Assembly (NCBI GenBank): GCA_964587045.1
Contig: CAZPJY010000005.1
Coordinates: 183 to 64,182, forward strand
Origin: an uncultured Methanosarcinales archaeon
GTDB lineage: Archaea; Nanobdellota; Nanobdellia; Woesearchaeales; CAZPJY01
Direction of reading: 5' to 3'
Length of the DNA stretch: 64,000 nucleotides
The translations under genes and the position numbers were made by a program. This document shows, one piece after another, positions 1 to 64,000 of this stretch. The notes under the pieces are model-generated. The model saw nothing but the letters and a program-made list of their open reading frames with translations. It was not told where the DNA came from and ran no database searches. Positions within the stretch are counted from its first letter, which is position 1; every line of letters begins with the position of its first letter.

Positions 1-1128
1 TGCCTGGGTAGGTCCGGAAGACATCCCGCAGAGCGGTCTTTCCTACAATCAAGAAATTCTCGCCGTCCATCGCATATGGGGTAAGCCACCTGGGAGCGAA
101 GTTGAAGCTGCTCAGGGGGCTGGATGGGTCGTGCTTGATTATGTCAATTTGGTCCTTGTCGGCTTCTGAGAGGTCTTTGTCAGAGAGGGTTATGATCCTA
201 TGGTCCTTCCTGTTCCAGTCGATTTCGATATCGCCCACACGGGAAATGTTATTCTTCACGAATTCCGCATGGTCCATCCCTTCTGTTATCGGCTCGTTGC
301 TGCGGACGATCAGGGAGAGGCGTCCGTTCCTCTCTGCTCCGATGAAATGGTTTTCCATAGAAGTCAGGCTGTCGATCCAGAAGAGCTGTTTTGCCTCCCT
401 TTTGACTATCTCCTCGATGCTTAGAGGAAGATCATCCAGTGATATTTGAGTTGTGCACTGGAGCTGGCCATCTCCCGATTCTATGTACAGGCCGTTGCCG
501 GATTTAATGCTCTCTGCCTTAAGCTTGCTGAAGGCGGTGGAGTTTCTCCTTATTCCTCTCGTCACCCAGGTCATGCGTGGCGCATCGAAAATGTGGAGGA
601 GCCGGTGGGAATTGTCCTTGAAGAGCTCGTAGCTCTTGGCCTGGAGCTCCACATCATCTGTTACATTGTTCATGGCCTGGATTTCCCTGATGCTGTAGCT
701 CTCTGCTATCATTATCAGCTGGGGCTTCAGGTCAGTACTGGGTACGACCTCTGCTTTCAGGATGCCGTCCCTCTTTTGGTCTTCGACGTATTTCCTGAAC
801 GATTCAGGATTGTAGCGCAACCATGAGCTGTAGGTAAGAATCTGGTCGAGTATCTGCTTGCTCTTGCGTTCTTTGTATTCGATTAGGACAGGCGAACCAT
901 CCTGGCCCAGTGCCGCGGTGTCCACGCGTCCGTCGATAGTCTTCTTGAGAACTGTTGAGAGGCTTATCTTCCCGAAGTCGATCCACATCTCGTTTCCTAC
1001 GAAATAACATCCGAATATGGTTTCCAGGTTGTCCGAGACCAGGGTCTGCAGACCTTTCTCTCCCTTACGGAAACGAACTTTTTCGATATAATCAGTTCCC
1101 TGCCCTGAGACCTTCAGCAGTTTCATTT
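1..1128 (-). CDS. PD-(D/E)xK (NucS/DUF91-like) nuclease-family protein, partial (C-terminus beyond left edge); absent from ORF track because it runs off the window
   Basis: Hand translation of minus strand from ATG (rc of cttcagcagtttcat ~1114-1128): MKLLKVSGQGTDYIEKV...IDGRVDTAALGQDGSPVLIEYKERKSKQILDQILTYSSWL = classic D...(I/V)E(Y)K restriction-endonuclease-fold motif; open to position 1; TATA-like catttataaatg ~30 nt upstream. Confidence 0.5.
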
Positions 1129-1199
1129 CGGGATGGAATAACTCCTTCTCATTTATAAATGTTTCTAAAATTTCTTACTGAGAAGTAGTAAAAATATCT

Positions 1200-1781
1200 T
1201 TACCGGTTTTCTTTCTCGTACTTGGCTGCTAGCATGCTCATCCTCTCCAAGTCGCTAAGAGGGATTTCATGTTCGCGGCCTAGGAATGAGGCCAGGTGGA
1301 ACTCGTAGCTCAGGCGGGCTAACTCCTCATCAGAATACATCTCCCTGTACTGCTTCTTCAGATTTGAGAGCAGGTCCATGATTTTGTATTCTTCCATACC
1401 CACTGGCCAGCCCACAAACGCCTTTTTGTTGCTGTTGCTGTAAAGGACTACGGGGTTTGCCGGCGCACGTTCCTTTCCCATGAATGTCTTCGCCAAGTCA
1501 TATATGTCAACATCTATGTTGATTATGCTCTCGACCAAGAGGTATTCCCCCAGCTTCCTTGATATTTTTGTCTGGGCGTTGAGCCAAGGCTTTGGCAAGC
1601 CGAAGCAGCGTTCGTCGATGGACCTGGCGATTGCGAGGCTCAGCACCAGGTATCTCTCACTCATCGTAGGCAGGACCATCTCCTGGAAGGTCTTCTTGAT
1701 GTGATTATCGATCTCTTTTGACTTGCTTTGTAGCTGCACCAAACTGCCTATCGTTAATTTCATAGACTTGGCTCCGAACAC
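1200..1781 (-). CDS. hypothetical protein, immediately upstream partner of the nuclease gene
   Basis: 193-aa ORF with balanced composition, same strand, 70 bp from nuclease start; no recognisable motifs. Confidence 0.45.
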   Translation of the reverse strand: MFGAKSMKLTIGSLVQLQSKSKEIDNHIKKTFQEMVLPTMSERYLVLSLAIARSIDERCFGLPKPWLNAQTKISRKLGEYLLVESIINIDVDIYDLAKTFMGKERAPANPVVLYSNSNKKAFVGWPVGMEEYKIMDLLSNLKKQYREMYSDEELARLSYEFHLASFLGREHEIPLSDLERMSMLAAKYEKENR

Positions 1782-1841
1782 TCTTTATTTAAAGCTTTTC
1801 CTGAAGAAAGGTTTTAATATTTCCAGTTTTACCGCTCCTCT

Positions 1842-2114
1842 ATGAATCCGGAAGATGTCAAGAAATTTTGCCTCGGAACAGGAATGGACACTGATACAGC
1901 TGGTGTGATTACATACATCGCGATGCAAGGCAGTTCGCCGTCGGCGTTATGCTTCAAGAGGATGCCGCTGACTGGCCGTCTACGTGCCTGGCTTGTGGGC
2001 AGGCTTGGGGACGAAACGCTCGAGGAGAACATTAAACGTCTGTACAAGGACTGGGAGTACCTGGGTAAGCACTTGGAAATATATAGGGGTCTGAAGTATT
2101 CTGGAGAGTTTTGA
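1842..2114 (+). CDS. hypothetical small protein
   Basis: 90-aa ORF with protein-like composition; competing antisense ORF 1829..2209 is R/S-rich and less plausible. Confidence 0.3.
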   Translation: MNPEDVKKFCLGTGMDTDTAGVITYIAMQGSSPSALCFKRMPLTGRLRAWLVGRLGDETLEENIKRLYKDWEYLGKHLEIYRGLKYSGEF

Positions 2115-2115
2115 G

Positions 2116-2409
2116 CTATTTGGTGAACTCGGGATTGCCGTAATCTCCTGAGTAGGTCCTGTAGTTGGGGAAAAAGACCTTCCTGGCATCTAGCGCTATG
2201 TAAGTCCATCCGTTCTGGCAGCCTTTAGGTATTACGCCTGAAAAGAACCTTACGTAACCCTTCTTGGTCCTGAGCAGGTTGGCACCGTCAGGTATTTGGA
2301 TTTCGTGCCAGTGGTTGAGTATTCTCTCCTTCCCTATGAACTGCAGCGTATCATCAAGGGCCATCTTTTTTCCTCCTCTGCAAAGCCAACCTGACGAGAA
2401 CTTTCGCAA
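2116..2409 (-). CDS. hypothetical protein (start may be the internal Met, MALDDTLQF)
   Basis: 97-aa ORF, W/H/C-containing globular-looking sequence. Confidence 0.35.
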   Translation of the reverse strand: MRKFSSGWLCRGGKKMALDDTLQFIGKERILNHWHEIQIPDGANLLRTKKGYVRFFSGVIPKGCQNGWTYIALDARKVFFPNYRTYSGDYGNPEFTK

Positions 2410-2547
2410 AGCCTGCAGCCGACCTCACAGCACGACGACTACCATGACAACGAGATTGTTCGCGGTAGCATCACCCATGGGTATGATGATATTCATGATT
2501 TTATTTATTCCTATTGACACAAATCGAGAATAACCGATAGTCGCCAA

Positions 2548-2958
2548 TCATGCAAGGTTGTCAGGTCCGAAGGTTTCGGTTATTACCTCGTAGAGCATCT
2601 TTTTCCTGTATTCGCCTCTGAGATTGGAGGCGAATAGCTCCACATCCCTCGTTTTGCTCGAGAACTCTATGATTGCTTGCAGGCAACCGCCGCAGGGGAA
2701 GGGTCTTTTCTCGTCGTCGGTCACCACTGCTACTGCAACTACCCTGCTGTCTCCGTGCTTTACCATGTCGTCGATGGCCATCCTCTCCGCATGCGTGGTG
2801 ACCTGCACAACTGTCTCGTTGTTTACGCCAGTATACAGGTTGCCCTCCGCGCTGAGGAGCGCCGCTCCTACCTTGTAGTTTGAGTAGGGCGCGTGAGCGT
2901 TATTTCTCACTTCCCTGGCCGCGTTGATCAGGGTCTTGATTGTCGATTCGTCCAGCAT
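2548..2958 (-). CDS. cdd: cytidine deaminase
   Basis: Zinc-ligand motifs HAERMAI (H[AC]E) and PCGGCLQ (PCxxC); start moved to MLDESTIKT by codon arithmetic (3231-273); TTTAAATA box ~25 nt upstream; N-terminal 91 aa of track ORF is non-protein-like. Confidence 0.85.
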   Translation of the reverse strand: MLDESTIKTLINAAREVRNNAHAPYSNYKVGAALLSAEGNLYTGVNNETVVQVTTHAERMAIDDMVKHGDSRVVAVAVVTDDEKRPFPCGGCLQAIIEFSSKTRDVELFASNLRGEYRKKMLYEVITETFGPDNLA

Positions 2959-2978
2959 GGCAAGGCTTCGTTTGAGGT

Positions 2979-2995
2979 TATATTTAAATATTAAC
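2979..2995. promoter_or_regulatory. bidirectional archaeal BRE/TATA element (ttatatttaaatattaa) between cdd and ORF 3022
   Basis: TTTAAATA ~25 nt upstream of cdd ATG (2958, minus) and ~32 nt upstream of ATG 3022 (plus). Confidence 0.4.
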
Positions 2996-3021
2996 ACCAA
3001 CTCGCCGCCCCGGGTGATTGA

Positions 3022-3354
3022 ATGGCTAAGATCAAACTGGATGATTTCGTTCCAAACAGCTTTGAAGAACTTAAAGCAGCACATAGGCTGCTCAACAAGT
3101 ACGCTATAATGCTGGGGGATATAGTTCAGGAGACCAATGACAACATGCATCACGATTTCCTCTCGGTCACAAATGGCGAAACCGAAAAAGTCGAGACGTA
3201 TCTGGAGCAGTACCGGCGGCATGTCGAGCAATACAAAAATAAGTCAGTGTCTTGCCTGTCCGACCTGCTGGTGGAGCTGGTGAGGGTCCAGCAGAGCGTT
3301 GTAAACGGCTTGCATTGCTATGAATACAAAGAAAAAATAAAAGAGAAAATCTAG
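3022..3354 (+). CDS. hypothetical protein
   Basis: 110-aa ORF with TATA box at -32; helical K/E-rich. Confidence 0.4.
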   Translation: MAKIKLDDFVPNSFEELKAAHRLLNKYAIMLGDIVQETNDNMHHDFLSVTNGETEKVETYLEQYRRHVEQYKNKSVSCLSDLLVELVRVQQSVVNGLHCYEYKEKIKEKI

Positions 3355-3695
3355 CCTTTCATTCCGTAGGAGAGCCTCTCTATCTCTTCGTTCTTGTACT
3401 TGTTCTTCAGGAGTCCGATCTCGTTTGCGGCCTCTGGATGGGCTGCAACATAGTCGTCCAACACCCAGGAGGCTGTGTAGGTGCCGCGTCTCTCATTTTC
3501 GATATTGGCGAAGTACGTTGAGTTCTTCGGCAGTTCTATTCCCTCGCGGACCATGCTTTCGATGGCCTGGTTGAGACTATCGAGGTTCTTTTTCTCCTTC
3601 CTTGCCTGTCGGTCTATCTTCCTCTTAGTGTCCCTTTGGTTTAGCCCCTTTTCCACAAGGCTTTCAAGTTCCCGTTTCCTTAGGTTTTCAGTCAT
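3351..3695 (-). CDS. hypothetical basic/charged protein
   Basis: 114-aa ORF, convergent with 3022..3354 and overlapping it by 4 nt. Confidence 0.4.
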   Translation of the reverse strand: MTENLRKRELESLVEKGLNQRDTKRKIDRQARKEKKNLDSLNQAIESMVREGIELPKNSTYFANIENERRGTYTASWVLDDYVAAHPEAANEIGLLKNKYKNEEIERLSYGMKG

Positions 3696-3788
3696 TTTCC
3701 ATCACCTGTGGATTAGGTGGCCAGGCATATATATGAATTATTGGGGTGATATTTCTCACCACATTAATATACTTTTTAGAAATGGTGA

Positions 3789-4289
3789 TTAGGCCTTGCG
3801 GATGAGCTCTGCATAGGTCAGAGGCTCGAGCTTGGCGTTGAGGCCGAGTTCTGATGCTACCAGATGGATGGTGTCTTCGTCGCCTTCTACCTCCACGAAG
3901 GTGCCCAGTCCCTTAACTTCGTCGAGGAAGACCTCTGCAGACCTGTACCTATAGACAGAGCGGTTCTTTTCGTACCTCAGGTGTTCGGTGAGGCCGAAGA
4001 GGTGAAGGATTTTTTGGGTATACTTAGGGACGCGGAACTCGATTTCGACCCTCTTGTGTATGTCTTCGCTCCTGTTCTTGCCCTTGAATGTAAACAGGCT
4101 CAGGGTCTTGTCCCCTTCGGATATGGTCCTGAGACGCACGAGGCGGTCGTTGTTATAGAAGTATTCGCCTTTGCTGTCAAAGATCCTGTTAAGCTCCTTA
4201 TAGGTTCCCAGGTGCTTTCCCTTGCCCGTGAGGATGGCTTTTGCCACCTTCTGAAGGTCGTCTACCCTGTATTTTGCCTCGACTTCCAT
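3789..4289 (-). CDS. CYTH-domain protein (CyaB/thiamine-triphosphatase-like triphosphate tunnel metalloenzyme)
   Basis: N-terminal MEVEAKYRV (ExExK), later FVEVEGD acidic strand motif typical of CYTH; 166 aa; TATA tgtataaaaagg ~22 nt upstream. Confidence 0.65.
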   Translation of the reverse strand: MEVEAKYRVDDLQKVAKAILTGKGKHLGTYKELNRIFDSKGEYFYNNDRLVRLRTISEGDKTLSLFTFKGKNRSEDIHKRVEIEFRVPKYTQKILHLFGLTEHLRYEKNRSVYRYRSAEVFLDEVKGLGTFVEVEGDEDTIHLVASELGLNAKLEPLTYAELIRKA

Positions 4290-4410
4290 CCTTGCAACGG
4301 AAACTTCAGTCCTTTTTATACATTTTCTCCATTAAATAACTACTTAATAGTAGTAAAAAAAGGAAAGATTTATATATGGGTAGAGGCTACCTGCAGTATG
4401 AGGTGATTCA

Positions 4411-4578
4411 ATGCAAGGATATACCAACCCCGGTTTAATTCAAGAAAAACCAGACACGGACAAGATTAAAAAGGTAATGGAAGAGGCAGAAGTGATTTAC
4501 CAGCGCTTTCTGGACCTCAAGAAAGATTATCAGCCCGAATTTCCTCAAGACAGGGAAGACGAGCATCTCTTCATATAG
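4411..4578 (+). CDS. small protein (55 aa), below the 60-aa cutoff of the ORF track
   Basis: ATG preceded by TATA gatttatatatg at ~-30 and GAGGTGA-like SD; followed 12 nt later by next gene. Confidence 0.3.
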   Translation: MQGYTNPGLIQEKPDTDKIKKVMEEAEVIYQRFLDLKKDYQPEFPQDREDEHLFI

Positions 4579-4589
4579 GGTGATAGATA

Positions 4590-5015
4590 ATGACGTGGAA
4601 AAAAATCATTCCATGGGCAGTGGCAGGATTGTCGGTGTTTGCCTTTTTAAAGGGTTGTGACAATGATAATAATGTTGCGGGATACATCAATTCACATGAA
4701 CCAGTGATCGTAACACAAGCAGACAGTCTGCTGCATAGAGTTAGTGATGCTTTAGGGGAACATAACTTCGCCCTATACTCTTTGAATAAACTTCTAGATG
4801 ATCCTGAGCGTTTCGATTCAACAGCCGAAGTGGTAACTAAGGAGCTGAAGAAATATTCGGATGTCACCAAGTCACAGGCGTATATTGAGGCCAAAGAAAA
4901 ATTCGACGATTTCGAAGACAGGGCCAAGAGTGAAAAGGGAACACCTTTGTACGTCTACGCTCTCGCGATTGTGGGACTAGTCGGAGCCGGCGTGATTAAT
5001 GAATTAACCAATTGA
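4590..5015 (+). CDS. membrane protein with N- and C-terminal hydrophobic segments
   Basis: KIIPWAVAGLSVFAFL at N-term and LYVYALAIVGLVGAGVI at C-term. Confidence 0.45.
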   Translation: MTWKKIIPWAVAGLSVFAFLKGCDNDNNVAGYINSHEPVIVTQADSLLHRVSDALGEHNFALYSLNKLLDDPERFDSTAEVVTKELKKYSDVTKSQAYIEAKEKFDDFEDRAKSEKGTPLYVYALAIVGLVGAGVINELTN

Positions 5016-5099
5016 TTTTTCATTCATTCTTCAACATATACAACACCATACCGAAATATTTTTAATAAAGCGTTTTTCTGACTTGTCTTTGGGGGTAAC

Positions 5100-5954
5100 T
5101 TGGTATTCACTTCAAAGATAGCAAAGGAAATCAACGACTTCGTCTACGTCAAGCCTCGGACCGTGCAGGAGATCGCGCTTCTCATCGGCAAGAACTGGCG
5201 CACTGCCAACTCCTATGTGGATAAGATAATCTCTGAGATGGGCACCCTTTCGGTTAGGACCTTTCGGGAAGGGACCCGCGGAGCGCTGAAAATCGTCTAC
5301 TGGAGCAACATCGAGAGGATACACTCGACAGCCTTCCAGGAGAAGCTGATGGGCAAGATCGAGGCAGGCAGGCGGAAGGAGGACTTCAGCCCTTTCGACA
5401 TCTACCAGTACGTCGACACGGGCAAGCGTAACGCCTTCTACGAGTACAGGAAGGACACCAAGCTCACCTCAGGCCAGAACCTCATCCCATTCCTCGAATC
5501 CACAGACAAGCAGCTGCTGGTCTTCTCAGGCAACCTCTCATGGCTCAACCTCACCGAAAAAGACGTTCCGCTGGTCAAGGTCGCCGAGGAGCTGGTGCGG
5601 AGGGGTGTTTCCATAAAGGTCGTCTCAAGGGTCGACATGGCCGGCATGGACAACGTGCAGACCCTCCTTGCCATGAATGAAATCGTCGGAAGGGAGCTCG
5701 TGGAGATCAGGCACGTCGAGCAGCCACTGCGCGGATTCGTGGTCGACACCCGCGAGGCGAGGTTCCGAGAGGAGAAGGCGACCAAGACCTACCGCAAGGG
5801 CGAATTGGCAGGGGACGTCGCCATCTTCTACGAGATATTCGACGAGGAATGGGTCGAGTGGCTCAGGAAGGTCTTCTTCAACATGTTCTCAACAGCCGTG
5901 CCTGCCCAGAAGAGGATATCAGACCTGAGGAGCATCACCGAGCTGGAGAAGTGA
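5100..5954 (+). CDS. winged-helix (TrmB-like N-terminus) domain protein; TTG start with GGGGGT SD
   Basis: N-terminal FVYVKPRTVQEIALLIGKNWRTANSYVDKI looks like a wHTH; 284 aa. Confidence 0.45.
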   Translation: MVFTSKIAKEINDFVYVKPRTVQEIALLIGKNWRTANSYVDKIISEMGTLSVRTFREGTRGALKIVYWSNIERIHSTAFQEKLMGKIEAGRRKEDFSPFDIYQYVDTGKRNAFYEYRKDTKLTSGQNLIPFLESTDKQLLVFSGNLSWLNLTEKDVPLVKVAEELVRRGVSIKVVSRVDMAGMDNVQTLLAMNEIVGRELVEIRHVEQPLRGFVVDTREARFREEKATKTYRKGELAGDVAIFYEIFDEEWVEWLRKVFFNMFSTAVPAQKRISDLRSITELEK

Positions 5955-5956
5955 AA

Positions 5957-6154
5957 TCACTTCCTGGTCACCAACGCGTAAAAGGCATGCCCCTGGCACA
6001 AGTTCGTATCATAAATCGCAGGGTCCTTGCAAAGCCAGCAGGTCCCTTCATATGTCGGGTGGGCAATGAGCTCATGAGCCCTTTGGATTTCATCCTCGTC
6101 CAGGCCCTCGCCGCAGGCGTTCTTCTTCAGCAGATCGATTAATTCTGACATCAA
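5957..6154 (-). CDS. small Cys-containing protein (possible zinc-binding)
   Basis: 65 aa with C...C...CWLC...C. Confidence 0.3.
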   Translation of the reverse strand: MMSELIDLLKKNACGEGLDEDEIQRAHELIAHPTYEGTCWLCKDPAIYDTNLCQGHAFYALVTRK

Positions 6155-6177
6155 GGCAATTAATCGGTGCAGAGGAC

Positions 6178-6672
6178 TTATTTCTTTTTGACCTTTTCAT
6201 AGCCATAGCGTTGCAGTCGCTCCGAGTAAACCGCGAAGGGCTCAAGGCCCATCTCCATGCGCCTTCGTTCCAGATCTTCAGGGTCGTGGATCGCCCATGG
6301 CACGTACTGCCCTTCCACGTCGGTGCGGAACTGGGTGCCATAGAGCTGCGGCTGCCCCCTGTTCATCCTCACCCTGTCCTCCAGGAAGGCTATATGCAGC
6401 TTCCTCTGCCTGTTTCCCTTCTGCTCCTTCAGCAGCCTGAGGCATCTTTCCTGGAGCTCCGGGTCATGATCGGCGTGCTGTGCGATGAGCCAGGCGGCGA
6501 ATTCGGCATCCGAGCCGTACTCCTCAAGGCACGGCCAACCATGGTTGGATAGGATAATGGCAAGGTTCTCAGCGTTCTTTCTCGCCACCTCTCCGAAATG
6601 AGGCTTATTGACTGCTTCCTGGTCCTGCCTGCTCAGGAATAGGAGGACATCGCGGAGGCTGGGTCCTGCCAT
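6178..6672 (-). CDS. conserved hypothetical protein
   Basis: 164-aa ORF; WLIAQHADHDPELQ motif; plausible composition. Confidence 0.45.
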   Translation of the reverse strand: MAGPSLRDVLLFLSRQDQEAVNKPHFGEVARKNAENLAIILSNHGWPCLEEYGSDAEFAAWLIAQHADHDPELQERCLRLLKEQKGNRQRKLHIAFLEDRVRMNRGQPQLYGTQFRTDVEGQYVPWAIHDPEDLERRRMEMGLEPFAVYSERLQRYGYEKVKKK

Positions 6673-6702
6673 GATGAATGAAATGTCTAGAAAGAATAAA
6701 AA

Positions 6703-7611
6703 CTAATCGAATTCGACCACTGAGAGGGGATGGTCTGAGTGCCGGACCTCGGTTATCGATCCCCGGTTGAACTCAAACGCCCTGCCGCGGGGGTGCAGCC
6801 TCTTCGCCCCGTCGAACGACGCCCATCCTGTCTCGATCATGTAGCTCTGGACCCTGAGGACCTCGCCAGGCCTGATGATTCCGAACCTCACCTCAGGCTC
6901 GTAAGTCCCCATCCTCTTGGGTGATACCAGCCTGAACCTCAGATTTTCCTTGTCTTCCGAGCTGAAACGCGCCTCTTGTGGCAGGTTGTAGTTGTTGTTG
7001 TACCACCCTTCCTGTCCGTCATAGGTCGATACCAGGACGCCGCTTGCCCCCTGCCTCTTGGTCCACATGCTACCGTATTCGATCCTGTGCCTGAAGTAGC
7101 CTGTGGAGAGCATGTCCCCCAGGTAGAGGTCGTTGGTCGCGACGTCTGCCTTAGATCCGTTGCCCATCACCTTGCCCTCTATCCTGACTTTCTCGCTGGT
7201 CCTGTACTTGCCTGCGACGAAATCCTCGAAGCGCGGCAGGTAGTCGTCGAAGCTGAGCTTCATATGGCCGCCTTCGGAATCGGGGGACGCCCTGATCCCG
7301 AGGACAGGGAGCTTATCGTGGATAAAGCACGCAGTGCCGAAGTAGGTGCCGTCGCCTCCCACCACCACGACTGCGCTCCTGTCTTTGAAGTGCTCTTGGG
7401 TGAGGTTCTCTCTCAGAACCATCTCAAAAGGGACTTGGTTCTTTGATAGGACATCTTCGATTCCATCAAGGGTGGAATAATGCTTATCGTGGCATGCGAG
7501 CATGAAGTCGTAGTCCTCCTGGCTGGCACGGACTGCTTTTTCCACGTTGTACTTGATGCAGTCCTGGTAGTATTCCAGCTGCGATTTCTTAGTCACTATG
7601 AGGACGCTCAT
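6703..7611 (-). CDS. nadK: NAD+ kinase
   Basis: VVVVGGDGTYF (GGDG motif), NDLYLGDM; start moved to MSVLIVTKK (7683-72); overlaps upstream gene end. Confidence 0.85.
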   Translation of the reverse strand: MSVLIVTKKSQLEYYQDCIKYNVEKAVRASQEDYDFMLACHDKHYSTLDGIEDVLSKNQVPFEMVLRENLTQEHFKDRSAVVVVGGDGTYFGTACFIHDKLPVLGIRASPDSEGGHMKLSFDDYLPRFEDFVAGKYRTSEKVRIEGKVMGNGSKADVATNDLYLGDMLSTGYFRHRIEYGSMWTKRQGASGVLVSTYDGQEGWYNNNYNLPQEARFSSEDKENLRFRLVSPKRMGTYEPEVRFGIIRPGEVLRVQSYMIETGWASFDGAKRLHPRGRAFEFNRGSITEVRHSDHPLSVVEFD

Positions 7612-8548
7612 TCCTCCACCTCTCATAATCCTTGAGTATCCTTGGGTGGTCCACGAATGCGAACTCGTTGGGGTAGTCTTCAACCTTGAATACGCGTGAG
7701 TTCTTGGCGTCGTCTCCCCAACCGATCTCCTGCTCAGTCCTCCCGATGAAGGTGTGCGTGACGATGTGCCACCTCGGATCCCTTTTTGGGTCGTCGTAGT
7801 AGCCGAGGTAGTCTGTTATTTCGACGTCTACCTTGAGCTCCTCAGACATCTCCTTCACCGCATTCTCCTTGAGCGTTAGCCCGTAGTCGAGCATCCCGCC
7901 TGGGATGGCCCAGCCGTACGGCGAGTGTTTCCTCTCGATGAGGGCGATTCCCCGGAACTCGCCCCTGTCGTAGACCTCGACGATGCAGTCCGTTGCCATC
8001 CGGGGATGTTTCTTCTTCATGAGCATACCACCTCTCTTGTCAAGCATCTCAAGCGATATGAGCCTTTCCCTTGCTCCGATTTCATCGAGGTAAGCGATGA
8101 CCTTGGAGTCGAGCACGCCATCCAGGGGTTCGCAGTCGATTATCATCTTCCTGATCCTGGTCGCGGATACGCCAGGGATGGTAGGGAATCTTTCGATGCG
8201 CACGCCGAGCCTCGCGATCTCCTCGGCCTCTCTTTGATTGTTGGTGAAGTATACATCTGGCTTGAGCTGGCTCACGACCCGACTTGCCCAATACTGGATG
8301 TCATGCACATCCTCAACAGGCTGTATCTCGACGCTGTCGCCGAGCACAAGCCTTATCATCCTCTCCCTTTCAAGGTACGTGAAAGGGTCGGCTACCCATG
8401 GCTTTGAGGGATGCTTGTGCACGTGGTTGTACTGGGCGCTCCCTATGCCTATTACCAGGTCGTCGATTCCCCAGCTCCTGATATGCTTGATCACACCCTC
8501 ATGGTGTAGTCCGAACGGGTTGAACCTCCCCAGGTACGCTCCTCTCAC
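7589..8548 (-). CDS. bifunctional NMN adenylyltransferase (NadM-like, degenerate HxGH) fused to Nudix hydrolase (ADP-ribose pyrophosphatase-like)
   Basis: GRFNPFGLHHEG and VSATRIR (ISxTxxR) NMNAT motifs, then Nudix box GGMLDYGLTLKENAVKEMSEELKV. GTG start overlaps the nadM TGA (GTGA); the first ~88 aa of the track ORF are R-rich non-protein-like. Confidence 0.75.
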   Translation of the reverse strand: MRGAYLGRFNPFGLHHEGVIKHIRSWGIDDLVIGIGSAQYNHVHKHPSKPWVADPFTYLERERMIRLVLGDSVEIQPVEDVHDIQYWASRVVSQLKPDVYFTNNQREAEEIARLGVRIERFPTIPGVSATRIRKMIIDCEPLDGVLDSKVIAYLDEIGARERLISLEMLDKRGGMLMKKKHPRMATDCIVEVYDRGEFRGIALIERKHSPYGWAIPGGMLDYGLTLKENAVKEMSEELKVDVEITDYLGYYDDPKRDPRWHIVTHTFIGRTEQEIGWGDDAKNSRVFKVEDYPNEFAFVDHPRILKDYERWRNERPHSD

Positions 8549-9117
8549 AAGCCATCCCTCCGGGCCAGTTCCTTGAGCCTGTACTCTGCGTTGATGCTGT
8601 CCCATACTTTCAGGGTGCCTTCCGGCAGGTACTGGCGGTAGTCGCCTCCGCTTAGAGCAAGGTTCCTTATTTTCGTCCCGCTCATCAAGCGCTTCTCCTC
8701 GTCGATCCCTCTCACTTCGATATTGTCGTTGGAGGCCAGCATCCGCACGACAGTGTTGCCGGCGTATATGACGTGGAAGGGAGGCATGATGGCCTTCACG
8801 TAGGGGAACCATTTGGAGTAATCATGAACGTCCCATACGGGCAAAATCGCCACAGGCTTGACAATCCCTTCAATGCTGGATCTTATCATCATTTGCCTTT
8901 CCTCCAGGGTGAACGGGTTATGCAGCCATCCGGCCTCAGGGCTCCTGCGATTCAGGTCGTACTGCGCAGAGCCAATGCCTATTATTATCTCATCGATATC
9001 TGGCGAGCGGTCCATCAACTTAATCATCATGAGATGCCCCTTGTGGAAGGGCTGAAATCTGCCTATGAATAATCCGCGCCTGGCGTCTGGCCTGTAGTAG
9101 ACTTTCAATACGTCCAT
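8545..9117 (-). CDS. nadM: nicotinamide-nucleotide adenylyltransferase, archaeal type
   Basis: GRFQPFHKGHL and SGTKIR motifs. Confidence 0.85.
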   Translation of the reverse strand: MDVLKVYYRPDARRGLFIGRFQPFHKGHLMMIKLMDRSPDIDEIIIGIGSAQYDLNRRSPEAGWLHNPFTLEERQMMIRSSIEGIVKPVAILPVWDVHDYSKWFPYVKAIMPPFHVIYAGNTVVRMLASNDNIEVRGIDEEKRLMSGTKIRNLALSGGDYRQYLPEGTLKVWDSINAEYRLKELARRDGL

Positions 9118-9140
9118 CCTCCGCCGGAATTAGCGGCTTC

Positions 9141-10082
9141 TTATAAACCATTCGCTATCCTCAGGTCGTATTGCGTCGGGGCAAGTATGCGTTTAGGCTC
9201 TTCAAGTTTGCAGACAGGCGCCGGCTTTGACTTGAATTGCGCCCCTTCGACCATCCTGTAAATCCTTTCGATTAGGTCGAGCCTCACGCCTGTCGCCTGG
9301 AGCACCTCCTCCTGTGAAAAACCAAGAACGATACCGAGGAGTATCTTGTCTATCGTCTTGTAATCCATGCCCAGTTCGCCTTCGTCTGTCTGGCCTGCCC
9401 AAAGCTCAGCTGAAGGGGTGCGCTCGATGATCCTGCTGTCGACCTCCTGATAGGCGGCCAGATCCCAAACCTGGGTCTTGAACAGCCCGTCGATTCCCTC
9501 GTTGTCGACCCCGCCTGTCCCGTCTCCGGCTATCGTCGCATAACCGAGCATCCTTTCGGTAGCGTTGCTAGTTCCAAGAACCGCGTAACCTCTTAACCAA
9601 TTGTGGTCTCGTAGTCCTTTCATCCTCTGTCTTGCGTGAAGATTTCCTATCCGAACGAGATTTTTGTACGACTTATCATTTGGGTCAATGTTTAGCCATC
9701 TCATGTCTGCAGCGATGCACTTCTCAAAGAGATCAGCATCGAGTATCTCGTAAGAAATTTGGAGCTTTTTTGCAAGATTCTCTGCTAATACTATGCTGTC
9801 CTTAGTTGTAAAATACGATGGGAGCAGCATGCCATGCACATTCTCATTTCCAACTGCCTTTACCGCCAATGTGGCTACAAGCGCCGAATCTATCCCTCCA
9901 GACAAACCAATGGTGTATCCAATCGGTCCGGGTTTAACTGATGCAAGAGTTTTGTAGAAATGGGTGATTACCTTCGAGACCCTTGCCTTTTCATGGTTAT
10001 CCATCCTGAGCAAAGCTGCGGGGTCATTCATGTATAGCTTGGGTCTCATGCCACGTAAGTCAAAATTGGTAAGTCGGTCCAT
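9141..10082 (-). CDS. nadE: NH3-dependent NAD+ synthetase
   Basis: PP-loop GLSGGIDS; 313 aa. Confidence 0.9.
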   Translation of the reverse strand: MDRLTNFDLRGMRPKLYMNDPAALLRMDNHEKARVSKVITHFYKTLASVKPGPIGYTIGLSGGIDSALVATLAVKAVGNENVHGMLLPSYFTTKDSIVLAENLAKKLQISYEILDADLFEKCIAADMRWLNIDPNDKSYKNLVRIGNLHARQRMKGLRDHNWLRGYAVLGTSNATERMLGYATIAGDGTGGVDNEGIDGLFKTQVWDLAAYQEVDSRIIERTPSAELWAGQTDEGELGMDYKTIDKILLGIVLGFSQEEVLQATGVRLDLIERIYRMVEGAQFKSKPAPVCKLEEPKRILAPTQYDLRIANGL

Positions 10083-10741
10083 CAGAGCTTTCCCTCCAGC
10101 ACTTCCTCAGTCGTGACCAGCTTCACGCCGAGGCCTTTCCACTTGTCGTAGATATCTTGCCTGCTCTCTTCTGATATAGGCTTCATCGCGTCCGTTACGG
10201 CGTACACGTTGTAGCCTCGCTGAGCGAGTCCGGTGATGGCGAAGTCGTTGCAAACCTCAAGCGCCACGCCCATGACTATTATGTCCGTCAGCTCGAGGGC
10301 CTTCAGAACCTCCTCTGTGTGGGGGTTGCTGAATACGTCAAACTTTTGTTTCCTCATGTACACTTCGCCCTGGTGCTCCTTTAAGACGTCTGAGAGGCTG
10401 CCGTACACCTGCTTGCCTCCCTTTTCCATCTTGCCGTCCGTATCGATCCAAAGGGGGTCTTTTGGCCTGGTCTCGATGATCTTATCAGCCCCCCATGTTC
10501 CAGCGATGCAGTGCTCATTGTAGGTGGTCTTGTAGTCTGGCTCGTCTGATATTTCCTCATCGCCTAGGCTGTGCCAGTCCACGGAACCTGTTATCTGGAT
10601 GCCTTCCTTTCGCGCGTAGTTGAGGATCCTAGACAGTTTATCGTTGATCTCGCCAGCTCCCCGGATCGAAAGCTTGCCTTTCTCTTCCATGAAGTCGTTT
10701 TGCGTATCCACGTCCCAAATCGCGTATTTCATTTTATTCAC
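10082..10741 (-). CDS. pncA: nicotinamidase (isochorismatase family)
   Basis: IWDVDTQNDF, catalytic Cys in VMGVALEVCNDF; ATGA overlap with nadE. Confidence 0.85.
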   Translation of the reverse strand: MNKMKYAIWDVDTQNDFMEEKGKLSIRGAGEINDKLSRILNYARKEGIQITGSVDWHSLGDEEISDEPDYKTTYNEHCIAGTWGADKIIETRPKDPLWIDTDGKMEKGGKQVYGSLSDVLKEHQGEVYMRKQKFDVFSNPHTEEVLKALELTDIIVMGVALEVCNDFAITGLAQRGYNVYAVTDAMKPISEESRQDIYDKWKGLGVKLVTTEEVLEGKL

Positions 10742-10953
10742 CTCATCCTTGTTTGGATTATCTCATAACTTTGCTTGTTCAGTATCCGGGCGATCTCCTC
10801 GGTCATGTCGGACATGATCTCTGCGCTGACTCTCTCTTCCTTGTAGCGGACGATCACGCGGAGCGGCTCCTCCTCGACCCGGATGCTCTTGAGGGGGAAC
10901 CTCTTGTAGAGGCTTCGCATCTTCTCGATAACGTCCTGCTCGATCATCCTCAC
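10738..10953 (-). CDS. small hypothetical protein inside the NAD operon
   Basis: 71 aa; 4-nt overlaps with both pncB (upstream) and pncA (downstream). Confidence 0.45.
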   Translation of the reverse strand: MRMIEQDVIEKMRSLYKRFPLKSIRVEEEPLRVIVRYKEERVSAEIMSDMTEEIARILNKQSYEIIQTRMR

Positions 10954-12359
10954 CTCAATTCGGCGGCTAGTTTGTCTGTCAGGTCTGATAGGTTACTGCT
11001 GAGCCGCACGGCGTATTTCTCTGACTTGTGTATGTCCCTGTACACTGCTGGTATCTTCGCCCTCTCTTTTATGGAGTATTCTCGGATCTCACTGATGGAG
11101 GGGAAATCATAGATTATCTCTCCCTTCTCCATTATTGGTATAAGCAGGGGCTTCCCATCAGAGTTCTCATCCCAAAGCGTTATGGCGTCGCCTGCGTACA
11201 TGCCCTGTTCATCGAATCTCCTGTAAACTTGCTTCTTGGATGGGAGGGTCATCTTGGCCATCTCGCTTGAGAGTTTCATCTTTGGTATGACTTTGCTGCC
11301 CTCACGGCGTTCCACCTCTTTGTATACTCCGGGGAGGGCCGCAACGCCTCCTTCCTTAGTGAATGGGTTGTAGACTGCACCAGTTATAAGCCTAGTCCCA
11401 ACACCGAACCCATCTATGGGAGCTCCCTCTTCAAGTAGCCGGTCGATTGTGAACTCGTCCAGGTCGTTTGATGCGAAGACCTTGACATCAGTTAGGCCTG
11501 CTTCGTCCAGTATCTTCCTTACTTCCCTTGAGAGTTTGAGGAGATCGCCTGAGTCGAGCCTCACGCCTTTGAGCTGGTATCCTCTCTCAGCGAGCTCCTT
11601 ACCAACAATCGCTGCGTTCCTCGCACCCTGCACCGTGTCGAATGTGTCTATCAGCAGTATCGGGTTGTGCGGGAACACATTGGCGTAGTCGCGGAAGGCT
11701 GTAAGCTCATCAGGTCTGTCTTGGACGAACTTATGGGCCATGGTCCCGACATAAGGCAACCCGAATTTTTTTCCAGCGGCGACTAGGGAGGTGCCCACAG
11801 CTCCGCCGATGTACGAGGCGCGTGCTCCTAACATGGCGGCATCGCGGCCGTGGGCCCTCCTTGCACCGAAATCAAGAAGTGTTTTTCCTTTTACGGTCTC
11901 TGATATCCTCGCGGCTTTCGTGGCGATGAGGGTTTGGAAGTTCATCATGTTGAGCAGGTAGGTCTCAATCAGCTGGACGTCGATTGAAGGGCCGGATATG
12001 TTTATGATCGGCTCTCCAGGGAATACTGGCGTTCCCTCAGGGACAGCGTATATGTCACCCTTAAACTGGAAGTTGCGCAGGTAGCCTATGAAATCATCCG
12101 ACAAGTCGCCGTTTGACGTGTCCTGAAGCCACTTGATGTCCTCTTCTGAGAATTTGATGTTCTTGACGAAGCTCACGACCTGTTCGAGGCCTGTGCTCAC
12201 CATGTAAGAGCCTTGCGGAACCTTCCTGACGAAGTAGTTTTCCGTGATTTCGACATTGTTATCCAAAGCATGGTCGGCCATGCCCATGGTCAGCTCGTAG
12301 TAGTCCTCGAATAGCGCGAGCTCGCTTTCGGTTATCAGTCCTGAGTTCGGTGCGTTCAT
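10950..12359 (-). CDS. pncB: nicotinate phosphoribosyltransferase
   Basis: ALFEDYYELTM N-terminal motif, 469 aa; SD AAGGAGGA 6 nt before ATG. Confidence 0.9.
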   Translation of the reverse strand: MNAPNSGLITESELALFEDYYELTMGMADHALDNNVEITENYFVRKVPQGSYMVSTGLEQVVSFVKNIKFSEEDIKWLQDTSNGDLSDDFIGYLRNFQFKGDIYAVPEGTPVFPGEPIINISGPSIDVQLIETYLLNMMNFQTLIATKAARISETVKGKTLLDFGARRAHGRDAAMLGARASYIGGAVGTSLVAAGKKFGLPYVGTMAHKFVQDRPDELTAFRDYANVFPHNPILLIDTFDTVQGARNAAIVGKELAERGYQLKGVRLDSGDLLKLSREVRKILDEAGLTDVKVFASNDLDEFTIDRLLEEGAPIDGFGVGTRLITGAVYNPFTKEGGVAALPGVYKEVERREGSKVIPKMKLSSEMAKMTLPSKKQVYRRFDEQGMYAGDAITLWDENSDGKPLLIPIMEKGEIIYDFPSISEIREYSIKERAKIPAVYRDIHKSEKYAVRLSSNLSDLTDKLAAELR

Positions 12360-12448
12360 TTTGATGTCCTCCTTTCGAGTTTTTTGTTAAACTTTTCAAT
12401 AAAACCCCCATACGCGATGCCGTAAGGAGGCTCATCGTCGGATTTTTA

Positions 12449-12471
12449 GAAAGTGTTTTTTTAACACTTTC
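12449..12471. promoter_or_regulatory. perfect palindrome GAAAGTGTT-TTTTT-AACACTTTC (9-bp arms) upstream of pncB; candidate operator
   Basis: read directly; ~90-110 bp upstream of pncB ATG in a divergent intergenic region. Confidence 0.4.
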
Positions 12472-12632
12472 AACATATTGTGTAGTATACACTAACTAAT
12501 ATATAAATGTTGTGAATATTTGCTTCAATTTCGAACTGGAAGGCGTGGGGAGCAATTATTTTGCGTTCTGGCGGGTTCTGTTAGTCCCATTTGGCGAATA
12601 ATATATATAGTTGGGTTCCACCCCGCCAGCTG

Positions 12633-13673
12633 ATGGAGAAGCTGAAACCAGACATCCTGGCCCTCATAAGGGAGGCGATGGGGAGCAATCTCGACAAATC
12701 AAAGGAGGATTTTCCTTACCATCCCAACCCTCGGTACAGACCGGTCAGGTTCAGCGCAGACAATTTTTCCTTCCCAGAAAAAAGTCATGGGAGGACCATG
12801 CGCTCCTTCACCGACGGCGGCTCGGCAGACATCATCGTGGCGCCCAACTTCTGTGTCGGGATGGTCAGGACCGCATGCGTCGGCTTCCTGGACAGGCAGC
12901 GCGTTTCCAACACGAGGAGGGAGTACTACTACTTGACATCCCTGGTTAGCCCTGAGAAGATAAAGGCTGAGCTGTTCCCTGTCAGCGGCAAGGAGGAGCA
13001 GATAGCGCCGTTGGGGTTCGACACAAAAGAGCTCTTCGACGATGAGGTCGACCTCTCGCAGGTGACGCATACCATCAGGAAGATACTAGAGCTGAGGCTC
13101 GCTGTCGAGGCAATGGACACTCTTCCCGCAGGCTCGATCATGACCCTCGACGGCACGCTCGAGTGCAGGAACCGGGCAGAGGAACCGTTTTGGAAGGCTC
13201 TAAAGCAGAAGGCCCTGAAGAGAGGCATCCTGCTCACCGCGCTTGCCAAGACGTGCAGGCTCATCACGAAGAACGGCGACTCCCTGATAGGGAGGGTATC
13301 CTCAACAGCCCCTAAGGGGGAGTGGTTCTACCATCCTGTTTTCAAGATTGAATCCGAACAGCACCAGGCCGACATGTACATAGTCAAGCTGCACAGGAAC
13401 TCGGATTATGCCTTCAGGTTCGAGATATTCTCAGAGCAGCTCAATACAGTCGATCCTGGGAAGGTGATAGGCATGCTGACCCAGCATTCAGCAGACCCCG
13501 CTTTTGTGGGCTACCCGTACGGGCTTGTGGCCGTCGACCAGGTAGCGAGGATTTCCAACTCGGAGAAGAGCTATTTGACGACCAAGCTGATGGCATCAGC
13601 CGGTGGGGATTGGAAGCGTTTCAAGCCTTATACTTCTGCGCTCAATGCGCATGAGAAATTGGATAAGAAATAA
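12633..13673 (+). CDS. NurA-domain 5'-3' nuclease-like protein (stand-alone)
   Basis: TDGGSADIIV and IMTLDGTLE (DG[ST] motifs) plus C-terminal GYPYGLVAVDQVARIS, which matches the NurA C-terminal motif. Start moved to MEKLKPD because TATA ataatatatatag lies inside the track ORF (TTG start). Confidence 0.5.
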   Translation: MEKLKPDILALIREAMGSNLDKSKEDFPYHPNPRYRPVRFSADNFSFPEKSHGRTMRSFTDGGSADIIVAPNFCVGMVRTACVGFLDRQRVSNTRREYYYLTSLVSPEKIKAELFPVSGKEEQIAPLGFDTKELFDDEVDLSQVTHTIRKILELRLAVEAMDTLPAGSIMTLDGTLECRNRAEEPFWKALKQKALKRGILLTALAKTCRLITKNGDSLIGRVSSTAPKGEWFYHPVFKIESEQHQADMYIVKLHRNSDYAFRFEIFSEQLNTVDPGKVIGMLTQHSADPAFVGYPYGLVAVDQVARISNSEKSYLTTKLMASAGGDWKRFKPYTSALNAHEKLDKK

Positions 13674-13680
13674 AAAAAAA

Positions 13681-14178
13681 TCAGCGTCTACCTCCTTTCT
13701 TGTGCCCGCGGAAGTCCCCTTGACTGCCCTTGGGCCCTACCTTGTGATCAGGGCCGCGTTTCTCACCTTGGCGGAAATTCTGTTTGTTCCTGTTTTGGTA
13801 CATGTCATGGATACCGTCGCCGTCCCGGTCCATCCACCTGTGATGGTACTGGTTGGCAAACTTCCTTGCATGGTGCTCCCTGAACATGTTCATCGCCTGC
13901 TGCTCAGCACTGCCGTAGCCCATCCTGCGGTGATTCACCCAAGACTGCTTCATCATGGGATTTTGTTCCCCACGCTGGTACTTCGACCTGAACTTTACCT
14001 TGTATTCAGGCCCATTGCCGTCAAATTTTTGGTACCTATGCGAGTTGCGCAACTCCATCCTGTGCTCTATCCTCTGTTGGTAGGGCTTTTGGTCGAACTC
14101 TTGGCCTAACGCTATTCCCCCACCCAGTAGGCCTAGGGCGACCAGCGCCTCCAGCCCGAATTTAGTCACTTTGTTCAT
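13681..14178 (-). CDS. secreted basic H/Q/R-rich protein
   Basis: signal peptide ALVALGLLGGGIALG; low-complexity H/R/Q/N-rich mature part. Confidence 0.5.
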   Translation of the reverse strand: MNKVTKFGLEALVALGLLGGGIALGQEFDQKPYQQRIEHRMELRNSHRYQKFDGNGPEYKVKFRSKYQRGEQNPMMKQSWVNHRRMGYGSAEQQAMNMFREHHARKFANQYHHRWMDRDGDGIHDMYQNRNKQNFRQGEKRGPDHKVGPKGSQGDFRGHKKGGRR

Positions 14179-14182
14179 ATTC

Positions 14183-14812
14183 TCATTCCTCCCAAGAAGG
14201 GATTATTATGATATAATTATCCCCTTTCTTCTCTATACGGAAGCCCTGATGGAACCTCTGCAACCGCCTGTCGAGATCCTCATGGAAGCGGTTCATGCGC
14301 TTCTTGAACTTCTCATTGTCGAAGCGCTTCCTGAACTCTTCGGGTTTCATCCTCTTCCACCTTTGGTCCTTCATCCCGAAGTCGAAGCTCTTGTAGAACT
14401 CCAAGCCCTCAAGCGTCTTGAGCTCATCAAGCTTGGGGAGTATTTGGTCATAAAGCCGGTTTTGCAACTCCATCATTTCCTTCCTGTTCTCCCTCATCTG
14501 CGTCCTGAACTCCTCCCTGTGCTCCTTCCAGTACTTCTGCATCTCCTGATGGTGCTCTTTCCTCAGCTCCTCGAACTTGGGCGCGTATTGGTCAACAATC
14601 TTGTCAAGGTCCCCAATTATGGCATCAAGCTTCTCCTTCTCAGGCCCTTTGACCTCGAACTTGTATATCTCCACCCTCGGTTTGGGCATCTGCTGCTCCT
14701 GCGCAGCCTTGGGCTGGTAATGCTGCTGAGCCGCGGCTGTGCCAACACCTCCGATCAGGAGGGCAGCGGTACTGTACGTCAGAATTTTGCTCCTCAAATT
14801 CATGGAAACCAC
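14183..14812 (-). CDS. secreted charged helical protein
   Basis: N-terminal LTYSTAALLIGGVGTAAAQQ signal; K/E/R-rich heptad-like remainder. Confidence 0.5.
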   Translation of the reverse strand: MVSMNLRSKILTYSTAALLIGGVGTAAAQQHYQPKAAQEQQMPKPRVEIYKFEVKGPEKEKLDAIIGDLDKIVDQYAPKFEELRKEHHQEMQKYWKEHREEFRTQMRENRKEMMELQNRLYDQILPKLDELKTLEGLEFYKSFDFGMKDQRWKRMKPEEFRKRFDNEKFKKRMNRFHEDLDRRLQRFHQGFRIEKKGDNYIIIIPSWEE

Positions 14813-14876
14813 CTCGTCTTAATGAACTGTCTGGCGGTGGCGGTCAATAATCTTTTCCCAGTAGAATATATCAATA

Positions 14877-15749
14877 CTAGTGACGGCCCCCGCCTTTCCT
14901 CTGAAAACGGTTCTTCTTCATCTGGTCCCAGGGTGACTGGTGGATTCGGTCCATGTCCTTGATCATCCCGTCGAGGAATCTCTTGGTGTGCTCGTCCTCA
15001 AGGTACATGTTTAGCTTATGGAAGCTGTTTTTCGCATCAGCTAGGCGGGACTTCATCCTGTCCATGATGTCCTTGACATCGCTATAGTAATTGCCCTTCA
15101 GCTTCACGTTGTCCAGGGAGTTGATGTTGTCCTTGTTGAGCACGATGTTTTCCTTCTCGATACCGAACTCCTTAATCACTATCTGGCCCAGGTCGGGATT
15201 GCCATCGTCATTGTTGTCGAAGAGCTGGATGTCCATTACGAGGGGCTCTTGCTTGTCGAAGATGAAGTACTGCATGTGGTTGATGCCGCCCTTCTGGTCC
15301 GGATTGAATCCTCTGTAGAATATTATTGGGGGCTCGAGGCCCTCAGGTGTGGGGGGAGGCATGGGCATCATCGGGTAGGCGGTAATCCTTCCGTCCTGCT
15401 TGTCCTTATCCTTCAGCTGCTTGTAGGGCGTGTTCGGGACCTTGTTCTTCTCGTCGTTGACGGTCCTCCAGTAGTCCCGAAGCCTCTGTTGGTACTTTTG
15501 GTATTCCCCAATGTACTTCCTAACCGCATCCCTCTGGCCCATCTTGGTGTTGCTGAAAGCCACCATCACAGGTGTGTCCGACGACTTGTAGCCGTACACC
15601 ACATAACCCCCGTTGACTTCTATGGGTGGTGACCTCTTGATAAGGCGCGGGTGAAGCCTGTCCTGGGCATAAGCTCCGCTACCCGCGAGAAATAAACCAG
15701 CAAGTACATAAGGAATGGCCTTGTTCCGGATCCAGGACATTGTATTCAT
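14877..15749 (-). CDS. secreted protein
   Basis: AIPYVLAGLFLAGSGAYAQ signal peptide; 290 aa. Confidence 0.5.
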   Translation of the reverse strand: MNTMSWIRNKAIPYVLAGLFLAGSGAYAQDRLHPRLIKRSPPIEVNGGYVVYGYKSSDTPVMVAFSNTKMGQRDAVRKYIGEYQKYQQRLRDYWRTVNDEKNKVPNTPYKQLKDKDKQDGRITAYPMMPMPPPTPEGLEPPIIFYRGFNPDQKGGINHMQYFIFDKQEPLVMDIQLFDNNDDGNPDLGQIVIKEFGIEKENIVLNKDNINSLDNVKLKGNYYSDVKDIMDRMKSRLADAKNSFHKLNMYLEDEHTKRFLDGMIKDMDRIHQSPWDQMKKNRFQRKGGGRH

Positions 15750-15764
15750 AGTATCACCAGCATG

Positions 15765-17741
15765 TTATTCTCTTTTTCCACTATGGTTACTATTGAGTCT
15801 TATCAGAGCCTCTTCTAGGCGTTTAGACTTATCTTCTTTTGAATAGTAATTCAGTTTTCCAAGCGCGTCGATGCAGTTATCTATGCACTCCCAAGCTAGG
15901 CAGTCGTAGCCTTCCTTACCGAGACGGAGATACCAGTCTCTGAAGCTGGCGTGGTGAGCCAGTGATTTATGGACAGCAGCAGTATAATATCCTATAATCA
16001 GCTTGTCATCAATCTTGATCTTCTGTATATTCGCATCGGAGGCGAGCGCGTTTGTAAGGCTAATGATTCGGTCTAGGGTTTCCTCCCTGTCGAATTCGAA
16101 CCTTCCCATTTCAAGAGCTGTTGCGATATCCATAACGAATGGCGAGTTCCTAAGCTCCTCGAAATCCAGGACCTCAACTCTCCCGTCGTAGAATATCATG
16201 TTCTTCAGCGAATTGTCCTTATAGAAGTCCGGCGGCAGCTTGGCGATGTTTAGGGCCAGGGAAGGGTAGTTGCTTTCAATTGCCCGCACAAGTTTATTTA
16301 GGCCGTCTCGGCTATAGAAGCTGGCAGAAGCTGAATTGCCCTTTACCTTTGTCAGCAAGCCGATGGATGCTCCGAAGGCGTTTTCTACATGGTTGCTAGG
16401 ATGCACATCGTAAAGGAGGTCCTTGCATGAGTGCATGCCTACTGTCCTGACCTGAGCAAGTGTCTGGACAATCAGCTCAATAAGGTCATCGAACGGCATT
16501 TTTAAGTCCCTCCTCTGGATTAGGCAGTCGAGCATGTTGTTTCCGGTTATCCTTCCCAGGATGAGCGTGTCGGCTTTGGGGATGTAAGCGTGGTGGTCCA
16601 CGGTCTTGAGGGCAAGCCCGAGCTCCGCAGATGCCTTGTGGAACCTCAAAATCGCCTCGGATTCCTTCTGAAGCGCTTCGCTGTGGGACTTTGGAACCCT
16701 CTTGAAGATATACAGGTTAGGCATGTTGGTGTTCTCGAAGCTTGCCTCTGCCACCTGGAACTTGGCGTGGTCGATCAGCTTGAATCGCTCCTGGGGGATT
16801 ATGGACAAGGCGCGCTTCCAGTAATCTTTTGGCTGGTTCATGTGGGGGAGGCCCAGGCTCGCGAGACTCGCAAGGTTGCCCAACGCAAGCACTGAGGATT
16901 CCAAGTCGTTCCCTATCGCGTTCTTGAATCCCTTCAGGGCCTGCTCGTACTCTTCCAGTTCCATCTCGCACGCTCCCAGGTTGTTCCAGGTGTGAGGCTG
17001 AGGGTCAAGGTGGAGTGACCTCAAGTAGGCATCTTTTGCCTTTCTGAATGCGGATTGGGAGAACCACTTGTTGCCTATGCTGTACACGATACTTGCCAGG
17101 CCACGCTTCTCCTGTCTTTTCAGCCGGCCGATGGAAGAAGCTTCCGTTACCAGCTGCTCCAACCCTTGCGTTGTATCATCCTGGAGAGCTTTCTTGTACC
17201 TGTCCAAGAAGTCAGTTTCGCTGCCATATGTGGTACATTTCTCTTTGTCCTCACCGATGACCTCAAGGCTGGCCTTGAGGTACTTCTTCCTGTACCTCTC
17301 TCTCCCGCTCAGCTTCCATAGTTGGTAGAGTATGGCTGGATTTCCCTTGTCCTTCCGTGATGCCCTCCTGTATAGGGCAAATGCGCGTTCTGGCTCATCC
17401 TCTTTGATCAGGTTGGCCAGGTTGTGCATGGCCTGCGGATATCCCCTTCTTGAAGCGTGCTCAAAATGCGCTCTCGCCGCAGAGGGATTGCTGTTCAGCT
17501 CGATTACTCCCAGGAAGTTCGATGCTGCGGCGTCGCGTGTCTTGGACTCCATCGCAGAGGAAAAGTATCCCTTGGCCTTCTCCATGTTACCTTGTAGGTA
17601 ATTGAGCACTCCGAGGAGGTAGTTGACCTCGCCCCACTTCTTGGAACCCTTCGTTAGCGAGGCTAGCGATATCTCGTATTGGCGCGCGGCATCTGCGTAT
17701 TCGCCTTTCCTCCAGTGCTCTTCTGCTATTCTAGATTCCAT
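15765..17741 (-). CDS. Sel1/TPR-repeat protein fused to an APH/choline-kinase-like phosphotransferase domain
   Basis: Sel1-like repeats (RRGYPQAMHNLANL) N-terminal; C-terminal HSCKDLLYDVHPSNHV (HxDxxxxN catalytic loop), VLDFEEL (D[FW]E) and FVMDIATAL, as in aminoglycoside phosphotransferases. Confidence 0.6.
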   Translation of the reverse strand: MESRIAEEHWRKGEYADAARQYEISLASLTKGSKKWGEVNYLLGVLNYLQGNMEKAKGYFSSAMESKTRDAAASNFLGVIELNSNPSAARAHFEHASRRGYPQAMHNLANLIKEDEPERAFALYRRASRKDKGNPAILYQLWKLSGRERYRKKYLKASLEVIGEDKEKCTTYGSETDFLDRYKKALQDDTTQGLEQLVTEASSIGRLKRQEKRGLASIVYSIGNKWFSQSAFRKAKDAYLRSLHLDPQPHTWNNLGACEMELEEYEQALKGFKNAIGNDLESSVLALGNLASLASLGLPHMNQPKDYWKRALSIIPQERFKLIDHAKFQVAEASFENTNMPNLYIFKRVPKSHSEALQKESEAILRFHKASAELGLALKTVDHHAYIPKADTLILGRITGNNMLDCLIQRRDLKMPFDDLIELIVQTLAQVRTVGMHSCKDLLYDVHPSNHVENAFGASIGLLTKVKGNSASASFYSRDGLNKLVRAIESNYPSLALNIAKLPPDFYKDNSLKNMIFYDGRVEVLDFEELRNSPFVMDIATALEMGRFEFDREETLDRIISLTNALASDANIQKIKIDDKLIIGYYTAAVHKSLAHHASFRDWYLRLGKEGYDCLAWECIDNCIDALGKLNYYSKEDKSKRLEEALIRLNSNHSGKRE

Positions 17742-18577
17742 TGGTAACCCTTCAGGAATTTCAGGTACTTGTCGATGTTTCCCATCCTCTCATTTATTTC
17801 CATGGTCCTGTAAAGTATGATGTCAAGCTTCACGCTGTTCCTCTCTTCCTCATCGTTTACGATTAGCATCTCTTCTGTGAGGGATTTCGACATCTGAATC
17901 AGGTCTGATTTTATGTCGCTGTCCTTTATCGGCTGGTTGAGGACGCCTGCTGAGAAGAGTTTCTGCTCTGCTTGATGCTCGTATCCCCCGCCTGTTTTGT
18001 AGCCCGTACTGATGACCTTGAGGATGTAGGCCTCGTCCATGTCGGTCAGCTCCGTATGCGTGGCTGAAATGGCTTGCTTGATTTGTTTGAGCAGTTTTTC
18101 TAGGTTCTGACCCGGGTCCGGGCTCACTTCGGGGTCGCCGACATAGTTGGCCAGCCTTATGATTTTTTCGTCGCCAGAGTAGAGGACCTCCTCTATCATG
18201 AGCCTGAGCTTAACCTCCTCATCATGGGTGAGATTGAAGGTATGCAGCGCCTCGAGCGCGTAGTCTACCTGGTCGTACTGCTCACTGTCGTCAGGGACCC
18301 ACATGACGTTGAATAGCTGGTCTTCGAGGTTCTTCCTCTGCTCGTCGACCTTGACGGCAGCGTCCAGGTACCTGCCTTGAACGTATGCTTTCTTGATTTC
18401 AGAATTGATGTGATTATATTCTTCTATCTCTAAGCCGGTGTAGCCGCCGTAAAGGCTGAGGCTGAGCCCAGCCAGCACCGTAGCTGTCCTGAACAGCTTG
18501 CTGGAGCGGATGCGTTTCCACAGTCCCGCTCTCACGTGTGGGGTGTCACCCAGATGGACGAGGTATTTGCCCGCCAT
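17726..18577 (-). CDS. membrane-anchored protein (single N-terminal TM)
   Basis: LFRTATVLAGLSLSLYGGYTG hydrophobic segment; 16-nt overlap with downstream kinase gene; TATA cttataaaaagg upstream. Confidence 0.5.
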   Translation of the reverse strand: MAGKYLVHLGDTPHVRAGLWKRIRSSKLFRTATVLAGLSLSLYGGYTGLEIEEYNHINSEIKKAYVQGRYLDAAVKVDEQRKNLEDQLFNVMWVPDDSEQYDQVDYALEALHTFNLTHDEEVKLRLMIEEVLYSGDEKIIRLANYVGDPEVSPDPGQNLEKLLKQIKQAISATHTELTDMDEAYILKVISTGYKTGGGYEHQAEQKLFSAGVLNQPIKDSDIKSDLIQMSKSLTEEMLIVNDEEERNSVKLDIILYRTMEINERMGNIDKYLKFLKGYQWNLE

Positions 18578-18714
18578 GAAGGGCAGAAGAAAAGACCCTT
18601 TATAAAAGCCTTTTTATAAGAAGCAATATATTGTGATACTGGTATACAATAGATAAATATGAAATTCACTATTGTTCCATAATATTTTTATATGCAACAA
18701 TATTACTATATTGC

Positions 18715-19608
18715 ATGCAAAGGAAAGTCATAAAACAGGGCAATGACACACTAACCATCACCCTGCCAAGGAAGTGGACCGGCCAGTACAACATCAAGGC
18801 AGGGGACGATCTGGAAGTCGAGGTCCGTGAAGGATCCCTAGTCCTGTCAACTGAGAAGAGTGCGGCGATGCAGGCTCTCGATATCTCGATAAGTACGCCT
18901 AAAGACTTCCTCAAGAGGTTCATCGATGTACCTTATCGGCACGGATATGATGAGATAAAGGTCTCTTTCGATGATCCTAAGGTTCTCCCACTGGTGCAGG
19001 CAGAGACCGAGAACCTATTGGGATTTGAGGTCGTGGATCAGGGGAAACGCACCTGTGTATTAAAGAATGTCGCACAGGCTATGGAGTCTGAGTTCGACAA
19101 TCTGCTGCGGAGGATATTCCATCTTACAAAGACGACGTGGGAGGAGGCGCTAAGTGCGACCAAGACCGGTTCCTTCGATGAGCTCGAGAACGTAAAGAAC
19201 ATGGAACGCATCAACCACAAGCTGACCAACTTCTGTGAGCGCGTCCTGAACAAGAAAGGCTACACAGAGAGGCACAAGACCACGACTATATTCTACCTGG
19301 TAGCTCAGCTGGAGGTAATCGCTGACGAGCTTCGCGACATATGTGTTACGGTCAGGGATTATAAGCTCAAGATGTCGCCAGAGCTCTACAAGCTGTTCAA
19401 GGAGGTAGGTATCCTGTTTGATGCAATGTACCAGTTGTTCTACAAATTCGACCACAAGAAGGTTGTCGCGATGACTGCAAAGGAAAAGGAGCTGGTGAGG
19501 CAGTGTCTTGACATGATTGTACAGAAGAAGGGTGCAGAGGTGCTCGTACTCCACCATCTGCTTTCTCTGGTGCGTGCAATCCATCATGTGACCGACTTCT
19601 TGTACTGA
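18715..19608 (+). CDS. AbrB/SpoVT-PhoU domain transcriptional regulator (archaeal PhoU-like)
   Basis: N-terminal swapped-hairpin VIKQGNDTLTITLPRKWTGQYNIKAGDDLEV; helical PhoU-like C-terminal region; TATA aatatttttatatgc at -20 to -34. Confidence 0.7.
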   Translation: MQRKVIKQGNDTLTITLPRKWTGQYNIKAGDDLEVEVREGSLVLSTEKSAAMQALDISISTPKDFLKRFIDVPYRHGYDEIKVSFDDPKVLPLVQAETENLLGFEVVDQGKRTCVLKNVAQAMESEFDNLLRRIFHLTKTTWEEALSATKTGSFDELENVKNMERINHKLTNFCERVLNKKGYTERHKTTTIFYLVAQLEVIADELRDICVTVRDYKLKMSPELYKLFKEVGILFDAMYQLFYKFDHKKVVAMTAKEKELVRQCLDMIVQKKGAEVLVLHHLLSLVRAIHHVTDFLY

Positions 19609-19644
19609 GATAGTTTAATATAGGTGCTGGCCCGGTTTCTTCCC

Positions 19645-20070
19645 ATGAGTAGTGGGCAGCTGGCAGGTTATCAAACAGGAGGGAAGAATGATTACACTCG
19701 CCAGCAGATGCAGGAACCTGGAGGGTATGATCAAAAGGATGAAGCGCTCAAGCAAATGGTTAAGAGGAGGAATCCGGTGTGGGTATTTCTGTTTGGGATG
19801 TTCACCTTGGGAATTTACACCTTCATATGGCTAGTCTCAACATCTAAGGAGCTGAGGAATTTTTCGGCGTCTGCACCCAATCCGAACCTGCTCTGGCTCA
19901 TCCTGATCCCATTCGCCAATGCGATAGTTATGATTATCTATTTCTGGGAATACAGCAAGGCCTTGAGCGATGCCACCCACTTCAACTCCGGGACCCTCTT
20001 CTTGCTTTTTGTCCTTTTGACACCGGCTGGCATGCTTGTGGCACAGAAGGAGCTCAACCAGTTGGTTTGA
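19645..20070 (+). CDS. small membrane protein (DUF4234-like GIYxxIW motif)
   Basis: FTLGIYTFIWLVSTSKEL and two further TM segments; start moved to MSSGQ (GTG in track) with TATA agtttaatatagg ~25 nt upstream. Confidence 0.5.
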   Translation: MSSGQLAGYQTGGKNDYTRQQMQEPGGYDQKDEALKQMVKRRNPVWVFLFGMFTLGIYTFIWLVSTSKELRNFSASAPNPNLLWLILIPFANAIVMIIYFWEYSKALSDATHFNSGTLFLLFVLLTPAGMLVAQKELNQLV

Positions 20071-20725
20071 GTGCCTCTTTGACAAACACATTCAATTTGA
20101 TGCTGAATCGTTTCTCAAAAAGATTATCAAAGTTCTGTTTGAGGGGTTTCTTGGCGAATTCTTGAAGGAATCTTAAGATTTTTTTCCAGCCGAACATTTT
20201 ATACATCTCCTTGAATATAAGATAACTGAGAACATAGAACTTGTCTGCGTTAGCATAATACCTTTTTTTGATATATCTGTAGTAGAGATACTTATCAGGG
20301 TTGCTAATCCCTCGGAAATGCTTTTTCCACCCATTTTCATCTACCTTGTAGCTACCCATTAGGTATGTCGCAATACCTTCACTAAGCCAGACGGGATTGT
20401 AATTACCTACAAGAGTCTTGTAGAAGATGTGATTAATCTCGTGGAAGAAGAATGATTCAGTATCATATGCAAGCTTGTGCACCTTTGGCGATATCAGGAT
20501 GATTGTATTGCCTTTGACATATCCATTCCTTATGGTTTTCCTCTCATAGACTCCTGTCGCCTTGTCATATTCAGCATCAGAATAGACCAATTTTATCTTG
20601 TATGGCTTTGGATTGATTCCAAAGAGCTTCTTATTCTTCTTTTCAGCTTTTCTGGCAGCTTTCCCAACAATATTCACAGAGGGATCAGACTTGTCTGAAA
20701 GGATTATAAAACTATCCTTGTCCAT
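20054..20725 (-). CDS. Peptidase_MA_2-like zinc metallopeptidase, AT-rich gene
   Basis: FFHEINHIFY...NPVWLSEGIATYL (HExxH...WLxEGxAxY); markedly lower GC (~38%) than flanks. Confidence 0.55.
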   Translation of the reverse strand: MDKDSFIILSDKSDPSVNIVGKAARKAEKKNKKLFGINPKPYKIKLVYSDAEYDKATGVYERKTIRNGYVKGNTIILISPKVHKLAYDTESFFFHEINHIFYKTLVGNYNPVWLSEGIATYLMGSYKVDENGWKKHFRGISNPDKYLYYRYIKKRYYANADKFYVLSYLIFKEMYKMFGWKKILRFLQEFAKKPLKQNFDNLFEKRFSIKLNVFVKEALKPTG

Positions 20726-21935
20726 CCTTGATCTCCTTCATCAGGATCTCCTGCTCGAAAACCGCCTTGGCGAACTCATCAAGCGAGAATGGGACCCTCC
20801 TCTCATCGCGCTGGGGCGTCTGCACTTTGCGCACTAACCTGTGCTTTGCCAGCAGCTGGAGGTTGCGGGAGATAGCGGGCCGCGATTTGTCCACGACCCG
20901 GCTTATCTCCGTCGCGGTCACCTCATTTCCGCCCAGGTGTATCATCGCTAGGATGATACGTTTAAGCGTGTTCTCTTTCTTCTGCCAAGGTTTGGGCGGC
21001 GGGATGAGCTTGGTTAGGGAGGACACAAGGTCCTGGAACGATGGCGAATGCTGTTTTAGCACAGACTCTGCCCTTGCCTTGCCCATCCTGGAAGAGAGAC
21101 AGTGCTCAAGCAAGACGGCCGAGAACTCCAGAGCGAATCGGGGGAGATTGCCTGCGTAGGACGCGACTGTTCCGAGCACATCATCACTGAGCGGGTGTGC
21201 TGTGGAGCCTTCGAGTCTGTAAAAGGCCATCCTTCTCTTGAGCAACTGAACAATGTCTCTCTGTGACAATGATGGTAACAAAATGATGTGTTCATAAACT
21301 TGGGTGAGGGTAGGTGATTCTGTGGTGAGAAATTGCCAAGCAGACGCCGTCCATGGGGAGATATAGATTACCTTGTCGCTTGACATCGAATCGAACTCGA
21401 GCACTTTCCTGAAGGTCTCGATCGTTGATTCGTTGTAATGATTCTTCGATGATAGCAAAGGCATGTTCCTGTCGCCGAAATTCGAGGTGATGATAGTAAG
21501 CTTTCCGCTTTTGAGGGAGGCCATGATGGATTTCTTGGCCTCGTCGCGAAGCTCTGGTGTGAACGCTTCTATCGGCGTGCCTATCACCGAGGCAATCTTT
21601 TCCCGCAGCATAGCAAGTTCGAGTGATGGATCGTCTTCATCAATTGTGGAAAGGAAATGCCCGAAGAGGTTGGCAACAGACCTTCCCCCGCTGCCTGAAG
21701 GAGCCACTATGGCGACGTCCTGTCCCATTCCGACCAATCCTTCCACGAGGAGGTCTGAGAGGTTCCTGACAAGGTCCTTGCGGCCGTAGAACAAGCTGTC
21801 GAAATTGGCTTTCATCGGATGCTCTGAGCCGAGAAACGGGTTGCTCCAGAATCCAAGCTTGGCGTATTTGCCGCTGAACCGATCACCCCTTTCTTTTATC
21901 CGCGAGGTGATTTCATCCTTGATGAAAGACAGCAT
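20712..21935 (-). CDS. AAA+/archaeal-ATPase-like protein with degenerate P-loop and C-terminal winged-helix DNA-binding domain
   Basis: NPFLGSEHP...FYGRKDLVRNL start typical of Arch_ATPase/AAA_16, VAPSGSGGRS degenerate Walker A, C-terminal ISRNLQLLAKHRLVRKV wHTH. Start moved to MLSFIKDE because aaaatatttaaataag TATA lies inside the track ORF. Confidence 0.5.
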   Translation of the reverse strand: MLSFIKDEITSRIKERGDRFSGKYAKLGFWSNPFLGSEHPMKANFDSLFYGRKDLVRNLSDLLVEGLVGMGQDVAIVAPSGSGGRSVANLFGHFLSTIDEDDPSLELAMLREKIASVIGTPIEAFTPELRDEAKKSIMASLKSGKLTIITSNFGDRNMPLLSSKNHYNESTIETFRKVLEFDSMSSDKVIYISPWTASAWQFLTTESPTLTQVYEHIILLPSLSQRDIVQLLKRRMAFYRLEGSTAHPLSDDVLGTVASYAGNLPRFALEFSAVLLEHCLSSRMGKARAESVLKQHSPSFQDLVSSLTKLIPPPKPWQKKENTLKRIILAMIHLGGNEVTATEISRVVDKSRPAISRNLQLLAKHRLVRKVQTPQRDERRVPFSLDEFAKAVFEQEILMKEIKDGQG

Positions 21936-22133
21936 AACCCATCCCACGCATAACTTATTTAAATATTTTTGCAAAAATGGAAACATTTTCGTAAATATTG
22001 ATTTAATACGATATTATTGATTTTTTACGATTATTATATCTATTTTTCCTAATTAGAGTATCAAAGTTCATTCAATAATATTTATTAAAATTAGGTATTT
22101 GTTATTCCATACTAAATAGAGTGAGGTGGAAAT

Positions 22134-22694
22134 ATGAGAACAAACAAGGGTGCGGTGATTGGCCTTACTGCCATACTGGGAATCACCGGCCTGACATGGA
22201 TGGGTACCATGCGTGGCCCTGCTTACCTGCCACATGGCACCCCAACGCCGATGTTCAGCTACCGCGTCGAGCGGCTGGCTGACCCGCCATCGAGATGGTA
22301 TGGGGAGTTCCACGCTACCCAGGAAGCCCTCGGGCTCACAGGAGTCGTGAAGGATGCCATCGAAGGGGACTATGGGAGGGATGAGCAATTCGACAAAGAG
22401 AGGTTCCACAAGGACCTAAAGGAATCGTTGGAACATCAAGGCAATTACGACGAACGCGTCTACAAAGAGATAGAGCCACTCCTGAACGATGTGGTCAACG
22501 ACGTGCCTACAATCCTGTCAGAGGAGTTCTCCAAGATGCCCAAGAAACAACCAGGAGAGTCCTTCGATGACTGGGGCAAACGGATGGAGGTCTGGGGTAA
22601 CGACCTTGAAAGACGCATGGACACCTGGGGCGCAGAGATGGATAGGAAGGCACAGCAGATAGAGGAAAAAGTTGGAAAGGATTATCAGAGGTGA
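22134..22694 (+). CDS. secreted/anchored hypothetical protein
   Basis: N-terminal AVIGLTAILGITGLTWMG; GAGGTGG SD. Confidence 0.45.
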   Translation: MRTNKGAVIGLTAILGITGLTWMGTMRGPAYLPHGTPTPMFSYRVERLADPPSRWYGEFHATQEALGLTGVVKDAIEGDYGRDEQFDKERFHKDLKESLEHQGNYDERVYKEIEPLLNDVVNDVPTILSEEFSKMPKKQPGESFDDWGKRMEVWGNDLERRMDTWGAEMDRKAQQIEEKVGKDYQR

Positions 22695-22700
22695 TGGTCA

Positions 22701-23372
22701 ATGTCGCTTGACAAACAAATCGAGACTTACAAGCCAACATTCTGGGATGGGATGAAGCTCGGCATAGGATACTTCGTTGATCCGTTAGGCAGAATCATGG
22801 AGAACTGGGAAAACGTCGCGGTAAACGGCCTGCCTCTGAGGGATAACTACTCGCAGACCCTTTTTGAGAGGCTGTCGGAGGACGCGCACAAAGGCAACAG
22901 CTTCGCCAAATACGCCGGTGCGGGCATCGGAATCGTGAGCGGCATCACCACCCTTGCGATCGCGACTGTTCCGTACGGATCAATGGCTGTCGGCACCTTT
23001 GTTTACGACGGCATCAAAACGTTCGGCAAGGGAGAGAAGAAGATTGCGGAACCCGATTACAGCCCGACTTTCTGGGAAGGCCTTAAAGGAGGGTTCGGAA
23101 TAGGGGTCGATCCGGCAGGATTCTTCCTGGAGAACATCGAGAGGAATCTCGTAAACGGTAAGGGTATCGACGAGAACCGTATCAGAAGTGTGACTGAGAG
23201 CCTAACTCGTGACGCGAGGAAGGGCAACAGCTGGAAGAAGTACATCGGAGGAGTCATAGGACTGGGTAGCGGAACGCTCGTCAGCTACCTGACACTGGGT
23301 CTGGTCCCGCTGGGCACTGGCATCTACGACGTGATCGCCTCGGTTCGCAATAAACCCAAAAAGTCCCCTTAG
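22701..23372 (+). CDS. internally duplicated Gly-rich membrane-associated protein (two ~105-aa repeats)
   Basis: KPTFWDGMKLGIGYFVDPLG...KGNSFAKYAGAGIGIVSG vs SPTFWEGLKGGFGIGVDPAG...KGNSWKKYIGGVIGLGSG. Confidence 0.5.
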   Translation: MSLDKQIETYKPTFWDGMKLGIGYFVDPLGRIMENWENVAVNGLPLRDNYSQTLFERLSEDAHKGNSFAKYAGAGIGIVSGITTLAIATVPYGSMAVGTFVYDGIKTFGKGEKKIAEPDYSPTFWEGLKGGFGIGVDPAGFFLENIERNLVNGKGIDENRIRSVTESLTRDARKGNSWKKYIGGVIGLGSGTLVSYLTLGLVPLGTGIYDVIASVRNKPKKSP

Positions 23373-23406
23373 ACTTGGGGCAGCGGTTACATAGGAGGGG
23401 CTGAAG

Positions 23407-23646
23407 ATGGATCTTGAGGACCTTACCTCAGAAACGCTGGACGGGAAGCCGGAAAGGATAGAGTTAGACATGTCAGGCAAGATACTCCTGAGGGCTTTTG
23501 AGATCAGGAGCATAGTAAGTCTGGCAATGAAGGCAAGCGCATATGGCGGCAAGGTTTACCTACTCAATGCTTCAAGGCATCTAAGGCAAGAACTCAGGTA
23601 CTGCGCTGTCGACAGCCTCATCAGTTACCGAGCGTCGCGAGGGTGA
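23407..23646 (+). CDS. STAS-domain-like small protein (anti-sigma-antagonist fold candidate)
   Basis: 79 aa, pattern IELDMSGKILLRAFEIRSIVSLAMKASAYGGKVYLLNAS resembles SpoIIAA/STAS; GGAGGGG SD. Confidence 0.35.
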   Translation: MDLEDLTSETLDGKPERIELDMSGKILLRAFEIRSIVSLAMKASAYGGKVYLLNASRHLRQELRYCAVDSLISYRASRG

Positions 23647-24997
23647 AGAGTTCCTCGAATGGGTCATGGCATTTTTTTATTTTTTCCTTTATTTTCCCGT
23701 ATGCCAGGAGATTGCCGTGGCCGTGGGATATGGTCAAAGCGTTGATTATGGGCGGAACGAAGATGGTTCCGATGCCCATCGACATCAGGTAGAACAGCCA
23801 AGGAGCGCCGAGGAAGGCGAGATGGCTTCCCCAAGTGTGGGTGAGAGCCTCGCGGAACGCGTGGCCGTTGAGGTTCTCTTTTAGGTAGAGCGCGGTTGCG
23901 ATAATGCTCTTTTGGAACGGGTCGGAAAGCGCTTTTCCCCTGATGAGGTCCTGGATGCTCTGATCCCGGAAATATATCTCCGAGATGAAGTTGGGCTTTT
24001 TCTCTTCGTACAGGCGGTCGCTTTTAATGAGGTGCATCATGGTCTCATAGACCTTGTTTGGGTTGTTGCAATAATCATTGTAGATTGGAGACTCAGGAGT
24101 CAGCAGCTCGTAGAAGCATGAATAATAAAGTGCGTGCCTGAGATGGTGGACCTTGACACGGCTTCCGAGTATTGGTGCTGCCGCAACAGACCTCGGCATG
24201 AAGATGGCTATCTCCTCAGGGTTCTCGATGCCTGACTCCTTTGGTCCGTACTGGGTGAGATCTACCAGGAAATCGATTGCCGGCCACAGGATATCACCTA
24301 TATCCAGGAGGGGTATCGGGTTGCGCTTGTACCTCTCACCTATAGTACGCACGGCTCCTGTCTTCAGGTAGCGCGCGAAAAACACTCCCACGAGAGGTTG
24401 TTCCTTGGTCTTGTAGAATTTGAGGTGCTTGCTCACTCTGGCCTCCAGTATTGAGGCGGCCTCAGGGCTCAGCTTGAGCTGCTTGACCCAAGGTCTTACG
24501 GCCTTGGATATGTGCTTGGCCTCGATTTCGGCATTCCTGTACCTCATCATCTCGAAGACGTACCTCGTCATAATTTTGTGCAGCACTTTGGGGTCGAGCT
24601 CTGCTGGCCTTTGGGTCTTTCGCCTGTAGTCGATCTCATCGATCTTGAGGTCGATGGAGTTGCCGATCATATCACCATCCATCCTGTATTCCTTGATGTT
24701 GATCCTGTCGATTCGCTTGGTTACCTTCCTTGGAAGCTTCCTGTAAACCCCTGATATGAGGCTGTTGTATATGGAGGAACTTTCTATGAGCCTCTTATAG
24801 TGCTCGAATGTGTGCATGACAGAATGGTAGACCCTGAAGTAGTCCTGAGCGTAGATGACAAGGAGGTTTACGGCTTTCGGTTCCACCTTGGTCCTCATGA
24901 GAGCTTTTGACTTTATCTGGCTCTTTGAGAACCTTGGGCCAACGCTGTATTCCTTACCCTTGTAAATCAATGATTCGAGAGTGACCCGTTCGTCCAT
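23621..24997 (-). CDS. large hypothetical protein
   Basis: 458-aa ORF, hydrophobic C-terminal segment; no recognised motifs. Confidence 0.5.
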   Translation of the reverse strand: MDERVTLESLIYKGKEYSVGPRFSKSQIKSKALMRTKVEPKAVNLLVIYAQDYFRVYHSVMHTFEHYKRLIESSSIYNSLISGVYRKLPRKVTKRIDRINIKEYRMDGDMIGNSIDLKIDEIDYRRKTQRPAELDPKVLHKIMTRYVFEMMRYRNAEIEAKHISKAVRPWVKQLKLSPEAASILEARVSKHLKFYKTKEQPLVGVFFARYLKTGAVRTIGERYKRNPIPLLDIGDILWPAIDFLVDLTQYGPKESGIENPEEIAIFMPRSVAAAPILGSRVKVHHLRHALYYSCFYELLTPESPIYNDYCNNPNKVYETMMHLIKSDRLYEEKKPNFISEIYFRDQSIQDLIRGKALSDPFQKSIIATALYLKENLNGHAFREALTHTWGSHLAFLGAPWLFYLMSMGIGTIFVPPIINALTISHGHGNLLAYGKIKEKIKKCHDPFEELFTLATLGN

Positions 24998-25064
24998 GAA
25001 GGATAGATTCCGAACAAGAAATATTTAAAGGTTGGTCGCACAACCTTGGGTGGGGATGCAATAG

Positions 25065-26180
<1,116 letters not shown>

Positions 26181-27497
26181 TCACTTCTTTTTCTTCTTCA
26201 CTCTCTTTTTCTTTGAGAGTCTCTTTGCAGCCTTTTTTTGGGGTTTGGCTTCCTCTTCAGAAAATAGGTCCCTGACTGCCGCGAGCAGTCCCCTTCGCTC
26301 ACCAGTGTATTCGGAGAGCCTCTTGTTCTTTGCGTCCTTTTGAGGGGTGCGCTGAATCTCGATGGCTTCCTCCATCTCGTTCAGCCGGCCCTTGAGCATC
26401 TTGATCCTGTAACCAACCAGCCCGATCTGCCTGTTGAGCAGGGCCTTTTCAGCATAGGTGTGTTGTACCCTGGTGATTTTGTTGATCATATCCTCAAAGA
26501 GGTTGTTCACCTCAGCTATCCGGTCATTGATGGCTGCGATGGCTTTCGCGTGCTCATCTACGGCAGAAATCTTCGAATTGATTCTGGGAAGCGGAGTCAT
26601 CCTCTTTTCGATGCGCTTGATGGCTTTCGAGTGTTCCTTTAGACGCTTGTCATGCCCTTTGAGCTTGGGTGTTAGGAAGGCTTCTGTCAGCATGTCATCC
26701 TTTACCTCAGATATCTGGCCGGAGAGCTTCTTGACGGCTTCCGCGTGCTTGCCCTCAAGCTTTGCCTTGACATCCTTGATCTTTGAGTCGACTTCGCCAG
26801 AAGAGATGGTGGCCTTGCTGACCCTCTCAAGCTCGGCTTGTGTTGCTGAAAGATCCTTCAGCAGGTCCGAAATCTTGTCCTCGACCTCCTTGATGCGCTT
26901 CTTGGTTTCAAGGGTGCTCTTTGATAGCTGCTCGATGGATTTCTCCTCAGAGACCGCATCCTTTATCTGGTCGACGCTAAGCGAGGTGCTGGTGACCTCA
27001 TCGATCTCGAGCCTCAGGTTCTTTATGCTGTTCTTTATGCGGGATATCTCCTTGTAATAATCGTTGGGCGGGACGATAGTGTCCTGAAGCTCGTCAATCT
27101 TCTTCTTAAGCTGCTTGACCTGTTTAACCTCGCGCTTCAGACGGTCTTTCTTCTTGAGCTTCTTCTTGATGCGCTCAATCTGCGCTAGCATCCGGGCCCT
27201 GGCCTTGCTTATCTCATCCCTGGTCATGACCTTGGAAGAGAGCTCGAACAGCCCGGTCCTGTTGTCCTGGACGTCCTGGTTGTAGAGGTCGAGCTTGTCC
27301 TTGGTGACGGCCGTGCTTTTCAGGTAGTCGAGCTGGTCTTTGATGTCGCTCTTTACAGCCTCCCTGCCTTTGAGGCTCTGTGTAAGTGCGTTGAATTCCC
27401 TCCACTGCTGGACCTGCATCTGCCTGATGGCTTCGATGTCCTTCCTGATGAGCGCAAATGAAGCTCGCAGGTTTCTCTCAATCTGATTCTGGTCCAA
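26181..27497 (-). CDS. long coiled-coil protein with Lys-rich C-terminal tail
   Basis: 438 aa, heptad K/E-rich, tail KKAAKRLSKKKRVKKKKK. Confidence 0.55.
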   Translation of the reverse strand: MDQNQIERNLRASFALIRKDIEAIRQMQVQQWREFNALTQSLKGREAVKSDIKDQLDYLKSTAVTKDKLDLYNQDVQDNRTGLFELSSKVMTRDEISKARARMLAQIERIKKKLKKKDRLKREVKQVKQLKKKIDELQDTIVPPNDYYKEISRIKNSIKNLRLEIDEVTSTSLSVDQIKDAVSEEKSIEQLSKSTLETKKRIKEVEDKISDLLKDLSATQAELERVSKATISSGEVDSKIKDVKAKLEGKHAEAVKKLSGQISEVKDDMLTEAFLTPKLKGHDKRLKEHSKAIKRIEKRMTPLPRINSKISAVDEHAKAIAAINDRIAEVNNLFEDMINKITRVQHTYAEKALLNRQIGLVGYRIKMLKGRLNEMEEAIEIQRTPQKDAKNKRLSEYTGERRGLLAAVRDLFSEEEAKPQKKAAKRLSKKKRVKKKKK

Positions 27498-27550
27498 TGT
27501 TTACCCCCGATACCACTCGGGAATGGAGAATGGTTATATATAAATGTTTC

Positions 27551-28018
27551 CTAGTCTTGAGAGTCATAATCTACCCCTAAGAAACGCATGTGGGGGAAAC
27601 CTTGCGCCTTGTCATCCCAAACAGAATCCTTGAGGGCCTTTGGGAAAACCGTGACTTCTTTCAGCTCTTCCTTGGATAGAAACCTGACTTCCTTGATCCA
27701 CTTCTGCTCTGCGCCCACTTGGTTTGACGATGAGATGTTACCCTCATAATGCTCGGCCAAGATAAGTATGTCCTGAAGGTTGTGCCCTTCTCTCCGGGTT
27801 ATGTACTGTCTTAGGTATGCGACCTTGCCAGGTTTTATGGTTAGACCCGTTTCCTCCCTGACCTCGCGCACAGCTGCATCAAACAGGGTCTCAGCGCCTT
27901 CGATGCCCCCTCCAGGCGGCACCCAGAACTCAAAGCCTGTCTTAGGGTCCATATGCTTTACCAAAAGAACACTATCACCATTGAACACCAGAGCTCTAAC
28001 GCTGTTCCTGTTCTTCAT
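27551..28018 (-). CDS. Nudix hydrolase
   Basis: GGGIEGAETLFDAAVREVREETGL Nudix box; ATGA overlap with pgk stop. Confidence 0.8.
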   Translation of the reverse strand: MKNRNSVRALVFNGDSVLLVKHMDPKTGFEFWVPPGGGIEGAETLFDAAVREVREETGLTIKPGKVAYLRQYITRREGHNLQDILILAEHYEGNISSSNQVGAEQKWIKEVRFLSKEELKEVTVFPKALKDSVWDDKAQGFPHMRFLGVDYDSQD

Positions 28019-29172
28019 GGCTTACCCTCCTCAAGGGCAGCTAATGCGGGCATCGGCTTGCCTTCAAGGAACTCCATGGACGCGCCGCCGCCGGTCGACA
28101 CATGGTCTATTCCGTCCCGCAGTCCCAGTTTGTTGACAGCCGCAGCAGAATCCCCGCCGCCTACAATGGTGATGCCGTCGATCTCTGCCAGCGCTCGCCC
28201 AATCTCTGCCGTGCCCTTTGCGAAAGCGGGCATCTCGAAGACCCCCATGGGACCGTTCCACACTACAAGCGCCGCACCTTTTAGGATTTCTTTGTAGGCC
28301 GCGATGGTCTGAGGCCCGATGTCAAGCCCGATCCAGTCCGCGGGCATCTTATCTATGGTAACTACCTTGTGTACCGCGTCCTCCTTGAACTCGGACGCCA
28401 CCACGACATCTGTCGGGAGCACCAGCTTGTCTGGGTACTTTCCCAAGAGCTCCCTGGCCTTGCCCATGAACTCGTCCTCGACCAGCGATTTCCCGATCTC
28501 GTGGCCTTGGCTCTTGTAGAAAGTGAAAATCATGGCGCCTCCCAGGAGCAGCTTGTCAGACCTCTTGATGAGGCTCTCTATTATCTCCAGCTTGGTCGAT
28601 ATCTTGCTGCCGCCTAGGATGGTGATGTAGGGGTGCGCCGGGTTGTCTGTGGCCTTGCTCAGGAACTGCACCTCCTTTGCCAGCAAGAATCCTGCAGCGC
28701 TGGGCAGAAACCTGGTGACGGCCTCGACGCTCGCATGCGCCCTGTGAGCGGTGCCGAAGGCGTCGTTTACATAAACGTCGCCGTGGCTTGTCAGCTTCTT
28801 TGCGAAAGCCTCATCGTTTTCCTTCTCCTCCTTGTGGAAACGCAGGTTCTCTAGGAGAACCACCCTCTTTTCGGGAAGCTCGACGTCCACGCAGTCGTCG
28901 ACTTTGGCGACCTCCTCTCCCAGCAGCTCAGACAGCTTCCTCGCGACCCCGTCCATCTTGAGCTTCTGCACCACTTCTCCTTTCGGCCTTCCCAGGTGGC
29001 TCATCAGTACCACCTGCTTTGCCTTATCCAAGGCGTACCTTATGGTCGGCAGGGTCCTCTCGAGCTTCTCTGTGTCGGTGATGTTACCTTCATCGTCGAG
29101 GGGGACGTTGAAGTCGGCCCGGATAAGCACCCTTTTACCTTCAAGATTCAAATCTGTGATTGTCTTCATCAT
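28015..29172 (-). CDS. pgk: phosphoglycerate kinase (bacterial-type)
   Basis: MMKTITDLNLEGKRVLIRADFNVPLD; 385 aa. Confidence 0.9.
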   Translation of the reverse strand: MMKTITDLNLEGKRVLIRADFNVPLDDEGNITDTEKLERTLPTIRYALDKAKQVVLMSHLGRPKGEVVQKLKMDGVARKLSELLGEEVAKVDDCVDVELPEKRVVLLENLRFHKEEKENDEAFAKKLTSHGDVYVNDAFGTAHRAHASVEAVTRFLPSAAGFLLAKEVQFLSKATDNPAHPYITILGGSKISTKLEIIESLIKRSDKLLLGGAMIFTFYKSQGHEIGKSLVEDEFMGKARELLGKYPDKLVLPTDVVVASEFKEDAVHKVVTIDKMPADWIGLDIGPQTIAAYKEILKGAALVVWNGPMGVFEMPAFAKGTAEIGRALAEIDGITIVGGGDSAAAVNKLGLRDGIDHVSTGGGASMEFLEGKPMPALAALEEGKP

Positions 29173-29215
29173 GATACCTCCGCAAGGAGGGTAGAAGCTG
29201 AGGCCTATAAAAAAC

Positions 29216-29554
29216 TTACTCGGACTTCAGTATATCGTCGAGCTTGAGGTCTGAGACCTGGTTCTTGTCGATGTGCACCCGGGTCGCGTCCTGCGGGACG
29301 GTCGTTGCTTGGTACTCAGGCATTCTATTGGGATATGTGGGGAGAAGCTCGTTAGAAGGAGCCCCGGAAAAGTCGTACCTCTGCGCAACTCTTGTCTTAT
29401 CTGGCTCGAAGAACCTCTTTGCCATCTCTGAAGTCTCGATTATGTTGTAAGGTTTCTCCGGCTTGGGCTGAGTGGTTATGTGCGGCGGCGAGACAGTGGT
29501 GACATAGACGAAGACCAGTCCTATTGCGGTCAGGATTTTTCCGAGCGTTTTCAT
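29216..29554 (-). CDS. secreted/anchored hypothetical protein
   Basis: LTAIGLVFVYVTTV N-terminal hydrophobic. Confidence 0.4.
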   Translation of the reverse strand: MKTLGKILTAIGLVFVYVTTVSPPHITTQPKPEKPYNIIETSEMAKRFFEPDKTRVAQRYDFSGAPSNELLPTYPNRMPEYQATTVPQDATRVHIDKNQVSDLKLDDILKSE

Positions 29555-29600
29555 ATCATTCCCCTCCAGTCCATGCTTTTAAGCGACTAATATTTAAGCT

Positions 29601-29807
29601 TTACCTGTCGGAGATGTGCACGTAGCATCCGTCCGGTTCCCAGTATTTGTCCAGCCTGGGTATTTGATGCATGCCCTTGCATCTTGAGACATAGAAAGGA
29701 CCTGGATCCCACCTGGTGGTCGGCTCAACTTTTATGTCAGAAACAGCTGCTGCCAGCCACCCGGCGGCGAGGATCGCTGCAAGGTGCCTGGCTCTCATCC
29801 TCACCAC
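29601..29807 (-). CDS. small secreted Cys-containing protein
   Basis: HLAAILAAGWLAAAVS signal-like; 68 aa. Confidence 0.3.
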   Translation of the reverse strand: MVRMRARHLAAILAAGWLAAAVSDIKVEPTTRWDPGPFYVSRCKGMHQIPRLDKYWEPDGCYVHISDR

Positions 29808-31054
29808 TTGAAGTTGGCGAGCGCGTACTCTTGGGTATTGTCCTCGATGTGCTGCCAGGGGTCCTCCTCTACCGCGAGGGCGACCTTTTCATTGGTGCCG
29901 GGCACTGTGCACGTGTCGCAGAATCCCTCTATCAGCGCTGGCGACTCGAGGATGTTGTACTGCGTGTTGCACTGAGGGCACTTGCCTGACAGGAGCTTCA
30001 CGTACTGGTCGAATATTGACAGCTTGTGGTCGATGACCTTGTTCCGGAGGAAGGCGTTCTTGAAACCCCACTTGGCCAGCTTGAAGACTTGGGCCTGGGA
30101 GAATCCGAGGTGCCTCATCAGTATCATGTACTCCTTGGTCATGCTGGTGTCTGACACGGTCCGGTTGTCCGTGTTGATGTTGAGGCGCAGGTTGTATTCG
30201 AAGTACTGCCTGACAGGATGCGTATCATAGGTGTCGACCACGCCGGTGTCGACGTTGCTGCTGATGCAGATTTCCAAGGGCTTCCTTATCTCGTCGAGGT
30301 AGTCGAAAATGTTGTCGCCCTGCGTCAGCGCCCTGCCGTGGCCGATGCGGTCAGCCCTCAGGTGGCGGACCGCCTTGTCTATGCTCTCGACCCCTCCCTC
30401 CTCGCCCGCGTGGATGGTTATGGGCATCCAGCAGTCGAAGACTGGCTCGATGTCTTCCTTGTAGTTCTTGTGGTCGGTGCCCTTCTCCTGCCCCGCCAGG
30501 TCGAAGCCAACGACGCCGCGTCCGCGGTAGAGCGCGGCGGCTTCGGCTGCGCGTCTTATCAGCTCGGGGTGGTTCCTGTGTCCGCATATGATGAGGCCTG
30601 TGATGACGCCGAAGTTCCTTGCCGCGTCCTTCAGTCCTGCGAGAGACGGCTCGATTATCTGGTGCATCTTGAGCCCGTGCGTGAGGTAGTTGGTTGGGGC
30701 GAAGCGAAGCTCCATTATCTCGACCCGCTCGTTCCACGCGTCCTCGACTATCTCATATGCGACGCGGTAGAAAGCCTCAGGCGTCCGTAGGACTGATTCG
30801 GTCAGGTCGAATAGCTTGAGGTAGTTTTCGAGCGACTTGTTCTCCTGGTGCTTGAACTGGATGTGCTCGAGAATCTCGTTTTCGTCATATGTGGGTAGCT
30901 TGATCTTGTAGTCCTTGGCGAGCTCGACTAGTGTGCCCGGCCGGATGGACCCGCCCATGTGGCAGTGTAGGTCTGTCTTGGGCATCTCCTGCAGCCACTT
31001 GGGCACTTCGTATTCCTTGTCATCTATCGTGACGCTTCGGATGAGGTTTCTCAT
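29801..31054 (-). CDS. add: adenosine/AMP deaminase-family protein with C-terminal Cys4 zinc-ribbon
   Basis: DLHCHMGGS (HxH), ITIHAGE, NINTDN (SLNTDD-like); C-terminal CPQCN...CDTC. Confidence 0.7.
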   Translation of the reverse strand: MRNLIRSVTIDDKEYEVPKWLQEMPKTDLHCHMGGSIRPGTLVELAKDYKIKLPTYDENEILEHIQFKHQENKSLENYLKLFDLTESVLRTPEAFYRVAYEIVEDAWNERVEIMELRFAPTNYLTHGLKMHQIIEPSLAGLKDAARNFGVITGLIICGHRNHPELIRRAAEAAALYRGRGVVGFDLAGQEKGTDHKNYKEDIEPVFDCWMPITIHAGEEGGVESIDKAVRHLRADRIGHGRALTQGDNIFDYLDEIRKPLEICISSNVDTGVVDTYDTHPVRQYFEYNLRLNINTDNRTVSDTSMTKEYMILMRHLGFSQAQVFKLAKWGFKNAFLRNKVIDHKLSIFDQYVKLLSGKCPQCNTQYNILESPALIEGFCDTCTVPGTNEKVALAVEEDPWQHIEDNTQEYALANFKW

Positions 31055-31126
31055 AGGGGCAGAGTTTCATGAGGTATATAAAAACTTAGTGGTTGTTACT
31101 ATTATTAAGTGGTAAAAAATCGAAAG

Positions 31127-31134
31127 ATTTAAAT
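31127..31134 (+). promoter_or_regulatory. TATA box (tttaaata) ~30 nt upstream of ATG 31158
   Basis: read directly. Confidence 0.35.
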
Positions 31135-31157
31135 ACTGGACTCTGTTCGAAGGCTGT

Positions 31158-32381
31158 ATGGGAAGCCTACTTAGAAAGCTCCTCAAAGGCACAGCATACG
31201 CCCTGGGAGGCCTCATGCTATGGTCTGCGGCCAATATGGGTTTCAATAACACGTTACAAACCTACTACAGTCTCAAGCCAGACCAGACCCGTGAGAGTTA
31301 CAAGCAGAGATACGGCCATTCCATCAGCGGCTACGAACCGTATCTGGGCAAGGACCGCTGGGAGGTCCCAAACATAGTAAGCATTATCGAACGCGAAAGC
31401 CTGGAGGGCGGGCTGAATCTCAAATCCCTCCGTTATGAGCCCAGCAACTTCTTGAAGAAGAATTTATTGGAGCAGCTCTCATTCATTTTTACCGGTGGTT
31501 ACGAAGGTTACGCGATAGGTAGTCACATCACCCTAACAGAGGACGCAAGTTACGAGACCGTAACCCATGAGCTCAAGCACAACAAGACCTACCAAGTCCT
31601 CAAGCAGCATCCTGAATTCAAGGAGAGGTGGGAGAGAATCGCACAGGACTCCACCGGAAAGACAGGTTACGTCCCATGGGTCAAATACGGACTCTCCAAC
31701 CTGAGGCTGGTCGGAAACCTTTTCTGCAATTCCAAAGGAGCATCCTTTAAGGATGGGTACGTCAGCGGGTACGCGCGGACGAACTTCTACGAGGATGTCG
31801 CAGAACTCGCGACCGAAATAGAAGACCATAGGATTATGGGCTGGTTCCAGTTTGAATTCTTCTCATTCGTGATGGATTCAAGCGACAGCAACTCCAAGCT
31901 CCGGGCCAAGATGGACCTCCTCATTGAGTACGGACTAGTGCCTCCTGAGACCTTCGAGTTCTACCAGATCAAGCAGACCTTCTGGGATGGCATCGAAATG
32001 CGCAGCGTCAGCAGGGAGAAAGGAGAACGCTTTTTGAAGGAGAGCGAAGAGTTCCTGGAAAAGCACCCCCGCAGCACCTTCGCCCAGACCGTGCACTCAG
32101 GAAGGGCGTGGGTGATCTCCGAGCTATTGATCGGCGAAAACCCTTACCAAGACGCGCTCGAGGAGTGCAAGAAGGCCGTCAAATACCCTGTCGCCGACAT
32201 AACAGAATACCCTTGCATTCTAGACCGGATGCATGACCTGTACCTTCGATTGGGCGATCCCGAAAAAGCGGGTGTCATGAAAGAGGCGATTAAGAGATAT
32301 GAAAACATGGACGATAAGGTGGAGATGGTGACAGACGGGGCCAACCGATTCCTCGCCGAGAAGGGAATACTGGAGAGATAA
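31158..32381 (+). CDS. membrane-anchored HExxH protein (putative zinc metallopeptidase-like), paralogue 1
   Basis: N-terminal TM; THELKHNKTYQVLKQHPEFKERW; C-terminal ...FLAEKGILER. Confidence 0.5.
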   Translation: MGSLLRKLLKGTAYALGGLMLWSAANMGFNNTLQTYYSLKPDQTRESYKQRYGHSISGYEPYLGKDRWEVPNIVSIIERESLEGGLNLKSLRYEPSNFLKKNLLEQLSFIFTGGYEGYAIGSHITLTEDASYETVTHELKHNKTYQVLKQHPEFKERWERIAQDSTGKTGYVPWVKYGLSNLRLVGNLFCNSKGASFKDGYVSGYARTNFYEDVAELATEIEDHRIMGWFQFEFFSFVMDSSDSNSKLRAKMDLLIEYGLVPPETFEFYQIKQTFWDGIEMRSVSREKGERFLKESEEFLEKHPRSTFAQTVHSGRAWVISELLIGENPYQDALEECKKAVKYPVADITEYPCILDRMHDLYLRLGDPEKAGVMKEAIKRYENMDDKVEMVTDGANRFLAEKGILER

Positions 32382-33616
32382 TGATGGGGACTGTATTTAA
32401 GGTATTGGATAAAACGCTAACCGCTGTAGTTGGCGCAGGCATGACCATCAGTTTGATAGGCAGCATAAACTATTATGTCAACACCGGCCACGAGTCTGCC
32501 ATGCGAACCGAGTACGAAAGGAGGCTCAAAACCAAGGTGGAGGCGTATGAGGAGCACTTCGAGGGCGATAAGTACAACCTAATAACCCTGACCAATGTGA
32601 TCGCCGAAGAGCAGCTCGAGCGGCCATTCGAACTCGAGCTTAGGTTGATCCCTGACGATTTCCTAAAAGCTCACGTCATCGACCAGTTGGACAAAATAAT
32701 CGGAACGAAAAAATCAGGGACGTATAATGGAGGCAACCACGTAGCCATGCCCCAAGATGTCTTCATGTCAGCCCTTCACCACGAGATAAAGCACCTGAAG
32801 ACCAAACAGGTGGTAAAAGAGCATCCCGAATTCAAGGAGAGATGGTTGGAGCTCACTGTCGACGAAGATGGCAAGTCGCTCTACTACGGGGATGGCTACA
32901 ACTTCAAGCAAAAATTCGTTTTCCTGCATAAGTTTCGGGAGGATTATGATTATGAAAAGAACCTGGAGCTGGGTTTCACATCTGACCATGGCAGGGAAAT
33001 ATTCGATGAGGATGTCGCAGAATTATGCGAAGATATAGAAACGAGTTTTTGGGTCACTACTGAACTGCCCTTTGACGATTTCCTTACAGATTCGACCAAG
33101 GACACGAGGAGGATAAGGCAAAAAATCGGGCTGGCTGAGGAATACGGCCTCGTTCCCAGCGGCTTTATTGAGTATGTGAACCTCAAGAAGCAAACCTCCG
33201 CCATATGGGAGGTTCCTGATTGGAAACCCAATCTCAAAAATTCCCGAGCCGAGCGGTACTTGGAGATGACCGACAAATTCATCAGCGAACATCCGCAGAA
33301 CCCCTACTTAAACGAGCTGAGGATGAGACGCGCTACAGTGCACTTCAACCTTGAGATATACGACAAAGCGGAAAGATACATCAAGGCCATACGCGAATAT
33401 GAGGCATGCCTGACCAGTCCGTACAAAAACTATGAAATTATGCAGTCTGTGTTGCACGAACTCTCGAAGTCCTACATGTACCTTGGCGACGAACGGAAGT
33501 CGGAGATCTACAATGAGGCGGCAAACATGTATGACACCTATGACAATATACTCAAACTTGTGCTGGACGGTCCGCTGCCTTTCCTCGCCGAGAAGGGCAT
33601 AGTGCTCGAAAGATAA
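32381..33616 (+). CDS. membrane-anchored HExxH protein, paralogue 2 (tandem duplicate)
   Basis: HHEIKHLKTKQVVKEHPEFKERW; same C-terminal ...FLAEKGIVLER; TAATG overlap with paralogue 1. Confidence 0.5.
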   Translation: MMGTVFKVLDKTLTAVVGAGMTISLIGSINYYVNTGHESAMRTEYERRLKTKVEAYEEHFEGDKYNLITLTNVIAEEQLERPFELELRLIPDDFLKAHVIDQLDKIIGTKKSGTYNGGNHVAMPQDVFMSALHHEIKHLKTKQVVKEHPEFKERWLELTVDEDGKSLYYGDGYNFKQKFVFLHKFREDYDYEKNLELGFTSDHGREIFDEDVAELCEDIETSFWVTTELPFDDFLTDSTKDTRRIRQKIGLAEEYGLVPSGFIEYVNLKKQTSAIWEVPDWKPNLKNSRAERYLEMTDKFISEHPQNPYLNELRMRRATVHFNLEIYDKAERYIKAIREYEACLTSPYKNYEIMQSVLHELSKSYMYLGDERKSEIYNEAANMYDTYDNILKLVLDGPLPFLAEKGIVLER

Positions 33617-33662
33617 CTTTAAATTCAAGCGCTGCTTCGCAATGCCTACAGGAGGTGCTCGC

Positions 33663-34649
33663 ATGCTCGTTATGGTAACTGGAATCTCAGGCTCCGGGAG
33701 GAAGGAGTACATCGAAAAGGTCGTCAAGTTCGCGCGGCGCAAGAAGAAATCCATACAGGTCTTCAACATCGGGGAGATGATCCTCGAACATGCCCAGAGG
33801 ATGGACATGAACATCACCAAGGAAAACATCCTCAACACCTCGCCCTACACCTTGAAGGCCCTGCGCAGCGCAGTGTTCGAGAGGATAGTCGGAGAGGTTA
33901 AGCGCCACAAGAACGTCATAATCGAGACTCACGGCACCTTCTACTGGAAGAAGATCTTCTCAAACGCGTACGACTGGGAATACCTGCAGAAGCTCAAGCC
34001 AGACATGTTCGTCACCATAATAGGCAACGTCCCTGAGATGGCCGCGCGGCACAGGGCAAGCGACCAGTGGAGCGAAGCGGAGCTGTCTGAGGATGAGATA
34101 CTATTATGGCAGAACCTCGAGGTGAACACCGCGAAGGGATGGAGCGACCTGTTCGACTCCCCATCGTTCGCCTGCAGCGAAAGGCAGCCCCCATCTACCC
34201 TGTACAAGCTCATGTTCCACCCCGGAATGGAGCCTGTTTACGCATCCTTCCCCATGACACACCTCAAGAGGCCTGCTGACAAGAAGAGGATCGTTGAATT
34301 CGTGAGGAAGCTCAACGACTACTTCGTCGTCTTCGACCCTTCGACGATAGAGCTGGGCCCGGTGACCTCCGAGGTCGACGCTTTCCAGTGCGTGAACCGC
34401 GACCTGTACTGGCTGGTCGACCAGAGCAAGAAGGTCATTGCCCTCTTCCCGGAGGTCGTGATGAGCACCGGTGTGATCAACGAGCTCCGCGAGGCGTTCG
34501 AGACCAACCGTGAGGTTTGGCTGATATACCCCAAGAAGGGCATAAGCCCGTTCACCTCCTATTTCTCTCACAGGATGTTCTATAGCGAAAAGGAGTTCTG
34601 GGACTTCATCAGGAAGAAGGGCTACAGGAAGGTCAAGGGAGCTAACTAA
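33663..34649 (+). CDS. P-loop NTPase/kinase-like protein with unusual GSGRK Walker A
   Basis: MLVMVTGISGSGRKEY; start moved to ATG 6 nt after AGGAGGTG SD. Confidence 0.45.
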   Translation: MLVMVTGISGSGRKEYIEKVVKFARRKKKSIQVFNIGEMILEHAQRMDMNITKENILNTSPYTLKALRSAVFERIVGEVKRHKNVIIETHGTFYWKKIFSNAYDWEYLQKLKPDMFVTIIGNVPEMAARHRASDQWSEAELSEDEILLWQNLEVNTAKGWSDLFDSPSFACSERQPPSTLYKLMFHPGMEPVYASFPMTHLKRPADKKRIVEFVRKLNDYFVVFDPSTIELGPVTSEVDAFQCVNRDLYWLVDQSKKVIALFPEVVMSTGVINELREAFETNREVWLIYPKKGISPFTSYFSHRMFYSEKEFWDFIRKKGYRKVKGAN

Positions 34650-34752
34650 AATTTTACTCCTGTTCTTGCCTTCCAATCCCATCTCATGCAATTAGTCCAA
34701 AACGGCCCATTTTATCATTAACTATTTATACTCTCAAATCAGGTTAAGTTGC

Positions 34753-35820
34753 ATGTTCACCTTCAGCAGCTACCTGCAGGGGGTAAGGAAGGGATTCGAA
34801 GCCCTCGGCAAGGAAGCTGACAACCTCTACGAGCAGAAGTCATTGCTCGAGAAGAAGGGGAGCGTCGAGGAGCTCGAGAATCTGGTTTTCCAAAAGGAGC
34901 TTCCAATGCTTTCCAAAGCCCTCGAGGAGGTGGACAGGATCCTGCTGCACAAGGAGCGCATCCTCCAAACTGCAGGGGAGAATAGGGCCCAGGCCCAGTC
35001 CCTCCTCGGAAGGCTCGAGAGGTCCAAGCACCCCCTCATCGCGCTGCAGACCAACGCGCGCCACCAGGCCGACGCTCTTTCTGAAAATGACATGGAAAGG
35101 TACGCCCGCTACGCGGGAGAGGCTGCGTCGCTCCAGTCTGCTATCAAGGGTGACGGCAAGGCACGGAGCGGGGTTTCAAGAGTGGTCATAACAGCCCTTT
35201 TTTTGATGTCACTCGTGGTCTCGCCGCCGCCAATAAAACCTGGTGGTCATGAGGTCGGGTCAAAGGTCGAGAATGTGGAGTGCCTGGAACTGGAGAATTT
35301 CAATTCCCTCAAGTCCAGGCTTGAGAGGTCGGACGAGTGGTTCAACTCGCATGTGAAGGGCATGTCCGACAGCATAGTCGAGAACCGGATGAACATGCTG
35401 CACAACGAGGAGCTTATGAGGAGGTACACGCAGCAGCGGGTTTCAGTCATCCTCGACTGGATACGTCACGCCTACCCCTACTCAACCTACAAGATAATCT
35501 ACCCGCGTTCCAACGAATTTCGGAAGATCGAGCTTGCTCTCGTAGGGAAGGGCTCTGAAATAGAGACCGTCAAGCGCCAATTGGGCCTGGCCAAGCCCAA
35601 AAAGATTGTGGGCCTCGCTGTGCACGGCGAATCTGACAAAGGCAAGCAGGTCCAGCTGGCAACCCTATTATCGCCGGCTGAGATATCCGAGGAAAAGTGC
35701 CATTACTTCGGCATACCTCGAGGGGAGAATGTCCACTTCGTGATATCGTGGACCTCAGTGCAGCGCGGCCTGGTCTCCAACGAGGCTCTGATCGTCATCG
35801 CTCCCCGGGAATCCAGCTGA
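34753..35820 (+). CDS. hypothetical protein with central TM segment
   Basis: 355 aa; VVITALFLMSLVVSPPP; TATA ctatttatac at ~-25. Confidence 0.45.
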   Translation: MFTFSSYLQGVRKGFEALGKEADNLYEQKSLLEKKGSVEELENLVFQKELPMLSKALEEVDRILLHKERILQTAGENRAQAQSLLGRLERSKHPLIALQTNARHQADALSENDMERYARYAGEAASLQSAIKGDGKARSGVSRVVITALFLMSLVVSPPPIKPGGHEVGSKVENVECLELENFNSLKSRLERSDEWFNSHVKGMSDSIVENRMNMLHNEELMRRYTQQRVSVILDWIRHAYPYSTYKIIYPRSNEFRKIELALVGKGSEIETVKRQLGLAKPKKIVGLAVHGESDKGKQVQLATLLSPAEISEEKCHYFGIPRGENVHFVISWTSVQRGLVSNEALIVIAPRESS

Positions 35821-36559
35821 GGTGGTTGCCCTCGACCTCTTTGCGGGGAATCAGCTCTGCAGGGTATTTCATCCTGATGCCCTTGAGGTATTGTGCCTCT
35901 GACTCGCCGGCGACGTAGTGCGTGGCGCGTATCACAGAGTTCATCCAGTCGAACCTCGCCTCCCTTCCCGGCGACAATCTCGCCTTGTCAGGCCTTTCGG
36001 GCACGGGTCCCAAGTCGATGTAGGATCCCCCTCCCTTGTGCAGCCTGAGCCGTCCTTCGTGGATCCCAGCCCTGACTTTCACCCCTTCGTGCTCTGTGTC
36101 ATAGAAGTAGCCGTCGCCCGAGACTTCCGCCCTCCTCCTGAAGCCCGGGTCTGCGCTGCGCATCACCTTGATGCCTTCGAGCAGGCCCAGCTCCCTGTAC
36201 ATGTGCAGGCAGAATGGACCTGCCTTCTTTTCTGGATTGCTGTCCCACGCGTCGAGGACCTGCTCTGGCACCAGTTTCGATATCTTTTGCCTGATGTCCG
36301 CCATGCAGCCAGGCATCATCTCCTTGTCGGCCAGCGGCGTCCACTTCCTCTGCGCCTTGCCCTCGTAGCAGAAGTTGAACACCTTGCCTTTGAGGTTGAC
36401 CTGCGTCTCTCGGTGGTCAGCGTCTGAGTCGTGCCAAAACAGCACTATCTCACCGCCGACATCCTTTTGCAGCTGTCTTGCGGTCTCAATCTTCGCTACG
36501 AAGAACTTCTTGGGAAGGAAGCCGTTGGGCTGCTGTCCCAGGGCTATTATGGGAGGCAT
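35795..36559 (-). CDS. hypothetical protein
   Basis: 254-aa ORF, balanced composition. Confidence 0.45.
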   Translation of the reverse strand: MPPIIALGQQPNGFLPKKFFVAKIETARQLQKDVGGEIVLFWHDSDADHRETQVNLKGKVFNFCYEGKAQRKWTPLADKEMMPGCMADIRQKISKLVPEQVLDAWDSNPEKKAGPFCLHMYRELGLLEGIKVMRSADPGFRRRAEVSGDGYFYDTEHEGVKVRAGIHEGRLRLHKGGGSYIDLGPVPERPDKARLSPGREARFDWMNSVIRATHYVAGESEAQYLKGIRMKYPAELIPRKEVEGNHLSWIPGER

Positions 36560-36603
36560 CGGATATGGGGAGGTGAGTGGCTATTAAAAATTGGCGTTTT
36601 TTC

Positions 36604-37224
36604 TCACTTGAGCACGTCCCCGGCGCGCATGTACCACAGGTAGAAGTCGAGCTCGCCCTGCCGCATCTTCAGCATGTCAGCGAGCTTCTGCAGCCTGGCC
36701 TCGTACTCAAGGTAGGTCTTGGGCGTGAGGCTCTTAGGCACCTCGGGGATCATGCCGTTATCTGCCATTATCCGGAGCACGTGCCTGTCCAGAATGGCCT
36801 TGCTGAAGTCGCCAGTGTTCCTGAGGAAGTGCGATGCCTCCTTGTAGCCCACTCCCTTGACGTTATCGACCAGCCATCTGCGAGGGTCGCTCTCCCTTGC
36901 GAGTATCGATTTGATGTCGCCGTGGGCCCTCGCCTCCACTATGAAACTGGCCTTGTTGTTGTGGAAGCGGTGGTTCCTCGCCCTTATGGCCCTGACAATC
37001 CTCGCTTGAGGCCATGTCAGGAGGCCCTCTGCACCGATGTCCTGCTGGATCTGGAAAGCGACGTGCCCTTTGGCGTTGGCTGCAAGGATGCAGAATGAGA
37101 GCTCAGAGAACCAGTCCTGCCACGGGCGGCCCTTGAAACGGGAGAACTCCTCGAGCCTGGCCTGCACCCTGCGTCCGACATCGCCGCTCTGCAGGTCCCT
37201 TATCGTCTTGGCTAGATCCTCCAT
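36604..37224 (-). CDS. HhH-GPD N-glycosylase/DNA lyase (Ogg2-like 8-oxoguanine glycosylase)
   Basis: VKGVGYKEASHFLRNTG helix-hairpin-helix Gly/Pro motif followed by Asp; ~206 aa as archaeal Ogg2. Confidence 0.6.
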   Translation of the reverse strand: MEDLAKTIRDLQSGDVGRRVQARLEEFSRFKGRPWQDWFSELSFCILAANAKGHVAFQIQQDIGAEGLLTWPQARIVRAIRARNHRFHNNKASFIVEARAHGDIKSILARESDPRRWLVDNVKGVGYKEASHFLRNTGDFSKAILDRHVLRIMADNGMIPEVPKSLTPKTYLEYEARLQKLADMLKMRQGELDFYLWYMRAGDVLK

Positions 37225-37297
37225 GCGTCGGTGGAATGAGGCCTTGTTTTAATAACTTATCATAACCTATTTATACTGGTCCGACCCACAAGAGAAC

Positions 37298-37501
37298 ATG
37301 GACAAGCTCGACAGGATTGCATCTGTGATCCACAAGGAGTGGATCGAATGGAGCAGGGAGACCGCGCACCGCGAAAGGATTTCTGAGGCGACCTTGAGGC
37401 GGTGGAAGAGCAGGTGGATCCCTTTCGAGCATCTGCCTGACAAGGAGAAGGAACGCGACCGGATATGGGCGAGGCGCATCCTACAGCTGGTGAGAGAATG
37501 A
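37298..37501 (+). CDS. small hypothetical protein
   Basis: 67 aa; ATGA overlap with macro-domain gene; TATA ctatttatact upstream. Confidence 0.4.
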   Translation: MDKLDRIASVIHKEWIEWSRETAHRERISEATLRRWKSRWIPFEHLPDKEKERDRIWARRILQLVRE

Positions 37502-38007
37502 GGCTGAAAGTTCTGCATGGCAACATCGCCGAACAGGACACGGACGCGATAGTCAATGCCGCCAACCGCTCCCTCATGGGGGGCGGAGGGGTCGACGGGG
37601 CTGTCCACCGCGCCGCCGGTCCTGGGCTGCTCGAGGAGTGCGGCCGGATCCGCAAGACCAGATATCCCAAGGGCCTTCCCACAGGCAAGGCTGTCATCAC
37701 AGACGGTCACAGGCTCAAGGCCAGGTACGTGATACACACTGTCGGGCCGGTTTACTCCGGGGCGGAGGACCGCTCCCACCTGTTGAGGGACTGCTTTTGG
37801 AACTCCCTCGAGTTGGCTGAGGAGAACAAGCTCGGGTCGGTGTCGTTCCCGGCCATCTCCACAGGGGCATTCGGGTATCCCAAGGCAGAGGTCGCGGCGG
37901 TCATGAAGGAGGTCTTCTCATCCTTCCCCTTCAACTGCGTTAAGGAGGTCAGGGTGGTGCTCTTCTCAAGGGAGGACCAGGAGCTCTTCAAGGAGCTGCT
38001 CTCCTGA
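37498..38007 (+). CDS. Macro-domain protein (ADP-ribose/O-acetyl-ADP-ribose processing, MacroD/YmdB-like)
   Basis: DTDAIVNAANRSLMGGGGVDGAVHRAAG...VIHTVGP...ISTGAFGYP; start at MRLKVLHG by codon arithmetic. Confidence 0.85.
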   Translation: MRLKVLHGNIAEQDTDAIVNAANRSLMGGGGVDGAVHRAAGPGLLEECGRIRKTRYPKGLPTGKAVITDGHRLKARYVIHTVGPVYSGAEDRSHLLRDCFWNSLELAEENKLGSVSFPAISTGAFGYPKAEVAAVMKEVFSSFPFNCVKEVRVVLFSREDQELFKELLS

Positions 38008-38012
38008 CCCGG

Positions 38013-38390
38013 TCAGACCCACTCATCCTTCGGGTACCTCCTCTCTATCATCCTGAGCAGGTCCTTTGCCCTTATTGGTCTGCCGTCGAGGAACCTGCGG
38101 ATGCGGAAGAACCTCGCGTACCTTCGCTCGTTTCTCCTCTCCAATTCGCCGTCCCTGCAGTAGTTTCTCGAGAGTTCCGGGTTGTGGTTGGGCGCATCCC
38201 TGTTGTAGGGGCAAGCGCCGCAGATGTCGTCGAGGCCTGACACGATACGGACTTCAGCTTCAGGCTCGCTTCGCAACCTGCTGACGACACCGTTCCACAT
38301 CTCCTCGTGGAAGCTGTCGTAGTGCCTGCTCAGGTTTCCTACCAGTCCCTCGGCGATTAGGTAGACATGGTGCGGCAATATCTTGAGCAT
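38013..38390 (-). CDS. hypothetical Cys-containing protein
   Basis: 125 aa; DICGACPY motif. Confidence 0.4.
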   Translation of the reverse strand: MLKILPHHVYLIAEGLVGNLSRHYDSFHEEMWNGVVSRLRSEPEAEVRIVSGLDDICGACPYNRDAPNHNPELSRNYCRDGELERRNERRYARFFRIRRFLDGRPIRAKDLLRMIERRYPKDEWV

Positions 38391-38457
38391 GCCATGCCAT
38401 GAGAAACGCTTTCTTTTAAGACTAATCTTTTTATAATACCGCCTCCACAGTCAATTT

Positions 38458-39252
38458 ATGGATGTCGCAGAGAGGAGGCGTTTCCTCGCCAAGCTGGAAG
38501 GGGACCTGAAGGCCCTGTACGGCCAGATGAGGACGCAGGACGGGGCGTCACTGCCGCCCATGCGGGCGCTTGCCCCAGTCTCGGACCCGGTCACTGAGAT
38601 CGCGAAGCCAGTATGCGACCTGATGGCGTCGGAGGCGGGTATTGAGAAGGAGGATGACGTGAAGGGCTACCTGGACGGACTGTTCAGGGAGCGATTCGAC
38701 GACGAGCCGCACATAGAGCTAAACCTTGATGTCGAGGGCAGGAGGGGCACGATGAAGGTGAACCCCTACGACCTGGACAATCTGGGTTGCTCTGACATCG
38801 AGGAGTACGCTGACAAGACCCAGATGCGCCTGCGCAGGGACTTCCGCGAAGAGATCAACACAGGAAGCGACGTCTCGGACACCGTCGACAGCTTCAAGCT
38901 CCACTACCTCTCGGACCTGGTCATAAAGGCCTTATGCCAGGCGGGCGCCGCGGCGAGATCCGACGGCGGGTACGACGATGGCAAGCTCAGATCGGTTTTT
39001 GCGGAGACCCTGGCCGGGCTGATGGACTCGCACTGCGAGGCGATCAAGACTATCTTCGAATACTCCGGTTTCCAGAACGTGTCGGTCGAGGACGAGCTGG
39101 GGCTTGGCAAGATCGGGGCTGAGGTCATCCTGAAGTATGAGACCTTCGGCGACCTCTTCGACAGGAGGTTCGAGGCGGCTGCCAGAAGCAGGATCGGAGC
39201 TGTCCTTAATGATGAGGGCATCACTGACCTTGTGAAGAAGTACCGACCGTGA
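38458..39252 (+). CDS. hypothetical acidic protein
   Basis: 264-aa ORF. Confidence 0.45.
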   Translation: MDVAERRRFLAKLEGDLKALYGQMRTQDGASLPPMRALAPVSDPVTEIAKPVCDLMASEAGIEKEDDVKGYLDGLFRERFDDEPHIELNLDVEGRRGTMKVNPYDLDNLGCSDIEEYADKTQMRLRRDFREEINTGSDVSDTVDSFKLHYLSDLVIKALCQAGAAARSDGGYDDGKLRSVFAETLAGLMDSHCEAIKTIFEYSGFQNVSVEDELGLGKIGAEVILKYETFGDLFDRRFEAAARSRIGAVLNDEGITDLVKKYRP

Positions 39253-40474
39253 TGTCCTCTTTTAGGACTATCCTAACCAGGCTTTTAATCTCTTCGGTTA
39301 TCCCAGTGTCGTCCAGGTCGCGCGTCGCGAGCCTGCCTCTCTCGTTCTCTATCCTGTCGGCGAGGAGGTTCCGCTTCTCCTTGAGGGCTGTCAGCTTCTC
39401 CTCAGCCTGCAGCGATGACATCTGCTTCCTCAGCTCGTCTGCTTCCGAGCGCTGGGCGATGAGCTTGTCCCTGATCCCTTCCAGGGTCTTACTGGTGAGC
39501 CCGGCGACGGCCGCTTCGGCTTTGTCCTTTTGCCTGTCCTTTAGGCTTATCTTGTGCAGGGTGGTGCCAAGGCGCTGCAGCTCTTCTGCTATCTCCATAT
39601 CCTGGTCGTCTAGGAGGGCTCGGGTGAAGTCCTCGAGGTAGGAGTTGACCAGCTTCTCCTTCATGGATGTGCGGGCGAACTTGCGCAAGGGGCGCTCTAT
39701 CGGGGCGAATAGGGTGAACAGCCTCTGCTCAGTCGCCTTCCTTGCGCCTTCTGCCAGCTCGATGTCGTGGAGGAGCTGGTTGTGCCTCTTCATTTCAGGA
39801 CCGCTCTGGGCCTCTTTTACCTGCTTTTCCAGCTGCTTGAGCTCCTTTTCAAGGGAAGCGATGAGCCTCTTTTGGTCTGAGAGCCTCTTGTTCTGCTGTT
39901 TTCGCTCACGCCTGAGCGCCTCAAGATCGTCTATCCGGTCAGCCAGGGTGTCTGCTTGGAGGATCCTGAACCTCTGGGCTGCCTCCTTTATTGCCTTGAC
40001 CACCTTGTCTATCTGCTTTATGGATTCGCTCACATCTTTCGACTCGTGGGCTAGGAACTCCTGTAGCACGAAGTACGATCTCGCCGAGGACTTGCTCATG
40101 ACGTTGACGTGGTAGTCGTAGTCCTTGACGAAGGCGAGCACGCGATCCTTGCCTTTGATCCCTTTGGGTGAGATGCGGTCCAGGAATGCGTTGATGGTGT
40201 TGACGTACCCCTTCCTGTTGCCTTCCATGATCTGCTTGGCGCGCATCTCGATTTTTGGGTTGCGCAGCTCGGCATGATTGAGGGCTTCGAGGGCTTTCCT
40301 GCACGAAAGGATCGCTTCCCTCAGGCGTTCCATGTGCTCCCTTGTCTCTTCTTCGAAGGCTGCGATGTGCTCTGTTAGCCTCTCCCTGGCCCAGGAGGCC
40401 AGGTCCTGTGCGCTCACTTCTAAGGGCTCCTTGGGCTCCGGGGTGGAGAACAGCTCCTTGAGACGTTTGAACAT
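39221..40474 (-). CDS. coiled-coil protein
   Basis: 417 aa, long heptad-like E/K/R/L-rich stretches. Confidence 0.5.
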   Translation of the reverse strand: MFKRLKELFSTPEPKEPLEVSAQDLASWARERLTEHIAAFEEETREHMERLREAILSCRKALEALNHAELRNPKIEMRAKQIMEGNRKGYVNTINAFLDRISPKGIKGKDRVLAFVKDYDYHVNVMSKSSARSYFVLQEFLAHESKDVSESIKQIDKVVKAIKEAAQRFRILQADTLADRIDDLEALRRERKQQNKRLSDQKRLIASLEKELKQLEKQVKEAQSGPEMKRHNQLLHDIELAEGARKATEQRLFTLFAPIERPLRKFARTSMKEKLVNSYLEDFTRALLDDQDMEIAEELQRLGTTLHKISLKDRQKDKAEAAVAGLTSKTLEGIRDKLIAQRSEADELRKQMSSLQAEEKLTALKEKRNLLADRIENERGRLATRDLDDTGITEEIKSLVRIVLKEDITVGTSSQGQ

Positions 40475-40524
40475 GGCTTATCCGGAGGCTGGCCGTTTTT
40501 ATATGCTTTGTGGTAGATTAATAT

Positions 40525-40848
40525 ATGAGCCTGTCAACCCTTCCTGCCATGTCAAGGCGTAACAAAGAGGAGGAGCGCGCAATCGCCAGGAGGCGCATAG
40601 CGACGCTCTTTGAGCAGGCCCAGATGTCGGGCGATGAGGCCCTCTCCAGACGCTATGTGGTGATGGCAAGGAGGATCTCCACCAAGTACAGGGTGAGGAT
40701 ACCTCCCCAGTTCAGGAGGCGTTACTGCCGCTCCTGTAACGCTTTCTGGGTGCCTTCCAAGACTGTGAGGGTGCGGATCACAGGGTCCAAGGTCGTGTAT
40801 TCGTGCCTGTCCTGCGGGGCCAAGGCAAGGCTGCAGCTCAGGCGGTAG
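40525..40848 (+). CDS. rnp4: ribonuclease P protein component 4 (Rpp21/RNP4)
   Basis: ERAIARRRIATLFEQA...RRYCRSCNAFWVP...VYSCLSCG zinc-ribbon, matches archaeal Rpp21 architecture; TATA tttttatatg at ~-25. Confidence 0.75.
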   Translation: MSLSTLPAMSRRNKEEERAIARRRIATLFEQAQMSGDEALSRRYVVMARRISTKYRVRIPPQFRRRYCRSCNAFWVPSKTVRVRITGSKVVYSCLSCGAKARLQLRR

Positions 40849-41337
40849 GGCATTCCCGATTTCGGTATACACAAATGTATACTTTAACTACTCTAGAGTG
40901 ATAATAAAATCGAAAATTATATATAGGAGCTTCTATATTAAATAGGATATTCACTACTTTACAGTGGACCAAATCGTCGGGTGTGCAATTGACGGGGCCA
41001 AAAGTCCCGGACGTGAGATTAATGAGCGAGCTGACTGAAAGACTTCACAATCAAAGATTATTCTACAGTATGGCCTGCTATGACCCAAATGAGGAGTACT
41101 CTCCAGGATACTCCATCGTCGAGCCGGCCAGTCTCCAAAAAAAAGAGGTGGCATCCAGAATGCAGGTGATAAATGGTGCCCAGAAAGAGGAGATCGAAGA
41201 CCAACACAACGTTTTTCCTGGATATCAACGAGGGTAACGACGGGAAGAAATGGAAGCGCGTTGACAAATCCAAGGACCCGTTGATGTTCCTCTGATGTCC
41301 TGGAACTTTTTTTTCTTTTCTCCCAACATTTATTAAC

Positions 41338-41604
41338 ATGATTCTATTCCCAACGCCAATGGAGATTGACCTTGAGCTGGACCGTATAATATCGGGGATC
41401 AAAGAGAAGAAGGCGAAGAGAGTCATGCTCCAGCTCCCCGACGGCCTCAAGGCGAGAGCGGGCGACCTCGCGGACGAGATCGCAAGGGAGACCGGCGCGG
41501 AGGTCCTGATATGGGCGGGCTCAAACTACGGCGCGTGCGACCTGGCGCCGGCAGCGGAGGGCGTCGACCTCCTCGTGCACTTCGGTCACTCCGAGTGGCG
41601 CTAG
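41338..41604 (+). pseudogene. dph2: truncated dph2 (2-(3-amino-3-carboxypropyl)histidine synthase) N-terminal fragment, 88 codons
   Basis: LELDRIISGIKEKKAKRVMLQLPDGLK...AGSNYGACDLAPAAEGVDLLVHFGHSEW aligns with the first ~85 aa of archaeal Dph2, then stop. Remaining ~250 aa are absent in all frames; a minus-strand gene starts at 41601. Confidence 0.6.
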
Positions 41605-41984
41605 GGATGCTTGTAGAACTTCTCGATGAGCTGGTAGTCTGCCAGGTCCTTCTGCGTCTTCCTCTTCAGCTTGAACATTGCGACGTACTTGATGGGGACA
41701 TACGGGTGGCCGTCGATGATCTCCGCAGCTTCGATGAGATCGTCGGCAGACATCGTTGGGAGGGCAGAATCCCTCATTACCTCAAGATGGCCCCTGGCCA
41801 GCTTGCCAGCTTCTAGCGAGAAGTCCGGCCTGGCCTTGAGCCTATCCCACACGTCCTGTCTCACCATGATGTCCAGGTCCTTGTTCTCGCGCAGGCCGGC
41901 GACAGCCATCACAGCAGACCCTGTGAGCACGTAGTCTCCAACGCTCAGTTCCAGGTCCTCAAGCTCATCGAGGTATCTTATCAT
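41601..41984 (-). CDS. minimal nucleotidyltransferase (Pol-beta superfamily)
   Basis: GSAVMAVAGLRENKDLDIMV (GS...DxD) signature; 127 aa; ATGA overlap with upstream gene. Confidence 0.6.
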   Translation of the reverse strand: MIRYLDELEDLELSVGDYVLTGSAVMAVAGLRENKDLDIMVRQDVWDRLKARPDFSLEAGKLARGHLEVMRDSALPTMSADDLIEAAEIIDGHPYVPIKYVAMFKLKRKTQKDLADYQLIEKFYKHP

Positions 41985-42517
41985 TGCAGCCGCCTCGCGT
42001 AATGCGCCATGAAGGACTTGTCGCTGATGCTCACGTTGACCGCGGGCAGCACGACGTTGGCTTCCTTATCCCTTTCCTCGATGGTCTCGGCCGCCATCGT
42101 CCTTATCTGCATCAGGTTGCCAGAACCGATCAGCTCCCTCAAGTCCTTACTGCCGTACTTCCCCTTCCAGAGCCTATGCTCGAGCCTGCTTATCACACCT
42201 TTGGGCTTGAACCCTACGAGGTAGCAGCGGTGCGGCCCGCCGTTCAGCATCACGTCGTTTTGGTAGAAGCTTTGAATGGACAACGATAGCTGGCCTTCCG
42301 GAGGATTCATTGACCTGTATGGCGTGACCCCCGCCCCGGCGTTGGCTCCACACATAGAGGTGATCCAATCGTGGTAGTAAGCCATCGCCCACTCGTAAGA
42401 TGCCTGGTCGCCTGCGCGCTTCCTGGCCTCGCCGTAGTTCCTTATCACGTCGATCTTCGCCTGGTCGAAGCCGACTCCGCCGATGAAATCCTCGAGGAAC
42501 TCGTCGATGCCCTTCAT
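41981..42517 (-). CDS. hypothetical protein co-transcribed between pfk and the NTase
   Basis: 178 aa; 4-nt overlaps on both sides. Confidence 0.5.
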   Translation of the reverse strand: MKGIDEFLEDFIGGVGFDQAKIDVIRNYGEARKRAGDQASYEWAMAYYHDWITSMCGANAGAGVTPYRSMNPPEGQLSLSIQSFYQNDVMLNGGPHRCYLVGFKPKGVISRLEHRLWKGKYGSKDLRELIGSGNLMQIRTMAAETIEERDKEANVVLPAVNVSISDKSFMAHYARRLQ

Positions 42518-43650
42518 TTTCCCCCACCTTCCATCGTGTCGATACCGTCGCGCTCTGAGGTGTTGAGGACATTGTGCCGCACGCCGTTGTACAGCACCTT
42601 GTCATAGGTCTGCTCCACGTTGACCAGCTTGTATCCCTTCATCACCTCGCTGAGGTCGACGTGAGTGAATCCGCCCTCGAGCCATGATGCCATGCGTCCG
42701 GTCATGCCCTCATGTATCAGGTCCACCGCCGCGATCCCGAACAGGCGGGCCATGCGCTTGTCCCGCGCGTTCGGGGGCCCTCCCCTGACCAGATGGCCGG
42801 GGACATTAACCCTTACTGTGAGGTCGGTGCGCTCCTTTATCATGGCGCCGACCTTCTCTCCAATGCCCTTCAGGGTCTCGTGCCCGAATGCGTCCTTCTC
42901 CTTGCTCTCGGTCGAGAGCTCCCCCCCTATAGGCTTTGCGCCCTCGCTCACGACGACGATTGAGTAGTCTATCCCCTTGTGCTCCCTTACCATCAGGAGT
43001 TCCGCCACCTTGTCGGTCTCGAAGTCCACCTCAGGGATGAGTATGATGTAGGCCCCGCCTGCGATGCCGCCCGAAAGCGCGAGGTGGCCCGCGTGCCTTC
43101 CCATCACCTCGATCACGTATATCATGTCGTGCGATCCGCCGCAGGTCCTGAGGCGGTTGATCGCCTCGTCGACGCGGTCGACCGCGGTCTCGAATCCTAT
43201 GGTGTAGTCAGTACCCACCAGGTCGCGGTCGATGGTCTTGGGGATCCCTACGACAGGCAGCCCTTTCCCGTAGAGCTTGGCGGCTGCGCCGAGCGTGTCC
43301 TCGCCGCCAATGGCCACGATGTAGTCCAGTCCCAAAAGGTCAGCGTTCTTGAGAGTTATGTCAGAAAGGTCCTTCCCGTCGACGTTGAACGGGTTGTACC
43401 TGTCCGTCTTGAGGAGGGTGCCGCCAGAGCGGTCCCAGGTCCGCACTTTTTGTTCTGTCAGGATGCCCTCGACGTTCCTGCTGTTGTCAGCCCCGTAGGA
43501 TAAATCGTATTCTGTGAGGCCACGCCATCCGTACTTGAGGCCAACCACATCGTAGTCACCCCTAAATGTCGCTGCCTTCACTATCCACTTGATCGCGGAG
43601 TTAAGTCCTGGCGCGTCTCCTCCGCCGGTCAGTACCCCTATCCTTTTCAT
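42514..43650 (-). CDS. pfk: 6-phosphofructokinase, PFK-A family (ATP- or PPi-dependent)
   Basis: RIGVLTGGGDAPGLNSAI, GGEDTLG, MGRHAGH motifs. Confidence 0.85.
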   Translation of the reverse strand: MKRIGVLTGGGDAPGLNSAIKWIVKAATFRGDYDVVGLKYGWRGLTEYDLSYGADNSRNVEGILTEQKVRTWDRSGGTLLKTDRYNPFNVDGKDLSDITLKNADLLGLDYIVAIGGEDTLGAAAKLYGKGLPVVGIPKTIDRDLVGTDYTIGFETAVDRVDEAINRLRTCGGSHDMIYVIEVMGRHAGHLALSGGIAGGAYIILIPEVDFETDKVAELLMVREHKGIDYSIVVVSEGAKPIGGELSTESKEKDAFGHETLKGIGEKVGAMIKERTDLTVRVNVPGHLVRGGPPNARDKRMARLFGIAAVDLIHEGMTGRMASWLEGGFTHVDLSEVMKGYKLVNVEQTYDKVLYNGVRHNVLNTSERDGIDTMEGGGK

Positions 43651-43707
43651 GTTGAATCACCTGCGTCCGACGGAAGACAGCTTATTCTTAAAGCTTTCTG
43701 GGTCACC

Positions 43708-43717
43708 CTTAAATATT
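43708..43717 (+). promoter_or_regulatory. TATA box (cttaaatatt) 23-32 nt upstream of ATG 43740
   Basis: read directly. Confidence 0.35.
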
Positions 43718-43739
43718 CCCTGTTGCTGAAAGCCGTCTC

Positions 43740-44345
43740 ATGGGCGATTTGGTGATACTGGCGAAGTACCCGTTCCCCGGCGAGGTCAAGACGCGGCTCG
43801 CAGCTGACATAGGGGAGCGGAAGGCTGCCCGGTTCGCGAAGGCCATGCTCGACGACATGGTCGGCGTGGCCTCAGGGGTCTGCGAAGTGACGATAGCTGC
43901 CAGCAGGGGGGAGGCCCACCTTTTCAGGCAGGCGTACGACTGCAACGTCTGCGCCACCCCCAGGGGCAGCCTGCTCAGCAAGATATTCTATTCTGTCAGG
44001 GACAGGTATGTCAAGGGTGCTCAGGCTGTGGTCGCGATCACTGCCGACGTCGTCGTGAACGCAGACGAGATACGCGACTGGTTCTCGGTTCTCGAGGGTG
44101 GCGGCGTGCTGCTCGGCCCGACCTTCGACAACCTGTTCTACCTCATAGGCCTGGGCAGGAGGGGGGATGTCTTGGCCGACTCGGTATACAGGTCCATCAA
44201 GCGCGCGGGAATCCACATCCTAATGGACCGCCCGGGCATACACCTGGCTGCGAAGAAGCGCGACATCGACAGGCTCGACGACCTTTTAAGGACAGAGTTC
44301 CCCCCTGACTACCGTCGGACCCGGGAGTTGGTGAATCACTTGTAG
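43740..44345 (+). CDS. DUF2064/CofC-like nucleotidyltransferase-fold protein (TIGR04282-like, as I recall often associated with radical SAM/SelD-like clusters)
   Basis: MGDLVILAKYPFPGEVKTRLAADIG N-terminus characteristic of DUF2064. Confidence 0.55.
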   Translation: MGDLVILAKYPFPGEVKTRLAADIGERKAARFAKAMLDDMVGVASGVCEVTIAASRGEAHLFRQAYDCNVCATPRGSLLSKIFYSVRDRYVKGAQAVVAITADVVVNADEIRDWFSVLEGGGVLLGPTFDNLFYLIGLGRRGDVLADSVYRSIKRAGIHILMDRPGIHLAAKKRDIDRLDDLLRTEFPPDYRRTRELVNHL

Positions 44346-44605
44346 TAGTTCAGAACGCGCTCGATGATGATCGGCTTCTCCTCAGGGGTCACGAATCTGA
44401 CCTCGTAGGGCCTTTCCGGATCCAGCCAAGGGTGGCCCATGTAGCTTTCCAGCAGGCCTTCGAGCACGGAGCGCTTGTCCTCTCTGCCCCGGATATCCTC
44501 TGCGTACCTTGCAATGCAGAAGAATCCCGAGAAGTTGGCAGCGAGGCTCGAGCATTCCGCAGGGTACGCGCACTGCTCATCGCCCGGTTTGCACGATTTT
44601 GCCAT
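44336..44605 (-). CDS. small Cys-containing hypothetical protein
   Basis: 89 aa; CKPGDEQCAYPAEC. Confidence 0.35.
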   Translation of the reverse strand: MAKSCKPGDEQCAYPAECSSLAANFSGFFCIARYAEDIRGREDKRSVLEGLLESYMGHPWLDPERPYEVRFVTPEEKPIIIERVLNYYK

Positions 44606-44650
44606 TCTGTTAACGGAATGAAGGAGGGTATTTAATTGTTGTGACAGAAA

Positions 44651-45454
44651 TCAGCTTACGAAACCGTGCAGGATGTCAGATGGGTCCAGGAGGTCGAAAT
44701 CCTCGGCTCCGGGGTAGCCGACCTTACGCGCGTATTCCCACTCGAAGAGCACAGGCAGGCAGCTCCATTTCTTGCCTTCGATCTCGGAGGTGCAGTACGA
44801 GAGCGGCTCACGTATCACTGCCGCGTCGGGGAAGGCCTCCCTTATCCTCTTCTCCACTTGCTCGATCGGGCCTTGGTGGAGCTTGCAGCCCTGGCCCCTG
44901 CAGATGATGTTGTTGGTGGGCGTGCCGTCCTCCTGGACGTGGACGTCCTCGTCGTCGATGAGCATGCCTGTCACGGCGACCTGTCCGTCCTTCTCACAAA
45001 GCGCGTAAGCCCTCTTGGTGGCAGGCATGGATTCGAGCAGCTGCCTTGCCGCGCACTTCACGCCCCTCTTCTCCATCATTACCTCGTCTTCGTACCCGAT
45101 CCAGTGCAGGGACGTCCTCGGCTTCAGGCGCTCGTCGAACAGCCCCCTTGCGCTGGTCTTGTCCCTCACGCGGATGGGCTGCTTGAATAATGAGAGGGCC
45201 TTGTCCAGGTAGTCGATGCAGTACTCGTCAGAATACGGAGTGACGCATGCTATTACGTTTCCGTCGCTGCCGCATATACCAAATGAGAGGAATTCGTCGT
45301 ATACGAGGAGCGTGAACTGTGGTTCTCCCCTCTTCATGATCCCGAGCTCGCTCCTGAAGTCCTCAGACTGGGCGAGCGCACGGGTCCCGGCCAGATCATC
45401 CATCAGCGTGATCTCGACCTTCTCCTCCAATCTCAACTGCTCGTGGGTCATCAT
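44651..45454 (-). CDS. hypothetical Cys-rich protein
   Basis: 267 aa; TATA ttatatttaag 21-31 nt upstream. Confidence 0.45.
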   Translation of the reverse strand: MMTHEQLRLEEKVEITLMDDLAGTRALAQSEDFRSELGIMKRGEPQFTLLVYDEFLSFGICGSDGNVIACVTPYSDEYCIDYLDKALSLFKQPIRVRDKTSARGLFDERLKPRTSLHWIGYEDEVMMEKRGVKCAARQLLESMPATKRAYALCEKDGQVAVTGMLIDDEDVHVQEDGTPTNNIICRGQGCKLHQGPIEQVEKRIREAFPDAAVIREPLSYCTSEIEGKKWSCLPVLFEWEYARKVGYPGAEDFDLLDPSDILHGFVS

Positions 45455-45549
45455 CAGCCCTCACGGCGAAGAGGTTATATTTAAGCCTGGCCGAAACGCA
45501 TAATAATAACCTCCCCACTGGTTGCCCAAACCATAGTGAGGGGGTTATC

Positions 45550-46887
45550 TTGGACAGACTGCAAAGCATACTCAAGGATTACGATCTCAAGCTGGGCGAC
45601 CTCAGCAAAGAGTACCCAGACATCGTCGACGCGATCAAGACACGCGAGGAGGAGGGCAAGAAGATCAACCCCATCAAGCGTGCGCTCGTCCTGAGAGGGA
45701 CGCTCTTCAAGGACGGCGCGGTGCTGCTGGCCGACTTCACTGGGACGTTGCAGGGTAAGGACACCTCGAAGGTGATCGACACTCAGCCCCTCATCGGCAC
45801 CAGCTACAACCCCTTCAGGGCCAAGGTCAACGTCAAGGACTTGGACCCGATAGCCGCCGAGGCCTACAGCAAGAGGCTGCTCGACATAAGGCGCATGGAC
45901 GACGCGGCCATCGAGGAGCACGTGAAGCGTCAGGAGTTCGACTTTCCCCTGTGGTTCAAGCACCATCCTGACTTCTCGATGGGCAAGATCACTCACTTCA
46001 ACATGCCTTTCATCCTCCAGGTAGCGGGGTGCAACTTCCATGACGGCTCGGAGAGGGGAGGGTGCTGGTACTGCTTCGTCGACGACAAGTCAAACGACGG
46101 CAGGCCCGGCGAGGGCAAGGCTTACGCTGTGCCTGGCCAGGTTATCGACAGCATGGAGATGGCGCGGGGTAAGGTCAAGAAGATCTACGCCGAATTCAAG
46201 GGCGGCGAGTTCGCGGACTATCCAATGGACCTGCGCGTTCTCCGCGTATCTGGAGGCGAGCCTACAATAACCCTGGACTGGGTGCTGGAGGTGTGGAGGG
46301 AGATCGAATTGAAGGGCCTCGACTTCGTCGGACAGATCGACAGCAACCTCTCGACGGCCCAGGTGGTTGACAGTTTCGAAAGGGAGGGCATCTACGAAGA
46401 CAGCACTCTCGAGAAGCTGGCCTCGTTTCGGGCCGGCGGCCTTTCCAGGATAAAGGTGCTGACCGCTCTGAAGGGAACTGACAACGAAAACCTCGCTTCC
46501 AACGTCCAGTCCAACGCGACGATCGAGGACCAGCTCTACTCCATCACCAAATTCCTCAGGGCGGGCTTGGACATCTATCCCCAGATGTACAACCCAAACC
46601 CCCGGAGCCTGACTGAGTACCTGCATGCGATGGACGGCAAGATTAGGGACTTCTCGCTGCGCGTCCACGTGGGGCCGCTCAAGATGTACGGCCCAAACGA
46701 GTACCGCCTGCGCGTCGAGGCCAGGAGGCTGCACGTCGACGAGGACCGCTTCGTGGACTTCCACGGCAAGCTTTGGGACCTCACGTACGAGTACGGCTGC
46801 TCTGTCGTCGACAACTACCTCCGTGACGCTCACGGGGTCGGCTACAAGGACGCCGTCAGGAGCGACGTCGGGCTGAAGCTGCTCTAA
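45550..46887 (+). CDS. radical SAM-like enzyme with non-canonical Cx10Cx2C cluster motif; TTG start with GAGGGGG SD
   Basis: QVAGCNFHDGSERGGCWYCF plus glycine-rich SAM motif LRVSGGEPTI; 445 aa. Confidence 0.5.
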   Translation: MDRLQSILKDYDLKLGDLSKEYPDIVDAIKTREEEGKKINPIKRALVLRGTLFKDGAVLLADFTGTLQGKDTSKVIDTQPLIGTSYNPFRAKVNVKDLDPIAAEAYSKRLLDIRRMDDAAIEEHVKRQEFDFPLWFKHHPDFSMGKITHFNMPFILQVAGCNFHDGSERGGCWYCFVDDKSNDGRPGEGKAYAVPGQVIDSMEMARGKVKKIYAEFKGGEFADYPMDLRVLRVSGGEPTITLDWVLEVWREIELKGLDFVGQIDSNLSTAQVVDSFEREGIYEDSTLEKLASFRAGGLSRIKVLTALKGTDNENLASNVQSNATIEDQLYSITKFLRAGLDIYPQMYNPNPRSLTEYLHAMDGKIRDFSLRVHVGPLKMYGPNEYRLRVEARRLHVDEDRFVDFHGKLWDLTYEYGCSVVDNYLRDAHGVGYKDAVRSDVGLKLL

Positions 46888-47417
46888 CGGGCGGACTGGA
46901 GCCAACTGTCAAGAAGTCTGTGGAACTCGAGGGTGGTTTGGAGCTGCTCTTGGCCGTAGCATCTGTTGTTCCTGATGTACTCTATCCTCTGCTTCCTGGT
47001 CTCATGCACTACCTCATCCAATGGCCGTACTGCAAGAGTTGTGTCTGACGATCCGTCCCAGTCGTTGACATTGAATCCCAATTTTTCTAGTGGAGGATCC
47101 CAAGTCGCGTCGAGAAGCACCCATCCCCCCGAGATGTTAGCTTTGCATGCCAGGTGGTAGGCTAGGGGCATCCTCTCCGCGTGTTCAAGTAGGGTTCTGG
47201 GATAGTTGATGTCAAGCTCTTTCCATCTGAATGGGTAGGTCACCAGTAGGGTGCTCATTCCTTCTGATTCAAGGAGATCGCAGAGGTAGTAATGCTTGGC
47301 TGTGCACGAGCCCTTGTTACCCCTGAGCATCCTCGCAACCCGGTCGTCTTCCCTATCACCGGGTAAGGGTCCGAATGGGATGTCCCTAACTGTTTGGAAG
47401 GAGGTAATTAGGTCCAT
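46884..47417 (-). CDS. transglutaminase-like (Cys-His-Asp) domain protein
   Basis: GSCTAKHYYLCDLL ... ~45 aa ... AYHLACKAN ... GGWVLLDATW fits the TGase-like core spacing. Confidence 0.5.
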   Translation of the reverse strand: MDLITSFQTVRDIPFGPLPGDREDDRVARMLRGNKGSCTAKHYYLCDLLESEGMSTLLVTYPFRWKELDINYPRTLLEHAERMPLAYHLACKANISGGWVLLDATWDPPLEKLGFNVNDWDGSSDTTLAVRPLDEVVHETRKQRIEYIRNNRCYGQEQLQTTLEFHRLLDSWLQSAR

Positions 47418-47536
47418 GACGTGAGGGAGTCAGAAAGAAAATTTAAGGCTTTAGGATGAAAGATTTCCGAGAAATTACCGAAAAGTATTTAATAATCCCC
47501 TTTTTGTAACCACTTAATAGTGAAAAAAGTGATACC

Positions 47537-48589
47537 ATGCTACAATCATTCGACGAGGCAAGAAGGCTCTCAGACAGCTATGAGATCCCCTTATCCGACA
47601 TCCTATGTACAGACCTGAATATCACAGGGATAAGCCTGGCAAACCCCAAAGCCATGCAAAGGACCCGCTTCTCGATGAACCTCGATAACGAAAACTTATT
47701 CTTCGCAGTGACTGTAAACAGGAGGAGCGACTACAAGCACACAGGCGACTCAGTCTGGTTCAAGGAGATATTACTTGGGATGGCTAGCGACCCTGAGAAC
47801 GACACCTGCGACGACACATATTTCCGCAAGTCAGGCAAGGTGCTGACCCTGAACTCCAACAAGAAGAGCGCATGTTCGGGTTGTAAGTTCTGTGGTACCT
47901 ACAACCTCGACAAGGCAGAAGAACCGCTGACTACCAAGCCAGCGCTCACAAGAAAGATAGAGAGTCTGCTTTCAGAGAGCCGCAAGGATAACATGTCTGA
48001 TCTGGAAGCGATTGGTGTGGTCACGGGATGTTTCCCTGGCGAAGAAGAGGCTGTAGAACACCTCCTCATGGTCAGGGACGCCTTTGAGCCTTTCGGCTTC
48101 AAAGGTGAAGTGATTTACATAGGATCCCAGATAAGGAGAGAGGAATCGTTGGACGCCCTTGTTTCATCAGGACCCTTCGGTCTCTATCTCACTGTGGAAT
48201 GTTTCACGAGGAGGGAGCAGCTGATGAATCCTAAGAAAGCATCGCTTACCCTTGAGAGAGGGCGTGAGCTCCTGGATCTTGCGAAGGGCAAGGGTATCAA
48301 TACAACTTTCCTCTATATACTCGGACTCGACCCCATCGAATCTATCTTCGACGAGATTCCCGAGTACCTTCCAGTAGTCACCAGGCACCCAATAATAAAT
48401 GTCATGCAGGCCTACGTGCCGGAGCAGGAGGCGCTCCGCCATCCCTCTGCGACGAAGATTGAGTACTACCTGGAATCGAGGGGGCTTATCGAGATACTCT
48501 TCTGCAGCTCGAGCCTAGTCCCCAGGAGATGGGAAAACTACCGCAGTCCGTGGGTCACTAAATATGGAGGTAGGGTCCTTGATATATAA
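47537..48589 (+). CDS. radical SAM-like (TIM-barrel-type) protein with Cx2Cx2C motif
   Basis: NKKSACSGCKFCGTYN; downstream pattern GEVIYIGSQIRREESLDALVSSGPFGLYLTVECF...GINTTFLYILGLDP resembles radical-SAM barrel strands. Confidence 0.45.
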   Translation: MLQSFDEARRLSDSYEIPLSDILCTDLNITGISLANPKAMQRTRFSMNLDNENLFFAVTVNRRSDYKHTGDSVWFKEILLGMASDPENDTCDDTYFRKSGKVLTLNSNKKSACSGCKFCGTYNLDKAEEPLTTKPALTRKIESLLSESRKDNMSDLEAIGVVTGCFPGEEEAVEHLLMVRDAFEPFGFKGEVIYIGSQIRREESLDALVSSGPFGLYLTVECFTRREQLMNPKKASLTLERGRELLDLAKGKGINTTFLYILGLDPIESIFDEIPEYLPVVTRHPIINVMQAYVPEQEALRHPSATKIEYYLESRGLIEILFCSSSLVPRRWENYRSPWVTKYGGRVLDI

Positions 48590-49745
48590 CACGGTCAGCG
48601 ATGAGGTAGATCTGTCATCTAGATATGCCTGCGAGGTGCTAAAGGAGAACGGGGTCGACTTCGCAAGCGGGGTGCCTTGCGGTGTTCTCCGGCACTTCAT
48701 CTCGTACTTTGAAGCTGATGCGCAGATGCAACTCCTCCCTGCACAGAACGAACCAGAGGCGGTAGGCATCGCAGCAGGAGCCTACCTAGGAGGCAAGACT
48801 CCTCTGCTTTACATGCAGAATTCAGGAATGCTCAAAGCTACCAACGAGTTTGGTTCCCTGCTGATACCATATAAGATACCTGTGGTTTCAGTCGTGACCT
48901 TCAGGGGATGCGAAGGCGAGGATGCTCCACAACACTTCACAACTGGCGGGATAACAGTGTCACTCCTCGACGCACTCGGTATATACCACAGCGAGCTTGA
49001 AGAGGATTTAATCAGGGAGACTATCGGTGATGTCATGGATTGGAGCAGGTCGAACAGCATGCCCTCAGTCCTGCTGATCAAGAGAGGCTGGTCGTCAAAA
49101 AAGGAGGAATCGGACAGCAAGGAGCACGAGCAGGACGAGCTCGAGAGTCAGCCCACGCAGACCAAGGATTACCGAAACGGCAAGTCCTCAATGAAAAGGG
49201 AGGATGCTCTTGATGTCATCGCCCGATCCACAGGTGCGGATACTGCAGTCTTCGGCACCACTGGTCTGATTAGCCGCTCGCTCTACGAGAGGCATGACAG
49301 CCCCAACTTCTTTTACAATACAGGGGGCTTTGGTTTGGTGTCCTCGATTGGGCTGGGATTCGCCAACGCGCAACCCTCAACGCGGGTAATCATCGTCGAC
49401 GGGGATGCGAGCTTGCTGACGAATCTCAATACCCTGGTCACCATCGGTTGCAACAAGCCATCCAACCTCGTCCATGTCGTCTTAGACAACAAGGCCTACG
49501 CGTCGTGCTCTGAAGAGGGATCATGCTCACGTCAGGTCGACCTGTCATCCTTTGCTGAGGTGGCTGGCTATAAATCTATCTTTCGGGTCGACGATACGCA
49601 GTGTCTGGCGCGAGCCATGACCGAAGGCAGCGGGCCGAAGTTCGTGCACGCCGAGATTGGGCTGGGCGGAAGGAGGGATTTTGCCAGACCCAAAGACCTG
49701 GCGCATATCGCTCGCAGGTTCAAAGGGCATTTCAGCAACCAATAA
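48564..49745 (+). CDS. fused sulfopyruvate/phosphonopyruvate decarboxylase-like ThDP enzyme (ComDE/Ppd family)
   Basis: N-terminal GVDFASGVPCGVL (ComD-like), C-terminal ThDP motif IVDGDASLLTNLNTLVTIG. Confidence 0.7.
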   Translation: MEVGSLIYNTVSDEVDLSSRYACEVLKENGVDFASGVPCGVLRHFISYFEADAQMQLLPAQNEPEAVGIAAGAYLGGKTPLLYMQNSGMLKATNEFGSLLIPYKIPVVSVVTFRGCEGEDAPQHFTTGGITVSLLDALGIYHSELEEDLIRETIGDVMDWSRSNSMPSVLLIKRGWSSKKEESDSKEHEQDELESQPTQTKDYRNGKSSMKREDALDVIARSTGADTAVFGTTGLISRSLYERHDSPNFFYNTGGFGLVSSIGLGFANAQPSTRVIIVDGDASLLTNLNTLVTIGCNKPSNLVHVVLDNKAYASCSEEGSCSRQVDLSSFAEVAGYKSIFRVDDTQCLARAMTEGSGPKFVHAEIGLGGRRDFARPKDLAHIARRFKGHFSNQ

Positions 49746-49771
49746 ATAGGTGCGGGACCTACCTCCATTCC

Positions 49772-50425
49772 ATGGCCGGATGGGACAGGATCTACAAGGA
49801 GAAGGGGACATCTTACGACTATTACGACATAGTCGGGACGCCGCACGAGTCGATGCCCAAAGTCGCGGCATTCCTCAAGAAGAGCAAGGCCAGGAGGGTG
49901 CTCGACCTCGGATGCGGAGCGGGAAGGAACCTGATCTATCTCGCAGGGAGGGGCTTCGAAGCCTATGGGGTTGACAAGGCGCCTGAAGGCATCAAGATCG
50001 CCAGGAGGGCATTGTCCGAACGGGGTCTCAGGGCCGGGCTTAAGGTCGCCGACATGTTCGAGCGCCTCCCCTACCCTGACGGATTCTTCGACGCGGTCGT
50101 GGCAGTCCAGGTGCTGCAGCACGGCACCGAGGCCAGGATCAGGAAGGCCATCGCCGAGCTGGGGAGGGTGCTGAAGCCGGGAGGCGTGCTCTTCGCAACT
50201 CTGTCAGGCAGGGTCGCCAACGGCAAGACAAGGTACTGCCTGGTCAAGACCGCAAGGCGCGTGGCGCCCAACACGTTCGTCCCGCGGAAGGGAAGCGAAG
50301 CCGGGGTGACGCACTTCATCTACAGCAGGGAGAGGATCAAAAAACATTACAGGGACTTCCGAATAACCAATATCTGGCGCGACAGCAAGGGGTACTACTG
50401 CTTCCTGGGCGTCATGAAATCATAA
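49772..50425 (+). CDS. class I SAM-dependent methyltransferase
   Basis: RVLDLGCGAGRN motif I, VVAVQVLQH, LKPGGVLF; start by codon arithmetic (49601+171). Confidence 0.8.
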   Translation: MAGWDRIYKEKGTSYDYYDIVGTPHESMPKVAAFLKKSKARRVLDLGCGAGRNLIYLAGRGFEAYGVDKAPEGIKIARRALSERGLRAGLKVADMFERLPYPDGFFDAVVAVQVLQHGTEARIRKAIAELGRVLKPGGVLFATLSGRVANGKTRYCLVKTARRVAPNTFVPRKGSEAGVTHFIYSRERIKKHYRDFRITNIWRDSKGYYCFLGVMKS

Positions 50426-50470
50426 CTTTTTTATTTCTGGAGATTCCCATGCCTGAGGGGGTGAGCAAAC

Positions 50471-51442
50471 ATGAAGCTGGGCAAGCTTCCGATAAACCTG
50501 CTGGAGGAGGAGCTTAGGAAGATCAAGATCCACCACGACGACGTGATCCTGGGCCCGAAGGTCGGCGAGGACAACGCTATTATCGACTTGGGGGACCGCT
50601 ACATGGTGGTCGCATCGGACCCGATAACCGCAGCGGCAGAAAACATCGGCTACTTTGCGGTGCACATCAACGCAAACGACATAGCTGTGGCAGGGGCTAA
50701 GCCCGCTTACATGGCGGCAGACATACTCCTGCCGGAGCACGCCGACGCGGAAATGGCGAGGGAGGTGTTCTCGCAGCTGCGCAACGCCTGCGATGATATA
50801 GGGGTGTCGCTCGTCACAGGCCACACCGAAAAGTCGCCGGGGCTCAAGAATATCATAATCGCATCGACCATGTTCGGGTTCGTGCCAGTGTACATGCAGG
50901 TGACCACCGGCGGCGCGGAGGAGTTCGACGACATACTGGTCACCAAGTCTGCAGGCCTCGAGGGAACTGCTATAATAGCGAGCGACTTCGCAGAGAGGCT
51001 CGGCTTCCTCTCAAAGGACGAGATCGAAGAGGCGAAGGGGTACCTGAAAAGTTTTTCAGTGCTCCCCGAGGCGCGCATCGCGGCCGACTACGGGGTGACA
51101 TCCATGCACGACCCTACAGAGGGCGGCATCGCGAACGCGCTGCACGAGCTTTACCGCGCATCAGGCGTCGGCGTGTGGGCGCTGCTCGACCTCGTGCCTG
51201 TCACGCCCTTGACTGAAAAGATCTGCAGCCACCTCGAAATCAACCCTTACGGCCTGCTGTCATCAGGCATGCTCCTTGCGACCTGCGAGCCGTCCAAGAC
51301 CAAGAGCCTGAGGGCCGCTTGGAAGGATGCGGGGATAGAATCGACTGTCATCGGCCACATGGAACAGGGAGGGGTGCGTCAGCCCCACGGCAGGAAGCTG
51401 CCCTACTTCCGAAGCGACGAGCTGTGCAGGCTCTTCGAATAA
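50471..51442 (+). CDS. AIR-synthase-related (PurM/HypE/SelD-like) ATP-dependent enzyme
   Basis: GPKVGEDNAIIDL, VVASDPITAA, VSLVTGHTE; 323 aa. Confidence 0.7.
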   Translation: MKLGKLPINLLEEELRKIKIHHDDVILGPKVGEDNAIIDLGDRYMVVASDPITAAAENIGYFAVHINANDIAVAGAKPAYMAADILLPEHADAEMAREVFSQLRNACDDIGVSLVTGHTEKSPGLKNIIIASTMFGFVPVYMQVTTGGAEEFDDILVTKSAGLEGTAIIASDFAERLGFLSKDEIEEAKGYLKSFSVLPEARIAADYGVTSMHDPTEGGIANALHELYRASGVGVWALLDLVPVTPLTEKICSHLEINPYGLLSSGMLLATCEPSKTKSLRAAWKDAGIESTVIGHMEQGGVRQPHGRKLPYFRSDELCRLFE

Positions 51443-51476
51443 TCTTTTTATATTACAATCTTTTTCCCCCGCCCCA

Positions 51477-52124
51477 ATGTTCCCATACACGAATATAACC
51501 TTGGTTGGCACCTGCCACGACGACCCGATGGGGCCTGAACGCCTCAGGACCCTTCTCTGCTTTCTGAGCCCGGACATACTCACCGTTGAGGACTCGCCTG
51601 GTCTCCGTAGGCTTGATGGTGCCAATGTGATGCGGGCACGCGACATCCTGATCGGGATGGGTTGTGAGCCCGGCCTGGTCGAGAAGGTGCTGGCCAAATA
51701 CGGCGTCTACGAGCCTGGGGTGTGCTCGGACTTCGCGAAACGCGAGGGGATCCCAACCTACGATGTCGACCTCCTCGTCCCGCGGACCAGCTGGCTGGTG
51801 GAGAGCGAATCACTCGATGAAGGCAGGCGTATCTGTGACTCTGATCTCATCGCTCATTTGGAGTATGAGTGTGAGGTCGGGAACGCCTACAAGAGATGGG
51901 TCATCGACTTTATCAACGAGACATTGCCCACTTTGGACGAGGACCGCGACTGGCACATGGCAGGAGAGATAGCGCGGCTCGCGTACCTGAATCCGGAAAA
52001 GCGCATCGTCCACGTGGGCGGAGCCTCCCACATGTATCCCAACAGCAAGAGACTCACCCTGGGCCGGATGCTGCCCTTTGCGGAGGTGCGCATGCTCGAC
52101 GAGGCCGACAGCCTCTACCGGTAG
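51477..52124 (+). CDS. TraB/GumN-family-like protein
   Basis: NITLVGTCHDDP...PDILTVED resembles TraB LVGTAH...PDxVxVE. Confidence 0.4.
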   Translation: MFPYTNITLVGTCHDDPMGPERLRTLLCFLSPDILTVEDSPGLRRLDGANVMRARDILIGMGCEPGLVEKVLAKYGVYEPGVCSDFAKREGIPTYDVDLLVPRTSWLVESESLDEGRRICDSDLIAHLEYECEVGNAYKRWVIDFINETLPTLDEDRDWHMAGEIARLAYLNPEKRIVHVGGASHMYPNSKRLTLGRMLPFAEVRMLDEADSLYR

Positions 52125-52375
52125 TCCTTCAGGTTGCAGAATTCCGGGAGGGTGTAGATCTTGAACTGGGGGTTGCCGCTGTCGTTCCTGTAGGTGAGGG
52201 TTATGCGCTCGATGTTTTCCCTGCCCTCCAGCTTCAGCTGCGTGATGGTCCCCGGCAGATCCTCGACCTTGGACATGACCTTGAGGAAGTCCCTCGCAAC
52301 CGAGGTGGGCTCGAGTGATCTGTTGCCGTCCGCTTCTATCGGGATGTGCTGTATGATCCTTTCAAGTTTTGCCAT
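52115..52375 (-). CDS. hypothetical small protein
   Basis: 86 aa. Confidence 0.3.
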   Translation of the reverse strand: MAKLERIIQHIPIEADGNRSLEPTSVARDFLKVMSKVEDLPGTITQLKLEGRENIERITLTYRNDSGNPQFKIYTLPEFCNLKDYR

Positions 52376-52410
52376 GAAGCGGGTGGGAAAGAGGTTTGCT
52401 TTAAGCCTTT

Positions 52411-52809
52411 CTACGAGAGGTCGAGAATGCTGTACCCATCGATTATCCTTTCCAGCGCATGGACCTCTTCCCTGGACGAGCCAGTAAGCAGCATCAGCCC
52501 CGCATGGCCCATCGCGATACGCTTCCAGCTCTCCACATGCATCATCACAGCCTCCCGAAGCTTAGGCTCGACGTCATCGTAGAATTCGGCGCATTCGAGC
52601 TCTTCCTCTGCGGCTCTCGTCCTGACCTTGATGAGATACTTTCCCCCGGCTTCCATTGCGAAGTAGGTCGCCTGTGCCTCGTGGTGTTCCCTCAGGTACG
52701 CGGCGAGCGAAGAATTACCGAAATCTGATATTTTTTGAGGGCTCACTGAATGGATCTCGAACGTGTTGTCGCCTCTCTTCACCAGCACCAGCTGCGGCAG
52801 GTATCTCAT
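52411..52809 (-). CDS. hypothetical protein
   Basis: 132 aa; TATA tttatttaaatg ~25 nt upstream. Confidence 0.4.
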   Translation of the reverse strand: MRYLPQLVLVKRGDNTFEIHSVSPQKISDFGNSSLAAYLREHHEAQATYFAMEAGGKYLIKVRTRAAEEELECAEFYDDVEPKLREAVMMHVESWKRIAMGHAGLMLLTGSSREEVHALERIIDGYSILDLS

Positions 52810-52830
52810 GCGCTGGCTGGGAACAAGGTT

Positions 52831-53226
52831 TTATTTAAATGTGGCCTTCTCGAACTCCTTGATGAGCCACGGCGGAAGGTTGCTTGCCTTGAGCTCCTCG
52901 AGGCTAAGCCAGGCTGAGCTGACGTGCTCTCCTGAGAGGGCCAACTCACCGCCCTTCAGGTCGCACAGGTAGGTGATTCCCACCAGCTGGAAATCGCCGT
53001 CTGTGAAGGTCCATGCGTTTATGGGCTTTTTGACGTCTATTTCAAGCCCTGTCTCCTCCCTGACTTCCCTGTGCAACGCTTCCTCCAGCCCCTCGCCGAA
53101 CTGGACCCTGCCTCCAGGCAGGTCGAATGTGTCTGGGGCCACATCTTCGCTCTTGCTCTTCTTGATGATGAGATATTTTGCTTCCTTTCTGATGATGGCT
53201 TTCACAGCGACTCCGAACGTTGGCAT
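52831..53226 (-). CDS. Nudix hydrolase
   Basis: GGRVQFGEGLEEALHREVREETGL; start moved to MPTFGVAV (53343-117); TATA-like aaaaaatttatcaag upstream. Confidence 0.75.
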   Translation of the reverse strand: MPTFGVAVKAIIRKEAKYLIIKKSKSEDVAPDTFDLPGGRVQFGEGLEEALHREVREETGLEIDVKKPINAWTFTDGDFQLVGITYLCDLKGGELALSGEHVSSAWLSLEELKASNLPPWLIKEFEKATFK

Positions 53227-53299
53227 GAGGTTTGGGGGTGGGCCTGACTTGATAAATTTTTTCGAAACCCATAAATATCTTGGCGCCTGAAGACTTCTT

Positions 53300-53758
53300 G
53301 TGGAAGAGAAAGAGATACAGAAATGGAAGTCGGTCGACGTCAAGGGCTACATGACCCTGCCCACCATGTACGTGCCGACCGCCGAGAACGTGCAAAAGAA
53401 GGTGTTCGAGGGCGACGACGTCGACGGCAGCCTCACAAGGCTCGATGAGGAGTTCTCCAAGGTGGAGAATCGCTTTGCGGAGATGGACCTCAAGGACCTT
53501 GACGAAGGCTACAACGTCGGCATACTCCGCGAGATAAGGGAGAACCTCCTGCCCAACCTGAAGACCGAGCTGGAACGCTTCGAGCGCCTGATACGGGCGT
53601 ACCAGAACGGCGAGGAGGTCAGCCCCAATGACATCCAGCTGGCCATAACCAAGGCCAAGCCGCTCCTGCGCCGCTACACGACGCTGGGCGAGGAGTTCCG
53701 CAAGAACCCCAGGTACAGCGAGTTCCGCAGGCTTGGCTACGAGACGCGGGAGAAGTGA
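53300..53758 (+). CDS. hypothetical protein
   Basis: 152 aa; ataaatat box ~25 nt upstream. Confidence 0.4.
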   Translation: MEEKEIQKWKSVDVKGYMTLPTMYVPTAENVQKKVFEGDDVDGSLTRLDEEFSKVENRFAEMDLKDLDEGYNVGILREIRENLLPNLKTELERFERLIRAYQNGEEVSPNDIQLAITKAKPLLRRYTTLGEEFRKNPRYSEFRRLGYETREK

Positions 53759-53760
53759 AC

Positions 53761-54156
53761 TCAAGGATGGAATCCCGTATGGCGCGGCTCCCTGACCGGC
53801 AGCTTCAGCTGCTGGTAACCTTTCTCTTTTGGGTTCTTGCCGAACGGTATGCGGATGCTGATGTAGAACTCGCCTCTGGTCCGGTAGTTCACGTTCAGGT
53901 TGGTGTTGCCTTTCGTGTACTCGAAGTCGAGCTCCCTGACGAGCTCGCTCCTGCTCACGTCCATGCCCACCTTGAGGAGGCCGTTTGCGAGCGGGAAGGT
54001 GCGCTTATCGTCGATGTACTTCCTGACTTCTTCGTACCCTGTCCGGACCTCCTTGACCTTCTCGGCCGTGGGCTTGACGATCTTCTCTTGCAGTCCGCCG
54101 GCGTAGGATAGGGATGAGAATAAGAGCAGTGCGATTAGGGTGCGCATCGTGATCAC
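53761..54156 (-). CDS. secreted hypothetical protein
   Basis: LIALLLFSSLSYAGG signal peptide. Confidence 0.45.
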   Translation of the reverse strand: MITMRTLIALLLFSSLSYAGGLQEKIVKPTAEKVKEVRTGYEEVRKYIDDKRTFPLANGLLKVGMDVSRSELVRELDFEYTKGNTNLNVNYRTRGEFYISIRIPFGKNPKEKGYQQLKLPVREPRHTGFHP

Positions 54157-54320
54157 TTCTCGTCCAGGTGGGTGTAGAGTATCGCTGCGAACATGAAGTA
54201 CAGCCCGAACGTAATGATGATGGCGGGCAGCGGGTGCATTATCATCATCAACCCTAGGAACATGATGATGGAGCCCAGGATTAGCAGCAGCATGTTCTTG
54301 CGTAAGTGGCTTAGGTCCAT
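54156..54320 (-). CDS. small two-TM membrane protein (55 aa), missed by ORF track
   Basis: Hand translation MDLSHLRKNMLLLILGSIIMFLGLMMIMHPLPAIIITFGLYFMFAAILYTHLDEK; TATA atatttaaatg ~24-34 nt upstream. Confidence 0.35.
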
Positions 54321-54343
54321 ACGATTCTAGGTGGGCCGGGTGA

Positions 54344-54354
54344 TATTTAAATGT
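54344..54354 (-). promoter_or_regulatory. TATA box (atatttaaatg) for small membrane ORF
   Basis: read directly. Confidence 0.35.
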
Positions 54355-54375
54355 TTAGTACACCAGGTCGTGCGC

Positions 54376-55794
54376 TCACTTGCGCAGCAGCCACGAGCCG
54401 CGGAACCAGTCCTGCCTCTTGCCGTTAGCGTCGCCGTTGCGGTCGAGGAAAGCGAGTCGGGGCAGCATGGGGCGCATCGAGAACCCCAGCGGGCGGTGAA
54501 CGAGTACCTCGTAGAACAGGCGGCCTTCCTCGACTTTTTCGTGGTTACCGATGTCGCGCACCCGTGGTAGTAGCACGGCCGTCGAGAGCACTCGCAGGCA
54601 TGAGGATATGGCGAGGATGATGAGCAGCGTCCACAGCGCGCTGGTGCGGCCCTGCAGTAGCAAGGACAGCCCGCTTCCGGTAAGGCCGCCCACCATGACC
54701 GCGAATCCGAAAGTGACTGCGTAGTTGGCGAAAAGCTTGGTGCGGGTGCGCTTGCTCGACGCCTCGAGCATGTAGTTGAAGGTGGTAAGCTCCAGGCCCG
54801 CCCAGGCGAAGCCACTGATAGTCTCAGCAGCAGCGAGCACGAGGAAAGCCGCGATGCCTGAAAGCGACGATGCGATTACGACCCAGTATAAAGGTATCAG
54901 CGAGACAATGACTGACGATACCTTGAGAAGGTTCTTGTTGCCGAACACCGAGGTGAGGCTCCCCCAGTAAGTCATGGTCAGTGCCTTGATCAGCACGGGG
55001 ATCAGCACGACGATGCTGTACTGCAGGTATGAGAACCTGAGGTGGGTGAGCATGATGATGGCGAAGAACGGGGCTGAGACCATCACAGCGAAGGCGAGCA
55101 CCGAGCGGAACAGGGCGAAGCTCCCGAAGGCGGTCTTGGGCAGCTCGGCGATGAACTCCCGGAAGCCTGAGTGGTTGTAGACGTCTGGCAGGAAGGGGGG
55201 CTCGTAGTGGCGGGTGAACAGCAGGAAGGATACGAACCTGCCGGTGAGGGCGAGCAGGAAGAGGATGCCGAACGCCACCCACACATCTGGCACGAAGGTG
55301 AGGATGAAGCCGCTTGCGATAATCGATGAGAGCAGGAAGAGGAGGGTGACGCGGTTGCGCTTGCCGAAGTACGTACCACGCTCGCCTGCGGGGATAACGT
55401 CGCCGATCCACGACGACCACGGCGGGCCGGCGATGTTGCCGAAGACGAGGTAGAGCGAGAATATACAGGTGAGCGCCCACACGCTTCTCGTGAATAGCGG
55501 CAGGAGGAAGAGGGGCGCAAACGACAGTGATTGCAGCAGCACGAAGATGAGCACCAGCTTCTTCCGCTCCTGCAGCTTCTCTGTCAGGCGCGCGCCGAGC
55601 AGCTGGAAGAGTGAGCCCAGGAAGAACGGTCCTGATGAGAGGAAGGCGATCTCGGCGTTGCTCGCGCCGAGCCGCAGGGCGAAGGGGACCACGTACTGCT
55701 CGCCGCACCCCATCATCACGGAGGCGGCGCTGCCCTCAGCGACCGAGCATCGTTTGGTGCGTTGAACCTCCTCCCTTGTAAGCTCTCTCCTCAT
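54376..55794 (-). CDS. MFS transporter
   Basis: 12-TM-like hydrophobic profile, 472 aa, typical MFS loops (GKRNRV, GRTSA). Confidence 0.8.
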   Translation of the reverse strand: MRRELTREEVQRTKRCSVAEGSAASVMMGCGEQYVVPFALRLGASNAEIAFLSSGPFFLGSLFQLLGARLTEKLQERKKLVLIFVLLQSLSFAPLFLLPLFTRSVWALTCIFSLYLVFGNIAGPPWSSWIGDVIPAGERGTYFGKRNRVTLLFLLSSIIASGFILTFVPDVWVAFGILFLLALTGRFVSFLLFTRHYEPPFLPDVYNHSGFREFIAELPKTAFGSFALFRSVLAFAVMVSAPFFAIIMLTHLRFSYLQYSIVVLIPVLIKALTMTYWGSLTSVFGNKNLLKVSSVIVSLIPLYWVVIASSLSGIAAFLVLAAAETISGFAWAGLELTTFNYMLEASSKRTRTKLFANYAVTFGFAVMVGGLTGSGLSLLLQGRTSALWTLLIILAISSCLRVLSTAVLLPRVRDIGNHEKVEEGRLFYEVLVHRPLGFSMRPMLPRLAFLDRNGDANGKRQDWFRGSWLLRK

Positions 55795-55835
55795 GGTCCC
55801 GACGAGATGGTGAAGTGGTTAATATTGCTTTCGGG

Positions 55836-57947
55836 TCACTCTTTCATGGAGGCCGGTCTCCTGCGCGCGACCGCTGCCGGCTGCTCGAGACTGATGCCTG
55901 AGCGCTGCGCTGCCGCGTTCAGTACGGCAAGGATGATGTCTTCGTAGCTCATGCCTGCGGAAAAGCAGGAGCGCGGGAAGCGGGAGTTCTCGAGCGGATC
56001 GGGCATGAGGCCCGGCAGTGCGTTGACCTCGATCACGTTGGGCACGCCTCTCGAGTCCAGACGCATGTCTATCCTGCACAGGTCGCGCATGCCTAGAGTA
56101 TGGAAAGCGCGCATGGCAGTGTCGCGGATGCGCTGCTCTAGCTTCCTATCCAGCCTGGCAGGGCAGACGAGCGGGTCGACTCCTGGCACGTCATACTCCC
56201 ACTTGGCCTCGTAGCTGTCAAACCTGTGCATGCCCTTGGGCAGATGGTCGAACGTCACCTCGACGATGGGCAGGACTTTGGGAGGGTTGCCCAGCATCGG
56301 CACCGTGAACTCGCGGCCCTCGAGGAACTCCTCGACGAGTGCGGGCTGTCTGTAATCGCGTATGACCCCGGCGACCTTGCGCTTGAGCTCCCTTGGGCTG
56401 AAGACGAGCGAGTCGTTCCTGATGCCCTTGCTCGAGCCTTCGGAGTTGGGCTTGACGATCAGCGGGAAGCGCAGCTCTGCGTCGAGCTTGTCGCCTGCTG
56501 AGACAAAGGTCTGGTGCTTAGGGGTCGGGATGCCTGCCTGCGAGAGCACCGAGCTGGTCAGCGCCTTGTCAAGCGTGAGGGCGAGCGCCATCACTCCTGA
56601 ACCTGTGTAGGGGATGCGCAGCATCTCGAGGATCGCCGGCACGTGGCTTTCGCGCGCCTCGCCGTGCAAGCCTTCCGCTAGGTTGAAGGCGATGTCGAAC
56701 GCGCTCTTCCTGAGCCGGTCGTAGATGCGCTCGTCAGCCTCTACCAGCGTGGCTGAGTGGCCGTTCCTATCGAGCGCCTGCTTGATGGCCAGCGGCACCG
56801 AGATGTCGTCGAACTCTGCGTAAGCGTCCTTGGGCATGCCTGCTGGAGCCGCGCGCTTCTCATTGTAGATGATCGCCACTTTCAGCCCTGACGGGCTTCT
56901 CTTCCTCGGGTTGGCGTACTCGACCCTCCTTCCCTCGAAGTTCCTGAGCACGAATTTCCGCTCGTCCTTTGCGGTCACGAACTCTGGCAGGATGGGGATC
57001 TTTCCACCGCCAGGAGCGTCGATTACGTACTGCGGGATCGCGAGGCCTGATGTGAAGCCGTAGAGATCCTCCATTATCTTGAGCCCATCCTGGACCGACG
57101 TCCTGAAGTGCTCCGTGCCTTTGACCTGGTCTGCCTGGTAGAGGTAGTAAGGCCGGACCCTGTTCATGAGCAGGCGGTGGAACAGCTCCTTGAGCACCTC
57201 GGCGTCGTCGTTGACGCCTTTAAGCAGCACCGACTGGTTGCCCAGTGGTAGTCCCGCGTCTGCGAGCAGCTCAAGCGCCCCCTGGCTCTCGGGAGTGAGC
57301 TCGCGCGGGTGCTCGAAGTGGACGTTGACGTAGAGCGGCCTGTACCTGGCAAGCATCGATGCGAGCTTCTCGGTTACGCGCATGGGGAAGGTGCAAGGCA
57401 CCCTCGTCCCGATACGGATGATCTGCAGGTGCGGGATGGCGCGCAGGCGTTTTAGGATGGACTCGATCTCGCTGTCGGAGAGCATGAGCGGGTCGCCGCC
57501 TGAGAGTATGACGTCCCTCACCTCAGGGTGGGCTGCGACGTAGTCTATCGCGTCCTGGATGTGCGCCGGGGTGATCTCGACCTCGCGTCCGACCTTTCGC
57601 TTGCGCGTGCAGAACCTGCAGTACACCGCGCACCTGTTGGAGACGAGCATCAGCACGCGGTCTGGGTAGCGGTGCACCAGGAACGGCACTGGGGTGTACT
57701 GCTCCTCGAGCAGGGGGTCCTCGTCGTTCTCATTGTCGTTGAGCTCCTCGGGGTCTGGTATGCACTGCTTCCAGATGGGGTCGCCCTTCTCCCTGATCAG
57801 GCCCTTGTAGTACTCGGTCACCCTTACGGGGTAGACTCGGGTCACCTCTTTTTTAGAAAGCGCGATTTGTATCACCTGTTTAGTATGAGAAGAAGGTTGG
57901 AAGGTCACATCCGCCGCGGGGCGTCCAGTGGCCTTGCGGGATTCCAC
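55836..57947 (-). CDS. fusion of lysine 2,3-aminomutase-family radical SAM enzyme (KamA-like) with a D-Ala-D-Ala-ligase-type ATP-grasp domain
   Basis: VHRYPDRVLMLVSNRCAVYCRFCTRKRKVG (CxxxCxxC, KamA signature context); C-terminal half with ATP-grasp motifs ...EEFLEGREFTVPML...IEVNALPGL. Confidence 0.8.
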   Translation of the reverse strand: MESRKATGRPAADVTFQPSSHTKQVIQIALSKKEVTRVYPVRVTEYYKGLIREKGDPIWKQCIPDPEELNDNENDEDPLLEEQYTPVPFLVHRYPDRVLMLVSNRCAVYCRFCTRKRKVGREVEITPAHIQDAIDYVAAHPEVRDVILSGGDPLMLSDSEIESILKRLRAIPHLQIIRIGTRVPCTFPMRVTEKLASMLARYRPLYVNVHFEHPRELTPESQGALELLADAGLPLGNQSVLLKGVNDDAEVLKELFHRLLMNRVRPYYLYQADQVKGTEHFRTSVQDGLKIMEDLYGFTSGLAIPQYVIDAPGGGKIPILPEFVTAKDERKFVLRNFEGRRVEYANPRKRSPSGLKVAIIYNEKRAAPAGMPKDAYAEFDDISVPLAIKQALDRNGHSATLVEADERIYDRLRKSAFDIAFNLAEGLHGEARESHVPAILEMLRIPYTGSGVMALALTLDKALTSSVLSQAGIPTPKHQTFVSAGDKLDAELRFPLIVKPNSEGSSKGIRNDSLVFSPRELKRKVAGVIRDYRQPALVEEFLEGREFTVPMLGNPPKVLPIVEVTFDHLPKGMHRFDSYEAKWEYDVPGVDPLVCPARLDRKLEQRIRDTAMRAFHTLGMRDLCRIDMRLDSRGVPNVIEVNALPGLMPDPLENSRFPRSCFSAGMSYEDIILAVLNAAAQRSGISLEQPAAVARRRPASMKE

Positions 57948-58094
57948 TTGCCGGCCTTACCATCGTATCGTCAGCTGGGGATCCCTTGAGACACTTTTTT
58001 GCGTGTCGTCATCAGACTAATCCGGAACCGGAATGCGCGCTTGGTATTTAATCCTATTCTTTTTGCGTCGGGTTCGTCTCTTGAAAGGAGTGGC

Positions 58095-59816
58095 TCACAG
58101 CCTGACCTTCTCGGGACCTTCCGGCCCTATGCGCACCAGGCCGCGGTCTGTCAGGTGGAGCTCAGGTATCACCGCGAGCTGCAGGAAGCTCATCGCGGCC
58201 ACCGGGTCCTCGAGGGTGCCGCCCAGCGACGCGTAGGCCTTGAGCACCTTGGCCTTGTCCCTGACCACCTTGTCGGGCGAGTCCTTGGACATGAGTCCTG
58301 CGACGTTGAGGCGGAGCGACGCGACCGTGCTCGAGTCCTTGGCCACCACCACCCCGCCCTGCATGCGCCGCAGCTCGTTTACCGCGTGCGCCATGTCGGT
58401 GTCTGAGGCTCCGATGACGCAGAGGTTGTGCGCGTCGTGGCCGACTGTGGTGGCCATCGCGCCCTCCTTCATGCCGAAGCCGTCGACGAAGCCTATCGAG
58501 AAGTTGTCCTCGCCCGTGTGCCTGTTGATGACAGCCGCCTTGAGCACGTCCTCGACCCTCGCCTGGGTCTCCTGCGTGATGAGCTTTCCGGGCAGCACCC
58601 TGATGGCCCGGACGTTCTTCCTGTGCGTGTGGAAGTCCTCTGCGGAGAACGGCCTCTGGATGTTGACGGTCTTTAGCATGTACTGGTGGTATGGGTAGTC
58701 CTCGCAGTCGTTCTTCAGCTCTCCCTCCTGCGCGACGAGGAGACCGTTCCGGAACGTCGCGTACACTTCGAAGCTCTCCAGGTCGTCGACGATTGCGATG
58801 TCCGCGCGCGTCCCGATGCCCAGGCGGCCTCGGTAGCGCATGCCGAAGAACTCAGCGGGAGTGAGGGTTGCCATGCGCACCAGGTCGACAGCGCCTATGG
58901 CCCCCTTGGTAAGCGCGGCCGCCTCCCTCAGGGTGTCGTTTATGTGGCCCTTGGTGAGCAGGTCGTAGGCGGTGCGGTCGTCGCTGCAGAACATGAGGCG
59001 GCGCGTGTCTATGCCGCGCTCCGCGACGTATTCCATCAGGCCGACGTCCTTTGCCGTCGAGCCGTTCCTGACCATGACCATCATGCCTTTCTTCAGCTTC
59101 TCCTCGAGCTCCCCGCCCGCCGAGGTCTCGTGGTCTGCCATGATGCCAGCGTTGATGTAGCCTGAGAGCGCCTTGCCCGAGAGGCCCGGGCAGTGGCCGT
59201 CGATGATGGGCGGCAGCTTCTTGTAGCCGCGCATGCGGTACGTCTCCTCTATCTTCGATAGGATCTTCTCGTCGCCTGAAAGGACGCCGGGGAAGTTCAT
59301 GACCTCGCCCAGTCCGATGCAGTCGCGCTCCATGATGAGCAGCTTGATGTCGTCGACGGTGACCTCGGCTCCTGACGTCTCGAAGGGCATGCCCAATGCC
59401 GGAACGCACGAGGGCACGGTGAAGTAGCAGCGCAGGTTGGTGTAGTGGCCCTCGTCCATCATCTGCCTGATGCCCTTGATGCCCAGCACGTTCGCTATCT
59501 CGTGCGGGTCGGATATGACTGTCGTGGTGCCGTGGGGAAGGACGGCGCGTGAGAAGTTGGTGAGGGTGAGCATGCTGCTCTCGATGTGGATGTGGGGCTC
59601 TATGAATCCCGGCAGCACGTACCTGCCCTTGAGGTCCATTACGCTGTCTGCTGTGTAGTCGTCGTAGAGGCCTACGATGCGGTGGCCGCGTATGGCGACG
59701 TCGCCCTCAGTGATGAGCCCTGACTGCACGTCGACGATCCTGCCGCCTTTGAGGACGATTTCGGGAGGGTTCTTGCCCAGCGCGTTTGCTATGCTCTCCT
59801 GGTAGCGGTTGACCAT
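58095..59816 (-). CDS. ade: adenine deaminase
   Basis: LPGFIEPHIHIESSML, 573 aa. Confidence 0.85.
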   Translation of the reverse strand: MVNRYQESIANALGKNPPEIVLKGGRIVDVQSGLITEGDVAIRGHRIVGLYDDYTADSVMDLKGRYVLPGFIEPHIHIESSMLTLTNFSRAVLPHGTTTVISDPHEIANVLGIKGIRQMMDEGHYTNLRCYFTVPSCVPALGMPFETSGAEVTVDDIKLLIMERDCIGLGEVMNFPGVLSGDEKILSKIEETYRMRGYKKLPPIIDGHCPGLSGKALSGYINAGIMADHETSAGGELEEKLKKGMMVMVRNGSTAKDVGLMEYVAERGIDTRRLMFCSDDRTAYDLLTKGHINDTLREAAALTKGAIGAVDLVRMATLTPAEFFGMRYRGRLGIGTRADIAIVDDLESFEVYATFRNGLLVAQEGELKNDCEDYPYHQYMLKTVNIQRPFSAEDFHTHRKNVRAIRVLPGKLITQETQARVEDVLKAAVINRHTGEDNFSIGFVDGFGMKEGAMATTVGHDAHNLCVIGASDTDMAHAVNELRRMQGGVVVAKDSSTVASLRLNVAGLMSKDSPDKVVRDKAKVLKAYASLGGTLEDPVAAMSFLQLAVIPELHLTDRGLVRIGPEGPEKVRL

Positions 59817-60363
59817 CAGGGGTGTTTGGCAACAGCTTATTCTTAAGGCTTTGCCGTGATTGTCCCGGAGGTTTGGGTGAGAGGATTATATATGCCAACT
59901 ATAGGATGATTTCGACCATCCAGACATCGAAGGAGACCGAACAGCCAATCTCCACGTTCGGCTCGAAAGAGGATATGGCTGTACAAGATGGGCCGTAAAG
60001 GAGCAGTTGCGCGAGTTCCTGATGTCATCAGAGGGCACGATGACCATCGACGAGGCCATCGCGGAAGAGGATGGCCGGAGCACGGATAGCGCGGTCGGGG
60101 AGATATCCAAGAGATCCAAAGGGGAGAGCGTCGGGGTCCTCCAGCGCATCAAGTCGCTTGGGGGGAATTCCGAGGAGGGGAGGGCTACTGGGCAACGTCG
60201 GCGGCATACTGGTCAGGGAGCTGCGTTACTGCGCCTTCAGGTCCCGTTTACTCGCAGACGGCCAGAAGCTGAAGCCCATGGATGCTGAGGCGCTGACAGT
60301 CCTGCTCGGCTCGTCCGCATGTCGGGCGAGGACCGCCAAAAAGTGGTCATAGAGGAGATAGGG

Positions 60364-60936
60364 TCAGTCCTCAGGAACGGAGGGTTCTGGCCTCGCCGCT
60401 TTCAGCGCTTGGGCGTACCATTCCAGCTCGTCGAGGAACTTTTCTGCGCGCTCGTCGAACGCCCTGTCCAGCGCGTTGCCTTCGCCGTCGAAGGCGTCCT
60501 GCACCTTGGGCACGAGGAACTCCATCGGCGTGGAGACCATGCCCAGGTTGGAGAGTATGGGGCGTAGAGCTTCGGCAGCGCGCCTGCCCGCGAAAGGTCC
60601 TGAGGAGTAGGACGCGATCGCTGCCGGCTTCCTGGCGTATTCTGTCCTGAAGTGGTCGAGGAGGTTCTTGAGCGCCGGCGGCACAGACGCGTTGTACTCT
60701 CCTGTCACGACGACGAAGGCGTCCGCGGCCTGCAGGATGTTATGTATTTCCTCCATCGCCCTGGGCGGCTTTTCGAACTCCCAGTATCGCCTGTCCAGCA
60801 GGGGGAGCTTCAGCTCCTTGGGGTCGATGAGGGTTACGGCGTGCTTGCGCTCCTTGAGCTTTCGCTCCATGAACCTCGCTGCCCTGATGCCCTGGCGCTC
60901 TGTGCGAACAGAGCCGTATACCACTGCGAATCTCAT
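60364..60936 (-). CDS. NAD(P)H-dependent FMN reductase (flavodoxin-like)
   Basis: MRFAVVYGSVRTERQG...VVVTGEYNASVPPALKN. Confidence 0.75.
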   Translation of the reverse strand: MRFAVVYGSVRTERQGIRAARFMERKLKERKHAVTLIDPKELKLPLLDRRYWEFEKPPRAMEEIHNILQAADAFVVVTGEYNASVPPALKNLLDHFRTEYARKPAAIASYSSGPFAGRRAAEALRPILSNLGMVSTPMEFLVPKVQDAFDGEGNALDRAFDERAEKFLDELEWYAQALKAARPEPSVPED

Positions 60937-61003
60937 GAGAGGGGGGGAGGTTCCGCAGTCTTAAAAAATTAATGTTTAATATAACCTGTTTTACCCAAAG
61001 ACC

Positions 61004-62194
61004 ATGAACTACATACTCGAGGAGCTCGAAAAGATTGGTGACCCGCAGGAGCGGCGCCGCGAGGCGGTGCGGCTTCTGGAAATCTTCGACCACCCGCAGC
61101 GGGGCGAGGTGCCAGAGGGCTGGTACCACCCCGCGGGCTGGGACGCGGTGGGGATAGCGGGCGTCCAGAAGGAGACCGACCTCTTCTACCAAACGCTTGA
61201 GTCCTACCTGCTCCCGGACCTGCCCGCGCACTTCGTCAGGCTGCGCGACGCGTACGTACGCCGCCGCGACGCGGTGCGGCGCCTCGCCGCCCTGAGCCCT
61301 GAGGAGCGCAGGGAGCTGCCGGGCATCGAGCTCCCGCCGTTCGCAGGAGAGGCCGCGTACAGGCTGGCCCGCCAGGCGCAGGGCGCGCCCTTCGACCTCG
61401 AGCAGCTCGTAATCGACCCCAAGCCGTGGGGCAAAGGCGGCTTTGCCGAGGTGTACCGCGCCTCTTCAGCAGAGGGGGAGTTCGCGCTCAAGCTCTTCTA
61501 CTGCGAGGACAAGATATCCTACTTCCAGCAGAACATGGGATGGCGCAGCAAAGTCATGCGCATCGTCGACAACGTACGGGCGCACGATGACGTGTTCTCG
61601 CAGGAGCCCTTCACCAAGGTGCGCTTCGCGCCTGATGCGGGGTGGTACCTCATGGACTTCTTCGACGGCAGGAACGTTTCCGAGATGCTGGATGGGGACG
61701 ATCCCGCGCTGGCAGGCCGGGACACGCAGGGCAGGCTGCTGTTTGCTTACGCGTCGATGCTTTCGGCCCTGCACGCGCGCGGCATGGTGTTCAACGACAA
61801 CAACTGGGGCTCGGTCCTCCTGGGCGACGGGGTGCGCATCTGCGACTTCGACCTGGCAAGGGACGTAGACGGCGTGGACGGGCTCTTCGCAGACGTGCAC
61901 ACGCCCGAGTCGACCTGCCGGGAGAAGATGCTGTCCCTGCCCTACACCTACACGGCAGATCTCGAGGGCTTCGCGCACATGGTAGACCACCTGGTCAACG
62001 GCGAGCCTATCGTGCAGTCTTTTGATGGGTACTACGCTTACAAGCGGGCTGCTGCTGAGGGCAAGAGGCGCTACACCAGGGGGAGGCGCATCCCCAAGCG
62101 GCTGCGCGGCCTCGTGCGCTCGCTGCTTTCTGACCCGCGGGACGAGTCTCTGACTGCGGAGGATTTCGTCGAGGCGGTCAGGCTGGACTTCTAG
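61004..62194 (+). CDS. atypical eukaryotic-like protein kinase domain protein
   Basis: GKGGFAEVYRA (Gly loop), ALKLF (VAIK-like), ICDFDLARD (DFG); catalytic loop LHARGMVFNDNNW lacks canonical HRD. Confidence 0.55.
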   Translation: MNYILEELEKIGDPQERRREAVRLLEIFDHPQRGEVPEGWYHPAGWDAVGIAGVQKETDLFYQTLESYLLPDLPAHFVRLRDAYVRRRDAVRRLAALSPEERRELPGIELPPFAGEAAYRLARQAQGAPFDLEQLVIDPKPWGKGGFAEVYRASSAEGEFALKLFYCEDKISYFQQNMGWRSKVMRIVDNVRAHDDVFSQEPFTKVRFAPDAGWYLMDFFDGRNVSEMLDGDDPALAGRDTQGRLLFAYASMLSALHARGMVFNDNNWGSVLLGDGVRICDFDLARDVDGVDGLFADVHTPESTCREKMLSLPYTYTADLEGFAHMVDHLVNGEPIVQSFDGYYAYKRAAAEGKRRYTRGRRIPKRLRGLVRSLLSDPRDESLTAEDFVEAVRLDF

Positions 62195-62216
62195 CGAAAC
62201 GCTTATTAACACCCGC

Positions 62217-62759
62217 ATGCCCCGCTCTCCCATGTTCGAGCTAAAGGGCGAGAGGGTGAAGCTTCGCAGGCTGCGCAGGTCGGATGCCTCTTCGATGGCG
62301 AGGCACGCGCACGACAAGGCCATATCCAGGTACACCACCCTCCCCTACCCGTACAGGCTGGAGGGCGCTTACGAGTTCATCAAGCTGAGCCAGGCGCACT
62401 TCAGGAAGAAGGAGGCGTACGAGCTGGGCATAGTCGTGGACGGGAACGTCGTTGGGACGATGAGCCTGTTCAACATCGACCGCAAGAACGGTAAGGCGGA
62501 GATGGGCTACTGGATAGGCAGGGAGTTCTGGGGCAGGGGGCTGGTCACCGAGGCCGCCCGTCTCATCATGCGCTTCGGCTTCGAGGAAGTGGGTCTGGAG
62601 AGGATCTTTGCGCTGGTCATGCATCCCAACCGCGCTTCTTCTAAAGTTCTGGAGAGGCTCGGCTTTTCGTATGAGGGCAGGCTCAGGAAGGACGCCCTGC
62701 AGAACGGCAGGCGGATGGACCACCTCGTGTACGGGATGCTCGCAGAAGAGTTCAAGTGA
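62217..62759 (+). CDS. GNAT family N-acetyltransferase (RimJ/RimL-like)
   Basis: MGYWIGREFWGRGLVTEAARLIMRFGFEEVGLERI. Confidence 0.8.
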   Translation: MPRSPMFELKGERVKLRRLRRSDASSMARHAHDKAISRYTTLPYPYRLEGAYEFIKLSQAHFRKKEAYELGIVVDGNVVGTMSLFNIDRKNGKAEMGYWIGREFWGRGLVTEAARLIMRFGFEEVGLERIFALVMHPNRASSKVLERLGFSYEGRLRKDALQNGRRMDHLVYGMLAEEFK

Positions 62760-62809
62760 TGCGGATCTTTCGGGAAAGCTTTAAGAATACAGGTTTTTGG
62801 CCTTGACTC

Positions 62810-63094
62810 GTGATGGGAAATATTGTCTCAAAATCGCTGCTGTACGGGGTCGGGCTTTCCGCCCTGCTGTTCGGCGCAAAGACAGGATGCGATGCGGTGT
62901 TCTACGACGAGCTCTATGCGCTGAAAAAGCCGATCGTGGTCGAGGGCAGGGACTATACGAGCCTGGTCCAGGATGTTATTGACCAAAAGAGGATGGAAGA
63001 AAACCTCATCGGGGCAGGGCTCTGGGGTCTTGGTCTTGGTGCGTTGTACGGCGTATCAGCGTACAGGCGAAAGAAATCACTCGAGGATTGCTGA
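62810..63094 (+). CDS. small membrane protein
   Basis: two Gly-rich hydrophobic segments. Confidence 0.35.
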   Translation: MMGNIVSKSLLYGVGLSALLFGAKTGCDAVFYDELYALKKPIVVEGRDYTSLVQDVIDQKRMEENLIGAGLWGLGLGALYGVSAYRRKKSLEDC

Positions 63095-63174
63095 AAAGTT
63101 CTTGGTTGCCCAGAATCCAATCTGTGCTGCACTGATTGAGTAGTTTTATAATATGGAGGGTCATATCCTGTCCC

Positions 63175-63831
63175 ATGACGCTAGACGGCGACTTCAGCAG
63201 GGGCGAGGAGACGGCGAACTTCGTATCCCACCTGGTGGGCGCTTCTGTTGCGCTTGCGGGGATTGTCGTGCTGATAGTCTTCTCAGCGCTTCGCGGCTCA
63301 GGCATCCACGTGGTCTCCGCATCGGTCTTCAGCGCTTGCATGCTCGCGCTGTACCTGTCATCAACCCTTTACCACGGCCTGAGGCAAAAGAGGGCCAAGA
63401 GGGTGTTCTTCATCTTCGACCAGGCATCCATATACCTCATGATCGCGGGCAGCTACACGCCCATCGCCCTCGTCGCCTTGGGAGGGGCGCTGGGCTGGAC
63501 CATGTTCGGCATCGAGTGGGGCCTCGCCATCATAGGCATAGTCATCACCGCCGTATTCCACCACGACCACACCAAAGGCGTGCACCCGCTAAAGGTCGCA
63601 TCATACCTCGTGATGGGGTGGCTTGCGTTGATTGCGTTAAAGCCACTCGCCGCTGAGCTGTCCTTTTGGGGGATGGCCTTGCTGGTCGCGGGCGGGGCGT
63701 TCTACACTTTAGGGGTCGTGTTCTTCGCGCTCAAGAGGATCCGGTACAACCACCTCGTGTGGCACCTGTTCGTAATATTCGGAACGCTCTGCCACTACGC
63801 CATGGTGTTCTTGTTTATTCTGCCGTGGTAG
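63175..63831 (+). CDS. hemolysin III / PAQR family channel protein
   Basis: EETANFVSHLVGA...YHG...DQASIYLMIAGSYTP...HHDH; 7-TM pattern; start at MTLDGD by codon arithmetic. Confidence 0.8.
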   Translation: MTLDGDFSRGEETANFVSHLVGASVALAGIVVLIVFSALRGSGIHVVSASVFSACMLALYLSSTLYHGLRQKRAKRVFFIFDQASIYLMIAGSYTPIALVALGGALGWTMFGIEWGLAIIGIVITAVFHHDHTKGVHPLKVASYLVMGWLALIALKPLAAELSFWGMALLVAGGAFYTLGVVFFALKRIRYNHLVWHLFVIFGTLCHYAMVFLFILPW

Positions 63832-64000
63832 AATTCTTTATCTTCGTCGGGATTTCTTGCTTTTGCGACTAGATCTCTTTTTCGGTTTTGATTCGTCTTT
63901 CCTTTTTCGCAATTCCTTGATGTGAGGGTTGGTGATGGCGTGCCTCTGGAGTTCTTGTATGCCTGATTTCCGGTTCCCTCTCTTGATATTACCATGGACA

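Follow-up and report, generated by a model that had tools for sequence, protein, structure and literature searches.

A conserved gene module joining an unnamed radical-SAM-fold family to thiamine diphosphate-dependent enzymes in an archaeal genome fragment

Analysis of a 64-kb stretch of archaeal DNA (the window) revealed a conserved module of three to four genes, which consists of X350 (ORF 47537; 47537..48589, plus strand), a member of a radical-SAM family, a Ppd-like decarboxylase dependent on thiamine diphosphate (ThDP; 48564..49745, plus strand) and a class I SAM-dependent methyltransferase (MTase; 49772..50425, plus strand), often together with a homologue of o177, a protein of 177 aa called as an ORF on the minus strand (46884..47417). 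The best explanation of the module, to which we assign a probability of roughly 0.5, is that an anionic intermediate with a carbonyl group, made by X350, is cleaved by the ThDP enzyme, and that the MTase and phosphatases tailor the product; the order of the steps and the substrate are read from gene context only. The module is found again in archaea and bacteria that are tiny symbionts.

The initial annotation had described seven plus-strand genes between 45550 and 52124 as one operon-like cluster that matched no nameable pathway. All the ORFs that it named are present where it placed them, but only six lie on the plus strand in that interval, and the supposed seven-gene operon is broken by the overlooked o177 gene, located between ORF 45550 and X350. 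The window does contain a conserved set of genes to which no pathway has been assigned, although the set has three to four members rather than seven: in a comparison of neighbourhoods, X350, the ThDP enzyme and the MTase recurred, whereas ORF 45550, the PurM-like gene, ORF 51477 and the DUF2064-like gene were never among the partners. The o177 gene diverges from X350, and the AT-rich intergenic region that separates them, as read directly from the sequence (47418..47536), contains TATTTAATAA, a TATA-like element that precedes the start of X350 by about 40 nt; this region is a probable promoter region for both genes. The end of X350 and the start of the Ppd-like gene overlap by 26 nt in the window and by 17-26 nt at the loci L004, L007, L009 and L016.

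X350 has the radical-SAM fold and belongs to a small, new and unnamed enzyme family in which a CxxCxxC motif is invariant. The motif already noticed in the initial annotation, C113-x2-C116-x2-C119, was confirmed and did not vary across 91 homologues; C165 was also invariant and C91 nearly so. As in radical-SAM enzymes generally, the protein has the (β/α) barrel, partial or full, with three cysteines in the loop that follows the first strand of the barrel, here between strand 102-105 and helix 134-148. The canonical CX3CX2C spacing is absent, and the CX2CX2C motif, whose cysteines are putative [4Fe-4S] ligands, occupies the equivalent loop. At the position of the usual GGE motif the sequence reads T163-G164-C165, and SAM binding is putative. 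Several proven radical-SAM enzymes tolerate a spacing other than CX3CX2C, such as ThiC (CX2CX4C), HmdB (CX5CX2C) and QueE (CX14CX2C); no report of CX2CX2C in a radical-SAM core was found in the literature. The nearest structures were HydG, LipA, MqnE, PylB, NosL and ThiH; the N-terminal domain of X350 (about 100 residues) has no match, and the sequence identity to solved radical-SAM enzymes was only 8-16%. The window protein gave no match to PF04055 at the gathering threshold, while 67 of the 91 family members matched it at E<=0.1 (best 1.3e-07), and the family profile found no radical-SAM sequence in the PDB at E<1. No family in Pfam or NCBIfam covers X350, its homologues are labelled only "hypothetical protein" or "radical SAM protein" in RefSeq, and a literature search turned up no assigned function for them.

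X350 almost always has a ThDP enzyme as its neighbour. Homologues were collected from 63 genome loci, about 18 further metagenomic loci and 4 plasmid loci, and a ThDP enzyme was located within 6 kb of X350 in 57 of the 63 genome loci. The partner was Ppd-like in 28 of them, in DPANN archaea and CPR bacteria, and phosphoketolase-like in the other 29; partners of the latter kind were found in Firmicutes, a Treponema, and Clostridium and actinobacterial plasmids, with the plasmid loci repeating the pairing. Among the six loci that had no ThDP enzyme, three were truncated contigs, and the DPANN loci L048, L057 and L064 had none within 6 kb. The linkage is reciprocal on the Ppd side, since the Ppd-like ORFs with 39-62% identity to the window protein (n=60) all adjoined X350 except three on truncated contigs, whereas none of the 28 PepM-linked Ppds (30-35% identity) did so.

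The window decarboxylase was confirmed by profiles, in line with its earlier reading, as a fused ComD/ComE-type protein of the Ppd/ComDE family. It passed the cut-offs of TPP_enzyme_N (28.1 bits) and TPP_enzyme_C (40.7 bits), and the ThDP-binding PYR and PP domains are present with the GDG...N motif, in which G280-D281 and N309 are conserved. The best family matches were the Ppd model TIGR03297 and the ComD/ComE models, and the closest solved structure was the Ppd RhiEF. These matches, in a genome seen through 64 kb only, speak for an ordinary pathway, either of phosphonates (Ppd) or of sulfonates of the coenzyme M type (ComDE), in which pepM or comABC would lie elsewhere in the genome and X350 would be an unrelated neighbour. 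However, all three scores fell below the curated cut-offs (270.4 against 312.5 bits for the TIGR03297 equivalog, 105.9 against 147.95 for TIGR03845 and 121.5 against 221.5 for TIGR03846). The initial annotation had seen no PEP mutase, and the PepM signature EDKx5NS is indeed absent from every frame of the window; it was also absent within 5-10 kb of all the X350-linked loci, whereas the same pattern detected PepM directly upstream of 28 Ppd genes of the other clade, which implied that the test works. The adjacency of X350 and the ThDP enzyme is conserved across archaea and bacteria, and X350 is thus not a chance neighbour. An ordinary pathway of either kind is very unlikely on this evidence.

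Comparison with the PepM-linked phosphonopyruvate decarboxylases showed that the X350-linked enzymes are a distinct clade, with at least 39% identity within the clade, 30-35% identity between the clades and nine fixed substitutions. The X350-linked clade nevertheless retained E63, R114, H124, R212, R238, H304 and the GDG..N motif, so that both clades have the cofactor-binding residues and several basic ones in common. The nine differences together with the retained residues would fit a related but different anionic 2-oxo acid substrate. The arrangement resembles the PepM-Ppd pairs at the core of phosphonate biosynthesis (RhiEF, Fom2, AepY), in which the decarboxylase gene directly follows, and is tightly coupled to, the gene for the presumed source of its substrate, but the partner here is a radical-SAM enzyme, and PepM is missing from the window and the related loci. 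ComDE of coenzyme M synthesis has the same two-domain architecture, and split alpha/beta versions occur in some X350 loci; the X350-linked hosts, however, are DPANN and CPR organisms rather than methanogens, and no comA/B/C-like neighbours were recognised.

The recurring partners of X350 are the ThDP enzyme, a class I MTase, phosphatases and o177. The window MTase passed several class I SAM-MTase Pfam models, as its first reading required (Methyltransf_25, 81.8 bits), and its start is most likely the ATG at 49772, giving 217 aa, and not the mechanically called GTG at 49601. Its weak specific matches were to metalloid or chalcogen methyltransferases (TehB, ArsM-like, TPMT). An orthologous MTase lay no more than 6 kb from X350 in 21 of the 63 loci, a second MTase family substituted for it in 7 split-Ppd loci, and the MTases of the Clostridium and actinobacterial loci were not orthologous to it; some loci (L012, L075) carried three MTase copies. 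HAD, PHP or PTP phosphatases were present within 6 kb in most loci, and phosphoketolase-like, enolase-like and phosphatase partners occurred in half of the X350 loci. Of the 28 Ppd-type genome loci, 11 carry a homologue of o177 no more than 6 kb from X350, as do 3 metagenome loci, which indicated that o177 is a real gene. It matched nothing in Pfam or the PDB, and its invariant residues Cys38, His88 and Asp103 resemble a thiol-enzyme triad, a pattern that, from the motif alone, may be read as transglutaminase-like.

The remaining genes bear on the wider cluster of the initial annotation, in which ORF 45550, X350, the Ppd-like enzyme, the MTase, the PurM-like protein, a "TraB-like" protein and an upstream DUF2064 gene belong to one pathway. 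ORF 45550 (45550-46887, plus strand) has a radical-SAM barrel, a cysteine triad and a GGE-type SAM motif; the Cx10Cx2C and GGEPT motifs first reported for it are real (C161-x10-C172-x2-C175, SGGEPT at 234-239) and were invariant in 54 homologues. ORF 45550 is PFL-activase-like and shares GGEPT with the pyruvate formate-lyase activating enzyme, from which it differs in its cysteine spacing, in being extended by about 150 residues at the N-terminus and about 60 at the C-terminus, and in having no glycyl-radical enzyme gene nearby. Its homologues, with 50-60% identity across DPANN, stand alone amid housekeeping genes in DPANN genomes. For this gene, that is in part the lack of co-localisation which the initial annotation itself had named as counting against a cluster, and ORF 45550 is an unrelated neighbour outside the module.

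The PurM-superfamily ATP-utilising enzyme (50471..51442, plus strand) was placed correctly at the outset, with AIRS (66.6 bits) and AIRS_C (58.4 bits) both above cut-off. It is nearest to HypE (108.6 against a cut-off of 251.6 bits; 1.6e-18 in the PDB) and ThiL (92.8 against 184 bits), but it fell below the cut-offs of the HypE, ThiL, SelD and PurM equivalogs and hence belongs to none of them. The gene was absent from all other X350 loci examined and may be a lineage-specific accessory instead of a conserved partner. The TraB-like label of ORF 51477 (o215, 215 aa; 51477..52124, plus strand) found no backing: this orphan ORF had no Pfam match even at E<=10 and none in the PDB, NCBIfam or PADLOC, and a search of 5.8 billion proteins returned only itself. 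By eye, its N-terminal "GTCH" and C-terminal "GGASH" suggest the TraB/PrgY/GumN family and prove nothing. The DUF2064-like gene (43740-44345) is a distant relative of that family only, since it scored 25.2 against 25.8 bits for PF09837 and 72.6 against 134 bits for TIGR04282; it was said to lie just upstream, but two further minus-strand ORFs separate it from the rest, and it is an unrelated neighbour of the module.

The wider cluster draws on the layout of the window, where the PurM-like gene starts 45 nt after the MTase in the same direction and o215 starts 34 nt after the PurM-like gene. The five genes from 47537 to 52124 are co-directional with gaps of at most 45 nt and may be co-transcribed here; o215 may likewise be co-transcribed with the PurM-like gene. 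In addition, nucleotidyltransferase-type partners (GrpB and a DAC-like protein) occur in other X350 loci, so that a CofC-like or PurM-like enzyme could serve as a substitute without being an orthologue. Against these points, ORF 45550, the PurM-like gene, o215 and the DUF2064-like gene were absent from every other X350 locus examined, o215 has no homologue at all, ORF 45550 homologues stand alone, and the minus-strand gene between ORF 45550 and X350 is convergent. A single pathway of all these genes is therefore highly improbable, and both the PurM-like gene and o215 may have been added locally.

In the preferred reading, that of a carbonyl-forming X350 followed by a cleaving ThDP enzyme, X350 would use a SAM-derived radical to act on a phosphorylated or otherwise anionic precursor, for which a C3 phospho-acid, a sugar phosphate or a nucleotide are candidates, and a carbonyl would be created or exposed, in this archaeon as a 3-substituted 2-oxo acid. 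The translationally coupled ThDP enzyme would then irreversibly break the adjacent C-C bond, here by decarboxylation to a substituted acetaldehyde. The product would be modified by the MTase and, in other organisms, dephosphorylated by phosphatases as well. The loci L048, L057 and L064, the non-orthologous MTases and the T163-G164-C165 sequence weigh against this pathway.

The pairing of one X350 family with two unrelated ThDP folds means that X350 could also follow the ThDP enzyme in the pathway, or could have that enzyme or its cofactor as its target. X350 would then be a maturase or modifier of the ThDP enzyme or of thiamine diphosphate, or would capture a ThDP-bound C2 intermediate, rather than supply a substrate. 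ThDP chemistry is the sole trait common to its Ppd-like and phosphoketolase-like partners, translational coupling suggests a complex of X350 with the ThDP enzyme, and the PurM-family gene downstream in the window has ThiL-like similarity. However, the ThiL-like gene does not accompany the module elsewhere, the regular MTase and phosphatase companions suggest a small-molecule pathway, and the only fusion among 150 X350 representatives was GrpB-X350, with none to a ThDP enzyme. To our knowledge, modification of a ThDP enzyme or its cofactor by a radical-SAM partner has no precedent, and we regard this role as unlikely.

The supply of a substrate by X350 could also take a more specific form, in which X350 replaces PEP mutase: radical formation of a C-heteroatom bond would yield a 3-substituted pyruvate (phosphono-, arsono- or sulfo-), the decarboxylase would pull the reaction forward, and the TehB/ArsM-like MTase would methylate the heteroatom. 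X350 takes the classical place of PepM, in that it directly precedes the decarboxylase gene, shares its strand and overlaps it, and X350 and PepM were mutually exclusive over about 90 Ppd loci. The residues common to true Ppds are kept in the X350-linked clade, and both the weak metalloid or chalcogen matches of the MTase and its three copies in L012 and L075 agree with such a product. The nine fixed differences from true Ppds nevertheless point to a different substrate, this reading leaves the phosphoketolase-like, enolase-like and phosphatase partners unexplained, and we know of no radical-SAM enzyme that forms a C-P bond from phosphite or phosphate, which also counts against a substitution that we consider quite unlikely. 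If X350 did replace PEP mutase, DPANN archaea and CPR bacteria would have in this module a second route to phosphonate-like compounds, one that does not depend on PepM and that pepM-based surveys miss.

The radical-SAM-fold protein X350, together with a ThDP enzyme and a methyltransferase and usually with a phosphatase, forms a conserved, mobile module. ORF calling recovered the ORFs named in the initial annotation, in which seven plus-strand genes (45550-52124) were read as operon-like. That observation was largely right, but the seven-gene reading was too broad; the smaller module is real and is spread more widely than had been supposed. The proposed operon is interrupted by the overlooked minus-strand gene o177 (46884-47417), which lies between the two radical-SAM-like genes, so that 47537-52124, rather than 45550-52124, makes a plausible transcription unit. 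The 119 nt separating o177 from X350 were AT-rich and contained a TATA-like element. The X350 gene (47537-48589, plus strand) overlapped the Ppd-like decarboxylase gene (48564-49745, plus strand) by 26 nt, and the likeliest start codon of the methyltransferase gene (49772-50425, plus strand) is the ATG at 49772, 26 nt past the decarboxylase stop. The decarboxylase matched TPP_enzyme_N and TPP_enzyme_C above cut-off and reached 270 bits against the 312.5 of TIGR03297, and the methyltransferase was above cut-off in several class I SAM-MTase models, whereas X350 and o177 had no Pfam or NCBIfam match. The PurM-like gene (50471-51442, plus strand), with AIRS and AIRS_C above cut-off and scores under all equivalog cut-offs, and o215 (51477-52124, plus strand) may be co-transcribed with the module here, though they are not conserved partners. 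Upstream lie a DUF2064-like gene (43740-44345, plus strand), which fell just below the PF09837 cut-off (25.2 vs 25.8 bits) and reached 72.6 vs 134 bits for TIGR04282, and two unnamed minus-strand ORFs (44336-44605 and 44651-45454) that matched no Pfam or NCBIfam family. The flanks carried housekeeping or unrelated genes (PFK, NUDIX, an MFS transporter, adenine deaminase), and the window also encodes an Rpr2 RNase P subunit, which marks the DNA as archaeal. Looking up the window's proteins by exact sequence returned no match. Searches of the window for tRNAs and Rfam families gave no match, and the sole match to the PADLOC defence models was a generic methyltransferase similarity.

The X350 family is small: a search of 1.84 billion proteins gave 361 representatives at E<=1e-3. 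Homologues with 35-52% identity were found in DPANN, CPR and Firmicutes. Residues C113, C116, C119 and C165 are invariant, and the AF2 model (pLDDT 94.6) placed the CxxCxxC in the loop following the first barrel strand. Sub-threshold PF04055 matches were obtained for 67 of 91 family members. The invariant CxxCxxC appears to be a variation on the radical-SAM signature, and screens that demand CX3CX2C or the Pfam threshold overlook the family. The family profile retrieved no solved radical-SAM sequence from the PDB, single or profile PDB sequence searches with X350, ORF 45550, o177 and o215 gave no meaningful match, and no phage record contained X350. A distant sister family (P0327 at L150:342-1517, about 130 bits) had two tiny ORFs upstream and ScmC-like and deaminase genes downstream; this RiPP-like context is unlike that of the X350 module, and the sister family was judged uninformative as a guide to it.

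The X350 profile, run against 185,579 species genomes, yielded 60 loci, which with three earlier loci made 63, and these were searched with the window proteins, a partner being defined as a gene within 6 kb of X350. A ThDP enzyme was present at 57 of the 63 loci, represented by a Ppd-like decarboxylase at 28 loci from DPANN and CPR and by a phosphoketolase-like protein of about 660 aa at 29 loci (gut Firmicutes, Sellimonas intestinalis, Treponema lecithinolyticum); of the six loci that lacked one, three were truncated contigs. This pairing could also be read as X350 having the ThDP enzyme, or that enzyme's cofactor, as its target, which we consider unlikely. The orthologous methyltransferase was found at 21 of the 63 loci, and phosphatases were of the HAD (more than 30 loci), PHP (22) and PTP (5) types. 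GrpB, which we take to have a nucleotidyltransferase fold, occurred at 20 loci, and a GrpB domain was fused to the X350 N-terminus in the natural proteins P0231, P0238 and P0241 (L152). Y150, a new protein family some 150 residues long, accompanied X350 at 13 loci (for example L050:9512-9970, L057:11128-11598, L064:11136-11681 and L027:9496-9948); it carried the motifs FSGIGI, DLRPN and LHDGF, gave repeated sub-threshold diadenylate-cyclase (DAC) matches, formed a fusion protein with the methyltransferase in L017 and L028, and had no copy in the window. An o177 homologue was present at 11 loci, and homologues of ORF 45550, the PurM-like protein, o215, the DUF2064-like protein and the two upstream minus-strand ORFs at none of the 63. 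Nine MAG contigs (L006, L010-L012, L020, L021, L023, L024 and L026) were labelled 'uncultured Methanosarcinales' or 'Pseudomonadales'; these labels are probably automatic taxonomic errors, since the gene content and X350 relatives of the contigs resemble those of DPANN or CPR.

The reciprocal search, in which the Ppd-like enzyme profile was run on metagenomes, gave 80 loci in two classes. Class 1 ORFs, which had 39-62% identity to the window protein, adjoined X350, with the only exceptions (L081, L099 and L112) all on truncated contigs; a third arrangement in this class consisted of a split PpdN-PpdC, a different methyltransferase and X350, in that order. Class 2 ORFs were 30-35% identical to the window protein, and 28 of them lay directly downstream of an ORF with the PepM signature (EDKx5NS); X350 was near none of the 28. 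With class 2 as positive control, the EDKx5NS pattern was absent from the window and from every X350 locus. Both clades shared E63, R114, H124, R212, R238, H304 and the GDG..N motif, and nine fixed positions, such as C315/T and E318/Q, distinguished them. Within the Ppd/ComDE family, the ThDP member here belongs to a clade that is independent of PepM. Against these results, ordinary Ppd/ComDE metabolism served by pepM or comABC encoded elsewhere in the genome is very improbable. X350 could also stand in place of PepM and make a C-heteroatom bond, a role for which we see little likelihood. Arsenosugar or selenium-related readings, whose sole basis was sub-threshold family similarities, were set aside and retained only within this low-probability case.

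ORF 45550 (45550-46887, plus strand) scored 19.1 bits for PF04055, below the cut-off of 29.5. Alignment of its homologues, about 400 residues long and 50-60% identical across DPANN archaea, showed an invariant Cx10Cx2C and SGGEPT, and the family has a PFL-activase-like core with large terminal extensions. The homologues (L001, L002, L066-L069) always stood alone amid housekeeping genes, never close to X350; ORF 45550 is a genuine radical-SAM gene unrelated to the X350 module. Its assignment as the archaeosine enzyme RaSEA was set aside, since the publication on that enzyme offered no sequence features for comparison and NCBIfam gave no match. For o215, no homologue was detectable among 5.8 billion proteins, and no family or PDB match was found at any Pfam or NCBIfam threshold; it is either a lineage-specific orphan or not a real gene. 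The third radical-SAM gene of the window (55836-57947, minus strand) is lysine-2,3-aminomutase-like (Radical_SAM and LAM_C), carries a fused ATP-grasp domain of the D-Ala-D-Ala-ligase type and adjoins an MFS transporter gene (54376-55794, minus strand); a beta-lysine ligation system is one possible reading.

Homologues of X350 that were 31-34% identical also occurred on annotated plasmids (L153, NZ_CP075936.1; L154; L155; L156), labelled in RefSeq merely as 'hypothetical protein' or 'radical SAM protein'. The X350/phosphoketolase/methyltransferase module was carried by mobilizable plasmids of Clostridium perfringens (30 records), Nocardia farcinica, Mycobacterium intracellulare and Streptomyces. 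On the 70-75 kb C. perfringens plasmids, the run had these members: ABC-2 transporters, BtrH-N protein, adenylate-forming enzyme, ACP, HAD hydrolase, adenylation-domain protein, X350, phosphoketolase-family protein, PHP protein and a methyltransferase. On the plasmids of the other three, it comprised X350, an enolase-superfamily protein, a HAD hydrolase, phosphoketolase and methyltransferase, and some runs added GGDEF, NUDIX, Fe/2OG or further radical-SAM genes. These plasmid modules look like parts of secondary-metabolite clusters.

We propose that X350 would install or expose a carbonyl in an anionic precursor and that the coupled ThDP enzyme would then break the neighbouring C-C bond, by decarboxylation with the Ppd-like partner or by ketol cleavage with the phosphoketolase-like partner; methylation and dephosphorylation would be later steps. 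Companions that handle nucleotides (GrpB, the DAC-like protein, GGDEF, NUDIX and PHP) hint that the precursor is a nucleotide or a sugar phosphate.

The module joins known enzyme superfamilies in a pairing for which no description was found. The libraries and literature searched gave no description of a radical-SAM enzyme so closely tied to a ThDP enzyme, and literature searches on this gene combination, on radical-SAM enzymes with CX2CX2C spacing, on Ppd or ComDE in CPR/DPANN, on pepM-independent Ppd, on GrpB together with rSAM and phosphoketolase, and on the C. perfringens plasmid cluster returned nothing relevant. The radical-SAM/ThDP pairing spans DPANN archaea, CPR bacteria, gut Firmicutes, an oral Treponema and mobilizable plasmids. 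In ultra-small symbionts, automatic annotation will label the decarboxylase as phosphonopyruvate or sulfopyruvate decarboxylase, and such labels imply that these organisms make phosphonates or coenzyme M, a metabolism not supported by the present evidence. Since cultured carriers and plasmids exist, the chemistry of the module is open to direct examination.

Follow-up and report, generated by a model that had tools for sequence, protein, structure and literature searches.

A lysine 2,3-aminomutase-like domain fused to a Ddl-type ATP-grasp ligase in a Woesearchaeota-like archaeon points to a widespread module that may ligate beta-lysine

Introduction

Methanogens reportedly produce the compatible solute N-epsilon-acetyl-beta-lysine through the AblA/AblB pathway, and the enzymes PylB and PylC are said to act in the biosynthesis of pyrrolysine. 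NAGGN is made by a protein that combines an acetyltransferase with a peptide ligase (Ngg), together with an amidotransferase (AsnO) (PMC8070244), and the negamycin cluster places an amide-forming ATP-grasp enzyme alongside the formation of beta-lysine (bioRxiv 10.1101/2025.05.27.656397). Here we describe a gene, found in a 64-kb stretch of DNA (the window) from a Woesearchaeota-like DPANN archaeon, in which a KamA-type aminomutase and a Ddl-type ATP-grasp ligase are joined in one reading frame. No description of this fusion, of its family members or of their product was found in the searchable literature.

Results

The gene and its two domains are located as follows; GRASP-A (the KamA-linked Ddl-like ligase) and GRASP-B (a second, paralogous ligase found in relatives) are names coined in this analysis.

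55836..57947, minus strand: fusion gene, KamA-type aminomutase/Ddl-fold ATP-grasp ligase (stop-free ORF, domain matches, homologues, AlphaFold)
56892..57845, minus strand: KamA (lysine 2,3-aminomutase-like) domain, residues ~35-352 (match to 2A5H, TIGR00238, residue mapping)
55884..56882, minus strand: GRASP-A, three-subdomain Ddl-fold ATP-grasp ligase, residues ~356-688 (PDB, Foldseek, residue mapping, NJ tree)

The reading frame runs uninterrupted for 703 aa from a GTG at 57947 in the ORF listing, and an in-frame TAA lies 12 nt upstream of this start. The protein carries the motifs CAVYCRFCTRK (residues 106-116) and EVNALPGL (residues 640-647), and Pfam places Radical_SAM at residues 101-249, LAM_C at 292-351 and Dala_Dala_lig_C at 468-675. 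The linker between the halves is not disordered in the AlphaFold model (mean pLDDT 85.6), for which Foldseek retrieved 2A5H with the N-terminal half and the whole DdlB chain with the C-terminal half. The position of the start varies by annotation (669 aa in the NCBI record, 679 aa in the JGI copy); residues 1-39 are predicted to be disordered, and conservation starts near V35. The fusion protein aligns end to end with upwards of 60 homologues (680-740 aa) from independent assemblies, among them the 61 full-length fused proteins that we aligned, which rules out a frameshift or assembly artefact as its source. The first-pass annotation had recognised a single 703-aa ORF with a KamA and a Ddl-type ATP-grasp domain and had allowed for a missed stop that would split it into two genes; no such stop exists, and Pfam, PDB, AlphaFold and Foldseek all agree on the two domains. 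The gene is a genuine fusion of a KamA-type aminomutase and a Ddl-type ATP-grasp ligase, with both domains complete, and both halves look catalytically competent.

The KamA half matched the lysine 2,3-aminomutase (LAM) structure 2A5H in the PDB over residues 40-357 (E = 7e-104, 51% identity). Its CxxxCxxC cluster motif (C106/C110/C113, nt 57609-57632), aligned with C125, C129 and C132 of LAM, is invariant in the 61 fused proteins and in 109 KamA sequences, and the domain also carries an SGGDP motif. R115, D273, D310 and K316 are likewise invariant in the 61 fused proteins, K316 being the PLP-binding lysine equivalent to LAM K337; in 67 KamAs of related cassettes K316 and the three cysteines are invariant too, and R115, D273 and D310 are 100% kept, one gapped sequence excepted. 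D273 and D310 correspond to Asp293 and Asp330, which reportedly bind the epsilon-ammonium group of lysine in LAM, and R115 to Arg134, which reportedly binds the alpha-carboxylate. According to residue mapping, every residue that contacts lysine in 2A5H is identical in the fusion. An Asp-versus-Lys/Asn rule reportedly separates lysine from glutamate specificity in this family. Judged by these residues, the active site is of the lysine type and not of the glutamate type; of the two substrates first proposed, lysine stands and glutamate falls, the two epsilon-ammonium Asp residues and the PLP lysine being invariant.

The fusion scores above the cutoff of the KamA family model TIGR00238 (292.6 against 199.2 bits), and the NCBIfam subfamily models rank in the order AblA (433 bits), glutamate (397), arginine (336) and EpmB (241 against a cutoff of 369, the lowest of the KamA subfamilies). 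No curated substrate-specific equivalog cutoff is reached, whatever the substrate. The AblA equivalog TIGR03820 gives 433.4 bits against a cutoff of 525.4, with the match ending at model position 366/417, partly because the fusion lacks the last ~50 residues of canonical LAM and its zinc site. This inter-subunit zinc site, formed in Clostridium LAM by C268 and C375/C377/C380, is lacking in the window KamA, which has Asp in place of C268; neither the window KamA nor any of the 67 cassette KamAs has the C-terminal Cys motif.

The GRASP-A half matched Ddl enzymes in the PDB with E ~1e-29 over residues 388-679, and Foldseek superimposed it on DdlB with a TM score of 0.84-0.85 (target-normalised, ~335 columns). 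When the ligases were mapped against the verified numbering of E. coli DdlB, all nine catalytic residues were present in the window domain (K97, K144, E180, E187, K215, R255, D257, E270 and N272). All 68 GRASP-A and all 62 GRASP-B sequences have the equivalents of K97, K144, E187, K215, R255, D257 and N272; at E180 and E270, clades A and B depart from Glu only by a few conservative Q or D substitutions. The D-Ala site is altered: H63, Y216 and L282 of DdlB are replaced by E425 (nearly invariant), W583 and R656, with S150 kept, and further changes turn R202 into Glu and M259 into Arg. DdlB E15 is kept as E378; D374, D380, E403 and E433 are invariant, and residues 374-380 form an acidic D-x-Y-A-E-F-D segment. 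Such departures from Ddl at the donor site suit a dicationic substrate. Position 282, at the nucleophile site, is Arg, Cys or Asp depending on the subclade, so that different lineages may make different products. The domain falls below every Ddl cutoff, the best subfamily model giving 192.5 against 243. In an NJ tree the window ligase domain groups with all other fused copies in paralogue clade A, and the GRASP family lies far from E. coli DdlB.

The fusion architecture (~695 aa) is shared by 99 of the 120 best database clusters, all of them named only generically; the fusion is thus common rather than singular, and no source assigns it a particular name or product. Fused or adjacent, KamA is linked to GRASP-A in 74 loci of Archaea and Bacteria, whose gene orders number three or more; Prolixibacter denitrificans DSM 27267 is one natural carrier. 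The two are separate genes, adjacent or overlapping, in loci L090-L112, L120, L122 and the bacterial L001-L034. GRASP-B is present in 65/74 of these loci, and a small GNAT acetyltransferase (160-180 aa), counted as a member if within 3 kb of KamA/GRASP-A, in 55/74. The module consists of KamA, two ligases and a GNAT in 55 loci and of two ligases without a GNAT in 10, while six (6/74) hold the KamA/GRASP-A core only, the window included, with Bathyarchaeia among the further examples. GRASP-B is itself fused to the GNAT in L008, L087-L089 and L115, and some loci add a PP-loop-like protein and a PLP decarboxylase. The cassette GNATs of the relatives gave no match to the AblB model. The initial idea that a ligase simply replaces the acetyltransferase does not hold for the family, which keeps both a small GNAT and a further Ddl-like ligase, the paralogue GRASP-B, as conserved partners.

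Conservation of this kind marks the KamA/GRASP-A pair as the core of a module that is spread widely among anaerobic archaea and bacteria and argues for a strong functional coupling of the two. In the 64-kb window a second ATP-grasp paralogue was not detected (tblastn, E <= 0.01), nor was a GNAT within 3 kb of the fusion gene; the window holds a reduced, core version, and GRASP-B and the GNAT could be encoded in another part of the genome. In one Aenigmarchaeota locus, GRASP-A stands without any KamA within 5 kb.

Around the fusion gene, the window contains the following features.

54376..55794, minus strand: MFS transporter, 472 aa (MFS_1 match; membership of the system uncertain)
55795..55835, minus strand: 41-nt spacer from the fusion gene to the MFS gene (sequence read, terminator/promoter scan)
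57948..58094, minus strand: 147-nt upstream intergenic region, probable promoter region of the fusion gene (sequence read)
62217..62759, plus strand: distant GNAT of the Acetyltransf_3 type, 180 aa (tblastn/blastp, Pfam)

The 472-aa ORF matched MFS_1 with 63.6 bits against a cutoff of 33.4 (Pfam, E = 2e-17). Its 49 homologues, the named ones mostly from Woesearchaeota/Nanoarchaeota with a few distant Asgard matches, place it in a small family found mainly in Woesearchaeota and other DPANN archaea. The MFS gene had been proposed as an exporter of the product; it does lie 41 nt downstream of the fusion gene, but a homologue was found in none of the 116 related loci, the three closest homologues occur in unrelated gene contexts, and the link to the system, drawn from this local adjacency, is weak. 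A permease also lies directly downstream in two other core-only loci, and the three are mutually unrelated (MFS in the window, CitMHS in L033, ArsP-type in L111). The terminator scan found no terminator-like site in the spacer, and a AATATTAA box at 55819-55826 is centred ~28 nt upstream of the MFS ATG; both co-transcription with the fusion gene and a separate leaderless promoter are possible.

An AT-rich TTAAATA box is found near 58046, within the 147 nt upstream of the fusion gene. The next gene upstream encodes an adenine deaminase, the other neighbours being the MFS gene and genes for a NUDIX protein and an FMN reductase; mur genes were not seen in the flanks, and no riboswitch or other regulatory RNA offered a clue to function. 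The GNAT at 62217..62759, 4.3 kb from the fusion gene on the opposite strand and only 23-29% identical to the cassette GNATs (50-60 bits, tblastn/blastp), is probably not part of the system. Among the related loci, L082 has genes for MscL, Na+/H+ and Na+/Ca2+ exchangers and CorA upstream, the sole osmotic hint from gene context.

Discussion

With a probability that we put at roughly 60%, the fusion protein converts lysine to beta-lysine and then ligates beta-lysine to a second substrate at the expense of ATP, and the full module extends the product. A beta-amino acid that is subsequently ATP-ligated, as first proposed, remains the most economical reading of the domain pair, reinforced by the linkage of KamA to the ligase in 73 further loci. 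In the first step, the KamA domain, with a [4Fe-4S] cluster, SAM and PLP, would shift the alpha-amino group of L-lysine to C3; in the second, GRASP-A would join beta-lysine to the second substrate by an amide bond, by way of an acyl-phosphate formed at the cost of ATP. Beta-lysine would most likely be the activated carboxylate, seated in the unusually acidic donor pocket. In the full module, GRASP-B and the GNAT would extend and N-acetylate the product to give a small beta-lysine-containing pseudopeptide; the window organism has the core only and would therefore make a simpler ligation product. The role we favour, a charge-balanced compatible solute, is a guess by analogy with N-epsilon-acetyl-beta-lysine and NAGGN, and the adjacent MFS protein may move the product or a substrate.

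Several antibiotics also contain beta-lysine as a building block. The cell might instead export what the module makes, a small bioactive compound such as a metallophore, a signal or a beta-lysine peptide resembling an antibiotic, with the GNAT serving in tailoring or self-protection and the permease as exporter. The pairing of beta-lysine formation with an ATP-grasp ligase in the negamycin cluster (bioRxiv 10.1101/2025.05.27.656397), the permease immediately downstream in three core-only loci, the tailoring-type genes of some loci (PP-loop-like protein, PLP decarboxylase) and the faint similarity of one cassette GNAT to streptothricin and aminoglycoside acetyltransferases would all fit. However, the GNAT matches are far under every curated cutoff, permeases are missing from most loci and show no conservation, NRPS, PKS, regulator and resistance genes are absent, and a compact, near-invariant set of 2-4 genes spread over many phyla and genome-reduced DPANN archaea is unlike a specialised-metabolite cluster; we consider such a product unlikely.

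More improbable still is a ligase that makes no free small molecule and instead loads beta-lysine onto a macromolecule or a part of the envelope, such as a protein, a lipid or a cell-wall polymer. The nearest relatives of GRASP-A in sequence and structure are small-molecule Ddl enzymes and not the protein-modifying RimK or TTL types, and no conserved candidate acceptor gene was found beside the module. Precedent does exist in EpmA/EpmB, generally known to put beta-lysine on the EF-P protein, and Ddl relatives act in the synthesis of cell-wall precursors; two loci even have envelope-related neighbours (a transglycosylase and a PMT-like glycosyltransferase). Yet the EpmB model scores lowest of the KamA subfamilies (241 against 369), and an EpmA-like gene is absent from the recurrent neighbour clusters.

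The substrate of KamA could also be another basic amino acid, arginine or ornithine, in which case beta-arginine or beta-ornithine would be the ligated unit. A different cationic side chain would also fit the pair of conserved Asp residues, the arginine 2,3-aminomutase model still gives 336 bits, and one locus (L113) contains an Orn/Arg/DAP-type decarboxylase; against this, the AblA lysine model leads the arginine model by ~97 bits, and the domain shares with the lysine enzyme 2A5H 51% of its residues, including every one that contacts lysine. With no equivalog cutoff reached for any substrate, we regard this option as improbable. Finally, although GRASP-A has the Ddl fold and Ddl catalytic residues and its standalone homologues are labelled 'D-alanine--D-alanine ligase' in their sources, an ordinary D-Ala-D-Ala ligase fused by chance to a functionally unrelated aminomutase is very hard to credit, given a KamA linkage kept across Archaea and Bacteria in 74 loci of differing gene order, the replaced D-Ala-site residues (H63 to Glu, Y216 to Trp, L282 to Arg), a score under every Ddl cutoff (192.5 against 243), the distance of the family from E. 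coli DdlB on the tree and the lack of mur genes seen near the fusion gene.

On the preferred reading, the ligation of beta-lysine, one may tentatively go further: a beta-lysine (pseudo)peptide made by the KamA/GRASP-A core, mostly together with GRASP-B and the GNAT, might have been overlooked as a major solute of the cytoplasm, or as a nitrogen-rich metabolite, in anaerobic Archaea and many bacterial phyla, although we think this somewhat doubtful. The archaeal groups concerned would be DPANN, Bathyarchaeia, Thermoplasmatota, Methanocellales and Asgard, and many 'D-Ala-D-Ala ligase' annotations in wall-less archaea would then actually mark this pathway.

The AblA/AblB system is similar in that a KamA-family aminomutase for beta-lysine is genetically coupled to a derivatising enzyme; AblA is the top-scoring NCBIfam model for the window KamA, and most relatives have a GNAT acetyltransferase in their full module. 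The difference from the ablA/ablB pair noted in the first-pass annotation is borne out, since the partner fused to KamA is an ATP-grasp ligase, of which most relatives have two, and not an acetyltransferase. In addition, the cassette GNATs (160-180 aa) have no AblB match, the AblA cutoff is missed (433 against 525), the C-terminal zinc-binding region is absent from the window KamA, and the window has no adjoining GNAT, the only one in range being 4.3 kb off on the other strand. With DdlB (2DLN) and the Van ligases, GRASP-A shares the whole three-subdomain fold and every ATP/Mg2+ and transition-state residue, so that its chemistry is probably the same (acyl-phosphate, then amide formation); it differs in its substrate-site residues, including L282 to Arg/Cys/Asp, and in occurring in archaea, linked to KamA (74 loci) rather than to mur genes.

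PylB and PylC likewise combine a radical-SAM rearrangement of lysine with a subsequent ATP-grasp ligation to an amine (the lysine epsilon-amine in PylC), but PylB is neither a KamA-family nor a PLP enzyme, and the PDB sequence matches of the fusion at E <= 1e-5 included Ddl and no PylC structure. By description, the negamycin cluster also has a beta-lysine-forming enzyme and an ATP-grasp enzyme side by side; it is an actinomycete antibiotic cluster with a hydroxylase, a methyltransferase and N-N-forming enzymes, whereas the present module is minimal and found in many phyla. Compared with the NAGGN system, the building block here would come from a radical-SAM aminomutase, the ligase lineage is Ddl-like with no homology-based link to the NAGGN enzymes, and the window lacks a GNAT and a second ligase. 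NAGGN is nevertheless a small solute, an N-acetylated dipeptide whose non-ribosomal synthesis couples a GNAT with an ATP-dependent peptide ligase (PMC8070244), a logic echoed by the GRASP-B-GNAT fusions and the PP-loop-like protein of some of our loci.

A KamA-ligase fusion protein with two complete halves

Two open reading frames lie in succession on the minus strand of the window, and three Pfam domains were found in the longer one:

55836..57947 (-), fusion ORF, 703 aa, GTG start, uninterrupted
54376..55794 (-), MFS ORF, 472 aa, 41 nt downstream of the fusion ORF, Pfam match MFS_1
fusion ORF residues 101-249, Radical_SAM
fusion ORF residues 292-351, LAM_C
fusion ORF residues 468-675, Dala_Dala_lig_C

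The first-pass annotation had described a single ORF joining a KamA-type aminomutase to a Ddl-type ATP-grasp ligase. That part stands, since the ORF has no internal stop and carries both motifs on which the description was based (CAVYCRFCTRK at residues 106-116 and EVNALPGL at 640-647), while the interpretation built on it is supported in part and needs correction as to substrate type, frequency, partners and the MFS gene. Against the PDB, residues 40-357 matched Clostridium subterminale lysine 2,3-aminomutase (LAM; 2A5H, E = 7e-104), and residues 388-679 matched many D-Ala-D-Ala ligases (E about 1e-29). An AlphaFold model of the protein, computed with 61 fused homologues as input, had a mean pLDDT of 85.6, with disorder confined to residues 1-39 and 689-703, and in it the aminomutase strand 341-345 leads almost directly to the ligase strand 356-361. 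Foldseek matched the N-terminal half of the model to 2A5H (51% identity) and the C-terminal half to whole chains of the E. coli ligase DdlB (TM 0.84-0.85, normalised to the target). The fusion is thus genuine, with both halves complete; uncertainty about the gene is limited to its start codon, as the GTG at 57947, which has an in-frame TAA 12 nt upstream, gives 703 aa versus 669 or 679 aa in public records, and conservation among fused homologues starts near V35.

As to frequency, the fusion is common, not unique: KamA and Ddl-C domains occurred together in 99 of the 120 best clusters of a 5.8-billion-protein database, most proteins of these fused clusters being 680-740 aa long and coming from Woesearchaeota/Nanoarchaeota, Thermoplasmatota, Methanocellales and some Spirochaetales and Clostridia. 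The best relatives share 60-64% identity with the window protein. Going by the taxonomy of the closest homologues of the fusion and MFS proteins, the host is most likely a Woesearchaeota-like DPANN archaeon. Databases call the fused proteins "KamA family radical SAM protein" or "lysine 2,3-aminomutase" and nothing more specific; we found no specific curated Pfam or NCBIfam model for the module and no specific name in any source, and a literature search of limited coverage returned no paper on the pairing of KamA with an ATP-grasp ligase.

A conserved module with an aminomutase-ligase core

A survey of species-representative genomes and metagenomes, by tblastn, ORF calling and clustering, yielded 74 loci, the window included, in which KamA is linked to a Ddl-like ATP-grasp gene. 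The linkage takes the form of a fused gene or of separate genes in several orders: KamA precedes an adjacent or overlapping ligase in L090-L112 and in L120 (Bathyarchaeia), the ligase comes first in L033 (Asgard archaea) and L122, and two other cassette genes stand between them in Ignavibacteria, Aminicenantes, Desulfuromonadales, Verrucomicrobiota and Rokubacteria. Fusion and linkage thus recur regardless of gene order and in both domains of life, from genome-reduced DPANN archaea to Bacteroidota, Ignavibacteria and Desulfuromonadales; full cassettes are present in the cultured Prolixibacter denitrificans DSM 27267 (L011) and in Methanocellales (L084), and Ignavibacterium album is another cultured carrier.

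When 130 ligase domains were placed in a neighbour-joining tree with E. coli DdlB as root, two old paralogue clades separated: clade A (n = 68; GRASP-A), which holds all fused copies and the window ligase, and clade B (n = 62; GRASP-B), which is standalone without exception. Exactly one ligase of each clade was present in 59 loci. The third partner is a GNAT acetyltransferase of 160-185 aa, encoded as a GRASP-B-GNAT fusion in L008, L087-L089 and L115.

Composition of the 74 loci
KamA, two ligases and GNAT: 55
KamA and two ligases, no GNAT: 10
KamA, one ligase and GNAT: 2
KamA and one ligase only: 6 (L001-L003, L033, L111 and the window)
Ligase only, on a 1.2-kb contig: 1 (L114)

This composition indicates that GRASP-B and GNAT tend to come and go jointly, in agreement with the GRASP-B-GNAT fusions, and the invariant core of the module is KamA plus GRASP-A. 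The window carries this core as one polypeptide: tblastn detected no clade-B ligase or other second ATP-grasp paralogue in the whole 64 kb, and the only GNAT in range of the fusion gene, of Acetyltransf_3 type, lies 4.3 kb away on the opposite strand. Two further archaeal loci, L120 and L122, likewise encode KamA and GRASP-A and have neither a second ligase nor a GNAT within 5 kb. The earlier proposal that a ligase here stands in for the acetyltransferase does not describe the family at large, in which the usual partners of the core are a second ligase and a GNAT. One exception to the linkage is an Aenigmarchaeota contig present in many samples (L121, 5001-7520), where GRASP-A has no KamA within 5 kb and the next gene encodes a 503-aa protein that matches nothing in Pfam.

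Further genes occasionally join the module:

L082 10369-11691, p440 family, directly after GRASP-B
L086 10081-11418, p440 family, directly after GRASP-B
L113 3879-5204, p440 family, directly after GRASP-B
L113 5201-6583, PLP-dependent Orn/Arg/DAP-type decarboxylase, inside the KamA / GRASP-A / GRASP-B cluster

The p440 proteins are soluble and about 440 aa long; they combine a PP-loop-like SFGKDS motif with a Cys-rich C-terminus, and neither Pfam nor NCBIfam gave a match that passed its threshold (the one Pfam hit, QueC at E = 0.003, falls below it). As they lack TM segments and carry a PP-loop-like motif, we rejected an exporter function, and they may be ATP-dependent amidating or tailoring enzymes of the module. 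The decarboxylase hints at a diamine as ligase substrate in that lineage.

The aminomutase half is of the lysine type

Residue mapping showed an intact catalytic set and a lysine-type pocket: C125/C129/C132, R134, the SGGD segment, E236, D293, D330 and K337 of 2A5H correspond to C106/C110/C113, R115, S149-D152, E216, D273, D310 and K316 of the window protein. The mapped residues are invariant in 67 cassette KamAs, apart from one sequence gapped at D330 and K337, and in 42 KamA-only sequences as well. In LAM, D293 and D330 reportedly hold the epsilon-ammonium of lysine, and glutamate 2,3-aminomutases are said to have Lys and Asn in their place. The NCBIfam ranking of the fusion KamA agrees independently with a lysine-type pocket (AblA lysine 433 bits, glutamate 397, arginine 336, EpmB 241), and the beta-glutamate product offered as an option in the first-pass annotation is accordingly disfavoured. 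The equivalog cutoff was reached for none of the NCBIfam aminomutase subfamilies, partly because the fusion KamA lacks the last 50 or so residues of canonical LAM. Asp takes the place of LAM C268 in the window KamA, and the C375/C377 motif of LAM is found in none of the cassette KamAs. The ligase domain takes the place of the missing C-terminus, and a Ddl-type dimer could plausibly assume its oligomerisation role.

A KamA-only group of standalone genes (L035-L080, for example L050 6395-7804 and 9799-11007; Nitrospirota, Desulfobacterota and Poribacteria; 52-59% identity) has the same lysine-type residues. We rejected the 42 KamA-only loci of the genome scan as ablA-ablB pairs: neither a ligase nor AblB is present, and their recurrent neighbours include a dCTP-deaminase-like protein, diguanylate cyclases and an unknown protein of ~470-500 aa.

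The ligase half is distinct from D-Ala-D-Ala ligase

For the ligase, residues were mapped on an E. coli DdlB reference sequence that had been checked to be identical to 2DLN/1IOV. K97, K144, E187, K215, R255, D257 and N272 of DdlB are 100% conserved in clades A and B, and E180 and E270 are retained save for a few Q or D substitutions. From this conservation, both paralogues should be active acyl-phosphate-forming ligases. The substrate site has changed: E15 is retained (E378, inside the invariant acidic segment D374-x-Y-A-E-F-D380), H63 is a nearly invariant Glu in both clades (E425), Y216 is Trp (W583), R202 is Glu and M259 is Arg. With so many acidic residues, the donor site would lend itself to a dicationic acyl donor, for example beta-lysine. 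Clade A retains S150, G276 and S281, and clade B is marked by A150, D/C276, N274, A281 and G282. At position 282, which in Ddl contacts the incoming nucleophile, the clade holding all fused archaeal proteins has Arg (R656 of the window protein) and other A subclades have Cys or Asp, so that the second substrate may differ between lineages; as a marker of GRASP-B presence this position was rejected, since the residue follows clade.

The family scores below all Ddl cutoffs (192.5 vs 243) and sits on a long branch apart from DdlB in the tree. Judged by its sequence, GRASP-A is not a D-Ala-D-Ala ligase. Standalone GRASP-A homologues (P0171-P0288; L120, L122) are nevertheless widely labelled 'D-alanine--D-alanine ligase' in Woesearchaeota, Aenigmarchaeota, Micrarchaeota, Altiarchaeales and Bathyarchaeia; because they pair with KamA and lack the D-Ala-site residues, the label is probably a systematic misannotation.

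Genomic surroundings and the adjacent transporter

The gene upstream of the fusion gene, also on the minus strand, encodes an adenine deaminase (58095-59816 (-); 536 bits vs a cutoff of 472.5), and 147 nt with an AT-rich TTAAATA box separate the two genes. In the 41-nt spacer between the fusion and MFS genes, a bacterial-type promoter/terminator scan, uninformative in this setting, gave no terminator-like site. The spacer does hold a AATATTAA box at 55819-55826 (-), whose centre lies about 28 nt before the MFS ATG; this would fit an archaeal TATA box that drives a leaderless MFS mRNA separately from the fusion gene. The MFS gene could thus be expressed either by co-transcription or from a leaderless promoter of its own.

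The first-pass annotation had proposed the MFS protein as exporter of the product, a link that proved weak. The 49 MFS homologues, of which the named ones come mostly from Woesearchaeota and their archaeal relatives, plus a small number of distant matches in Asgard archaea, include none from 116 related loci, and the three closest (50-53% identity) lie in unrelated gene contexts, so that we rejected the MFS gene as a conserved component of the module. Permeases do lie directly downstream in three core-only loci (MFS in the window, CitMHS in L033, ArsP-type in L111), although these are mutually unrelated, and two MFS genes lie upstream in L083; together they are a suggestive but weak sign of some transport link. 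In L082, genes for MscL, Na+/H+ and Na+/Ca2+ exchangers and CorA precede the module. A scan of eight bacterial cassette loci and the whole window for riboswitches and regulatory RNAs matched only tRNAs and tmRNA, and the 64-kb window itself had no tRNA, rRNA or Rfam match.

Window G+C rises from about 0.49 (first 6 kb) to 0.60-0.63 (50-62 kb), and most long ORFs, such as 15765-17741, 23621-24997 and 31158-33616, match no NCBIfam family; most proteins of the window match no curated family. Besides the adenine deaminase, the window has other salvage genes, and a separate group of interest:

29801-31054 (-), adenosine deaminase
10950-12359 (-), nicotinate phosphoribosyltransferase
48564-49745 (+), fused alpha/beta TPP-dependent decarboxylase
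49601-50425 (+), SAM methyltransferase
50471-51442 (+), AIR-synthase-related protein

The scattered salvage enzymes fit a scavenging lifestyle. The decarboxylase matches phosphonopyruvate decarboxylase best (TIGR03297, 270 bits, below the cutoff of 312) and also both sulfopyruvate decarboxylase subunits; with the two adjoining genes, it could be a sign of phosphonate or sulfonate chemistry in a DPANN-like archaeon.

A proposed pathway and its relation to known systems

In the best-supported scheme, the KamA domain would convert L-lysine to beta-lysine, and the fused GRASP-A would then use ATP to join beta-lysine to a second substrate as an amide; where present, GRASP-B and GNAT would lengthen and acetylate the GRASP-A product. 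The two activities would act consecutively on the same molecule, with beta-lysine presumably supplying the activated carboxylate, and whatever is said here of the co-substrate and the physiological role is tentative. For the role we favour a compatible-solute-like product, at a probability of roughly one in three, because the nearest aminomutase relative makes the osmolyte N-epsilon-acetyl-beta-lysine, because the module is compact and spread over many phyla, because such a compound, made from imported lysine, would be within cheap reach of genome-reduced DPANN cells, and because the synthesis of the N-acetylated dipeptide osmolyte NAGGN (PMC8070244) follows the same enzymatic plan.

An exported bioactive compound (compare the negamycin cluster) is a rival reading that the neighbouring permeases would suit and the inconstancy of the MFS gene would not. 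Macromolecule modification is another, of which the EF-P type was rejected, together with lysine fermentation, on scores, residues and context. A different basic amino acid as KamA substrate would have to be reconciled with the conserved lysine-type residues and the lower arginine score. Chance fusion to a true Ddl is the reading least able to accommodate the data, a genuine Ddl having been rejected on the same grounds. The two-step synthesis of a beta-lysine amide remains our preferred scheme, and the window form, predicted to take lysine in and release a ligated product as one protein, would be the simplest construct for an in vitro test. Knowledge of the product would bring a further class of metabolite into the physiology of anaerobes, account for the "Ddl" genes of wall-less archaea and set right a widespread misannotation.

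The ablA/ablB pair is a precedent for beta-lysine synthesis followed by derivatisation. To our knowledge, beta-lysine chemistry has been described in microbes chiefly for lysine fermentation, osmoprotection by N-epsilon-acetyl-beta-lysine, the modification of EF-P and a few antibiotics. The components of the present module belong to known families; what is new with respect to these systems is a dedicated Ddl-derived ligase clade, usually with two paralogues, that is hard-wired to KamA.
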